Assembly: GCF_022539665.2 (NCBI RefSeq)
Contig: NC_081333.1
Location: 10,168,001 to 10,232,000 of the forward strand
DNA: 64,000 nt
Direction of reading: 5' to 3'
DNA from: Daphnia carinata
Lineage: Eukaryota
Part shown: positions 1 to 64,000 of the stretch, in pieces
Numbering within the stretch: the stretch's first letter is position 1
How the letters are laid out: each line of letters starts with the position of its first letter
Program-made: the position numbers and the translations under genes
Notes under the pieces: model-generated
What the model was told of the DNA's origin: nothing
Databases searched by the model: none
The model's input: the letters and a program-made list of their open reading frames with translations, nothing else

Positions 1-201
1 GCTTGTGCCAAATAACAGGATGTACTTGTTTTGAATCTAGTTTTATAAATTTTGCATTTTTTACTTCTGTTTTTCGTTTTCTGATAGAAAACTGATGAAC
101 AAGGTGTATCCACTACTTTTATCTGTCTTCTAAAGACATAGTTAGTTCTTTAAGGTAAATCAACAAAGATTATTCTTTAAGTTAACAATTTTCTGTCTTA
201 G

Positions 202-3200
202 CTTTAGGTCCCCCTTTGAACAGTTATCAAAGTGGTCAGTCCAACATTAATGGAAACTTGGGCCCTCCATTGGCGAATGGTGTGAGAACCCCAACAGCTT
301 ATTCCGATGTTAACTACTCTGCCCCTGCGTCCAGCAGCATGGGATACTGCTCACCTGTAGGACCTCAATATGCTTCACAAAATTTCATGCCGCCCCAGTT
401 ACACCCTGGAACAGGCCCTCCGATGGGGAGACCAGCTGGGCCCCGTACCTCAGCAACAGTATAATACTGGATATCCAAGTTACTCATCAGCATCTGGTCA
501 ATTACCACCAATTTCTGGTATTCACACTCAGCAGGTTGTTAAAAACAAAAGTAGTTTTTTTTTTCAAATTTCCTCTCCGACCAATTAAGTGACAGAGTAG
601 TAACTAACCATATTACTTCCGCAGCTAAGTTATCCTGCTGCACCTGTGTTACCTAATGCTCCAGTCAACCAATTTCAAAATTTTAACTCATCAATCGACA
701 AGATGGCATCCCAGATGAATACCATGTCTGTAACTCAAACAGGATTTGACAAAATTTGGGTATGTCTTCGGTTCTGCATTAATGCCACGTTAGCTTCCTG
801 TTGAATATTAACTTACCGACATTTATTTTTTGCTGAAGGGCCACGAAAACGTGGATTTACTCCAAGTGCGAAATATTTTGCCAGCTCAAGGTGTGGAAAC
901 TCCTCGTATCCGCCTTAGACAAGAACATTTAAATAATGTACATTGCAGCCACGACATCTTTCGCTGTACTTTGACGAAAATTCCTGAAACGAATTCCATT
1001 TTGCAAAAATCTCGTCTCCCACTGGGAGTGTTGATACATCCCTTCAAAGATTTGACGGTAAACAATTAAGAACCCTATGTCGAAATCTACGTTAAATACT
1101 AACAGGTTTCATTTTGCCCTCTTTCAGCAATTGCCTGTAATACAGTGTCAAACTATCGTTCGCTGCCGATCTTGTCGGACGTACATCAATCCTTTCGTTT
1201 ATTTTGTGGATCAGCGGCGATGGAAATGCAATTTGTGCTTCCGAGTGAACGACTGTAAGAATAATTCAACGTTATAATCCAAGTTAATAGGCATTTCGGC
1301 TAAGCATACCTAAATCATTATTTGTCTGGTGGCTAGTGCCTGATGAGTTCCAATACGATCCGATGAGCAACAGTTACGGCGATCCTACACGCCGCCCTGA
1401 AATAAAAAATGCTACTATTGAATTTATAGCTCCAGCTGAATACATGGTACGTGGCACAAAAATTCTGTTCTATTCTATGTTCCATGCATAAACGATCTTC
1501 TTGTGGTTTCTGTTTAACTTAGCTTCGACCTCCCCAGCCTCCTGTTTATCTTTATCTTTTGGATGTCAGTCACGTAGCAGTTGAAACGGGCTATTTGAAG
1601 CTTTTTTGTGATGTTCTTTTGGAAGAGCTGGAAAAAATTCCAGGGGATAGCAGAACGCAGATTGGTTTCATAACGTTTGCCAGCAGCGTTCAGTTCTATA
1701 ATCTCGCGGAGAACTTAAATCAACCACACCAATTGGTTGTGTCGGATATCGAGGATATCTTTCTACCATGTCCTAACGATTTGTTGGTAAATTTAAATGA
1801 AAGTAAGAGGCTGGTCATTGAACTCTTAGAACAACTCCCTGTTAAATTCAACAACACAGCGGAGTGCAGTAGTGCCTTGGGGGCTGCTTTACAGGTATTT
1901 TTGTTTGACAAAATTGTATTAAACGCTGTCTTATAATCGTTTAAAAAATAGGCTGCATATAAGATGGTAAGTCCCACTGGCGGTCGTATTACGGTATTCC
2001 AAGCATCGTTACCTAATATTGGTCCGGGAGCCCTAAAGCCGAGGGAAGACCCGAATCAGCGAGCAGCCAAAGATGTGCCTAACTTGAATGCGGCCACGGA
2101 TTTCTATAAAAAATTTGCTCTCGATTGTTCTGGTCAGCAAGTGGCAGTAGACCTGTTTTTGCTGGGTGGTCAATATATGGATATTGCTTCACTCTGTGAG
2201 TATTACCTAACTGGTGTTTTTATTTGCATCAATCTAATGTTTTTTCTTCTTGGCCTTCACAGCGTGTGCGTCAAAGTTCTCTGGTGGATGTATGTATCAT
2301 TTCCCGAGCTTCCACTACGTCCACAACTTGCCACAGGTTGAACGGTTGGAACATTCTTTGCGTCGGTATCTAACGCGCAAGATTGGCTTTGAATCCGTGA
2401 TGCGTATTCGCTGTACTCATGGCCTATCAATCCATACTTTCCACGGAAATTTTTTTGTGCGTTCGACTGATTTATTATCTCTGCCAAATATTAACCCGGA
2501 CGCAGGATTTGGTCTACAAGTTTCAATTGACGAAAATTTAAGCGAAGTCCAAAACATATGCTTTCAGGCAGCACTTCTTTACACTTCAAGCAAAGGTAAC
2601 GTTTCATTACTTCAAATTTTATTCACTCTAATGAACCCTACCATGTTCGGAATAGGTGAGAGACGTATACGACACACGATGTGTTTGCCGATCGCCAGCA
2701 CGGTTGCAGACGTCATTCAGTCGGCAGATCAGCAGTGCATTGTCGGGTTATTAGCTAAAATGGGTAAACTGCCCTTCATATATTTTTAAATGATTTCGTT
2801 ATCGTAATTCAATGGAAATTTTCACTTTTCTAGCCGTCGACCGTTCGCTGCATTCGAGTATCAGTGACGCGCGAGATGCCATTGTCAATGTTTGTGTAGA
2901 CGTTTTATCAGCCTATAAAGCAACCATGAGCTCTGCAACATCAGGACTGTACGCACCTTCCAACCTAAGGTTGTTGCCTCTATATTTGGCGGCTCTATTG
3001 AAATCGGTTTGTTTTGTTTGAAACTACGTTTGCAGAAAGCTTTACGTCCATTTTTTTAACACGTAGGTTGCCTTTAGAACAGGACAAAGTACTCGACTGG
3101 ATGACCGAGTCTTTGCCATGAACCAGCTGAAAGTATTGCCTTTATCTCAACTAATTCTGTCCGTTTACCCGGATCTGTATGCAATTCACAATTTGCACGA

Positions 3201-3810
3201 TCAGGTAAACCAGGAATTCCGCATGTCAGTCTAAATTTGAAATAAAATAAAAAAATTTCGGACAGGGAGCCATAAGTCAAGGAGAGATGGTGATACCTCA
3301 ACCTGGGCGTTTACATCTTTCTGCGGAAATGGTCGATTCGTCTGGGGCATATCTACTTGACACTGGGGATGTCATTTACCTATATGTCGGCCGCAATGTT
3401 CATCCAGCTTTCGTAGAAAATGTACTTGGTTCATCGAATTTCCAATCTTTGCCAGAGCAAATGGTGAGATTACTGTATGTGGAATAGTAGGCTAGATATT
3501 TTTTTTCTTAACTTGCATTTTTCGCAGTTCGAGTTGCCTGAACTAGAAACGGCTGAATCAGAAAGGCTAAGGAACTTTTTGATTCATTTGCAAAATCAGA
3601 GACCGTATCCAGCTGTGCTACAGCTCATCAGGTACAATTCTTTTGATGAGTCAACTTTTAGTGGAACTCCGCACAATGTGGTTTATCTTTTCTTTCAGGG
3701 AAGACAGTCAAATTCGTCACCTCTTCTCGAGTCATCTTGTCGACGGTCGGACGGAGTCCTCGCTTTCGTACTACGAATTCTTGCAGCATCTAAAGAATCA
3801 GATAAAATAA
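202..3810 (+). CDS. Sec24AB: Protein transport protein Sec24A/B-like (COPII cargo adaptor), multi-exon, 5' end outside or not resolved in the window
   Basis: Exon translations give the Pro/Gln-rich N-terminus, SRLPLGVLIHPFKDL, the zinc finger RCRSCRTYINPF...WKCNLC, the trunk domain (LFLLDVS, RTQIGFITF, GGRITVFQ), RKIGFESVMRIRC, FQAALLYTSSKGERRIR, a gelsolin-like segment and C-terminal SYYEFLQHLKNQIK* (stop 3808-3810). About 14 GT-AG introns of ~55-90 bp. One apparent frameshift near 440. Confidence 0.96.
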
Positions 3811-3816
3811 CCTCAC

Positions 3817-3822
3817 AATAAA
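3817..3822 (+). promoter_or_regulatory. Candidate polyadenylation signal AATAAA of Sec24
   Basis: AATAAA begins 7 nt after the stop codon; T/GT-rich sequence follows. Confidence 0.4.
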
Positions 3823-4430
3823 ATAATTCTTCAATATCGCACTTTTCTAATTTCGGTTTTAGCCAACGAGGTATGTGATTGGTGTTTGTTAATTTGGCAT
3901 TTCCGAACCAATCCATACATGGGGACAAGTAATAACTGTGTTTGCATACCTTGGGCCGTCTTTTTGTACAACTGTAGCATTAGATCAAGCCAATTGTAAG
4001 AGGGAATTTTGCGCCACGCAAAAGTGCTGCTGATTGTTTGCGTTTGTTTTGGAATAAGTTTCGTTGGGATTCTTTCCAAAATATTTTATAATACCAAAAC
4101 TGGATTGTTGACTCTTTTGAGCAAAATTCACTCTTCATTCCCATTTCCCTGTTGCATCCAAAACCTGTATGAGTGGTTTGTCTATCTTTGGGTGTCATCT
4201 TATAGCAAAAATAATCGAATTCTATACACAATTGTAAAGAAAACCCTACCAATTTGCTCTGTCAAATAAACATTGTATTATCAGTTATCACAGTATTTTG
4301 TCTACTGTTTTATCTGTGCCATTTAGACCAATTTACAAGGAGATGGCATCAGCTCATCTATAAGGTGTGCAATTACGCATCACCCAGTGCTTTTGTCGTT
4401 GGTGAACTGCCGAAAATTGATCTATCGGCA

Positions 4431-5693
4431 TCATCTCCTCCTTGTAGATTCGGCATATCTTTCTAGCCAAGTAGCGAATTCGCCCAAGTCTGGCAAAGGT
4501 ACCACAGATGATTTTTCTTTGATGTGGAGAGCCCATTTTCCCCGCAAATCTTCAGATATCTTGTTCACTAAACCAGAGAGTTCCAGAGCAGCGAAACTAT
4601 GAATCTCGTTTGCACAACCCACCGCCTTCAAAATTGCTAAAATGTGTTGTACTTTTTCGGATAAGTCGCCAAGCGAAGACTGTAGATTGTTCGAGTCGAT
4701 TGGAACCAATTTCCTAAGCCCTTCAAAGCACGAGCGAACCACTAGTAAAGGGTGTCCATAGTGGTTACTGAGATGAGTGAGCAGCTTGCGATAGCGGCCA
4801 GGGTGGCTAAAATGCGACACAAATTTTTGGCGGAGTTCAGGTGAAAGAAGTTCTTCCAAGTAGATCATCCGCAGTGTATCGTTGGGCATTGCATCGTGGA
4901 TCCATGTCTTGAAGCGTTGTATGAAAAAAGGCCAGTCCATGGGGTTGCCGGTAAACGGCTCCAAGCCAACGTGAGGCGGCCAGGAAGATTGATCGCCAAC
5001 GCACCAGTCCCAACAACAGAATGAATTACTGGAAGTCGGGGACGGTGGCAACACTCGTTCATCCAGTGAAAATTCAGCTGAAGAAGGCAGCTGAGCGATC
5101 CAGGAATCTGGAAGCGAACACGGTTGACAGTGGGGAATGGAAGGAATGGACGCTGAGGAAGACAGTGTGGAATTCGTTTTGCTAAGACAATATCGTTCTT
5201 CTCGATTTTGCTGCTCTAGCTGTTGGAAGTGATCCATCCGCTGAATTTCTCGACGAGTTTTCTCTAGTTCTTGGTGTCTTTTTTCGGATTCCGGACTGCG
5301 TCTATTACCTAAAGTTCCTCTTTCGCCCTATGTTTGAGTATGTTAATTTCCATATTTGAAGTTATGGATGCCGTTTTTGGTTATATGGACTAATTGATTA
5401 AATTTTACCTTGACAGCATGACTGCTTTCTAAGTACTGTGACATTTGACTGGTGCTGCTCGATCGCCGGAGACAGCCAAACAACTCTTGCTTTCCCTCAT
5501 CAGAAGCTGCCTTCGTTTGCATGTGATGTTGAACCTTAGAAGTTGTTCGAGTGAACCGTACTTTGGCTGTTTGCCGGTAAAAATGGGAGCAACCAGAATC
5601 GTTTTCAGATTCACTGCCAGTCGAATCGTACGATTCTTCACATGCAGAATAACGATAGCCGGTACCTTTACCATTAGAGTGTACTGACGACAT
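4431..5693 (-). CDS. Spliced ~393-aa protein with a Bel/Pao retrotransposon Gag-like (DUF1759-type) domain
   Basis: Coding exon 1 is 5693-5409 (MSSVHSNG...HAVK), then a phase-0 GT-AG intron at 5408-5328, then exon 2 at 5327-4431 in frame. It contains LEPFTGNPMDWPFFIQRFKTWIH...RMIYLEELL...YRKLLTHLSNHYGHP...LVNKISEDLRGKW, typical of Pao-type Gag. A further 5'-UTR intron lies at about 5782-5727. Confidence 0.8.
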
Positions 5694-6451
5694 GGCAACT
5701 GAAACCACGTGGTGGCCTTGGGCGACTGTGAAAATTGACAAATTGTTCTGGATGTTACATTTAAGCCACAAAAATTCTTACCTGAAACGTGATGAAATTT
5801 ATAGAACAAGATAGTGGATAACTAAACTGTGGCACAATCGAGAAAAATTATTGGCGTCGCTTTAAAGTTCAACGACGTCTCGTGTTTCACTGTGACTCGT
5901 GACTGCCGTGCGAGTTGTGAACTGTGAAGCACAGGGCCGAGTAGTACTAATAGCAATGTGGTGGACCCTAAATCAACCCATTTTTAAAATCGAGGGTGTG
6001 GTAGTGAATCAAATGAGGTACAATATCGTGCAACAAACGAAATCGCGCGCTCAGCCTTGTTCACTTTTGATATACGTTTCGTGTGACTGCAAAGATCATG
6101 TGAGCTATCTATAAAACCCTTACTGCCAACAAAACCTTACTCTCTCAGTAAAGGCACACTATAAGTACCTTGACAAAAATAAAAGTATGCCATTAACCGA
6201 ACATACATTGAAATTTCTTTATATTGCTATGGCAATCCGTTTTATATGGCAATCCGTTTTACATTTAAAAAAAAAAAAATGTCGAGAAAAAAAAAAAAAA
6301 TCGCACTTTTTTCTTTTTTTCCGACACGTAGCCATCTACCGCTCAGACTCATTATTACTGGCGTAGGCAATTTCAGTCCATTGGATGCCATTCGCAGTTA
6401 GTTCAGTAGCGTGGCTGGAGAACAAAGCGTGGCTGGAGGAACAATTGAAAA

Positions 6452-7184
6452 ATGGATAAGATAATACAACAAAAGGATGGTAAGTATAAACATTATTATA
6501 TTGGTTTTCAATTATTAATTATTGTTTATTAGATCAAATTATGAAGCTGCAGGCCCAATTATTGGAACAACACAAAATATTAGATAACAGCAAAGCTAAG
6601 GATGGTAAGGCCTAATACGTAATGATTCTATTTATTTGCTTTTATTCATTTGTGTTTTGTAGCTCAAATTTTGAGTCTACAAGCTCAGCTATGGGAAAAG
6701 AACAAATTGGAACGGAACAGTTTCCAAACAGTGAAGGAGGTTTTTCCAAACTCATCCCTAACTGAACGTGAGGATGAATTGGCATTAGGCGAACACAGTC
6801 AGGTACCTAAACTTTTCAAATAAGAATTCAAAATAAGTATAGAATTTTAACAAGCAATGATTTATTGTTTAGTTATTCAGTCCACCATCAGACAGTGCGT
6901 TAAATTTAAATTCTGTTAGTGCTGCACTAAAAGAATTGTTCGTAATCAGTCCATGCAGCGATGGAACTGAACAATTGTGGGACCGTATTTGGGCTGAAAA
7001 TGGGTGTGGTACGGAAACCCAGAAATGGCACGAGTTCAACCTAAAACATGGATTAGGTACTTCCCGGTTCTTTGTCTATCGAAAAAGTATTTTGAATGCT
7101 ATTATTTTGCATTCACAGAATTTTAGCGGGGGATCAAGTCAAATATGGAAGTGTTACAGGATGGAAGAGTCAGCCTGTAGTTGA
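6452..7184 (+). CDS. Arm-encoded spliced gene of unknown function (coiled-coil-like N-terminus), best-preserved copy
   Basis: Exons 6452-6479, 6533-6604, 6663-6802 and 6873 onward join in frame through GT-AG introns: MDKIIQQKD-DQIMKLQAQLLEQHKILDNSKAKD-AQILSLQAQL...ELALGEHSQ-LFSPPSDS...LWDRIWAENGCGTETQKWHEFNLKHGL. The 3' exon structure is uncertain. Confidence 0.6.
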
Positions 7185-7825
7185 AAAAACACAGAGTGCA
7201 TTACCGTTAAGGTGTGAGGTAAAGTAATAGAGTGATGCAAGTTGTCTAATGAGAAGTACCATATTGTGTTAATGAATCTGGTACAACAGCAATCCTTTAT
7301 AGTTCTGTCACAGCTAGAAGCCTCAAATAATTCTGCTTCTCTTGCTAAAGAACAACTTGTCCTTTACGTTCACAGTGTTGGTGAAACTGGGTACTTAAAT
7401 GGCCCTAAGATTTTGCTGCCGTTGCAGAGATGAACATCATACATGGACTCTTTAGGTATGAAAGGAATTTTCTTCAAATAATTTTGAATTTATGGCAAAG
7501 CATTTCTCCTGCTTTTTGCCAACCATGTCTAATCTAAAAAAAAAATTATCCAATAGGAAAGGATTTTCAGCATACTGGGAACACAACTATCAACAATGCA
7601 ACATTCTACGCGTGCTATTTTATCATTCAAGAGCCTTATACAATGATTTTCATCTGCAATTTGTATGGCCTTTCCCAAGCTTCTGCCAGAAGTTGAATCT
7701 ATAAGTCATGTAAGTCACATGAGCAACAATTGAGATGCTTAATGGTGTTGTTTTTCTTTTCTCAGCATAGGTTAATAGTAACGTGGATGGAGAGAATAAC
7801 GCGTGGCTGGAGGAACAATTGAAAA

Positions 7826-8402
7826 ATGGATAAGATAATACAACAAAAGGATGGTAAGTATAAACATTATTATATTGGTTTTCAATTATTAATTATTGTT
7901 TATTAGATCAAATTATGAAGCTGCAGGCCCAATTATTGGAACAACACAAAATATTAGATAACAGCAAAGCTAAGGATGGTAAGGGCTTATACGTAATGAT
8001 TCTATTTATTTGCTTTTATTCATTTGTGTTTTGTAGCTCAAATTTTGAGTCTACAAGCTCAGCTAGGAGAAAAGAACAAATTGGAATGGAACAGTTTCCA
8101 AACAGTGAAGGAGGTTTTTCCAAACTCATCCCTAACTGAACATGAGGATGAATTGGCATTAGGCGAACACAGTCAGGTACCTAAACTTTTCAAATAAGAA
8201 TTCAAAATAAGTATAGAATTTTAACAAACAATTATTTATTGCTTAGTTATTCAGTCTACCACCTGACAGTGTGTTAAAGTTAAATTCTGTTAGTGCTGCA
8301 CTAAAAGAATTGTTAGTAATAAGTCAATGCAGCGAAGGAATTGAACAATTGTGGGATCGTATTTGGGCTGAAAATAGGTGTGGTACGGAAACCCAGAAAT
8401 AG
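7826..8402 (+). pseudogene. Arm gene copy with TGG>TAG stop in exon 4
   Basis: Same exon/intron layout as 6452; CAGAAATAG in place of CAGAAATGG. Confidence 0.55.
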
Positions 8403-9299
8403 CATGAGTTCAACATAAAACATGAATTAGGTACTTTTCGGTTTTTTGTCTATCGAAACAGTATTTTTAATGCTATTATTTTGCATTCACAGAATTCTAG
8501 TGGGGAATCAAGTCAAGTCTAGAAGTGTTACAGGATGGAAGAGTGAGCCTACAGTTGAAAAACACTGAAAGTGCATTACCATTAAGGTATGAGGTAAAGT
8601 AATAGAGTATGCAAATTGTCTAATGAGAAGTACCATCTTGTGTGAATGAATCCTGTGTAACAGCAATCCTTTATAGTTCTGTTATAGCTAGAAGCCTCAA
8701 ATAATTCTGCTTCTCTTGCTAAAGAACAACTTGTCCTTTACACTCAGAGTGTTGGTGAAGCTGGGTACTTAAATGGCCCTAAAGATGTTTCACTTCACTG
8801 GCATTGCAGCGATGAACATCATACATGGACTCTTTAGGTATGAAAGGATTTTTCTTGAAAAATTTTTGAATTTATGATGAAGCTTTTCTCCTCCTTTTTG
8901 CCAACCATGTCTTATCTACAAAAAAAAATTTATCCAATAGGAAAGGATTTTCAGCATACTGGGAACACAACTATCAACAATGCAACATTCTAGGGGTGTT
9001 ATTTTATCCTTCAAGAGCCTTATACAATGATTTTTATCTACAATTTGTATGGCCTTTCCCGAGCTTCTGCCAGAAGTTGAATCTATGAGTCATGTAAGTC
9101 ACATGAGCAACAATTGAGATGCTTAATGGTGTTGTTTTTCTTTTCTCAGTGTAGGTTAATAGTAACATTGGATCTGAAAAAATTCTTGGTTGGGGCATGA
9201 CACTGAATAAATTGTAATGATTGGATGGATGACATGATATTTCTATACTTCATTCGGATTCCCGAGACGGTATTTGATATTTAAAAAATTGAAGTGCAT

Positions 9300-9667
9300 A
9301 TCTGGGCTCCCTTCCTTTCCGTAGCCCCGTTTCCCCTTGACTCGTAATAAGCCCGTAGGGGGTCATGCCCCTACTGTACGGTATATATAAAAATAACATA
9401 TACCGAGGTTTGGAGGGCTCTGGCCGGAAAGGGGACGTGGGGGTCCGCTTAGTCCGATGATGTGTTCACGGAGGGCGACGTGGCTATCCACAAATCCGAA
9501 CTAAAGGTTAATCGCTCCAGTAAAAATGTTCCATATCTTCGGCTCTTCTTCCGGCTTCTCTTAGCCAATCACCGGGTAATCTCCCCGGTGGGTCAACAAG
9601 GCAGTGTCTCCCCCTGTCTGGGTTGACGGCAACTTTTGAAAGGGCTATTGTGCCTTTTTAAAGTTGC
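9300..9667 (+). ncRNA. Putative structured RNA or cis-element at the inner end of the arm (A left)
   Basis: Series of stems: 9355-9374, 9379-9405, GCCGGAA 9423-9429 with TTCCGGC 9549-9555, 9570-9590, 9592-9627 and 9629-9667. GC-rich island in AT-rich DNA. Confidence 0.4.
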
Positions 9668-9954
9668 AAAAATAATTGTAATGTGCAGAGAATTGTCAAT
9701 AAAATTTTTTTTATAAAATATTTTTTGCAAAATTCGTTTCTTTCATTGTCTGTATTCGCTGTGTTCACACGTTACACTTTTTATATTTAGGTTGCTTAAT
9801 TCACCTTTATTGTTTTTGTCACCTTTGATGGTAAGCATTGTTTCCATTGGTTTATCGTTTATCTGTAACTATTATTTATTACACTCTTTGAATTGTTCAA
9901 CTTAGATTCAAGGAACAATCTGGATATTTTATAAAGTAATTTTGTATTTTGTTT

Positions 9955-10025
9955 TACTCGTATGGGAACCGATCCCCAGACATTGAGCGTGCGACGCCGA
10001 TGCTCTAACATTGAGCCACGAGATA
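9955..10025 (-). pseudogene. tRNA-derived unit 1 (Ala-like; anticodon position CGC here, TGC in copies B and C)
   Basis: Minus strand reads TGGCTCAATGTTAGAGC (D arm/box A), TCGGC-loop-GCTCA, and TGGGGATCGGTTCCCA (degenerate T arm). Confidence 0.6.
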
Positions 10026-10121
10026 TATCTAAATTTTTTATTATCGCATATCATATGTTATCGTCTAGGATGTTTATGCAGTCTTTCACAACTATATGTT
10101 TATCTTTCTATTGCTTCCATA

Positions 10122-10192
10122 AGGTTCTTAGCTCTGTGGTAGAGCTTTTATCTGCGATACCTGTTACCCTGGGTTCAAACCTCAGTAGATGT
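10122..10192 (+). pseudogene. tRNA-derived unit 2 (degenerate)
   Basis: TAGCTCTGTGGTAGAGC D arm/box A and CTGGGTTCAAACCTCAG T arm/box B at tRNA spacing; anticodon and acceptor stems are decayed. Confidence 0.55.
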
Positions 10193-10309
10193 GTAAAAAT
10201 GAAGTAGAATATTGTACAAGAGTATGTTGCAGAATTGCATTTCAGTTTTATTCTAAGTGTAAATGCAAGTCCACAAGTGACTAGAAAAAAAAGCCAACTT
10301 AAAATCATA

Positions 10310-10380
10310 TGATTCGTGGCTCATTGGTAGAGCATCGGCGAGGTATGCCGAACATCCAGGGTTCGATCCCTGGATAATAA
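10310..10380 (+). pseudogene. tRNA-derived unit 3 (GGT at the anticodon position) with intact Pol III boxes
   Basis: GCTC-ATTGGTA-GAGC D arm, TCGGC-GAGGTAT-GCCGA anticodon arm and CAGGG-TTCGATC-CCTG T arm; the acceptor stem does not pair properly. Confidence 0.7.
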
Positions 10381-10588
10381 TAGAATGCTTACAGATAAAC
10401 GATAAACCAATACCCGTCACCTTACCATCAAATGTGACAAAAACAAATAAAGCAAAGCCAAAAAAAAAAAATTGATAAATGTAATGTGTGAACAAAGCTA
10501 ACACAGACAATGAAAGAAACGAATTTTGCAAAAAATATTTTATAAAAAAAATTTTATTGACAATTCTCTTCACATTACAATTATTTTT

Positions 10589-10955
10589 GCAACTTTAAAA
10601 AGGCACAATAGCCCTTTCAAAAGTTGCCGTCAACCCAGGCAGGGGGAGACACTGCCTTGTTGACCCACCGGGGAGATCACCCGGTGATTGGCTAAGAGAA
10701 GCCGGAAGAAGAGCTGAAGATTTGGAACATTTTTACAGGAGCGATTAACCTTTAGTTCGGATTTGTGGGCAGCCACATCACCCTCCGTGAACACATCATC
10801 GGACGAAGCGGCACCCCACGTCCCCTTTCCGGCCAGAGCCCTCCAAACCTCGGTATATGTTGTTTTTATATATACCGTACAGTAGGGGCATGACCCCCTA
10901 CGGGCTTATTATGAGTCAAGGGGAAACGGGGCTTCAGAAAAGAAGGGAGCCCAGA
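10589..10955 (-). ncRNA. Copy of the structured segment (A right)
   Basis: Reverse complement of 9300-9667 with few substitutions. Confidence 0.4.
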
Positions 10956-11665
10956 TATGCACTTCAATTTTTTAAATATCAAATACCGTCTGGGGAATCC
11001 GAATTAAGTATAGCAATGTCATGTCATCCATCCAATCAATACAATTTATTCAGTGTCTTGCCCCAACCAAGAATCTTTTCAGATCCAATGTTACTATTAA
11101 CCTATATTGAGAAAAGAAAAACAACACCGTTAAACACATCAATTGTTGATCATGGAACTTACATGACTCATAGATTCAACTTCTGGTGGAAGCTTGGGAA
11201 AGGACATACAAATTGCAGATTAACTTCATTGTATAAGGCTCTTGAATGATAAACTAGCACCTGTAGAATGTTGCATTGTTGATAGTTGTGTTCCCAGTAC
11301 ATGAAAATCCTTTCCTATTGGATAAAATTTTTTTTGGTAGATAAGACCTGGTTGGCAAAAAGGAGGAGAAATTCTTCGTCATAAATTCAAAATTATTTGA
11401 AGAAAAATCCTTTCATACCTAAAGAGTCCATGTATGATGTTCATCTCTGCAATAGCAGCAAAATTAAAACATCTTTAGGGCCATTTAAGTACCCAGTTTC
11501 CCCAACACTCTGAACGTAAAGGACAAGTTGTTCTTTAGACAGAGAAGCAGAATTATTTGAGGCTTCTAGCTGTGACAGAACTATAAAGGATTGCTGTTGT
11601 ACTGGATTCATTAACACAAGATGGTACTTCTCATTAGGCAATTTGCATTACTCTATTAATTTACC

Positions 11666-12427
11666 TCACACCTTACGGTAATGCACTCTCAGTGTTTTTT
11701 CATCTGTAGGCTCACTCTTCCATCCTGTAACACTTCCAGACTTGATTTGATCCCCCGTTAAAATCTGTGAATGCAAAATAATAGCATTAAAAATACTTTT
11801 TCGATAGACAAAAAACCGAAAAGTACCTAATCCATGTTTCATGTTGAACTTGTGCCATTTCTGGGTTTCTGTACCACACCCATTTTCGGCCCAAATACGT
11901 TCCCACAATTGTTCAGTTCCTTCACTGCATGAGCTTATTACTAACGATTCTTTTAGTGCAGCACTAATAGAATTTAAATTTAACACACTGTCATGTGGTG
12001 GACTGAATAACTAAGCAATAAATAATTGTTTGTTAAAATTCTATACTTATTTTGAATTCTTATTTGAAAACTTTAGGTACCTGGCTGTGTTCACCTAATG
12101 CCAACTCATCCTCACGTTCAGTTAGAGATGAGTTTTGAAAAACCTCCTTCACTGTTTGGAAACTGTTCCGTTCCAATTTGTTCTTTTCCCCTAGCTGAGC
12201 TTGAAGACTCAAAATTTGAGCTACAAAACACGAATGAATAAAAGCAAATAAATAGAATCATTACGTGTTAGGCCTACGATCCTTAGCTTTGTTATCTAAT
12301 ATTTTGTGTTGTTCCAATAACTGGGCCTGCAGCTTCATAATTTGATCTAATAAACAATAATTAATAATTGAAAACCAATATAATAATGTTTATACTTACC
12401 ATTTTTTTGTTTTATTATCTTATCCAT
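11666..12427 (-). pseudogene. Arm gene copy (diverged subtype), right arm of A
   Basis: Reverse complement of the arm gene, ATG at 12427; ORF track 11666-11986 covers exon 4. Intactness uncertain. Confidence 0.5.
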
Positions 12428-12578
12428 TTTTCAATTGTTCCTCCAGCCACGCGTTGTTCTCCAGTCACGCTACTCAATTAACTGCTAATGGGATACAATT
12501 AACTCAAATTGCTTACATTCCTGTAATAACGAAACCGACTGATAGATGGCTACGGGTAGAAAAAAGAGAAAAAAGTGC

Positions 12579-12622
<44 letters not shown>

Positions 12623-12962
12623 GTAAAACGGATTGCCATAATTGCCATAGTTTTACACAAAAAAAAAAAATATTTCGCCAAAAAAAAAAAAAAAAATTAC
12701 ACTTTTTTCTTTTTTTCGATCCGTAGCCAGCTACCGGTCAGAATCGTTATTACTATGGCAATCCGTTTTACACAAAAAAAAAAAAAAATTTCGCCAAAAA
12801 AAAAAAAAAAATCGCACTTTTTTCTTTTCTTCCGACACGTAGCCATCTACCGCTCAGACTCGTTATTACTGGCGTAGGCAATTTCAGTCCATTGGATGCC
12901 ATTCGCAGTTAGTTCAGTAGCGTGGATGGAGAATAACGCGTGAATGGAGGAACAAATGAAAA

Positions 12963-13538
12963 ATGGATAAGATAATACAACAAAAGGATGGTAAGTATAA
13001 ACATTATTATATTGGTTTTCAATTATTAATTATTGTTTATTAGATCAAATTATGAAGCTGCAGGCCCAATTATTGGAACAACACAAAATATTAGATAACA
13101 GCAAATCTAAGGATGGTAAGGGCTTATACGTAATGATTCTATTTATTTGCTTTTATTCATTTGTGTTTTGTAGCTCAAATTTTGAGTGTACAAGCTCAGC
13201 TAGGGGAAAAGAACAAATTGGAATGGAACAGTTTCCAAACAGTGAAGGAGGTTTTTCCAAACTCATCCCTAACTGAACATGAGGATGAATTGGCATTAGG
13301 CGAACACAGTCAGGTACCTAAACTTTTCAAATAAGAATTCAAAATAAGTATAGAATTTTAAAAAACAATTATTTATTGTTTAGTTATTAGTCTACCACCT
13401 GACAGTGTGTTAAAGTTAAATTCTGTTAGTGCTGCACTAAAAGAATGGTTAGTAATAAGTCCATGCAGCGAAGGAAGTGAACAATTGTGGGACCGTATTT
13501 GGGCTGAAAATGGGTGTGGTACGGAAACCCAGAAATAG
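12963..13538 (+). pseudogene. Arm gene copy with premature TAG, left arm of B
   Basis: ATG at 12963, same splice sites, TAG at 13536-13538. Confidence 0.55.
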
Positions 13539-14437
13539 CACGAGTTCAACATAAAACATGAATTAGGTACTTTTCGGTTTTTTGTCTGTCGGAAAAGTAT
13601 TTTTAATGCTATTATTTTGCATTCACAGATTTTAACGGGGGATCAAATCAAGTCTGGAAGTGTTACAGGATGGAAGAGTGAGCCTACAGATGAAAAAACA
13701 CTGAGAGTGCATTACCGTAAGGTGTGAGGTAAATTAATAGAGTAATGCAAATTGCCTAATGAGAAGTACCATCTTGTGTTAATGAATCCAGTACAACAGC
13801 AATCCTTTATAGTTCTGTCACAGCTAGAAGCCTCAAATAATTCTGCTTCTCTGTCTAAAGAACAACTTGTCCTTTACGTTCAGAGTGTTGGGGAAACTGG
13901 GTACTTAAATGGCCCTAAAGATGTTTTAATTTTGCTGCTATTGCAGAGATGAACATCATACATGGACTCTTTAGGTATGAAAGGATTTTTCTTCAAATAA
14001 TTTTGAATTTATGACGAAGAATTTCTCCTCCTTTTTGCCAACCAGGTCTTATCTACCAAAAAAAATTTTATCCAATAGGAAAGGATTTTCATGTACTGGG
14101 AACACAACTATCAACAATGCAACATTCTACAGGTGCTAGTTTATCATTCAAGAGCCTTATACAATGAAGTTAATCTGCAATTTGTATGTCCTTTCCCAAG
14201 CTTCCACCAGAAGTTGAATCTATGAGTCATGTAAGTTCCATGATCAACCATTGATGTGTTTAACGGTGTTGTTTTTCTTTTCTCAATATAGGTTAATAGT
14301 AACATTGGATCTGAAAAGATACTTGGTTGGGGCAAGACACTGAATAAATTGTATTGATTGGATGGGTGACATGACATTGCTATAGTTAATTCGGATTCCC
14401 CAGACGGTATTTGATATTAAAAAAATTGAAGTGCATA

Positions 14438-14804
14438 TCTGGGCTCCCTTCTTTTCTGAAGCCCCGTTTCCCCTTGACTCATAATAAGCCCGTAGGGGGT
14501 CATGCCCCTACTGTACGGTATATATAAAAACAACATATACCGAGGTTTGGAGGGCTCTGGCCGGAAAGGGGACGTGGGGTGCCGCTTCGTCCGATGATGT
14601 GTTCACGGAGGGTGACGTGGCTGCCCACAAATCCGAACTAAAGGTTAATCGCTCCTGTAAAAATGTTCCATATCTTCGGCTCTTCTTCCGGCTTCTCTTA
14701 GCCAATCACCGGGTAATCTCCCCGGTGGGTCAACAAGGCAGTGTCTCCCCCTGCCTGGGTTGACGGCAACTTTTGAAAGGGGTATTGTGCCTTTTTAAAG
14801 TTGC
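14438..14804 (+). ncRNA. Copy of the structured segment (B left)
   Basis: Near-identical to 9300-9667. Confidence 0.4.
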
Positions 14805-15010
14805 AAAAATAATTGTGATGTGCAGAGAAATGTCAATAAAATTTTTTTTATAAAATAATTTTTGCAAAATTCGTTTCTTTCATTGTCTGTGTTAACTTTG
14901 TTCACACATTGCATTTATCAATTTTTTTTTTGGCTTTGCTTTATTTGTTTTTGTCACATTAGATGGTAAGGTGACGGGTATTGGTTTATCGTTTATCTGT
15001 AAGCATTCTA

Positions 15011-15434
15011 TTATTATCCAGGGATCGAACCCTGGATGTTCGGCATACCTCGCCGATGCTCTACCAATGAGCCACGAATCATATGATTTTAAGTTGGCTT
15101 TTTTTTCTAGTCACTTGTGGACTTGCATTTACACTTAGAATAAAACTGAAATGCAATTCTGCAATATACTCTTCTACATTATTCTACTTCATTTTTAATC
15201 ATCTACTGAGGTTTGAACCCAGGGTAACAGGTATCGCAGATAAAAGCTCTACCACAGAGCTAAGAACCTTATGGAAGCAATAGAAAGATAAACATATAGT
15301 TGTGAAAGACTGCATATGACGATGACGATAACATATGATATGCGATAATAAAATATTTAGATATATCTCGTGGCTCAATGTTAGAGCATCGGCGTTGCAC
15401 GCTGAATGTCTGGGGATCGGTTCCCATACGAGTA
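15011..15434. pseudogene. Cluster of three tRNA-derived units in the B spacer (15011-15081 -, ~15199-15269 -, 15364-15434 +)
   Basis: Reverse complement of the A spacer. Confidence 0.65.
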
Positions 15435-15721
15435 AAACGTAATACAAAATTACTTCATAAAATATCCAGATTGATATTTAAATCTAAGTTGAAGAATTCA
15501 AAGAGTGTAATAAATAATACTTACAGATAAACGATAAACCAACGGAAACAATGCTTACCATCAAAGGTGACAAAAACAATAAAGGTGAATTAAGCAAGCT
15601 AAATATAAAAAGTGTAACGTGTGAACACAGCGAATACAGACAATGAAAGAAACGAATTCTGCAAAAAATATTTTATAAAAAAAATTTTATTGACAATTCT
15701 CTGCACATCACAATTATTTTT

Positions 15722-16088
15722 GCAACTTTAAAAAGGCACAATAGCCCTTTCAAAAGTTGCCGTCAACCCAGGCAGGGGGAGACACTGCCTTGTTGACCCA
15801 CCGGGGAGATTACCCGGTGATTGGCTAAGAGAAGCCGGAAGAAGAGCCGAAGATATGGAACATTTTTACAGGAGCGATTAACCTTTAGTTCGGATTTGTG
15901 GATAGCCACGTCGCCCTCCGTGAACACATCATCGGACTAAGCGGACCCCCACGTCCCCTTTCCGGCCAGAGCCCTCCAAACCTCGGTATATGTTATTTTT
16001 ATATATACCGTACAGTAGGGGCATGACCCCCTACGGGCTTATTACGAGTCAAGGGGAAACGGGGCTACGGAAAGGAAGGGAGCCCAGA
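15722..16088 (-). ncRNA. Copy of the structured segment (B right)
   Basis: Reverse-complement copy. Confidence 0.4.
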
Positions 16089-16984
16089 TATGCACTTCAA
16101 TTTTTTAAATATCAAATACCGTCTCGGAAATCCGAATGAAGTATAGAAATATCATGTCATCCATCCAATCATTACAATTTATTCAGTGTCATGCCCCAAC
16201 CAAGAATTTTTTCAGATCCAATGTTACTATTAACCTACACTGAGAAAAGAAAAACAACACCATTAAGCATCTCAATTGTTGCTCATGTGACTTACATGAC
16301 TCATAGATTCAACTTCTGGCAGAAGCTGGGAAAGGCCATACAAATTGTAGATGAAAATCATTGTATAAGGCTCTTGAAGGATAAAATAACACCCCTAGAA
16401 TGTTGCATTGTTGATAGTTGTGTTCCCAGTATGCTGAAAATCCTTTCCTATTGGATAATTTTTTTTTGTAGATTAGACATGGTTGGCAAAAAGGAGGAGA
16501 AAAGCTTCATCGTAAATTCAAAAATTTTTCAAGAAAATTCCTTTCAAAGCTAAAGAGTCCATGTATGATGTTCATCGCTGCAATGCCAGTGAAGAGAAAC
16601 ATCTTTAGGGCCATTTAAGTACCCAGCTTCACCAACACTCTGAGTGTAAAGGACAAGTTGTTCTTTAGCAAGAGAAGCAGAATTATTTGAGGCTTCTAGC
16701 TATAACAGAACCATAAAGGATTGCTGTTACACAGGATTCATTCACACAAGATGGTACTTCTCATTAGACAATTTGCATACTCTATTACTTTACCTCATAC
16801 CTTAATGGTAATGCACTTTCAGTGTTTTTCAACTGTAGGCTCACTCTTCCATCCTGTAACACTTCTAGACTTGACTTGATCCCCCACTAGAATTCTGTGA
16901 ATGCAAAATAATAGCATTAAAAATACTGTTTCGATAGACAAAAAACCGAAAAGTACCTAATTCATGTTTTATGTTGAACTCGTG

Positions 16985-17561
16985 CTATTTCTGGGTTTCC
17001 GTACCACACCCATTTTCAGCCCAAATACGGTGCCACAATTGTTTAATTCCTTCGCTGCATGGACTTATTACTAACAATTCTTTTAGTGCAGCACTAACAG
17101 AATTTAACTTTAACACACTGTCAGGTGGTAGATTGAATAACTAAGCAATAAATAATTGTTTGTTAAAATTCTATACTTATTTTGAATTCTTATTTGAAAA
17201 GTTTAGGTACCTGACTGTGTTCGCCTAATGCCAATTCATCCTCATGTTCAGTTAGGGATGAGTTTGGAAAAACCTCCTTCACTGTTTGGAAACTGTTCCA
17301 TTCCAATTTGTTCTTTTCCCCTAGCTGAGCTTGTAGACTCAAAATTTGAGCTACAAAACACAAATGAATAAAAGCAAATAAATAGAATCATTACGTATAA
17401 GCCCTTACCATCCTTGGCTTTGCTGTTATCTAATATTTTGTGTTGTTCCAATAATTGGGCCTGCAGCTTCATAATTTGATCTAATAAACAATAATTAATA
17501 ATTGAAAACCAATATAATAATGTTTATACTTACCATCCTTTTGTTGTATTATCTTATCCAT
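16985..17561 (-). pseudogene. Arm gene copy with premature TAG, right arm of B; upstream region interrupted by the P-like element
   Basis: ATG at 17561 on the minus strand, stop at 16987-16985. Confidence 0.55.
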
Positions 17562-17582
17562 TTTTCAATTGTTCCTCCAACC

Positions 17583-18961
17583 CATGGCCTACTCTAATAA
17601 CGGCCTAACAACGCGCAATACCCCCAGCGCCTAAAACTGCATTGCCAGAGGGGCTTAATACCCCAAATCGAGCTCCACTTTCCACTGTTTGGTAACAAAT
17701 ACACACTTGAAATGTGTGGAAGGAAGCTGTGGAAGTGGAATTTTTTTTTCTTTTTTTTCTAGTACTACAGTAGTACCGCTTTCTCAAAGAACATATATCC
17801 CAATAACAATAATGATCCCAATATATCCCATTTCACATAAATCAAACAATAAGAACACGGTTGAATTTTCAAGGTTTTTTATTACTTCTGAAGTTTTATG
17901 ACTTTTCTTTTCTTTGGTTTGTTAGACACAACTGGAATTTTATCAAATTGCACTCTAAACCTCTTTTCTTCAGTTCACAGAACAGCAAGGAAAAATTTTT
18001 TACACAAAAAGATTCCAAAATACCACTAACATTCATGGAAGAGTTGGCCACAGATATTGACGGGCCACTTGTATGGAAATCTGGATAAATGTTACCAGAG
18101 ACAAACTGTTTTTCATGAGGTGTTGATTGCCTATTAAAATCAGTAGGTGGTTCACATGCAAAGTCTTGATGAAAGTGGGAATGCATGGTTTGTTCTTTCT
18201 CCTAAAAAACATAAATATATTGGTTAAACATATTAGCGGGACATGTCACAATCTGAATTTCAAATCCTTACCAAACTTGTTGAAGGAATAATACTACCAC
18301 AGGTAGACTTCGTTCCTGGAAATTCTGACCGTTCATAGGAATTGGAAACCAATGAACCCATTGCGTGGGCATTTGCCTGAAAAGGAAAAATGTTTCTGTT
18401 ACACAATTATCACTGTACATAAGAATATTGCATGTCGAAGTAACCTCATGAAGAGTAGTAGTGGATGGCCATGACCGGAACAGGCTTGGTACTGCGTTTT
18501 TCAGCAATTTGTTTTTTTCATTATAGCAGTTAGGTTCAAAGTGCAAACTGCAAATGCGGAGGTCTTTGTGTAATTTAAAATATTTGGAAAAACCTGTTAT
18601 TGCACTGTTGGATGCAAATTGACGAAGCCATAGTTCAATTACATTTTCGTTTCTTGGCCAACGAAAGAAACGAAGATTATTTTCTTTATTTGCGTAACTT
18701 GAACTAGAACAAAATAAAACGCAACACTTCACTCTCATTTAAAAAAAAAAACTACCCTACACAAAAAGCACTAATCGCGACTGAGACGCTGTCCACTTAA
18801 ACAAGCATTGCCGAGCAATGGCAAAAATCAAGAAAATTTTAATGGGTGGAATTACGCTTTGGAAAGTGGAATTCAATTTGGGGTATTAAGCCCCTCTGGC
18901 AATGCAGTTTTAGGCGCTGGGGGTATTGCGCGTTGACAGGCCGTTATTAGAGTAGGCCATG
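17583..18961 (-). mobile_element. Non-autonomous P-element-like transposon (1379 bp)
   Basis: ~100-bp imperfect TIRs beginning CATGGCCTACTCTAATAACGGCCT; perfect 8-bp TSD CTCCAACC (17575-17582, 18962-18969); empty site visible in sister arms (e.g. ~25743); encodes a THAP domain. Confidence 0.92.
17896..18738 (-). CDS. THAP-domain protein, 3 exons, ~234 aa, no transposase catalytic core
   Basis: C2CH THAP signature CCVLFC...FFRWP...W...ICSLHF...AVPSLF. Exons 18738-18445, 18376-18272 and 18201-17896 join in phase 0 via GT-AG introns. Confidence 0.8.
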
Positions 18962-20172
18962 CTCCAACCACGCGTTATTCTCTCCATCCACGCTACTGAA
19001 CTAACTGCGAATGGCATCCAATGGACTGAAATTGCCTACGCCAGTAATAACGAGTCTGAGCGGTAGATGGCTACGTGTCGGAAAAAAAAGAAAAAAGTGT
19101 GATTTTTTTTTTTTTTTTGGCGAAATTTTTTTTTTTTTTTTGTGTAAAACGGATTGCCATATATTACTGGCATGTCAATTTGAGTCCATTGGATCCAGCC
19201 ATTCCACTTCTAGGGATATTACCCTATTTAGGGGGATTTAAGGAAAATTTTTGGAATCTAGGGTGCAGTTATGGAAATCTAGGGTTTCCGGGGTTATCCA
19301 GGGCCTATTTAATTTTCTGGGGATTTCTCGGGATTTTGAGATTTTTGGCCAAACCGCTGTTGCTTTTGGCGCTTCTATGCAACTTCAAAAGTAAAATGTT
19401 CCTCAATAAGAGCCACCAAGCGGACAATGGTGAACGGTACGCTTGCAGAAAGTAACACTGACTAGGATACACCACGAACTCCATTTGATCCTCCAAACGT
19501 CTGTGCCAAACATATCGCACGCCGAATTTTTTAAGACTCAAGTCTCCGACTGAATTTCTGACAAGCACTTGACCCAATTGCAAAAGCTGGGGAGAGTTCC
19601 TTGAATATATACGTAGGAATTACGAATCTATTTTGTTCAACCATGAGGAACAATTTGTTGTTGAGACATGATGAACCCGAGGCCTCTCACACAAGTTTGT
19701 TATCTAGGTGAGCAACACACTGTTCATTGGGAAACGCTGTGATTCTCTTGAGGCTTTATAACGTTGAAAGTTCGATGACAATTATTTTTGGAAAAAACCA
19801 TATCTTTATTGCTTAACTAAACAAATATGATGGGGCAATCCGATGGTTTTATTTCCATAGCCAATTTAAATTTTTCTGGTAACTTGTTTGGCTTTGACGG
19901 GCACTGGTTAATTGCTTTAAAAATGTGTTCGATTTAATGCTGTTCTAAAATAAATAAAATGGGTTATTTTATTTTTTTTATTTACATTTATAAAAGTAAT
20001 AAAATTTTTTTTGAAGCAATGGCGTCTATAAGAACCGAACACGGACAGTCGACGTATGATCTCAGTGCTATACCACAGCGCCCTACCACAGCGCGACACC
20101 ACTATTAGTCACATATTATATAGCTCCGGTATTAGAACGAAGGTCGATGAAAAATAAATTTGTTTGAGATGT

Positions 20173-20245
20173 GCGGTCCTGGCACAGTGGTTACCACCTT
20201 CGCTTCGCATTCTGAAGGCCCCGGGTTCAAGTCCCGACACCGCCA
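20173..20245 (+). pseudogene. tRNA-Ala(CGC)-like or SINE-head sequence
   Basis: Box A TGGCACAGTGG (20180-20190), GCTTCGCAT loop, box B GGTTCAAGTCC (20224-20234) and GCGGT/ACCGC acceptor pairing. A purine-rich A/G tract follows at ~20346-20448. Confidence 0.65.
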
Positions 20246-20945
20246 ATTTCCCCCCCTCCCTTTCCCTCCAAATCTTCATTCAAGATACGCAAGATTCATC
20301 GGATTACGCAAGCTTCTACAACAGATCAAGACGCAAGATTCCTTCAAGAAAGAAGAAAAGAAGAGAGAAAACAAGAAGAAAGAAAAAAAGAAGAGAGAAG
20401 AACGAAAAGACAAGAAGAAAGAAAAAAAGAAAAGAGAAAAAAGAAGAGCCATGCCTACTATAAAGGGGCTAAATGGCACACCAAAAAAAGCCTTGCCAGG
20501 CTAAAAATGGCAAAAATAGCCTTGCCAGGCTAAAAATCGATCTGTAGTACTGTTCACTACCTTGAAGATCGAACCACAAGCTGAAAGGTAGAGAAAAGGT
20601 GATCGTTGAACGTAGGCTGTTCGTTAGCCTCCCCACGGCCTGAAAGACGGCTCGTGGATGCAGGCAGCTTATCATCGGGATACGTGACCCAATTCGCTAC
20701 CCGTAAGCTTTTGTTGTTCCTTTTTGTATCTAACACCACCACTTTGCGGAAACGATGGAAGAAATGGTGAAGTTCAAGCATGACAAGCATGAACGAGTGT
20801 AAGTTTTGTAAGTAAGAATAGCATAGAACATACAGAATGGTAATATTATTTATTTACAAGCTAATATAAGCCCGAGTTCGAATCTAGCCCTCATTTCTTT
20901 TTCCCTTTCCTACCGTAAGCTGGCCACGCGCGGCGCTAGGTTCCG

Positions 20946-21046
20946 GGAAAGTGGAGCTCGGTTTGGGGTATTACGCCCCTCTGACAATGCAGTTTTAGGC
21001 GCTGGAGGTATTGCGCGCTGACAGGCCGTTATTATAGTAGGCCATG
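20946..21046. mobile_element. Solo terminal inverted repeat of the same P-like family
   Basis: Highly similar to 18861-18961, ending GTAGGCCATG; no partner TIR found. Confidence 0.85.
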
Positions 21047-21226
21047 AAAGTAACAGGGATTTTTCTGGGGATTTTATTTTTTTAAAATAAGGATTTATGT
21101 CCCCAGTCTGGCAACGTTCTAGGGATACCACTTTGCGGAAAGTGGAAACACTGATTGGATCCCATTGTCAGTTAGTCGAGTAGCGTGGGTGGAGAAAAAC
21201 GCGTGGCTGGAGAAAAATATGTTAAA

Positions 21227-21954
21227 ATGGATAAGATAATAAAAGATAAGGATGGTAAGTACAAAGATTATTACATTAGTTTTCAATTATTAATTATTGT
21301 TTTTTGGCTCTAATTATGAACCTGCAGGCTCAATTATTGCAACAGCAGAAAATATTAGGTGACAACAAAACCAAGGATGGTAACACGTAATGATTGTATT
21401 TGTGTTGTTTTATTCATTTTTGTTTTTTAGCTCAAACTTTGAGTCTACAAGCTTAGTTACTGGAAAAAAAAACAAGTTAGAACGGGACACTTTCCAAACA
21501 GTGAAGGAGGTTTTTCCAAACTCATCCCTAACTGAACGTGAGGATGAGTTGGCATTAGGCGTACACAGTCAGGTACCTAAACTTTTCAAATAAGAATGCA
21601 AAATAAGCATAGAATTTTAACAAGCAATGATTTATTGTTTAGTTATTCAGTCCACCATCAGACAGTGCGTTAAATTTAAATTCTGTTAGTGCTGCACTAA
21701 AAGAATTGTTCGTAATCAGTCCATGCAGCGATGAAACTGAACAATTGTGGGACCGTATTTGGGCTGAAAATGGGTGTGGTACGGAAACCCAGAAATGGCA
21801 CGAGTTCAACCTAAAACATGGATTAGGTACTTCCCGGTTCTTTGTCTATCGAAAAAGTATTTTGAATGCTATTATTTTGCATTCACAGAATTTTAGCGGG
21901 GGATCAAGTCAAATATGGAAGTGTTACAGGATGGAAGAGTCAGCCTGTAGTTGA
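21227..21954 (+). pseudogene. Arm gene copy (third subtype), left arm of C
   Basis: ATG at 21227; the intron-1 acceptor reads TTGG rather than TTAG; exon 4 is open (ORF 21706-21954). Confidence 0.5.
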
Positions 21955-22688
21955 AAAAACACAGAGTGCATTACCGTTAAGGTGTGAGGTAAAGTAATAG
22001 AGTGATGCAAATTGTCTAATGAGAAGTACCATCTTGTGTTAATGAATCTGGTACAACAGCAATCCTTTATAGTTCTGTCACAGCTAGAAGCCTCAAATAA
22101 TTCTGCTTCTCTGGCTAAAGAACAACTTGTCCTTTACGTTCACAGTGTTGGTGAAACTGGGTACTTAAATGGCCCTAAGATTTTGCTGCCGTTGCAGAGA
22201 TGAACATCATACATGGACTCTTTAGGTATGAAAGGAATTTTCTTCAAATAATTTTGAATTTATGGCAAAGCATTTCTCCTGCTTTTTGCCAACCATGTCT
22301 AATCTATAAAAAAAAATTTATACAATAGGAAAGGATTTTCAGCATACTGGGAACACAACTATCAACAATGCAACATTCTACGGGTGCTATTTTATCATTC
22401 AAGAGCCTTATACAATGATTTTCATCTGCAATTTGTATGGCCTTTCCCAAGCTTCTGCCAGAAGTTGAATCTATAAGTCATGTAAGTCACATGAGCAACA
22501 ATTGAGATGCTTAATGGTGTTGTTTTTCTTTTCTCAGCATAGGTTAATAGTAACATTGGATCTGAAAAGATTCTTGGTTGGGGCAAGTCACTGAATAAAT
22601 TGTAATGATTGAATGGATGACATGACATTTTTATACTTCATTCGGATTCCCGAGACGGTATTTTATATTTAAAAAATTGAAGTGCATA

Positions 22689-23055
22689 TCTGGGCTCCCT
22701 TCCTTTCCGTAGCCCCGTTTCCCCTTGACTCGTAATAAGCCCGTAGGGGGTCATGCCCCTACTGTACGGTATATATAAAAACAACATATACCGAGGTTTG
22801 GAGGGCTCTGGCCGGAAAGGGGACGTGGGGGTCCGCTTAGTCCGATGATGTGTTCACGGAGGGCGTCGTGGCTACCCACAAATCCGAACTAAAGGTTAAT
22901 CGCTCCTGTAAAAATGTTCCAAATCTTCAGCTCTTCTTCCGGCTTCTCTTAGCCAATCACCGGGTAATCTCCCCGGTGGGTCAACAAGGCAGTGTCTCCC
23001 CCTGCCTGGGTTGACGGCAACTTTTGAAAGGGCTATTGTGCCTTTTTAAAGTTGC
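22689..23055 (+). ncRNA. Copy of the structured segment (C left)
   Basis: Near-identical copy. Confidence 0.4.
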
Positions 23056-23265
23056 AAAAATAATTGTAATGTGCAGAGAATTGTCAATAAAATTTTTTTT
23101 ATAAAATAATATTTGCAAAATTTGTTTCTTTCATTGTCTGTGTTCACACATTACATTTATCAACTTTTTTTTTATTTACCTTGCTCAATTCACCTTTATT
23201 GTTTATGCCACCTTTGATGGTAAGCATTGTTTCCATTGGTTTATCATTTATCTGTAAGCATTCAA

Positions 23266-23688
23266 TTATTATCCAGGGATCGAACCCTGGATGTTCGGCA
23301 TACCGGGCCAATGCTCTACCAATGAGCCATGAATCATATGATGTCAAGTTGGCTTTTTTCTAGTCACTTGCGGACTTGCATTTACACTTTGAATAAAACT
23401 GAAATACAATACTGCAATATTCTTTTCTACATTTAGATGTAGATCTTTATACATCTACTAAGGTTTGAACCCAGGGTAACAGTTTTCGCAGCTGAATGCT
23501 CTACCACAGAGTTATGGACGTTATGTAAGCAAAAGAAAGATAAACATATAGTTGTGAAAGACTGCATAAACATCCTATACGATAACATATGATATGCGAT
23601 AATAAAAAATTTAGATATATCTCTTGGCTCAATGTTAGAGCATCGCCGTTGCACGCTGAATGTCTGGGGATCGATTCCCATAACAGTA
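23266..23688. pseudogene. Cluster of three tRNA-derived units in the C spacer (23266-23336 -, ~23450-23520 -, ~23618-23688 +)
   Basis: Diverged copy in the same orientation as B; box A/B motifs are retained. Confidence 0.65.
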
Positions 23689-23883
23689 AAACAATATACA
23701 AATACAAAATTACTTCAGAAAATATCCAGGTATTACACGTTGTTCCTTGTCTAAGTTCAAAAATTCAAAAAGTGTAATAAATAATAATTGAATACTTACA
23801 GATGAACGATACAACAAATTTTGCAAAAATTATTTTATAAAAAAAATTTTATTGACAATTCTCTGCACATTACAATTATTTTT

Positions 23884-24250
23884 GCAACTTTAAAAAGGCA
23901 CAATAGCCCTTTCAAAAGTTGCCGTCAACCCAGGCAGGGGGAGACACTGCCTTGTTGACCCACCGGGGAGATTACCCGGTGATTGGCTAAGAGAAGCCGG
24001 AAGAAGAGCTGAAGATTTGGAACATTTTTACAGGAGCGATTAACCTTTAGTTCGGATTTGTGGGTAGCCACGACGCCCTCCGTGAACACATCATCGGACT
24101 AAGCGAACCCCCACGTCCCCTTTCCGGCCAGAGCCCTCCAAACCTCGGTATATGTTGTTTTTATATATACCGTACAGTAGGGGCATGACCCCCTACGGGC
24201 TTATTACGAGTCAAGGGGAAACGGGGCTACGGAAAGGAAGGGAGCCCAGA
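23884..24250 (-). ncRNA. Copy of the structured segment (C right)
   Basis: Reverse-complement copy. Confidence 0.4.
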
Positions 24251-25152
24251 TATGCACTTCAATTTTTTAAATATAAAATACCGTCTCGGGAATCCGAATG
24301 AAGCATAAAAATGTCATGTCATCCATTCAATCATTACAATTTATTCAGTGTCTTGCCCCAACCAAGAATCTTTTCAGATCCAATGTTACTATTAACCTAT
24401 GCTGAGAAAAGAAAAACAACACCATTAAGCATCTCAATTGTTGCTCATGTGACTTACATGACTTACATATTCAACTTCTGGCAGAAGCTTGGGAAAGGCC
24501 ATACAAATTGCAGATGAAAATCATTGTATAAGGCTCTTGAATGATAAAATAGCACCCGTAGAATGTTGCATTGTTGATAGTTGTGTTCCCAGTATGCTGA
24601 AAATCCTTTCCTATTGTATAAATTTTTTTTTATAGATTAGACATGGTTGGCAAAAAGCAGGAGAAATGCTTTGTCATAAATTCAAAAAATTTTCAAGAAA
24701 ATTCCTTTCATACCTAAAAAGTCCATGTATGATGTTCATCGCTGCAATGCCAACGAAATGAAACATCTTTAGGGCCATTTAAGTACCCAGCTTCACCAAC
24801 ACTCTGAACGTAAAGGACAAGTTGTTCTTTAGCAAGAGAAGCAGAATTATTTGAGGCTTCTAGTTGTGACAGAACTATAAAGGATTGCTGTTATACAGGA
24901 TTCATTCACACAAGATGGTACTTCTCATTAGAAAATTTGCATACTCTATTACTTTACCTCATACCTTAATGGTAATGCACTTTCAGTGTTTTTCAACTGT
25001 AGGCTCACTCTTCCATCCTGTAACACTTTCAGACTTGACTTGATCCCCCACTAAAATTCTGTGAATGCCAAATAATAGCATTAAAAATACTTTTTCGATA
25101 GACAAAAAACCGAAAAGTACCTAATTCATGTTTTATGTATGTTGAACTCATG

Positions 25153-25729
25153 CTATTTCTGGGTTTCCGTACCACACCCATTTTCAGCCCAAATACGGTC
25201 CCACAATTGTTCACTTCCTTCGCTGCATGGACTTATTACTAACAATTCTTTTAGTGCAGCACTAACAGAATTTAACTTTAACACACTGTCAGGTGGTAGA
25301 CTGAATAACTAAACAATAAATAATTGTTTGTTAAAATTCTAAACTTATTTTGAATTCTTATTTGAAAAGTTTAGGTACCTGACTGTGTTCGCCTAATGCC
25401 AATTCATCCTCATGTTCAGTTAGGGATGAGTTTGGAAAAACCTCCTTCACTGTTTGGAAACTGTTCCATTCCAATTTGTTCTTTTCCCCTAGCTGAGCTT
25501 GTAGACTCAAAATTTGAGCTACAAAACACAAATGAATAAAAGCAAATAAATAGAATCATTACGTATTAGGCCTTACCATCCTTAGCTTTGCTGTTATCTA
25601 ATATTTTGTGTTGTTCCAATAATTGGACCTGCAGCTTCATAATTTGATCTAATAAACAATAATTAATAATTGAAAACCAATATAATAATGTTTATACTTA
25701 CCATCCTTTTGTTGTATTATCTTATCCAT
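25153..25729 (-). pseudogene. Arm gene copy with premature TAG, right arm of C
   Basis: ATG at 25729 on the minus strand, stop at 25155-25153. Confidence 0.55.
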
Positions 25730-26044
25730 TTTTCAATTGTTCCTCCAGCCACGCGTTATTCTCCAGCCACGCTACTGAACTAACTGCGAATGGCATCCAA
25801 TGGACTGAAATTGCCTACGCCAGTAATAACGAGTCTGAGCGGTAGATGGCTACGTGTCGGAAAAAAAGAAAAAAGTGCGATTTTTTTTTTTTCCGCCATT
25901 TTTTTTTTTTAATGTAAAACGGATTGCCATATGTAAAACGGATTGCCATATCGCAATCCCGATCACGAAAAAAAAATTTATCGCGGATCCGATTATTTTT
26001 AACGATCTACCTTTTCGCCATCTAGTGGTCGATTTGGCTATCGT

Positions 26045-26425
26045 AGAAAAGTCGGGCTTATTTAGTCGGGCTTAAATTTTTTTCTGCAAAACCCGGAACT
26101 CATCGGAAGTGGTTGAATATCACAGCATGTACCCAAAATTGACTGCTGATTCCGTTAAATTTGTTATTTTTTTCATTAAGTTAACTATTTTGGAAATACA
26201 CCGAATATTTCTGCTGCATTGCGCTAGCGCTGTAGCGTACTGGCGCGCTAGCATTCCGTCAAATATTCGGTGTATTTAAAAAACAATTGACTCAATGAAA
26301 AAAATAACAATTTTATCGGAATCAGCATTCAATTTTGAGTATATTGCGATACTCAACCACTTCCAATGAGTTCCGGTTTTTGCAGAAAAAAAATTTAAGC
26401 CCAGCTAAATAAGCCCGACTTTTCT
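26045..26425. repeat. MITE-like palindrome with ~165-bp imperfect inverted arms
   Basis: AGAAAAGTCGGGCTTATTTAG...AAATACACCGAATATTT mirrored by AAATATTCGGTGTATTT...CTAAATAAGCCCGACTTTTCT. Confidence 0.8.
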
Positions 26426-26741
26426 TATTTTTTGCACGAATATTCAGAGTAATTCAAAAACGGCTGACCTGATCAGAAAACGAGTGGCATTTTTTGAATC
26501 AGCGTTAAATTTTGATTATATTGTGTAATTTTCATCAAATTCCAAGAGATGTCATTTTTGGCCGATTTTAACAAAAGTGGTAAGGCTATATAGTCTTTGA
26601 ACTTTTTCATTTTTGGCTAGATTTTAATTTTCGTTTAAAATACATGATTTCAATTCAAAATTAAACGCTTATCACGGAAATCAAATTGATTTTCCAATGG
26701 GTTTTATGGTTTGTTAATTAAACGTAAAAAAGGAAAAATAA

Positions 26742-26895
26742 AGAAAAGTCGGGCTTATTATTTAATCGGGCTTAAAAAATTTGTCTGCAAAAACCGGCAC
26801 TCATCTGAATTGGTTGAATATCACAGGATATACTTAAAATTGACTGCTGATTCCGATAAAATTGTTATTTTTCTGACTGAGTTAACCATTTTGAA
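26742..26895 (+). repeat. Third, diverged copy of the palindrome arm
   Basis: AGAAAAGTCGGGCTTATT...GACTGCTGATTCCGATAAAATTGTTATTTTT matches 26045-26195. Confidence 0.75.
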
Positions 26896-29800
26896 TTTAA
26901 TCCAAGATTTATATGTTCAGCTGGCCATATGGCCAAGGTTTCCATTAGGATCTCTGCATGTGTACTGAAAACAAAAATGCCAATCGAGTGTCTTGATCGA
27001 CATGAAAGGGCAGCTGATTGGGGCAGGAAACATGTAGTATTAGTAAGATATTACCCGAAGACTCGTTTATTAACGTGGGAATAGTTTCGTCTGACGAAGG
27101 AGTATAAACAAGCACAACGATAAAAAATAGAAGACGAGGTAAGTGATGGTCTGACTGTTACTGCATAGTATAAGACAAACCAGACAAAAAGAAGTGGTAA
27201 TGTTCCTGGTGTTAAAATCCGCCGAGGATTAAATAGTGGGATCAGCCTTTCAATCAAGCTATAAATGGCTCCGTTTCTTCACCAATAACTTACCTAGCAA
27301 TTTTTAGAATTAATTCAAAATAACGATCACAGTTGGCATTGGTTTAAAAATTTCAAGATATCAGACTGAGAGTTTTTTATTTGCAATATGTTCTGGCCAA
27401 ACCAGGAAAATAATTATAAGCACGGCAATCTAATAATTTAGCCTGTATTATTTTGAAGTCGATAGTAAAATGGGAAGCTTTAGAGGGTCAATTAATTACT
27501 TTATTATTGCCTGTAGAACGTCGTAAGAGAGCTGTTTCGCATTCTTTGTCATTACATTTCCTTCCGCCCGACTATTAAACGTGCTTGGCATTCATATACG
27601 CTTCACTAATGCCCTTACCGTAACATTTTTCAGCCTGTCTTTTTTTATGTTTTAACCTATGCATGTGAACTGTGGCGTAGACTGATGTAAGGCGCACCCC
27701 AATCCGCTTGTAGTCCTTGTTAAATGGATCGCTTAAAATACTGAAGCTTACATGGGTGATTACACAAGCACTTTCCTCTGTGGTTTATTTGGCGAAGACT
27801 TCAGTTTCTACACACAAAAAAAGACGTTAAACTTTTATTACGTTATTCCATGCTGTTCTCCTAGCCAATACTTAGAAAAAGATTGACTATTGTGGTTTGC
27901 CTGATACGATTTAAGAACAAATTCTCGATGAAGTATTTGCGATTGAATATGGACATCATAAGAAATTGAATTTCCTCCGTAAAATTGCTATTGCTTATTT
28001 CCTACATTCTTGTTCCCATTTCTACAACCAGAAATTCCAAGAATGTAAAACAATTATATCTTAACCAAGGAAAAATGTTCCCAGTCTCTATTATTATCGG
28101 AAGAACTGGATAGGCATCTTTTTTTTAATGTTATATGTACCATATGACGTCTACATTGCGCCTGAATGCCAATAAATCACCCAGCTCTTTTATCCCAATA
28201 CTAAGATGAGCACATTTTAAAACCATCTAAAACAATTCATGGCTGTTACTTCTATTCTACGTCGCACGCGTACAGCGAATAGCTTGTCTACAAATAAGTT
28301 GATACGCAATCAAACGGATCATAACTAGGGAAGTTTAAAAATCGTTTTTATTCTTTAAACGAAAGTTAGGCAACCAGGGCACGTAGGTGTTACATTGTCA
28401 ATATAAACTTAGCTTTACTCCAACATTTGCACGCTATTGTGTTTGACAATGAGCCATGCATGCAACCAACAAACGAGCTTCTGCGTGTAAAATTCGTGTT
28501 ACTACTGCTGATAGGTAAACATACATCTACTCATTTTGGGCTGAATTTAATTTGCGCGAGCTTTCGCTGTCGACGTGAAAGTATTACAATTTATTATAGA
28601 TAACCTAGTTTATCAGTACCCTCGTTTCATTGTTTTTTGGGGGTGGATGCCCTACGCACGCTCCCTACACCTAAAGCGTCTTCTGTTTCTCTCTGTCTAT
28701 TCTATACGACACCAAGGGTAATCAGTAGAAAATAGGAGACAATACATGATTACATATATATACGGCCCGGACAAGTAATAACGTAGTAACACGTTTGTAT
28801 TGGTATCGATTGGCATCAAAAGCCGTTCATTGCAGTAAAAACTAAACTGTTTTTTTTTTCTCTTCTATATATGGATAGTGTTAGAGATTACGACCATTTC
28901 TTGGACTATCTATTCCCGATCCTCAATAAGCCCCTGTTTACGTGCTTGTATATATAGAAACGCTTACTATACTCATAACGCAGAAGAGGAACCTTATTGT
29001 CGGAAGACAGTTATAATTACGGATTGTGGATTTGCCCCCACAACATATACTGACAGGTTACGAAAGACGTGAAATAATTAACCTTTGCAAATAGTGAAAT
29101 ATGAGCGAGACGGGTTGTGTCACCATCAATATCCTCTTTCAAATTTTGTTTTTGTTTTATAATTTATAGACTCATCTCCTTTTCGATCGTTTTGAATCTA
29201 TCATACTGAATACACAAGGATCGAATTTCTATGGACAGGTTCCAAAGCCTGCCCAGCTGTGCGGCGAGCCATAGCGCCGTTTCTGTGCACATAATAGTTT
29301 GGTCCTCTAATTCCCCGGTTTTAGTATTGAGACTTCAATTCAAATTGAATCGGCGCCGATATAAGATGATTCAATTTATTATTTTTTTTTTGTCCTTGAA
29401 TATTTAACTAGGTCATAGGTTTGCCGACTGAAATTTAACATGCCGCGATGCAGTGAGGGTTATTTTCAATGGCCTCATATCTATAGGCTACAGGTGAAAG
29501 AGATACGGGCGGCTATCACAGATGGCTGAAATACGTGACGAAGAGATGGGCCGCCTTTTTGCTTTTTCTGCCTGAATGGCTCTCAATTTCACGTTCAGTT
29601 GAATGAGTCTCAATGTCTCATTAAAGTAGTCTAGGCTACTACCGTTCCGAAATAGAAAAACTTCAAAGAACCTATTATATTTCCTGCCCGCTCAACGTTG
29701 CTCATTTTTAAAAGATGTAAATTAAAACTTTCAGATTCCAACATCGTCTAATGTTTTTTTTTATGTTTTTGTCAAAGGAACAACTAAACTTCTCTTCCAT

Positions 29801-30773
29801 TCTTCTGCCCATACAAATTTTTTCCTTTTATCTCTTACTTGATCGATACAAGCATCAAGCACGTAGCTAGAGTTTTAAATGTACAATTACGCATACCAAT
29901 GCTGCCACCCGGCTGACACAGCGTAACACGACATTTTACCCAAAAAATGTAATAAATAGGCATCAGCCTGACTAAAACATTTGAATAAGTGTTTAGTGAT
30001 CAACTCGATAGAAATGCAAAAGGGCCCTTTCATCAAAAATTGATTTTTTTTTCACGTCACATTACGTAATTTGTTCGCGAACCGGTTCGATTATAATTGC
30101 CCGAGCATCCATATAATTGTCAACCATTGCCAGAGCGTTAGAAATGTATAATGCTCTTCTACTTTTTCGTGGGACGTCGCTGATAATATACAGTATGCCC
30201 AATTGACTTCTATAACAATTTAAGGAGATTCCCAATCAAAGTTGGTTGAAATATTTTTGAAAAGCAAACGTACCCTCTTTATTGGTCTAATCTGGCACAA
30301 CCCTGGCTTCCGGTCCCGACGATATGATTATTTTCCCTTTCGGCTATTGGGAGAGAAAATCTTTTATGTTACTGTGTATCCCATTATTTACCCGATAACA
30401 TTCCCGCAGAATCAGAAAACGGACATGTCATCTAATGAGATCGTCTCAAGACTATCAGGCTTCAGCAAGGAAATCGCTATGAATTTAAATATCCATTTTT
30501 CTTTCACTAGTACAAAATGGCGTCATGGGGGCTTAGTCGTCTGGCGCCTGCGTCCCTCCACTTTGTAAAGGTCCACTTTTCAGCGTTACTGGTAGTTCTA
30601 GCCCTAAAGATGCGGACAGATTCCTTCATTCAGTATTCTATCTGTTCAACTGGAAGTGGCTGCTTGAGAACGTCCGTGTTAAGAAAGACATAAGTTCAGA
30701 GATTGCATGTCTGTGCCATTGTTTCAGGGTCTAGCGAAAGTACCACGTAGTTAGTGAAAAAGTCTGTTTCAAA

Positions 30774-33700
30774 ATGAGTGTTTCAATTTTTGGAACAATG
30801 ACTTCCGAGGTAGATGCAGAACACTTGAGCTCGGATGCGCTATTCTATCCGTCTTGTGAAAATGCAACAACTGTTACCGACATCTCGCAATTCAATTTCA
30901 GCGAATTTGACTATCCAGGCGGGGGCGGCCCTTGGCCTCCACCCCTTGACTTTATTTCCGCTATGAAAATCACCTTTTGTGTAATCAACATGATCGTATC
31001 TATTCTTGGAAACTGTGCCGTCATCATTGCTGTCTATCACAACCCGGCGCTCAGATCGACCATCAATTTTTATCTGGTAAATAGCCTAGTTACCTCTCTG
31101 TATGTGTACTATTCCTATTTTAGATATGAATCAAGTAGTTCAAAATCATTCCAACATTTCTGATAGCCTAGTCATGGCTGCTATGGTTTCATGCTTAAAA
31201 TAAATGTTTGTGATTTAAATAAGAAATCATTGAAGTGGGACTCGATTACGGAGCGTCATTGAAATAACGGTGATGAGCTGCTCATTTCAAACTTGCGCGC
31301 CGCTGGAAATCTTTGAAAAAAATTAGGTCACCTAAATGCATCATCAACATTTTGATGGAGCAATTTTTTTCCTTCGCTAGGTCAACTTGGCGGTGGCTGA
31401 CGTCTTGATCGCCCTGTGCTGCATGTGGCCGCATCTGGTCAACGATTTGACGAAACCAGCGTTCATTTTGGGGGCGTTCATGTGCAAATTCAACGCATTT
31501 GCTCAAAGTAAGTAATTCCCAAAGTTCTGAAAATGCACAGGACAAAGTCACTTGTGCTGGTGTTATATCCGTTTGGCGATCACCAGTCCAGTTGTGTCCA
31601 GGTTTGTTCTGATTCCAACTTATGGAACTTCACAGGTAGATATAAAGTAGGTTGAAACTAGAGCGATAGCAAGTTGTATTCAGTACGCAACGTTGTTCTT
31701 CCCTATTGCCCATAATTTTACTATAGATAATAAACTCTCTCAACGCAAAATTTGTGTGACGTTGCCCAGGTGTGGCTAGTGAAAATAAGTTCTGTTGGCT
31801 ACTGAGCTCAATCTCATTAACGAGGTTTTAATTATCAGCGTGATAATCCTTCACTTTGTCAAACTGTTCAAAAGCATCTTTGTAGCCATGGGTTCGAATG
31901 AAAACCAACAACGGCCGGCACCCGTCAACGTTAATAATGGTGCAGATTTGGCGTGATTATTAAGTGCAATTTTACCAGACAAATGAACTAGAATTTAGAG
32001 ATTATTTTTAAAGCGAAAAGCTATTTTATAACCATCCTAGTCGAGACGCTGTACGCTAAACATATCCTTTCAGCTAATGGAACTTCAAAACCACAACAAG
32101 GAAAGCGATTTTTCAGTATGTTAGTGCGAAAATTATGACAACGAATCCATACAACTTTAATTGGTAAACATATATCCATGTCAACATGAAGAAAACGAAA
32201 GCTAGTTAGGTTCTGTAATTCTTAAAAATTAAATAGCAAAGATGAAGAGAATGCTTTGTGTCTAACAAGGTCTTCTAATTTCTAATACGGTGCAAGAACT
32301 CATTAAGAAAACCTTCATATGAGAAACGTATTTTACCTCTGGCAGTGTTATGCATGTGTCTGCTTGTTCGGCAAATTTAGACTGAATTCAATACTTTCCC
32401 CTTTGAAACCCTACAATAGAATCAAACGTACATTCATGATTCATGAAGAAAATAATTTTTTTTTTAATTAGTCGGCGGTTAATTCAACCATTCAACAATG
32501 CCTTTATACAACTAAGGACTTTATTTTGGAACATGCGGAAAATTAGTAAACCGAAATTAAACACATTTTTGTTACAGAAATGTTGCAGTCTTATTCAAAC
32601 AGAACGGCACACATCGACAGGAAATTAGTTGACCGAAAATCATTTTGAATGTCGAAGATTCGTTAGTTTATACATATACTTTCTAAATATATCTCTTGTT
32701 AGTTGGACTAAGTAAACTTGATCGATTTAATTTCCTTGGAGGATACGAATAGTAGAAAACAGGACGTTTAAAAAAATCGCTGAAGAAAACACTGATTGCC
32801 TGTAACTGGTGTCACTGATGCGATTTCTAGGCATCAAAATAGATAAAAGACCCATTGTTGGAAAGAAAAACCTATTCAACTGTCTTGTTCTATATATACA
32901 CACACATTTTCATTTCAATCAATAGTTTTCGTTTAGATTTGTATCGATCGATGGTGACAGAAAATATGGTCTAAAACGTCGAGTGGCGTTTACCGAACCA
33001 TCGCTTTAACCGAATGCCAACAGTAAATCTACTGTTGTTAGGGCGTGAATGGCTTGCCTACTGGACAACAGACGAGATGATGTTTGCTACGAGCAAGTTG
33101 ATCTCTTCGTAGCTCGAGTGTCGGTCCAAGACGTCATGAGTTTTTAGTTTCCGGTTTCCACGGCCAACAGCGCCGCACACGCGAGCAGCCATCGGTGTTT
33201 ATTCAGAGCTTTCAAATGGAAATCCATATTCGAAAATGAAGTTGCCTTAGCTTGCCGCTGGGATACAAAAGACAAAAGTTTAAGCCGCGTTGAAACGGAA
33301 GCGACATCGCAGGTGGCCTGCCTTCATCGTCAAACTCGACAATAGGTAAACATCACAGGGTTAAAAACTTTTTTTGTCGCAGAAGGTTGGCCTCATTTCC
33401 TTTCTGCGAAGAAAACCCAGGGCCGTCCATTATCCCCGGACAATCAAAACCCAAAACTACTGGGCACATTCGTCCACCCACGTATAATGGTAGCGTCAGG
33501 GAAACGCCATCATTTCAGTACTTGCCTAGAGGGAATTGAACTGTAGCAGCAAAAACAGAACTATTGAGCGTTATATAAACCAGAAAATGGCATAATGAAA
33601 GAGGCAACCTGGTAATACCAAGTATTATTTTTATTATTATGATTATTATTTCTCCGGGTGAAATGGGGGTCTCTGCGCAACTAAAGAGACAAAAGAACAA

Positions 33701-36700
33701 GGCCGTTGTTGTCATTTTCCGTTTTATTTTATTTTTGCTAGGACCGAAGGCCCACGAAAAACAAATGTGGAACCGTTGCTTTCAACAGAACTCTAATAAA
33801 GAAAAGCTTGGATGAAGTATTGACGTTACCAACATCAGATTAAAGTAGACTATTTTAGTTGATTTTTTCAAACTTTTTGTTTTTGATAAAAGTGCCCAAG
33901 GGACCCATTTAGAAGACGAAAATGTATACATGTTTCTTTGGTCAATGCCATTCACCGAATGGAACGAAAGCCAGGCCAAAACTAAAAGATACTGCGACGT
34001 GGTAAATAGCGAATCAGAAAAGAGTTACCTCTTTCTCCGTTAGGATAGATGTAGAAGCATTCAAGCGGACAACCTTGGTAACACATTTTGCGGAGATCAA
34101 ACCTGCCTATTTGTAAGAAAAATCAAATGCCAACACCCTATCGGTTGCTAAACTAGGTTCCTGGAACTTACTACTCGAGGGGATCTGCCAATCTCGCGCC
34201 TCACAAAGTGGAAGTCCGGATCGCAAACAAGTTTGGCTTCTTCAGTATAATCGTAATTTCCGAATATAATTGAACGTTCATGTGCTCGGGCACATCCCAA
34301 CTCCACTTTTAATGGCATGATTATTTCAAGCTTGTTTATAATTTCAAAACTTTTACAGCGTTTATAACAATTGCCAAATCAATCAGCGCAAATAAGGAAA
34401 AATTTATGTGCCATGAATTTAGAGCCATTGTTGTCGCCCGCCCATTTAGTTTGTTACAAATCGAATGAGCCTACCAACGCAAACAATAAAAAAATATTTG
34501 AATTAATTTGGCAGTCAACGCCAAATAAAGGGAGAACCTTGCACGGAATACATAAAATCAGCGCAGTAGTTTATTGAGAAAACAAGGGCTCATTAATCAT
34601 GGGAGCGCTTGAGTGTGGAAAACGCAAAGTCACCAGCAAACAGAGATTGCTACAAGTCTTTAATGGAATCGGCAGCGTCTTTGTAATCATCGTTTCCGCA
34701 AACACCACAGGGAGGGAGGAAAAGAAAGGCTGCGGTAAGCGTTTAAGGCCCGACAATGCACTTCAAATAAAACATATCAGACTTTTGGGAGCTCGCCGAA
34801 CTCATCACTCACTTTGGTAAATGGAATTCCCGACGGCATAAAATGCAGAAAACAAACGGCGTGAACGCGCTTAGCATGAAGCATAAAATATTGAACTGAT
34901 GGTTGTCTTGAGAAGGAAACAGCAAATCGCTCAAGATGCAATCTGTGTGTATTGTATTCTAGCTCTTTTTTTTTTTTAAATATTGATAGAATGTTTGAGA
35001 TGATTGCCGGAGCTAGAACATTTCGCTTAAAATTTGATGGATTATTTCAAAATATTTTTGTTTAGCAATTTTTCTTAAAAATACTCGCGAACGATCGCTG
35101 TTACCGAATCTATTACGAATCGCTTTACAGTTGGGTAATGGGTCTGTTGATTGTTACACGCCTATCGGTGTATCACATTTTTTGTTATGGTGGCATATTT
35201 CAACGAGGCTATATATGCAACTAAAAGGTTTTTTGTTATCTGTTCGCCTTTATATTTTGCAGCTTTGCACTTCCCTATTTTTTTACGCCGTACAACGCAT
35301 AGTGCCCTATAAGCGTATATTCCTATTGTGATGACGCCGAAAGTTCTTCAAGCCCATTGTTGACAACGAAAATACTTTCAAATTGAACGTTGTTTTCGAG
35401 GAATTTTGTTATCGTCACATGTCATACGATAGCGTAACCTCAGTTCCCTTTCAATATTTTACTTTTAAGAGTTAATGATTCGTGGAACGTGCGATGCCAG
35501 CAAATACTTGGATAATAATCCTGTATCGTTGGAATCCCCTGTGCGTATTTACACCATATTCCCCTAGATTTAAATGGCCGTGTAGTTGTCATGGCCATTG
35601 TCCACTCGCCTTCACAACCGTTCCTATTACTACGTCGCAATGCGCTTATTATACTGACTCCATCCTTATGAAAATAGAAGAGGAAGCAAGCCAGAGATAC
35701 CCTATCCATGAGGTTACAGTGTATACGTATTGCAATCCAAGGGGACAGATACATATACAGTTTGTTTTAAATCTTCACCACAAGATAGAGAAAGGTTTCC
35801 GGCCAACTCATGTACGCATATTGAGATAAATCTCGGATTTTCTCCTATACTTACGCCATACTTAGCGTAGTGAACATAAGAAACCTTAAGCTAATAACAT
35901 CTCATCAGCCAAAGGACGACATGGACTGCGGGGTTTTATCGACAGCTGTTCCTTGGACGCAAAGTCCGTGGGCAAAATGAGGCAATCAGACAAAGCTCTA
36001 CTACCGGATCAATGCAACACATAAATCGCCTTTTTTGTTTCTGTTTTTTTTTCACCCTGATTAGTTTGCAGTTTCCGGCGTTCCTTATATAACGTCACTT
36101 TTAATCCGGCAGCCATTTTGCTGCCAATGTTGATGGTTGCAAAAAAAGAGCATTACAGCTGAGATTCCGTTCTTCCTTCTAATATGTATCAGTGCAGATG
36201 GAAAATGAATCAGGAAAGAAAACATTCATCGTGGCGACAACCACTCCCGGTTCACCACTATCGTGCATCAATGTCCAACGAAATTGGAATCAGAGAACTC
36301 AAGGAAACATAAAAAAAGGGGGAAAAGTATTGCTGTTTAAATGATGCTAAGATCATTGATGGTTATAAATTACCCTAACAAGTTCAGGGTTAAGGCGATG
36401 AAATTTAAAATCGGCATATAGATGCTGGGAACTGGCCAGGATTGAGACATGAAACAGTCGAATGGTGCAGCAATATTTCGCTGTTTTTAAAAGGGAAAGA
36501 AAATGTTTGTCCGTATAACGGTATGCAAACATTCACTTCCTTGTAGGGAGATTAATGCTTTCGAGCTATTCAAATGTTCTCTTCCATGCTGCGTTCTTTC
36601 CTCGTTTACGTATATCGACAGCGAATAGCTCAAGTTTTTTTTTCTAGGTCATTTACCACGATCTCCTCTCACTTCCGCCAAGTGCTATCAAAGGCATTAG

Positions 36701-39700
36701 GTTTGACTGAACTGTCGGGTCGGTGCGCGCAATTACACGCCACTTGTCGATAACCTGCAACTAACTGGAATGGCTTCCGTTGGCTTCCTTCTTAAAGTTC
36801 CCGAGGAAAAGAAAAGTCCTAGTTCCCCGTAGTGTCGTTTCCTGTCTAGCGGAAAATTGGGTTTGATATGTTCTCAGAAGCATCAATTTGCAAACGATCA
36901 AGCAAGATAAATGCTGAAATACAATATTGCCCATGTTTAAGAATGACTCTTTATTCGTGCAAATATGATCAATAACATTTCTTCTGTTTTCTTCCTCCTG
37001 TTTTTTTTTTTTAGTGACGTGTCTGACATCGAGCGTGCTTACACTCACTGCCATTTCTTGCGACCGCTTCATGGCCGTCATGTATCCTCTCCGAGTGGTA
37101 AGATTCGATCATCGATCATAAAAAAAAAAAAAAAAAAATGATACCAAGCTAAACAAAACGCATCTATTCTTTATCACGTGAAATATGCTATAGCGTATCA
37201 CACAGTGTCGAGCGCGGGCCGTCATCATATCCATTTGGATCATCTCCATCACTGTGGCGCTTCCCTTTGCCGTCTACCGGAAACTCTTCGAAATTCAAGT
37301 GCGTTTTTTTCCTACATATTCATTTTTTTTGTTCTCCATTGCAGTTTTATATTTTTAACCAGACAGAATAACTTGAAAACTGTTCAGTTGTACACTACGA
37401 AGCTTAATATTCAGCAATTTCCAAGTTTTTGAAAAATAAGAACTCCATTAATGCAAATTTTAATAACTTTCTAGCTAAAAAAGAAAATCATGGCTACATA
37501 GTTTTGAACGGAAATAGCGTACGCCAGATACAAGTTATGCACACCAATTTCTGTATCACGAGCACAATACTGCAGTCATGTGTATATATCGACAGTACAT
37601 TGCACTTATCCAAATTCCTTGCGAACTAGGTCTTGATCGGATTGACTGTCTTCTTTGCCTTATATTATTGTAGCGAATAAAACATACACTACATTTATCA
37701 TAGATACTATAGAAGGCTCGAGAGTGCTACAAAAAACTCTACGAGGTTTTACATTTGCAATCGGATGAACATTTCATTTCATTTGAAAAAAAAAATTTCG
37801 TTGTGATGCAAAGATATTGATTGGGGTATCAGATACATTGCCAGATGATTGCAAAGTGTTGATGGTGCAAAAATCGATTAACAGAGGCCAATTTACTTAT
37901 GAGCATTACGTGATGGGTGAACGCAGCGCAACCAGATGAACCCTAATATCACGTACTCTATATTTACGATAACAAAAGAGGCCGATGGTAGGGACTTTAG
38001 GTCGTGCTTATTGTTATCTAGATCTCCAACTTGCTCTAGTAGATTCTTCGATTACTTTTTCGATTCATTTAGTACAGTTTGCATCAACACAACGCTTCTT
38101 GTGCTACATCTATTAATAGTGAGAAATGATCATAATCTGAGATCGATTATGCGCATATTTTCCCACCAATTCATCAATGTCGTGCTGTGGTTCTCTGTTG
38201 CAAGGCAACTACTAAAAATCCCATTTGTTTCAATGCCGGCGTTCAAACTAGCTGCTTTTAACGAGAAGGAAAAGGCGCTAGTGAATGTCTATTATTTGCT
38301 TTGCAGTGGAGAAATGCATTGGAGGTAACGTGCCAGGAGACATGGCCAAGTGTATTACTATACGATCCGAAATCTTCATCGTGCATTTCACGTGTCTGGC
38401 CTAAAACAGTCTACTATTCATTGGTAAGTTGTCGTGTAATTGTATTCCCTCGTACCATTGTTTGTGGTATAAACGCACGGTTGCATCTCTATAGGTGTCT
38501 GCCGTGTTATTCTTCCTACCGATTGTGGTTATGTCCATCGCATACACACTGATTATCGGCCGTCTCTGGGGTTCCAAACCACCGGGAGAGAAGATGGATG
38601 CAGCACTTAGCAATCAAGCCCGAGCAAAGAGAAAAGTAAGTTTTGTCTTACCGTCTCGTATAAATAACTTTCATCCGCAAGCAATTTAACCATCGATCCA
38701 TGGATTGAAATTCTATAGAAAATGATGGTACTAAAGTCTGGGAAATAGAATAAAAAATTTTCATTACATGAAACTGGGAAGTATAAAGCACGTCAGTAGA
38801 GCATGATGTAAAAAAAAAAAAAGACAAGGGATGGATGATTGCCCCGACGGAGGACACGTCGGCACGCGCTTCCATTCTGGACAGCATATTTGATGTCTAT
38901 CGTTAGACAATATGCGTCCAATCGTATCTGCCCAGCGCCGCTTCCTTTCTCTTTCTATGGCAAAAGTTGATGGGGCCAACTCCGTGTGTGAAGGCAGGCT
39001 AGCAACTACACTTAAAAAGAATCATCTTGGCCGCCGGCATGTGAACAAGGAAGTTTCAACTCAAGTAAATGCTCGAAAAAAAACTTAGACCGGCATTGAG
39101 TCGCACTTTTCTATTTTGAGGGTTAAGCAACATTTAACAAAAAAAAAAAGGCTTTTACTTTAGAATAAATCTCTGCTGAAGTGAGTTTGATAAAAAATTG
39201 GGCAGGGCACTTTATGGCGTGCGGATATTAACTTCCACCGCCTTTGCAGGTTTTTACGTTGACTAGAAAGTGAAGGGCGTGGCAGGTTGAAATTCAAATT
39301 AGTTAATCAATAATGACTAACTCTGAAAGCCCTTTCTCATTTGAAATGACAAACGTTGAAGATAAACGTCCTTTTGACGTTATCGATCTGAACTGAAATA
39401 TGTAATTAAATGCCGACCGTCAATAGAAGCTCCGGAGGAATGTTTAAAATTAGAAACTTTGTTTGCGGACTGATATTTCTACAAATTATAGAGATAGAGC
39501 TGGAACGGATTTGCGTCAAGAATAAATAATGATACTGTAGAAGTTTCTGCTTTATCAGGTTGTGAAGATGGTGTGCGTTATCATGCTGGTCTTCATCATA
39601 TGCTGGGCACCCCTACAGGTCCTTATCCTCTTCGCTCAATTCAGCCACAATTCGCAGGAATTTGGCGAGGTAAATCATATACGTTTCACGTTACACGTTC

Positions 39701-41970
39701 TATCGATAACTATGCAAAAACAATTTAATTTTCTTTTTTTATTGTAGTTACCTGAGTGGTACGACCAAGTCATGTTTTTGGTATATTCCATCGCTTATAC
39801 CAACTCAACTTTAAATCCCTTACTTTATGGTGGTCTCAATCAAGTAAGAAAAAAGAATTTAACAGGCACTTATGCTGTCCAACTTTTACAAACTCATAAT
39901 CTTGGATCGTTTTGTGTGGCACAGACCTACAGAAAGACGCTTATTCGTGTCTTATTCCGCAAATGTTGCAAGTGGCGAACAAACCGGAGCTCCGCCATTT
40001 CTATGCAAGGTACACAAAAACTTGGGGCTGGGATCTAATTTTGAGGGCATGTCTTCTTTCATGTCGGCATAAAGATTAGACACATTTCAGTGGTATAAAA
40101 CTAGTCAGTACAAAGAAATGGCCAGGAGGCCTGCGCGTTTCCCGACGGAATAGCGTACAACTTTCTGGTGGCTGGCCATATAATTAAAAAGATTGTCTCT
40201 CTGTTCTCTTGCATTCGACGCGCAAACACTAAGATCTTCATCTGTTCACTACAATTTTCAAGAAGGGCCCTGATTTTACATGCTACCGCGTGAAGGAAGC
40301 TGACAGAATAACTAATACGGCCGTGCAAGTTAACAGGGCCTGTCGCTGATTCAGTTTCATGGAAAGCATAGATTTGTAGAAAAGCTAGACACACAATCCT
40401 CAGACAGATACAGGCCTCCAGTCGTCTACGATTATACTAGATTTTTAAAATTGAGTTCAAGACGTCGTCGACAATGAAACTTATTGAGCGAACGCAGTTG
40501 AATGGCTACGCAGAAAGGAATGCAGTGTGGTGCGTTGGGCGGAACGAACGCGTCATAGGCAGTGACAAAAGAAACGTCTACGGCAAGGGTGCTAGCAAAA
40601 AAAAAAGGAATATGTATAGTAGACGGGCTGAAGCATTTGCTATGCAGGAGGCTCACAACGTTTTCCGTGGAAAGGGGGACAAGAAATTTGTACTCAGCAG
40701 TTAGCAACATCCGAACCAATGCTACATAGAATTTTTAAAAGAAGAAATGTGTGCAGTATGTTCAACCAACGTTTTAAATTTTAGAGAAAAGGAACACAAA
40801 AGACTAGTGTTTGTCATGTACTCGACGTCCGCGGAATACCAACATTTATAGGCAGCTGCTCGTTTACACAAGAGAGTTATTATTCTGGTACATGTTTCGG
40901 AGTTGAACCAATCTATTCGCGCAAACTTCCGTTCTTGTATAAACAAAAACGAATCAACACCGAGATCGTGGAAAGGTTGGGTTCATAGGGTCTTTTTGAT
41001 TCTTTTTTTTTTCAATGAGGACGCTTTCAGTATTTGTTCGATGAACTCGCATCAAGTATGATAAGAATTTCTTTTTCCTCCGAGCTTTAAATGCGAAGAA
41101 TAAATTGAACGAAGATTCAATAAAATTCGTCTTATTTTAGTCGCGCCGTTATGGCAATAATCAATTCCGTCCTGGAAATAAAACGTATTCGAAATTCAGG
41201 GCACATTGAAGTAAAAAAGAAATGAAGCGCAATCAGCTACAGTTAACCCAATAAAATAGAAGGGGAATAATAGCAAATTGCTTTGCATTCCGTGTTTGTA
41301 TATCATTGGCGAGTATTAAAGTATGAATACTCGAGAACGCGCATACTTCAAACCTTGCACAAGAACAAAAAAGGCAGTAACCCCGATCCTTTAAGGGTAA
41401 AATCAAATCAGGGAACAAATATGATTCGATTTATTTTTTTATGCACTTTCAGCGTCATTTAATTTCTGTGAAAAATAGGTTCGATTCAGATGGCAGAATT
41501 TCGCACATTTCCACGTGCTGGTGTTTGCAATAATCATCTGAGCAATACGACACATTCGACCCGATTCGCCGTTCGCCGAGGAGCAAATAACCTCAACCAG
41601 CAGACGGATGGTATGTTATTCATCGCTAATATCAATTGGTTTAATTTCAGTTGCTCATCAGTAACATTGACGTTAACTCCTTCGCCGTTATTTAGCAATC
41701 AGCGTCCAGCAACACAATCGGCTAAGCGTTCGCATTTCAACTACCGTGGCAACATCGTCTCTTAGGTGCCACTTGCCAGCGACGTCGGCCGTAGCCATTC
41801 ATCCACCGCCCGCAACATCTGCGACTGTTCAGATGGAATATCAGACGGCTCATCCGGCCGATTCAACCATTGCTTGTGAAACACCTGATCGTGAAATGAG
41901 ATTCTCCGTCTCCAGAGCCAACCGTTCGCGAACGGCCAGTCATCGTCGCAGGCAGGAATTGCTCGGTTAG
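30774..41970 (+). CDS. Rhodopsin-family (class A) neuropeptide-receptor-like GPCR (SIFamide/QRFP/tachykinin-receptor neighbourhood; ligand not assignable)
   Basis: Approximate exons: 30774-31076 (TM1 GN), 31381-31508 (NLAVAD, CK), 37015-37097 (CDRF), 37194-37298 (TM4 W), 38307-38423, 38495-38635 (FFLP), 39559-39669 (CWAP), 39748-39843 (NPLLY), 39925-40009, ~41480-41610 and ~41696-41970. They join in frame via GT-AG introns; the last two exons are less certain. Confidence 0.9.
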
Positions 41971-42464
41971 CGTGTCGGCTGAAAGGAACGTCTCCTTATT
42001 TATGTGCCCACCCAAATAAAAAAGAATTAAGCGCAGCAGGAATTGATGCTAGTGCGCATTGAATACTCGGATTCTAGCGTGGAATTCTTCAGGTGTTCCT
42101 GCATCCTTTTCAACATCCCATAATAATAATAATCATAAAATAAAACTTCTATATCCTTTGCATCCCAATGCCGTGCTGTGTAAAGGCTGGTGCTGAATAC
42201 ACGCCGGAGTAAATGCGAGAAATCTTTTTTTGACGGAAAAATAAAGTAGGTAAGCCCTATCGAGAAAATCCAGTGCTGTGTGTTATATATTTGGCGTATG
42301 CAATGCTTCTTTCCAACCTTCTGTACAAAATGAAAAAAAAAAAAATCAAACGAGAACAAAGAGAGAGAGTGAGAAAAGATGGGGAGACATAATAAGGGAC
42401 AGCGCGGAAACGGGCAAACGTGAAAATAACGAGGAACGTAAAAAGACACTGCATAGAATATTTG

Positions 42465-42509
<45 letters not shown>
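42465..42509. repeat. (TA)n microsatellite
   Basis: Near-perfect AT dinucleotide run. Confidence 0.9.
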
Positions 42510-42512
<3 letters not shown>

Positions 42513-44550
42513 GTTATATGTAACATACGATGACAAAGAGAATAAAACGAACAAAGAGGGAGGAATATTATCATATGAAATTTGCCGTTTTTTCTTACAA
42601 AAACCATCAGGGCGCAAAATCTTTGCCTTCAATTCGCCTTTTTTTTATTTTTATTTTGCCTGTTTGCTGCTTCTGTTTGATATTCAATATAGTACAAACA
42701 ACTGTGTTCAGGGAGACGACACGAAAATGAAAAATGGATCGATTTCTAACGCCAGGGAGATGAGGGACTGGCATATTACGGAGCGAGGCAATGTGTTAAC
42801 AGACCTGTATTTTCGTGACAATAGTGTTATTTTCTTCGCGTGTTTCTCTTAGACTGGGACAGATTACGATCTGTTTCCATCGATCGGTCTCTTACTATGA
42901 AGAATTTTTTTGTAATTATTATTTTCTTTTTTTAAAATAAAAAGGAAAAATGAGAGAAGAAAATGTTTTCTTGGAAAAATTGTCTAACCTACCAATCGCG
43001 AGAATATGACAGTCATGTAATAAACAGATCAGAAAGAAGCTTATCATTAATTTCAGACCACTGAAAGCAAAATTAGCTTATTCGTTTTTATTTACAATGA
43101 TTTTCATTTTGTTTGTTCGGCTGCGATTGCGCTCTTATTTCAACCCATTTCTTCGTCTAATAATTCACTTAAAGGATGGTATGATTGACTATAAAAAATA
43201 TGTCCCTATCTCTACGGTAACCGCACATTCAAAGCCAATTTTGTAGGGAAATCAACGACAAAAAAAAGACTTAAACAAACGACCTCTCGTACATAAAAAA
43301 TATATGATCGAGAAACTATTAGCACTTTTATATCTTGATACTCACAATCTTTTTTTTAATGTTTCGCAAACATTTCTTTTTTTTTTTTTTTTTTTTTTTG
43401 TTTTTGCTGGAATATTATTTTCTTTTTCGCTTTCGCATACATAGCGGTACAAGTCGCATTATATGATTCAATAAAAATGACAAAGAGGAAATGAGACAGA
43501 GAGAGACAGGCAAAAAAAGTAAAGAATAATAATACAATATGTCAATACCGCATAGATGAAATCAGGAATACGTATGAGGAGACGCATCGAAAGCAATCAA
43601 ATTTTTGTCCCTAATTTGCATCGGCGTCATCCCCCCCTTTTTTTCTTTTGTTTTTATTTTTTTTTTATCTCATTTGCTTTTCTTAGGAGCCAGAGAGTAG
43701 GGCAGGGCAAGAGGGAGAGATAAACATTTCTGTACAACACTTTGTCTTCATCTATAATTTTTTTTATGTCTTCCTCTTTTGCTTGAAGCATATCATTTGG
43801 GTGGGGAGGGATCGGAGAGGACAAATTCTATAGACTCTTTTCTACATTATACACGGGCAAAAGAAAACACTTGTTCCAAACAATTGCAGAACATAGAAAA
43901 AGGGGAAATAGGAAATAAAAAATACACATTTCCTAGAAGAAAAAAAAACTAAGCAAAAATAAACACCTGAACAGAGATGATTAAGTTTGATAAGCTTCGT
44001 GTGTGAAGTTCGACGCAAATAACTTGATATTTCAGACAAAAGAGTTTGTACGCTCCGTTCACCATTCACGTTTGTTTGTTTTTCCATCTTCTTTTAGTTT
44101 TAATATGCTTACTTTTGTTTTCGCTCATTTCGATCAACTCAAACTGAAAGGCGGGTAAATGTGGGCGGGGAGACGAGGAAACAACTTCTTTGGCTTCATT
44201 GTTTTTCTTTTCTCCTACATGTGTGTGTGTGTGTGTGTGTGTTCATTGTTTTAGTTTTCTTGCTTCCCTTCTTTGTTTTATTTTGTACAAAAAATGATTG
44301 AAATTTGATGACGCTTAATGAGCCATCACAATCGGCCGGTCATCCACACTTCCTGCTGCGTAACACTCGTTGAAACTGGACGATACAGAAATTTCTCCAA
44401 AAAAAATTCATCACTGGGTTTTTTTTTCTTTTGTTTCTCCCCTTTAAAAAAATTCAGTTTGCCCACGCTCGATTGTGTCAAGCAGGGTCGGTGCTGGGCA
44501 AGAAAATTCAGATTGCAAGCGTCTGATGCTTAGGCTAGAAGGACGTTCAT

Positions 44551-47500
44551 CTAGTCAAACAAGGCCAGCAGGTCATCGTTAGTGCTGTTGACACATAGGC
44601 TTCCGGTGCTGAGTTGACCGCTGAGGCTGTTGCCACCACCACCGACGCTACTGCCGCCACTTGAAGGTGGCGTCGCTAGTTCAGGTGGATCCAGGTAGGA
44701 GAGTAAATCCATCGGATCTACTACACTGTCCGGCAGTAACTGTTGGAAAATCAATACATTGTCATTGCTCAACAGCGTTCCAGTGAAAAAAACAAAGAAA
44801 GTCTTTAAAACTTACGTTTAGACCTTCTTGGCCTTCACCGCCACCGTCGATGACGGCCGCTGGATCGAAATTCAAATCAGAGGAAAGATCCAACTGGGCC
44901 AACGCGTCGTTTCGTATCGCTTGCTGCTGTTGCTGCTGTTGCGACTGTTGTTGATTCTGTTGCTGTTGCTGATGACCCATGTTCAACATATTGGCCGGCG
45001 TTTGCGGTGCGTGAAGACTTCGATGGCTGCTGCTTGGTGCGCTAGTGTTGCTATTGCCGCTATTATTGCCCGTCACAGGCATATTGCCTGATCCCGGCCC
45101 AAGGAGAATGCCCGCATTGTTTAACGAGGCGCTGTTCACCAAAGAATTCATCTACGTTTATCAAATAGAAAACAATCAAATAACAATTAAGATTTCAATC
45201 ATTTTTGAAGAAATCGTTTGAATGTAATACCTGTTCGTTGAGAGATTTGCCCATGGAGTTGAGTGGATCGAGTGAGTTGACCGAGTCCATCAGATTGCTC
45301 AACGGGTCTTGGCTTGGTGTGGTGCTCATCGTGTTGCCGGACATGCCACTGCCACCGACCGAGTTCCAATCGCCGCCGTTGAGGATATTGTCGAAAGGAG
45401 ATCCGATGGCACTATTCGTCATGATCTGACCGGCGCTGTTACTTCCATTGCTGCCCGTCATGCCGTTCATCATGGAACCGCTTGCTATACCTGCACACGC
45501 TTTGTTACGTCAAACTTCTTGAAGGTCAAGATAAGATTTTCATTACTGTTCATGTCGGGCGGACAGAAAGGGGACAAGGACTGGCCCAAATCCCAGTTGG
45601 GCATGGTCGGTAAGGTCACGCTACCCGGTGACATCACTTTGGCTCTCTTGGAGCCGTGGCAGGACGTTTCTTGGCCGCCGTCGTCCTCCGTTTTGACGCT
45701 GGCTCCCATTAATTTCTGATTAACCGGCCGCCAGTTGGCGGCCGAATCAATGGTCACCTCCTCGGCGTCAGAGGCGCTGCTGCTGTTGGAGCTGAGCGTG
45801 TTCAGTATGCCCCACAAATACTGGTCGATCTCGAGTCCCTCGAGCAATGCCGTTTTACTAAGAAAATAAGAGAAAAGGGTTCGAGGAATAAGAGTAAATG
45901 AAAAGAATGCGGGCCGTTGATCTCAATCTCTCTCTCTCTCTCCAAAAAAACGTCAAAAACGATGGATGGAACTGGGTAAAATTTTTCAAGACAACGATCA
46001 GCCAGAACTTACTTGCAAACGGGACATTTCCAAGAGCCTCGATCGCAGTTCATCTGAAGGTAGGATTCCAGATCGAAGCACTGGATGTGTTTGCACTCGT
46101 GCCCTCGGGCCGGCAACGCTATCCGCTTGAAGGTGATGGGGCATTTTAATGAGACCTGTTTCGCCCGTCGGAAAAAGAATCGTGACACGGCACCAGGAAA
46201 AAAAAAAAATGAAATGAAAAAAGTGAGTATATAAATCCGGCAACAATGACAACAACTAAACAACAACAACAAAAAAAGAAAACCATGACGGGCTACGTCA
46301 CGGATCGTGGCAGGTTGTCATTCAAATCACCTTGATGGCTGTTTGCTCAACTCCGTCGCCGTCGCAACCGTTGCCCGTCGGGCTCGTGGAAGAGACGGCG
46401 CCGTTGGCCGCGGCCGCGGCCGCTACGCTGTTGAAATTGCGTTTGATCTTGGAAATGCAGAGGTCAGCGGGCAGCAACCGCTTGCGGTAAAGGCCTTGCA
46501 GAACCGATCGAACGCTCGGTCGGTGGACCACTTGCAGGACAAACAAATGCGACTGTTGGATTTGGCATTGCCCAATAAAGATATGGTTAATTGATTTACT
46601 TGTGGGTTGTAAGATCAATTGATGTGGATCATCTATGTTGTAACTTACGCAACAACAAGCCGAGACTGTGATCTGGATTGTGTTGCGCCCAACTTGACAG
46701 ACATCTTTGAGGTAGAGCGGCTTGTGGGCCGCTTTATTCTCTCCTCGGTCAATGTTGAGTGGAGTGGCGTTGACCGACACCTGGACGCTCGCAGGCCAAT
46801 TGGTATTCATGGCTCTGTCTTCGTGGTGGAAGCATTTCAGCTGCAGTTCCAAATCGTTTCTGTTGTTTATTTGTGTGTGTGTGTGTGCGTCATTTTTATT
46901 TTTTGGTTAGGATGTCGACCCCCCGCGAAAAAGACGAAGAAAAAAAATGAAAATAAAAGGAATTCGGAGATTAGAAAAACCTGTTCGTCTCGCAAGATTA
47001 AATTGCTGTTTTACCTCCACATGATGGTCTGATGAACTGTTGGCTTCAGCTGGAACACGTGGTTGCTGACAGCCAGGTTGTGCTCGAGCCGGAAGGGCGA
47101 TAACAGGATACCGTCTCGAACAGGGAAAGTCAATCGGAGTTCGTCGTCTTCTAAAGAAAACAAACGAGAACACGAATTCAATGTCAGTCAATTTCTTCCT
47201 TTTTTTTTTAACAGACAAAAGAAAAATGCCCATCGTAAATCTAACGGCCGCTTGTCCCCTTTTCTTCTTAGTATCACTTTGTGATCGTTCCAAAATGTTG
47301 ATGTTGAATAAAAAGGTTCCTTCGCTATGTTTGTACGATAAGTTTAAAAAATAAAAAGCTTAAACTCACTAGGCTGCCCCAACGCCAACGTAGGTTTGAT
47401 GTCGCTGTTTGGACTTGCGAAAGGCGGTAGGTTAGCTGCCGGCGTCAATGGAGGCGTCGGATTGCCGGGAATGGGACTGTGCTGGAATCCCGCACCAACC

Positions 47501-49722
47501 GGAGGCTGTTGTGGCTGCTGCTGTTGCTGGAACTGCAGTTGTGCGGGTTGCTGTTGCTGCTGTTGCAGCATTTGTTGTTGTTGTTGAGACGGGTTTTGTA
47601 TCATCATCGACTGCAACAAGAAAATCAAAGTTTCAGTTTATCGTTTGCCAATAAATCCCATTATTTGAGTGTCACCTGTTGCGAGGGATAAAATTGTTGT
47701 TGTTGCTGTTGTTGTTGTTGATTGACCATATTGCCGTTGCCATAGCCATACTGGGCTCCATTGCCAGTGGTTGCAGTATTGTATCCCATGTTCATGCCGT
47801 TCATGCCGTTCATGTTGTTCATCGGTCGGAGGTTGGCCCCGCCGTTCATCATGCCACCTCCTCGCTGCATTTGAACGCCATTCGGGTTTTGGTATCCACC
47901 TGCGCTTTGCATGTTTTGCATCGACTGGTATTGTTGTGACTGCTGCTGTTGTTGCTGAGGTCCAGCAGCGAAACCCGGTCGCATGCCCATGTAACCACCC
48001 TAAACAATGACGAACGAAAGCGAGCGTTGAATGTAACGAACGCGCAAATAGGGATGAATATTTTACCTGAGCCGGGCCGTACATAGACTGGCCGTAATTA
48101 TTCATTTGTTGCTGTTGTTGCTGTTGTTGCTGTTGTTGCTGCTGCTGATGTCGCTTTTGCGAACTGTGTTGGGCAGCGTTAGGATAAGGTGCGTGCCGGC
48201 CACGATACATCGGGCTGTTCATGCCCGCCTGTCCCGACCCGTACGGATCCTGCTGTCCATTCAAAACCATACGGCACATTTGACATCCCATCGTAGTTTA
48301 TAAAATCAACTCTCATTTGTTTTATTTTTTTACCTGCTGCATGGAGGACATTTTAGTCATTCCATTGTGCTGGAAGCCGCCGACAGGGCCGTTGTTCATC
48401 ATCATGTTACCACCGGCTCCTGAATTATTTCCAGTTGTTGCCATGTTGTTCATGACGGGTCCCATCATGCCGCTGTTCATCACAGGACCGAAATTACCTT
48501 GGCCGTTGGACACTCTCGTCTGCTGTTGCATCATGCCATATTGGTTGACACCATTAAAGCCTTGTTGGCCCATGCCGCCCATCTTATAAAACAATTCGAA
48601 ACGTTAGTGAATTGAAAACGAGAGGGTAGACGAAATCTTTTTGAATTCAACCGCGTCCTAGTTCGAGAGTTTGCTCACCTGATTGTAACTGAGATCGTTG
48701 CGCTCGTTGTGCTGCTGCTGCTGCTGGAGACCGACTGAGGTGACTGCATCCGGTGGAGTCACTCCGGGTGTCGGTGTTCCCATTCCACCTTGATAACTGT
48801 TGTGGTACACAAACGATGATGACAGCGGCAATCGACGCCAGCGAGAACCATGGAGAAGGACAACGATGCGAGCACAAGGAACAAAAATGAAAAAGAATTG
48901 TTATTTTTTAAAGAAATATGTTTCACTAAAACTAGGAAAGAAATGGGGCTATAACACGTCCACAGGCACGCAATACACAACTGTCCGTCGTCACAATCCA
49001 ATAGGCATTGAGCCGGGTACGACAGTGACACAGACACACAGGAACCAGCTGAAGAGGTTGGCGGCTGTGTGAGTGTGTGTGTCTGTGTGTGTGTGTCTAT
49101 ATGTTTTATTATTTGTATTTTTTTTTTCTCCAACCCTCGATGAAACATCTGCGTTGGTGAGGAGGCAAAAGCGGAGGGAAAAGAGGGGGGGGGGGGGGCA
49201 GGAATGGGGGTTGGGGCTGAATGGGCCGGCAGACGGCATTCAGGATGAATGGAACATGTGTGTGTGTGTGTGATCGGCAAGAGCGTGTGGTAGCATTGGG
49301 GGTAGTAAGGAAACGGGAATTGTTATAAACAATTTTTTTCCATATAGACAGGCTGGAGGTAGAAGAGAGGGAGAAGCGATTGATAAAGAGATAGGGTGAC
49401 TAGCATAGGGGTGGAAGGGTGGGAGGGGTAGATGAAGACTGTCCTCAAGTTTTTCTTTCTGTTCTCACCTGGCTGCCGTATTGGTTCGAAACGATGCGGC
49501 TGTCGAGGACGAGGAATTCTTGGCAGAGGACGACTGGTGTATAGGCTGTGATGATGGTAGCCGTTTGTGACGGACGGATTGTCCGACGACTGACCGACGA
49601 AAGAGGAGGGCACCGATGCCGATCCGACAGTCGACCCGCTCGCGCCCCAACTGGACGCCCCCGTCACTACCGACAGCTGCTGTTGCTGCTGCTGCTGGGC
49701 TCCGCCTCCCGACGACCAGTCA
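44551..49722 (-). CDS. ZMIZ1: Zinc finger MIZ domain-containing protein (ZMIZ1/2, tonalli-like), multi-exon; true start not located
   Basis: QQLSVVT motif, [120 protein letters not shown], and C-terminal DLLSYLDPP...NDDLLALFD*. Confidence 0.95.
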
Positions 49723-49999
49723 CTGTCCACACAAAGACGCAGCCGAATGTCCGAACGTATGCAGGAAAATCAAACAGCATTCAATCAAACAAAGAAAAGA
49801 GAAACGGACATCGTTAGACAACGTGTTTTATTTCACTAGAACCTTGAAATTGCGACGGGAAAAAAAAAAGAACAGACGCTCACGAATGTGTACACACTGC
49901 TGCTGTGCACACATGCACACACATAAAGGCCATTCTGAATTCAACCTTGCGGGACCCCCGGCACCCACGTACTTGTAGCTACAGGTACATTTTTTCTTT

Positions 50000-52900
50000 T
50001 TTTCATATCAAATAGGGAAGGAGAGGGGACGGCAAATGTTTAGCGTTAACTACATCACTCCGCCGTTTTTCTCGTTTTATTTCTCTTCTGATGTATAACG
50101 TCACTGTTAGCAGTACTGCCTCCATGTGGATGGAAACGTGTGTGCCCTTTTCGTTTATCTTGTGTAATGTTTAAACGGCACGATTGTCCTTAAAGTACGT
50201 CGTGCTACACGCGACGCCATTGTTTTTCCCTTGAACGATTTATTCCCATTTGACCTTTTTTTGTTTTTCTCTTCTTTTGTTTATGCTATTAACTAATGTT
50301 GCCGTCTTGTCTCCAGTTCGTTGGGTACTTTTAGACGAACTTTTATCCATTCCATTTTGTCTTACGTTTTCTTCGTCTCCTAATTAAAAAAAGACGCATA
50401 TCCGGACCGGACGTGGCATTCATCTGCGTAGAGTGGGTCTTTTTTTTTATTCGTCTTTTTTATATGTTCTATCTGTTTCTCTTCTTTTATTTCTGTTTCC
50501 TCCCCCCCCCCTCTTGTGTCCAATATTGAGTTGCCTGGCCCGCCGTGTACTGCACGCGCAGTTGTAACTGGTATAATCTAACGATACGGTTCTCTTAGGA
50601 AACGAAGGGGGCCCGACAACCAGCCAACCAATTTGCGGCCAAAACCGAAAAACAAAACCAAAAAACAAAAACAAAACACAAGAAGAATGGGACAAGATAG
50701 AAAACAATGTATAGCTTTTGCTGTACATCCACGGTTGCAGATTATTATATAGCCGAGAAAAGAAAAGGCACAGTAGTCGTAATAGGATGTACTGTAAAGA
50801 ATAAAACAAAGCAAAAAAAAAACAAAACAACAAGCGAACGGGGTGGTCAGGTCACGGGCTAGTGAACGCCACGTTCGGGCGAAATCTTTTTTAGCCCGGA
50901 GAAGTGAGGGGAAAAATAAGAGAGACATTCACGAAAAACACCGAAGAGAGTCATAAAACACACACACACACACACACAAGAAAAAAACATTTGGAGGCCT
51001 TTTTTTTTTTGTTTTGTTTTTCTTCGGATAAGATTATTATGCTGTAGCATAATAGTTAGTTGCTGTACAATATATACAGCGCATATCGCATTGGCTTTCT
51101 TGTCACGCATGCGACTCGCCTTTATTTCTGCCTCACTCTTCTTTTATTTCTTTTTCGTCTCTTTTATATATATATATATATGTATACTCTACATTACGTG
51201 GGGGGTTGCTACGGTGTAGCCTTGTTGTCTCCGGTTGAGAAAAAAGAAGGCTAAGGTTTTCTGTACTATCGTCTTCCATCGCCTTACGACATTGTCTCCT
51301 CTCTTTTTTCTTGGCCTTTTTTTTTCTCTTTCTCTTTATTATTTCCTTCCCCTCCAACTGTTTCTCATTCTTTGTCTGGCTTCTCTTTTTCTATTTTCAC
51401 CTTTTAAGGAAAAACGAAGAGCTTGCTTAACAAGACACACATCCTTGAGTTGGTGATGGAAAGAACAAAGAGCTACGATGGATGGGTCACCGCTTGTTTT
51501 ATTGGTAAACGGGAGAAAAGGACGCGTACGATGCGCGTGTGTAACCGCGGAAAGCGAACAACTCCTTGCTCGTCATTCGCAGTCTTTTAGCTGTACTTCG
51601 TTGTTGCAAAATTTTTTTTGGCATTTTCAGTTTCCTGCCGCTGAGCATAAATTTGCTCGTTGACGACCCCATTTTCACCTGATGAATTCGCGCTTTTCTT
51701 TCTTTCCGTCATGACCTCCACACCTAATAAGCGTTAAGACCATCAACATTCGCACTCAGTGGCCCATTCAATTTTTTTTTTTTCGAAAACCACACCCGAA
51801 TGTCGACGTGTTTTGTTTGTTTCGCAAAGTCCTCCACGTCAGCGCGTTTCTAGCGCTGTGAAGCAAGCGCACCCGTCGAAGAGATTGAAGTCCCGCCGTC
51901 ATACGTCAGTGCACAGCGAAACACACAAGATAGAAAGAGAGAGTGGCACAAATGGGACAAATGAGCATTTGACGAATCGCTAATGTAAATGCACAAGAGT
52001 TATACGCCCATCTGCAATACAAGTGGCGTACGCGTTCTTACGGCGATACGTATGACGAAATAAGCCGGGGAAAAAAAAAAAAAATGCGCAACTAGCACAC
52101 ACGAAGGATATAAATATATACGAACATAAAGGAGAAAATATGTTGAAATTGAAACAAAAAAAATGCTTCTCGTCTTGATTGTGTGTTTTATTTTTCTGCG
52201 TCCCTGTCTCAATTCCCGCGTGTCCCTGTACCGTGCAATGTCGAAACTCCTTTATTTTATTTTTATTTTTATTTTTTTTTGAATTCTTTTCTTGTAGCGA
52301 CTTTGAGCTTTCAACACGACCATGACGAGAGAGTAGTGTGTGTATCTATGGAAGGCGAGAGCAGGTCCGCTATCGCGTCGTTTGGCATAATGTTTTGCAC
52401 GCAAAGTGCCGCGACTAAGGCATGGAAGGAAGGCAAATCATTCACGCAAATCACCGGCCGCCACTGGCGCCCTATAGACCTCGACTTTATTTCGACTTCA
52501 TACGGTCCTATTGAGTTCAAGGCTCGTAAAAATTCAATGAAAAAAAAAAAATCGACAGGAAAAAGAGTGTAAGAAGATAATAGGTTTTTATTAGCCATAG
52601 ACGAATGCGATGTTTTAGCAAACACTCGGATTGCGCGTTTCAAAAAAACACACAAACAAAATCGGGATCTCAATGGCAAAACGGATACGTATATTATACC
52701 GATATTGTAATATTCTCTATTTTCCTCTCTGGTGGGGGTGGTTCAACCTTGGTTGCCTATAAAGACAGGTGGGCGAGTGGGAGGGCATAGGGAAAAAAGA
52801 CGAGAGAAAAGGAGAAAGGTTTTGTTCGAGTGATAGTTGCGCACCTGTGCGGATGCTAAACGCATACCAAATGAACACAATCGAAATCGTATTTTTGTTT

Positions 52901-55721
52901 TAAAGGGATGACGACACTTGCATAAAAATACACACAGCGAAAGAAAAGGAATCGATGGCTCAGATCGAAAGATGAAAACTATATTTTAAAATTCATTGCG
53001 CGTCTATTTTCCGATGATGATTTTTTATTAGCGTCGAGTCTTTGGCAGTTTAAACGAGGCTTTCGTGATTAGTTTTGGTTTTTCAGCCCTGCGTGCTGCC
53101 GGATTGGAGTAAAAAAAAAATTAATGGAAACGTGCGTTTTTTAGCTTTCATCGTTATCTAACGAGTCCATCAAAACTGGACGCTATCCGACAACGAAAAA
53201 AAAAAAAAAATCAAAACGATGAAGTGATGGCGCTACTGCTGCTTATTGCGTAGTCTGTTCATTCTATTAATTCAAACTGATGGAAAAGTTTGACCTCGAT
53301 AGCCAGGCTAATGATTTTCCAACGGCCGCGGGGAAATAGACCAAAAAATAAAAAAATAAAAAGATTAGCAATCAGCTGCCAAATGCAAACGCGCCCTCTA
53401 TTCGATAACTGTAACCGATATGCTACCGTTATCACCAATGCTGGCTACTACCTCGCATTTCTCTCTATCTCCCTTCTTCCTACACCAAAACTCTCTCTTA
53501 TTATTATTATTTTTTTGTTCTCCCGGTATTCACGTGATTGTGCCCATTGGTTGAGAAAGTCATCATTTCCATATTGGTTCAATGTCTCCCGCTCGCACGC
53601 CACGATTGTGTCTGTTTCTTATTTTTTTTTTTTTTCAAAAAAAATTTTTTTGTTTTACCTGTACAGGCGTATACAGGCCACACCCAAGAATTTAAAGTTT
53701 CCAATAATTCTATATTGGAAAATTGAGTTGCAGTTTTGGTTTTTTTCGGCGACGAAATTTCACGCCGACACACAAGTTCGGGGACAGCCATCAACGGTTG
53801 CCGCGTAATGGACACCGGTGGATATATAGCTTTTCGTAATAGAACAAGAGAGGTGAAAGCGCTGATGGGCTTTGAACGTTGTGTTCACTCGAGAGTAAAC
53901 GATGACATTAAGGTTGCTTATTTTTATTTATTCTTTTTTTTTCCCTTACTTTTTTTTTCCTGTGTGTGTTTATTTTTTTTCTCTCACGAAAGTCGAGAAT
54001 GAACGAGAACGCATGGCCACAAAAAGGCGAGAGAAGAACGAAAGAGAATAGTTCCTATTAAGGTCCTGCAGGTAGGCATTTTTTTTTTTAGTATACATTC
54101 ATTTTCATTTTTTTTTTTCCCTCTTTGAAAAACGTAAAAAAAAAAACAACAGGGCAAAAGAAACGTGAAAGAAATAGAAAAAAAAATGGCCCGGAGCATC
54201 ATAAAAGAATGAAGAAGAGTCTTATGATCGCATCACACACACAGCAGCAGCGGTCAAGAACACAAACCACCACAGTGTCTATGCGTATAATATACATATA
54301 AAGTAAGCATTCGTGGTATATAGTAATGTATCTGATCATATTTTAGGGTAAACAAAAAAAAAAATAAAATACCAGAAAGAATAAAGTGGCAAGGAGAAAA
54401 ATGTGATGAATAATAGAAAGAAAGAAGAAGCAACTTGTTGCTCCGGCAGAATATCTTTTTTAAATGTCTCTTTTTGTGTGTGTGTGTGTGTGTGTGTGTT
54501 GTTGTTGTTGTTGTTGCCGTTGCGTTCTTTTATATTTCAAGAATGACTGTCGTTACGTAGATGAAAAAGAAAAAAAAAAAAGGCTAGCGGACGCAAGCGC
54601 CGGCAACGGTGGCGCTGTCCTCGCCCTACCAAAACCCCTCAAACAGAAAAAAAAAAAGAAAACATTCTTTTCAAGAACAAAAATAAAACAAAAAAAAAAA
54701 GCAACACAAGATGGGGTGTACGCATGACTTTATAAGGCTCTCTTTTTGAATATCTTTGCATAGCCAGTAAAATATACATGTACGTGTAATGCCTGACTTG
54801 CTGTGAGAGTCTTGCGCCAGCTCATGTCAGCTCATTGCCATCCTTCTTTTGATTCGAACCATCAACAAAAGCCAAGCGCCATCGTGTCGTTACTACCGTC
54901 TTTATACCAATAGATTTAATTCCCTTTTTTTTAATAGAGGGAAATAGACAACACCTTTGCGTACGCAGAAAAGAGAAATAGTTTCGCTTCATGTTTTGAG
55001 CGTCATAAACCACTTTGGAGGAAGCCAATCAAATCCAGGTCGATTTAATGCAATGCAAAGTGCATTCATTGCGTTATGCAAAAAATATTGTCAGTGAAAA
55101 ACGAAGGGCACGAATGAATGGGAGCAGTTCGGTAAACTGCGTAAGCCCAAGTTTGAAAGCTTTAAATGGTGGCAGTGCCCGCGAGTGCATTGCTACTAAA
55201 CTAGATCGTAGACTCTGTGTAGCATTTTAGAATAAAAGCGCTCTTAAATGCCATTCGGTAGGAGCGAATTCAATCAAATAAACAAATAATACGCTGCATA
55301 CGGAGCCTGCGTCTACGTCCTGAAACCCCCCCAAGTCCCGGAGAGCATTTAGACATTTTGGCACGGGCTCAAGGTCTTCTCACCTTATCTCTATATAAAC
55401 GCAGACAATAACAAAAAGAAAAAATATATATTTATATAGAATTAAAAAAAACAAACAACAACAACCGAGTCTCCATCTTTTTTTTTTTTCTTCTTTGTTT
55501 CTTCCTATTCATTTCTTTTTCTTTCCTCTGCTTTTCATTCCATTTCTTTTTTGTTTATTTCATTTTAAATATTTTTTTTTTGAAAAATTTTTCTTTTGGG
55601 TATTAAAATTTCATTAATTTTTCCTTCGGCAGTCAACGCCATCGCCGGTACGGGATAAGAAACCAAGTCGAGAAAAATAAAATAAAAAGGGCGCTTGATT
55701 TTGAAAAAGAAATATGAAACG

Positions 55722-55761
<40 letters not shown>

Positions 55762-58601
55762 GCACCATCAAAAAGCCAGGAAGTCCTTGCCGGAGTTCCA
55801 CTCAAGAGTCAACGTGCATATGCGCAGCCTTATAGCATCGACGTAGTTAGAATTCAAAGTCAAAAAGGTTGAATTTCTTTCTTTTGTGTGTGTGTGTGTG
55901 TGTCTTTGAGTGTTTTAAAAAAGAGAAATGAATTCGTATTTTCAAATATATTCAATGGTCGAATCTTACGTGTGCGCTCGTCCTTGTTGTCTATAACATC
56001 TTTCTTCTTTTCCTTTCCTACCACCATCATTTATAATAGATTTCTTTTTTTTTTTTCTGGGTGCAGAGAATTTTCCCAGAAGCCGATAGAAGATTCCTTT
56101 CTTCCCAAGATGAAAAAAAAAAAAAAAAAAAATCTAAAAATGAATTGACTTTATGTAACTATGGAGCGCCGTTTTAGATTAACCCACCCACCACCACCCC
56201 ACCCATGCGCTTGCTGTCAGTGGTTTCCAGGGTCGTGTACGAAGAGAGAACTGCCATCGAGAAAGAATAAAAACATAAAGAAATAAAAAAAAAAAAAAAA
56301 AAAAAGAAAAAGATGGGCATCCGTTCCCGTATATTAGTCAGTTGTTGATGCTGTTTGGCTTTTTTTTTTTTTTTTTTTTAGTTTTGGATTTTTTATCCGT
56401 GTGTTTGAAGACATGACGTCACGATGACGATACGCTAAACGACACGAGACGGACGACTATATTTTTTCATTGCCTTTCACGGTCTGCTCGGCAAACAAAC
56501 TCAGAAAAGCTGAAAATTCTTCGACTGGCAAGTCGACGATGTTGTTATTATTATTCGTTCCCTTTTTTTTTTGCTTCTGATGATGATGATGTGTGTGTGT
56601 GTGTGTGTACGTATGCGGGAGCGCAAGAAACGCGCGCTCCATTTACACGCGGCTAACTATTAAATTACGCCGATTTCTTTTTATTCTCTTTACTTTTCGT
56701 TTCTCTCTCCGTTCGTGGATTATTATAGGAACGAGGGGCCTGGTTTCCTTTTATTGCCTTTTTTTTTTTCTAGCGCTCATCTTGGCAACAAAACGAAGAA
56801 ACAGCGCAAAAAAAAAAAAAAAAGGGAGAATCGAGCGTTGACAAGCCGACCGAGATTGCGCAAAATAGAGCGTGGGGCAACGGGACTAGGAAGAGGGAAA
56901 AAAAAAATGCGGAGAAGAAAGAGATCGTCAGGGACCGTATATAAAATTGTATTTTGCTATGATATTATCTGTTATAGCGCAGTGTGTAGCCTTGTGCACA
57001 TACTAACTCGCTGGCACTACACTTTACAGAGCGCACAGCTCTCGGTACGGTTACATTATACTTCCCTCCCCCCCCCCCCAGACCCTTCCTTTTGCGAATC
57101 AATAAAGAGACTGCGTCACACGCTGCTCCCGCTTCTGCTACTTTTATTCCACACACACACAAAAGACTCGTGTGTGTGTCCCTTTTTCTCTCTCTCTCTC
57201 TCTTTGACGACAGCCCTGAGGGGCGGAGGACAAAAAAAAAAAAGAGGGGGAAACATTGAAAGCTGGCGGATCAATCCCGAGGACTGCCAACCTCCCGACA
57301 AACACACGCAGAGAAACACACATATAAATATACTGTATGCAGTGCAGTATAGACTTGTGAGCGTCGACAGATATCTAAAGCAAAAAAAAAAAAAAAGGTC
57401 GGGGTAGTGGCTGCTGCAACCATAGGTCGACTGATGTTCTTCGAGTTTGAGTAGATCCGGACCAGAAGAGCAGAGGAATCTAGGCTAAAGTGGGTGGTCC
57501 TCCGCATTTTCCCTATTGCTGGTGCGTCGATGAGTGAACAGACTTAACTGACTACACTCTTTATGCTATGATATCCCGTAGGTTTTGAAATCACGCGGGA
57601 TTTCTTATCCTAATCTCACGCCCTGCCTTTTGGCTGTTCATTTTGAAACACACACACAAAAAAAAAGACTCTCTTTAAAGATTTTGCCTTTTTTTTTTTC
57701 TATCCTTTTGTTGGCTCACCGACATGCACACAACGACGTTGATGAACAAGATCGATGGATCAATCTTGATGGTATTAATTAGTTCTGACCGGAGATGGGC
57801 GGCAGCAAGGAGAAAGGAAAAAAAAGAGGAGGTTGAATTAAAATAAGTCTATCAATACAGCAGGGGGGGGGGGGGGGGGGTATATAGAGGTGGGAGGAGA
57901 CTCCTAAGTAAGTTAATATGAAGCGTTGAGAAAGCAGCAGTCCTATGTTTTTATAGAGTCAAGCTAAGAGGACCGAGTGTAAAAAAAAAAAAAAAAAAAA
58001 GAACTGATGTTTTTCTTTTCTTTTGTTTTTGGTATCGATCGCCCTATCGAGAGAGAGAGACAGCAAACCGAAAGGGCTGGAAGATTGAGGAGCCAAATGG
58101 TGGCAGCGATATATATATATATAAGCTTTAGATGCTATACAATAAGAGGGTGGCGTTGCGCCGTGAGAGAGATGAAAAAAAAAAAAAAAGGGAAGACACG
58201 CCGAGCGAAACGTGGGGAGGTTCATTATAGCCGCTGATCAATTGACGGGAGACCCCCAACAGAAAAGGGAACGAACGAAACAAAAAAACAAAAAAAAAAA
58301 AAATGTACACATCAAATAGGAGGCAAGGGCGAAAACGGTTGCATTGGGAATATATGTATACTGTGCTCTATATATCTATCTTATGCGTGCATAAACATAC
58401 AGAGAGCTAAAAGCTAAATAGAGCTTCAGAGAGAGAAAGAGAGAGCGAGATAGAGAGAGAGAGAGAAGAGAAGGTTATGATGTCCATCTGCGCTGACTTT
58501 GGGGTCGACCGAGGCGCAGATCAATACCCGCCGATTCCTCTCCTACCCCAGCAACTCAGTTCTTCTTTTTTTTTTTCTTGCGTACGTGCGTATTCGTATC
58601 C

Positions 58602-58632
<31 letters not shown>

Positions 58633-61600
58633 CTCTATATATTCGCCTTCCTTCCTCGTTCTATTTATCGAGAAAAGAAAAATAGAAGCGCCTGCTCCCG
58701 ATGCTACCAGATTGACTACCAAGCATTACGGAAAAAGATGGTGGCTTCGTTCTTTCTTCGTCGCTATTTTATCGCACCACTCCGTACAGCAGCTTCCTTT
58801 TATTCTTTCTTTCTTTAAAAAAAAAAATATAAATCTGTCGTTCGTTCGTTTTTTGTTTTTTTTTCGTCCCTGTTTCTACTTGGAATAAATATCCCATCTT
58901 GGTTGTAGCGCTCTTGAAAAAAAAAAAAAAAAAAAGAGAAACACGAGCGGGTAAAACACTGGGGAGCCGTGCATCGAGTTGAAAACATCGTTCGTATTGC
59001 AGACGTGGAACGAAAGGAAAGAGAAGAGAGAAATAGAGAGAGATATGGTTTTGTCTATGCAGCAGACAAACACAACCAGAGACGCGACGCCAAAAGAAAA
59101 AAAAAAAAAGAAGAAGAAGAAGAAGAAAGAAAGAAGAGATCTCACCTTCATCTCACCTATCTATGTGTAGAGCTAAACGTGTATGCGCGTTAACCTCCCT
59201 CTAACCGGCGGGAGAGCAGGAGAATGAATTCCTCAACTCCCGCCGCGCGTCTCTTCTTCATTTTATTATTTTTTTTTTTTTTCTATCTTTTTTCCTATTT
59301 CAAATAAACATTTTCGACCTCCATCTTCATCATCATCATCATTTTTTGTGTGTGTGTGTGTGTGTATTCCTCCCTTTCTTCTTCCTTTTCTTTCTCATCA
59401 CAGTTTAACGCACTCACGTAAAGCGCGTTTGCCCCGGACCGGAGAGACCAAACCCAACAACAACGGCGGTCAGGATCGACAAATATCTGAAGAATTTCTT
59501 ATTTTTTTTTTTTTTTTTTTTTTTTTTATCTTTCGTTCATTCGTTTCGTTCATCCCTACCCTTTTTTTTTCTTTCACCTTTTTCTTGTTGTTGTTTCTAG
59601 TTTTATTCCTTAAAATTCTTCCACACACGCACTCACGAACGCACACACACACACACACATCAACTCAGGAGATGTCCGGTAGACAGACAAACAATGAAAT
59701 TCTCCAGTTTTTGTTGTTTTCCTTTTGAAAACATTTTGTGTAAGGAAATAAAAAAAAAAAAAAAAAAAAAAAAAACTACCAATCGCAGGTGTAGATGATG
59801 GGTGCGCGCGCGCGCGAGCGGGTTTTGGTGTTAGCGGTTAGTCTCTAATATATTCACGGCCAGGTGTTTGGTTTTGTTTGATGTTTTTTTTTTTTTTGTC
59901 TTGTTTTTTTTTTTTTTTTCAGTTGCCACTATATCCGGCTAGCGATCATCGTTGGATAGCGGTCAGGCGTCAGACCTGAATTCCATTTAGTTTTGTGCTT
60001 ATTTTTTTATTGTTGTTGTTGTTGTCTCTTGAATTTTCGAATGTTGCACACGACAAAAAAAATACTTCATTTTGATTTGCCAGCACGCTACAAGGCGAAG
60101 AAGAAAACAAAAAATTGATGTTATCTTTTTTTTTTTTTTTTTCTTTTTCCGCGTCCTGATTCAAATGGCTCGCCCTCGCGCGGACGCACTCGGCTCCTCT
60201 TTTTTTTTTTGCAACTAGAGGAACTGCTTTTACTCCGTGTGACACAGACACATGGATCCGTCCGCCCTTCTGTTGTGTGTTGCTTCCACCGTGAGCGCGC
60301 GGAAGGAGTTGGCACACGGCGGCGCAGCCATTCGATACGGCGACAACGCAACAATGTTGCCAACCTTTCTTTTTTTTTTTTTTTTTTTTTTCTTTTGCCC
60401 TACTCTTTCGTTCCCCTTTTTTTTTTTTTTTTTTTTTCTTCTTTTTCTTTTTATCTTTCTCTTCTCTTATTGATTTCTCTCTAGAAAGACGGTGGCTTCT
60501 TTTCTTTCCTTTTGCTTGATGATGGCGCGGCCAAGATGGCGTGCCTGCTCTCTTTCCGTCTGACGTCTTCCCTTCTTTTTCTATTTCTTCTTTCTTTTCT
60601 TTTTTATTTTTCTTCAGCTTTGACGTAGGCTGCTGCATCAGCGAGCAGCAACAGCAAACGAGACGCGCAGAAAATGAAAACGCAAATAAAAATTAAAAAA
60701 GAGAAGAAAACGAGGGCCTTTTTTTTTGTTTTTTATCACGGAGCACGAAGAGGGCGTCGGTGGGAATGGGAGCACCAGCTTCGACGTCGTTCATTGTCGA
60801 CCAGAGAAAGACACACACACATCAGGAAAAATAAAAAAAAAAAGTGGGAGAGATAGAGGGTGGCACATATTGAATGTTGTGAGTGGTTGCAAGCGCTTGG
60901 GTCGTTTCCACGGAGAAGGTCGCAGTATAGGAGCGAAAGAGCGGCCGTTCGTTCGTGAAAAAAAATGAGGCGGGAGCGAGTCACGGGTGTGTATGGAAGA
61001 CTATGCAAGGGGACACATCGATTTCATCGGACCTAGCAACTAAAAAAAAAAAAAAAAAAAAGCCCCGCAAAATAAAAAATAAATAAAGAGAGACAAGAGG
61101 AACGAAAGAAAAAAAAAAAAAAAAGGGAGCCAGAAGCGGACTATCACGCGGGAACATCGCAGTTGCGTATACACGACGATTGGCAGTACGTCGTCTTGTT
61201 CGAAGACACTCGTGGTCGTCGCGACCTTCGAGAATGAAGCACGTCTGCTCCACACTGACGAGCAAGAAAAAACAAAAGAAAAACAAAAGAAAAAGAAAAA
61301 CAAATAACAAGCCAAACAACGAGTTGATTTACATTTTCGGTAGAATTTTTTATCGTCTTCCTTTTTTTTATCTTTTATCTTCTGAGTTTTCTTCAGGCTT
61401 TGGAAAATGTGATGGACTCACGCTTAAACCTCAGCTGAGAAACGACTCGTGTTCGAATAGCAACAAGACAAATTTTAAAGAGCTCGGCTATAATCTCGTG
61501 GTGTGTGTCCTTTTACTGAGGCGCAGAGTTCCAGCCAGAAACCAGGAAAAAGACGTACACGGTGATATACTGACACAAAAGAATGAAAACAAAAGCCCAG

Positions 61601-63367
61601 CAGGAAAAAGGAACACACACACACACACACACACATACACACACACACACAAAAATAAAAATAAAAATAAGAAGGGGGGGGGGGAGGGAGGGGGAATAGA
61701 AGAAGGATACCACACGATCGTTATTCGGGTTTCATCACGTGTCATGACGCTATCGATCAAATAGTCCCGACTCCATCAGCTACGACGGACCGGCCTGTAG
61801 CTGCTTGCTGCCACCCTTGTCCTCGTCTTTAAGTCTAACGCTGCCTACGTTTGAAATACATGTCCATCGCTGGAACAGTCTACGCCAAGCACAGCCAACG
61901 GCTCGTATTAAAATATGCATGATGACAGCTAAAAGTTGAATAGATTACGTGAGCTGGACGCGTGGACACACGCATCTTTATCAAGAATTTCCAAGATTGT
62001 TAAAAGACAAGACTACACACAAACTATTTTGCATACGAGTTTTCTTTTTATTTATTTATTTTATTATTTTTTTTTTTTTCCTTAGTTCAAAGTCCCCCGC
62101 CCCCTGAAAAGAGCGACAATCGTCAAGTGTTGCAGCCTCTGTTTTCTTTTGCTTATTAAGCCTCGTGTAGGAGAAAAATAATTTTTTTTGTTTGTTAGCC
62201 GTTAAAGGCAAAAGCCAAGAGGCGGGAAAGGGGCGCGTGTTTGTTTGGATCGATGACGCCATCACGGCCGCACTTGACGCCCGCAGGAGAGTCCAAGGAG
62301 ACCGGGATATATAAGGGAGTGAGAAAAGAAGGAAGAAAAAAAAAAAAAAAAAAAAAGGAAAGGGAAAGCGGAGCTAGAGTTCAAATGACCAACTGGGCAA
62401 CAGTACGGTGCCTTTTCCAAGACCCACGTAGCCGGTCGGTTCTTCCCGCAGAGTTCCCTCGGTCCGGGAGTCCATTGAACGTAGACCTTTTGCGTTTTTA
62501 TTGGAGAAGAGGGATGGGGGGCGTTTATACTCGAGCAAATGTGCATTGTTTCCATTTGAGATCTAATTGTACTCCTTTCTTTTTCTTGAAAATTTGAGAA
62601 AAATGAAACAAATGCTACGTTTGCGTGCGTTTCTCTTAGTTAACTGCGAAAAGAGACGACGTTGACGGATGTGCGCAGTTGGGCCGTTAAATACAATAAC
62701 GCTATACAGTTGGTATAGAGTTATAGGTGAATTGTACATAAAGCCGTAACCAGGCAACGCAAGTCCCAAGTCACGTACTTGTTATTTCTTGATTCTTCCA
62801 GTTCGACCTTTCTTTTTTGTTTTGTTTTTTATGCTTTCGTGTATCTGTTGTGTCCACCAGTAGAGCCGCATACTTTATTGATTCCTTATCCCTCCGCATT
62901 TTCTCCGTAAGAATATGGTGATGAGTATTTTCCATAAGGCAAGCGGCCCTGACGGACAAGTTCTAACAACGTACACAAAACCTGGCCAGCGTTTGTGCGG
63001 CCGTTTTCATTCCCGTTGCCACAACAAAACATTTGTTTGTTTGTTTGTTTGTTTGTTTTTTTTCTCTAAACTTCTCCTCTTTCCAGCCGAAAAAGGAGGC
63101 AAATATTTTCAAACAATAAAGAAAAAAATTGCGGAAGAGTTCGTATAGTGGGTGCGGAGGAGGTCGCGAGATAACGGCGCTGGTTCCGTCAGTTTTCTTA
63201 GTTACCGCACGTCACCTGTATCGGATTGAGCGCTGGCATCTTGTTGCGTGTGCGCTTTTATGACGTCACGTCGGCGGATGGGCGTACGAGTCAAACGACG
63301 ACACGAGGAAAAGCAAAAAAAAAAAAGACGGGGAAATGACAAACAATAGAGTAATCTCTTTCTCTCT

Positions 63368-63403
<36 letters not shown>

Positions 63404-64000
63404 TACCATTGCAACAACGGTGCAATTGATAAGCATTCGAATCTCCGTTATTCATAATAGGTGACGCTCTCTTATTGCGCTAAAGGTTGACGACACACTC
63501 CAAATGCCAAAGTGCTCATTTTAATTTGATGTTGGATGGCAAAACAGGTATACCCGTCGAGCACTTAGGGAAAGAAAATCTTGGTAAGTGATAAGGTGCC
63601 TAATGAGTTGTTGCTGATGGTGGTCTTTGTTGATGCTAACAACGAAGAGCTGGCATAAGAAAAAAAACAAAAAAAAAAAAAACAACAACAACAAACAAAC
63701 AATCGAGAAACTCTGCGTCTGTACGATCGCATGGCGCGATGACGTGAGAGGCTTTTGTAGAGAGTTGCGCTAGAAGAACCTGTTTGATATGGAGAGCAAG
63801 CGGTCGATCAATCGACGTGTTTTCTTCTGCCTTTTTTGTTGCTTTGTTTTATTATGAAAAAGAGATTATCCGTTGATTGTTGAACAAACCGTCGGATGTC
63901 GTGCTTCTTTTTTTCTGTCAGAAAAAGAAATATTTTTCGTTTTCTCGAAATACAGTTGCAATCTTCTGCGTAGCACAAAGAATTGATTCTCATGTTATAC
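50000..64000. other. Low-complexity non-coding region (poly-A/T, CA/GT, GA repeats), probably 5' intron(s) or upstream region of the ZMIZ gene
   Basis: No ORF with protein-like composition; dense homopolymers and dinucleotide repeats. Confidence 0.6.

Follow-up and report, generated by a model that had tools for sequence, protein, structure and literature searches.

A probable nested pile of foldback DNA transposons with IS3EU-type ends in Daphnia carinata

The array at positions 6228 to 25950 of the window, a 64,000-nucleotide stretch of Daphnia carinata DNA, is probably a nested pile of one 5-kb foldback DNA transposon with IS3EU-type ends, in which no transposase core was detected and which was likely moved in trans. 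Comparison of the window with itself by BLAST revealed six full arms of ~2.1 kb and one extra gene copy, arranged in inverted pairs with 88 to 96% identity. The sequence TATGGCAATCC is present at seven termini, starting at 6228, 6245, and 12754 and, as its complement, ending at 12640, 19161, 25931, and 25950. The first-pass annotation had described three two-armed units of ~5 kb lying side by side; the inverted pairs are real, but the order is wrong, because two of the elements, B and C, are nested in the third, A.

The outer element A extends from 6228 to 25931 and measures 4.9 kb without its inserts, based on reconstruction of the empty sites. Its left terminus is split into four pieces (6228-6244, 12656-12753, 19168-19195, and 21162 onward) by B, C, and an insert from another transposon, Y, all of which lie inside it. 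Element B (6245..12649), of the same family as A, follows base 17 of A's terminus and is flanked by the target site duplication (TSD) GTTTTA; within its left arm the gene is present twice in tandem, and its right end is doubled over 9 bp (12641-12649). Element C (12754..19161), also of this family, lies ~115 bp into A's terminus in the orientation opposite to that of B, with the TSD TATTAC and a net size of 5.0 kb. Excising B, C, and Y yields a colinear A terminus of 205 bp, in which 178 of 204 positions are identical to C's left terminus. An alternative parse, in which B starts at 6228 with the 5-bp TSD ATTGC, fails to give back an intact target and was therefore discarded. Directly behind A's right end is a second 19-bp terminus (25932..25950, minus strand), likely the stub of a copy whose end received the insertion of another copy.

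The inverted repeat accounts for about 4.5 of the 5.0 kb of each element, in keeping with the long arms of the foldback class; the tandem subrepeats of that class are absent from the arms, where only 17- to 19-bp doublets and A-tracts occur. Between B and C, inner arms on the same side diverge by 0.4 to 1.4%, less than the 3 to 10% between left and right inner arms, and the unit of copying is therefore the whole two-armed element. The arm layout proposed earlier holds for the seven spliced gene copies, six structured segments, and three spacers, except that the arms do not stop at the spacer but continue through its outer tRNA-like units.

The expected TATGG..CCATA ends were borne out at all seven termini found and conform to the published IS3EU signature, given in the cited text as TAYGG..CCRTA ends with 6-bp TSDs (PMC12730594, PMC10045372). 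Perfect 6-bp TSDs flank two of the three elements, B and C; for each, a given 6-bp direct repeat would arise at a fixed boundary by chance with a probability of about 5e-4. The duplications had been ascribed to all copies, but the outer element A has TATTGC on its left and TGTAAA or TCGCAA on its right, so that a clean TSD is absent or degraded there. The terminal ~210 bp, represented by C's left arm (12754..12962, plus strand), contain TATGGCAATCCGTTTTACA and A-tracts and likely serve as a transposase-binding end and promoter region; together with the ~2.1-kb arms, they far exceed the terminal inverted repeat (TIR) of more than 30 bp that characterizes IS3EU elements. Polintons/Mavericks are defined by 6-bp TSDs, AG..CT ends, a length of 15 to 20 kb, and genes for polymerase B and integrase; this class was ruled out by the TA..TA ends, the 5-kb unit, and the lack of such open reading frames (ORFs) here. 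The end sequences, the 6-bp TSDs (as excerpted in PMC12730594), and the homology of the arm gene described below thus support the original proposal of IS3EU ends on a nonautonomous, long-TIR derivative.

Within Daphnia, the genome comparison in PMC8594854, as far as excerpted, puts IS3EU elements at 0.05% of the D. pulex assembly and gives 0.00% for D. magna, the species of the protein P0055 considered below. A search of the PMC10045372 supplement for names gave 34 for IS3EU and none for Daphnia. The terminus pattern had no match in metagenome contigs, and its single match in viral contigs fell within a phage gene without other similarity and was taken as chance; no autonomous partner was found in these viral and metagenome scans.

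Two inserts come from other transposons. Insert X (17583..18961, minus strand, 1.38 kb) sits immediately upstream of the ATG in the right arm of C and has CATGG..CCATG ends, ~100-bp TIRs, the 8-bp TSD CTCCAACC, and a THAP domain (E = 1.7e-13); we take it to be P-superfamily-like (P/THAP). Insert Y (19196..21153, 1.96 kb), presumably hAT-like, has CAG..CTG ends and the 8-bp TSD ATTGGATC; within it are a SINE-like piece headed by a tRNA and a single TIR of the X type. B, C, and Y all struck A's terminus within its first 145 bp, and X struck the same region of C. The terminus may thus be an insertion hot spot, either as a transposase-bound site or as an open promoter.

Each arm carries a GT-AG spliced gene, G, present in seven copies in the array and exemplified by C's left arm (12963..14291, plus strand). 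The ATGs and ORF lengths are 6452 (143 amino acids [aa]), 7826 (131 aa), 12963 (89 aa), and 21227 (41 aa) on the plus strand and 12427 (157 aa), 17561 (131 aa), and 25729 (131 aa) on the minus strand. The last exon in C's left arm (14292..14850, plus strand) holds the structured segment S, with AATAAA at about 14836. Relatives of G comprise 92 member sequences in 13 clusters, and every named one is from D. carinata, where RefSeq annotates about 90 near-identical relatives as uncharacterized genes. Those listed are spread over chromosome-scale contigs of 10 different sizes, some with neighboring locus numbers.

Gene G is likely a transposase remnant, because exon 4 (6873..7056, plus strand) matches the leader of a protein whose remaining part resembles in fold the N-terminal helix-turn-helix (HTH) region of rva_4 integrases. 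The first 45 codons of this exon resemble the leader of D. magna XP_045026876.1 (P0055) with an E value of 1.2e-6 (phmmer, 1.84 billion proteins), and the G relative P0002 shares 30 of 59 aligned residues with P0055. In turn, the predicted structure of P0055 residues 48 to 164 aligns with a TM score of 0.61 to 0.72 to the N-terminal part of rva_4-rich clusters (4 of 10 structure rows; 95 to 100% of cluster members with PF24764 rva_4), an aligned part that falls under the Atlas bar for naming a family. We take the rva_4 integrases to be IS3EU transposases; no publication equating the two was found. A derivation of G from a transposase gene is thus likely, by a two-step link that spans 45 to 59 residues. 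Twelve of the 17 phmmer matches were long multi-stretch or single-stretch proteins with 32 to 42% identity and were discounted as noise; the one inspected, P0054, is a bacterial repeat protein.

Searches of Pfam, NCBIfam, and PDB sequences returned nothing significant for either the arm protein or P0055, and an Atlas search with the arm protein had no match reaching 0.8. No longer homolog of P0055 was present among 754 candidates, a near-length search recovered P0072 only, and protein-based locus searches found no relative; the single-sequence fold of P0055 (pLDDT 41) was too low for use. In agreement with the earlier reading, in which no DDE transposase was recognized in the element, Pfam detected no integrase or DDE core in 21 translated frames. 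A by-eye match between exons 5 and 6 and the HTH region did not pass either of two shuffle tests (z about -0.8; P = 0.10 to 0.16), and a by-eye alignment of exons 5 to 7 to the HTH region and integrase motifs likewise had no support from shuffles or Pfam.

Splicing of G is seen as intron-skipping joints in contigs of one transcriptome-like run, X1, which comes from a related strain or species and is not on record as RNA; as a control, a Sec24 contig from the same run skips 13 introns. The X1 contigs cover 30 of 30 bins of the arm and center and include many spliced sense forms, and none spans the whole array. Run X3, from the same sample, had no contigs on either the element or the Sec24 control, and run X2 yielded four short pieces with a word share of 0.08. 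Over G and S, summed contig depth far exceeds that over the center or Sec24; this measure cannot rank genes and was therefore left out as evidence.

Segment S, a hairpin-rich stretch of 360 bp, lies at 14435-14796 (plus strand) in C's left arm, in the last exon of G; its other copies start at 9298 and 22686 (plus strand) and at 10958, 16091, and 24253 (minus strand). It folds better than shuffled sequences (z = -3.5 and -5.2). In two sets of predicted pairs, numbering 114 and 116, none had a compensatory change on both sides among the six closely related copies, an Rfam search gave nothing better than an E value of 0.95, leaving a ribozyme, snoRNA, 7SK, or RNase P/MRP identity without Rfam support, and the S pattern had no match in viral contigs.

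The central region of B (9882..10375) consists of three homologous tRNA-derived units, namely R1 (~9958-10025, minus strand; 23.1 bits in Rfam), R2 (~10122-10182, plus strand; 22.6 bits), and R3 (~10313-10375, plus strand; 27.8 to 32.9 bits over model positions 8 to 63 only), of which R1 and R2 score below the Rfam tRNA gathering score of 29. The same center is found in C (15016-15510) and A (23272-23790). The three units go back to a single tRNA-derived unit, from which they have diverged, and the outer ones are mirror homologs that form the inner ends of the arms. ARAGORN at default settings called no tRNA gene in the window, and the complete cloverleaf of a tRNA gene is not formed, since acceptor stems are absent. 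Relaxed ARAGORN settings called tRNAs in the spacers and were nondiscriminating, because insert Y also received 10 calls. The suggestion of a tRNA-like spacer is therefore right in that each spacer has three such units, but these are not tRNA genes and two of them belong to the arms. The companion claim that the element carries its own RNA modules is weakened in the same way: S is predicted to fold and is conserved, but it is exonic and has neither covariation nor an Rfam match, and the tRNA-like units lack acceptor stems.

We propose that an IS3EU element underwent a head-to-head duplication of its left part, comprising the terminus, the promoter, the 5′ region of the transposase gene, one 3′ exon, and a tRNA-derived unit, and would thereby have gained two valid ends. 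The resulting element would be moved in trans by an IS3EU transposase encoded elsewhere in the genome. Its palindrome is kept by patchy arm-to-arm homogenization, likely gene conversion. Both arms would be transcribed inward, ending at the AATAAA behind S, and would encode a protein of 110 to 180 aa with a coiled-coil-like N terminus (judged by eye) and a transposase leader, without the capacity to cut DNA. This product most likely acts as a passenger, or else modulates the real transposase weakly.

A more elaborate possibility, which we regard as unlikely, is that G encodes a selected, truncated leader protein, expressed from both arms, that binds, controls, or assists the IS3EU transposase in a mobile palindrome that targets its own ends and has thus given rise to a species-specific family of ~90 expressed genes, while S and the tRNA-derived center form a barrier to read-through, so that no long hairpin RNA is made and RNA interference is escaped. 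Consistent with selection, pN/pS is about 0.3 for the B-right lineage compared with the other six G copies (Fisher P = 0.002 and 0.004; two pairs tested), S has fewer variable sites than the adjacent gene part (17/360 versus 89/710; P = 3e-5), and the B boxes of R2 and R3 are intact in all three copies; tRNA genes roadblock polymerase II in yeast, according to the cited part of PMC5052057. However, recent copies are neutral (pN/pS 0.4 to 1.6), the comparison of A-left with A-right is not significant (P = 0.20), nonsynonymous divergence between B-right and A-right does not differ from intron divergence (P = 0.63), two of the seven array copies are frameshifted, and the stop codons of 53 relatives fall at various positions between 111 and 180 aa. 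Moreover, the tRNA-like units are no more conserved than their flanks (16/177 versus 34/311 differing sites), and the outer units meet the incoming polymerase head-on, unlike the orientation of the main yeast peak. The opposite outcome, in which read-through of the short center produces a ~2-kb hairpin RNA and small RNAs against the IS3EU transposase, would share with Mu killer the inverted duplication of an element part (PMC1563492, in the cited portion) and could draw on the X1 contigs over arm and center. We consider it improbable, given the separate last exon and AATAAA in each arm, the many spliced sense forms, and the recent amplification of the family, an outcome that should be hindered if the element strongly silenced its own transposase.

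The annotation of about 90 members, their spliced forms, and the homogenization of the arms would also fit a host gene family kept palindromic through segmental duplication and gene conversion, with incidental transposon-like ends. This is very unlikely, because B and C are bounded exactly by TATGG..CCATA and flanked by perfect 6-bp TSDs, the target is restored once they are removed, the protein collection has close members from one species only, and the sole informative distant relative resembles a transposase N terminus. An assembly artifact is hardly credible: no long read or contig crosses the array, but the copies differ by 0.3 to 12%, each with its own indels, and four inserts have their own perfect TSDs in an internally consistent nesting.

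As a nested foldback transposon, the locus implies that transposon cargo, and not the expansion of a host gene family, likely explains about 90 "uncharacterized" genes of D. carinata, a point that bears on Daphnia gene counts and orphan-gene claims. The repeated hits in the first 145 bp of its own end offer a handle on target choice in IS3EU, a superfamily that has received little study and whose structure and function are called largely unexplored in the excerpted text of PMC11934779. As a 5-kb palindrome with inward spliced genes that is not obviously silenced, the element is a natural counter-case to Mu killer. No description of a foldback IS3EU element or of this Daphnia family was found in the literature searched, and Repbase or Dfam may already hold an entry.

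Among known systems, as they appear in the cited extracts, IS3EU/GingerRoot shares the TA..TA ends (of the exact form TAYGG..CCRTA in Daphnia), 6-bp TSDs, and TIRs over 30 bp, spans a size range (3.9 to 12.9 kb) that includes the Daphnia element, and has copies with intron-containing gene fragments, often without the DDE region (PMC10045372, PMC12730594, PMC6839031). It differs in that its inverted repeats are 100 to 150 bp rather than about 2.3 kb per gene-bearing arm, and clubmoss GingerRoot is hardly expressed, whereas the Daphnia gene is spliced in a transcriptome-like run; the tRNA-derived center and the nesting in its own terminus are additional in Daphnia. Styx of Zymoseptoria is likewise IS3EU-related, with lineage-specific coding sequences and copies that are still mobile despite a degenerate transposase, but it retains the DDD/E transposase gene, and a palindrome is not described in the cited part of that report (PMC10853768). 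Galileo of the P superfamily, Tetris, and FB resemble the Daphnia element in their very long TIRs, nonautonomous forms, and nested insertions (PMC2775673, PMC4079207, in the sections cited). Galileo belongs to another superfamily with 7-bp TSDs, and the TIRs of all three are internally repetitive and not described there as coding, whereas each Daphnia arm holds a complete spliced gene and lacks tandem subrepeats. In maize Mu killer and the Tam3 Stabiliser, part of a DNA transposon is similarly inverted-duplicated or rearranged; in the available accounts, these are single silencing loci that make hairpin or small RNAs (PMC1563492, bioRxiv 2024.06.24.600476), whereas the Daphnia element is mobile and multicopy and has a polyadenylation signal in each arm.

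Self-BLAST of the window resolved four modules in each element: a terminus (T, ∼210 bp), a spliced gene (G, 1.35 kb), a hairpin-rich segment (S) within the last exon of G, and a centre (R, ∼500 bp) with tRNA-like units R1 to R3. The order is T-G-S-R-S-G-T over a net 4.9 to 5.0 kb, which bears out the repeated two-armed ∼5-kb unit of the first-pass annotation. The three units are nested, however, rather than laid out in a row as proposed there. Elements B (6245-12649, flanked by GTTTTA) and C (12754-19161, flanked by TATTAC) both have part of T as their target sequence, and Y (19196-21153), the third insert, has ATTGGATC on either side. In silico excision of B, C, and Y yielded a continuous terminus identical to the left terminus of C at 178/204 positions. 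Thus, the 19.7 kb represent one outer copy, A (6228..25931), whose first 145 bp took up three inserts. A fourth insert, X (17583-18961), lies immediately before the ATG in the right arm of C. It has ∼100-bp TIRs and an 8-bp TSD and carries an ORF with a THAP domain (E 1.7e-13); a transposase core was absent from 17583-18961, and we take X to be a nonautonomous P-like element. Self-BLAST also placed a third copy of the X TIR at 20946-21046. Y also contains a SINE-like piece (20170-20450) with a tRNA head and a tail rich in AAGAAAG; it showed no significant similarity to the tRNA-like units of the element. The doubled ends at 12641-12649 and 25932-25950 would most simply be what is left of further self-insertions after the arms recombined with each other.

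The left arm of B and the right arm of C diverge by 1.2% in the 3′ part of G and 0.6% in S, and the right arm of B and the left arm of C by 0.4% and 1.4%, respectively, whereas the two arms within B or within C diverge by 9 to 10% and 3 to 5%. Because arms are closer across elements than within one element, the whole two-armed unit is the replicating unit, and B and C are recent sisters in opposite orientation. Homogenised patches between arms (the outer part of C, 1.7%; S of A, 0.3%) are as gene conversion would give. An assembly artefact appears unlikely, as judged from the assembled sequence, given the independent indels and consistent TSDs.

The ends (TATGG..CCATA) and 6-bp TSDs fit the published IS3EU signature, in agreement with the IS3EU-like ends first annotated. 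Excerpts of the published accounts describe IS3EU families as always having TA..TA ends and usually 6-bp TSDs (PMC10045372), rust-fungus families as ending in TAYGG..CCRTA with TIRs of >30 bp (PMC12730594), and GingerRoot as having 6-bp TSDs and TIRs of 100 to 150 bp (PMC6839031); TA..TA ends and 6-bp TSDs are common to published families and the D. carinata element. The reported IS3EU share of the assembly is 0.05% in D. pulex and 0.00% in D. magna (a single table in PMC8594854). The 6-bp TSDs claimed for all units hold for B and C, but no clean TSD was found around A. The right flank of A starts with TATCGCAATCC and resembles T. This terminus-like sequence (25949-26045), which has A-tracts and a CCATCTAGTGG motif, probably belongs to a related IS3EU family as one of its ends; a matching opposite end was not detected anywhere in the window. 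More speculatively, if TATTGC in the left flank of A is what remains of a TATCGC duplication, A would lie in the end of a related family. A separate palindromic MITE-like repeat adjoins the element at 26045-26893 (380-bp hairpin at 83%; third end copy at 26742-26893 by self-BLAST).

Expression was assessed in sequencing run X1, from a single study, entered as "DNA?" without a library record and derived from a related strain or species whose listed Sec24 exons differ by 0 to 13% from the window. As a control, a 5,047-nt X1 contig lacks 13 introns of the nearby Sec24-like gene, so X1 behaves as a transcriptome, with contigs that carry no strand, start, end, or level information. In this transcriptome-like run, G is spliced: contigs skip the GT..AG introns 12989-13043, 13114-13173, 13566-13629, and 13726-13790, as well as 13313-13389, and one runs from 13850 directly into the last exon at 14292; S is also covered by contigs. 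Over the Sec24-like exons (200-5725), X1 divergence is a mosaic (0/331, 1/138, 24/219, 32/246, and 25/1630), possibly a sign of introgression or of a hybrid haplotype. The element lies ∼200 to 400 bp upstream of a spliced minus-strand gene (4431-5830; introns 5326-5408 and 5725-5782) that encodes a BEL/Pao gag-type domain, DUF1759 (Pfam E 3e-9); the gene is possibly a retrotransposon gag that was domesticated. One X1 contig is common to it and the opposite-strand Sec24-like gene, which suggests that their 3′ ends overlap. Exons of a ZMIZ-like gene were recognised by eye from minus-strand translations at 44700-49800.

In the seven copies of G, every splice site of exons 1 to 4 is canonical apart from one acceptor, and ORFs of 131 to 157 aa persist in five copies, the other two being frameshifted. 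Matches to element proteins are confined to Daphnia records, with up to 129/131 residues identical between window copies and a D. carinata protein, which places this eukaryotic, short-intron sequence in D. carinata or a near relative. Exon 4 matched 13 clusters (92 member sequences, 79 to 87% identity) represented throughout by uncharacterized D. carinata proteins. Relatives of G (46 listed of the 85 members in six clusters, plus the other representatives) are spread over contigs with 10 distinct chromosome-scale lengths. Identical proteins at neighbouring locus numbers (LOC130689229/230, 130686766/767, and 130692407/408) are as two arms would give, as far as protein records and locus numbers tell. 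A separate search against 1.84 billion representatives gave 17 matches, four of which lie outside the family and are short proteins with the exon 4 leader (two from D. magna, one from D. sinensis, and one unnamed). In one of them, D. magna XP_045026876.1 (E 1.2e-6), the 105 residues after the leader resemble, in predicted structure (TM 0.61 to 0.72), the HTH region at the N terminus of integrases in rva_4 clusters. These clusters account for 4 of the 10 structure matches and have PF24764 in 95 to 100% of members; we take rva_4 to be the IS3EU-type core. On this basis, G is likely the front part of an IS3EU transposase gene. Beyond the leader, no significant homology was found (shuffle tests, z ∼ −0.8, p 0.10 to 0.16), and Pfam detected no integrase domain in 21 translated frames, in line with the earlier failure to recognise a DDE transposase.

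Selection on G was estimated by pN/pS, which was 0.28 to 0.35 in the six pairs containing the right arm of B (two of them tested, p 0.002 and 0.004), 0.57 to 0.74 in the other pairs with the left arm of A (one of them tested, p 0.20), and 0.4 to 1.6 among recent copies. Nonsynonymous and intron divergence did not differ in the one pair tested (p 0.63), and stop positions in 53 relatives fall anywhere from 111 to 180 aa. These values are at most a hint of past constraint.

The proposal that the element carries its own RNA modules is weakly supported. Over 451 nt, S folds better than shuffles (z −3.5 sense, −5.2 antisense), with z of only −1 to −2 in 180-nt pieces, but no predicted pairs covary among these closely related copies and no Rfam match was found. 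S is less variable than the adjacent gene part (17/360 versus 89/710 sites, p 3e-5; p 0.055 against its immediate flanks), which could reflect constraint or conversion. S is most simply read as a 3′ untranslated exon; a TATA-like run and a terminal T5 would also be compatible with a separate Pol III RNA. By alignment, the three tRNA-like units are homologous (R1-R3 score 56 versus a shuffle maximum of 27; R2-R3, 40 versus 24; R1-R2 not significant), but they are without acceptor stems and no more conserved than their flanks (16/177 versus 34/311 sites), and R1 mirrors R3, the two marking where the arms end, in diverged form, on the inner side. B boxes are kept in R2 and R3, and the centre may act as a barrier, as yeast tRNA genes are described to do (PMC5052057).

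Boundaries, TSDs, nesting, and the two-armed unit as the copied unit are directly established, as is splicing in one run. We infer that the element arose when the left part of an IS3EU transposon was duplicated head to head, that it is mobilised in trans, that its arms undergo conversion, and that T is an insertion hot spot.

No description of a foldback IS3EU element or of this D. carinata family was found in the literature searched, Repbase and Dfam lying outside that search. Every single ingredient (IS3EU ends, foldback form with nested inserts, inverted duplications) has precedent; what is new is their combination with self-nesting, a spliced gene in both arms that is likely transposase derived, and a single species holding ∼90 annotated relatives. 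As described in excerpts of their reports, Galileo (PMC2775673) and Tetris (PMC4079207) are foldback derivatives with nested inserts like the D. carinata element but belong to other superfamilies, and Mu killer (PMC1563492) is an inverted duplication of part of a transposon, as the arms of the D. carinata element would be.
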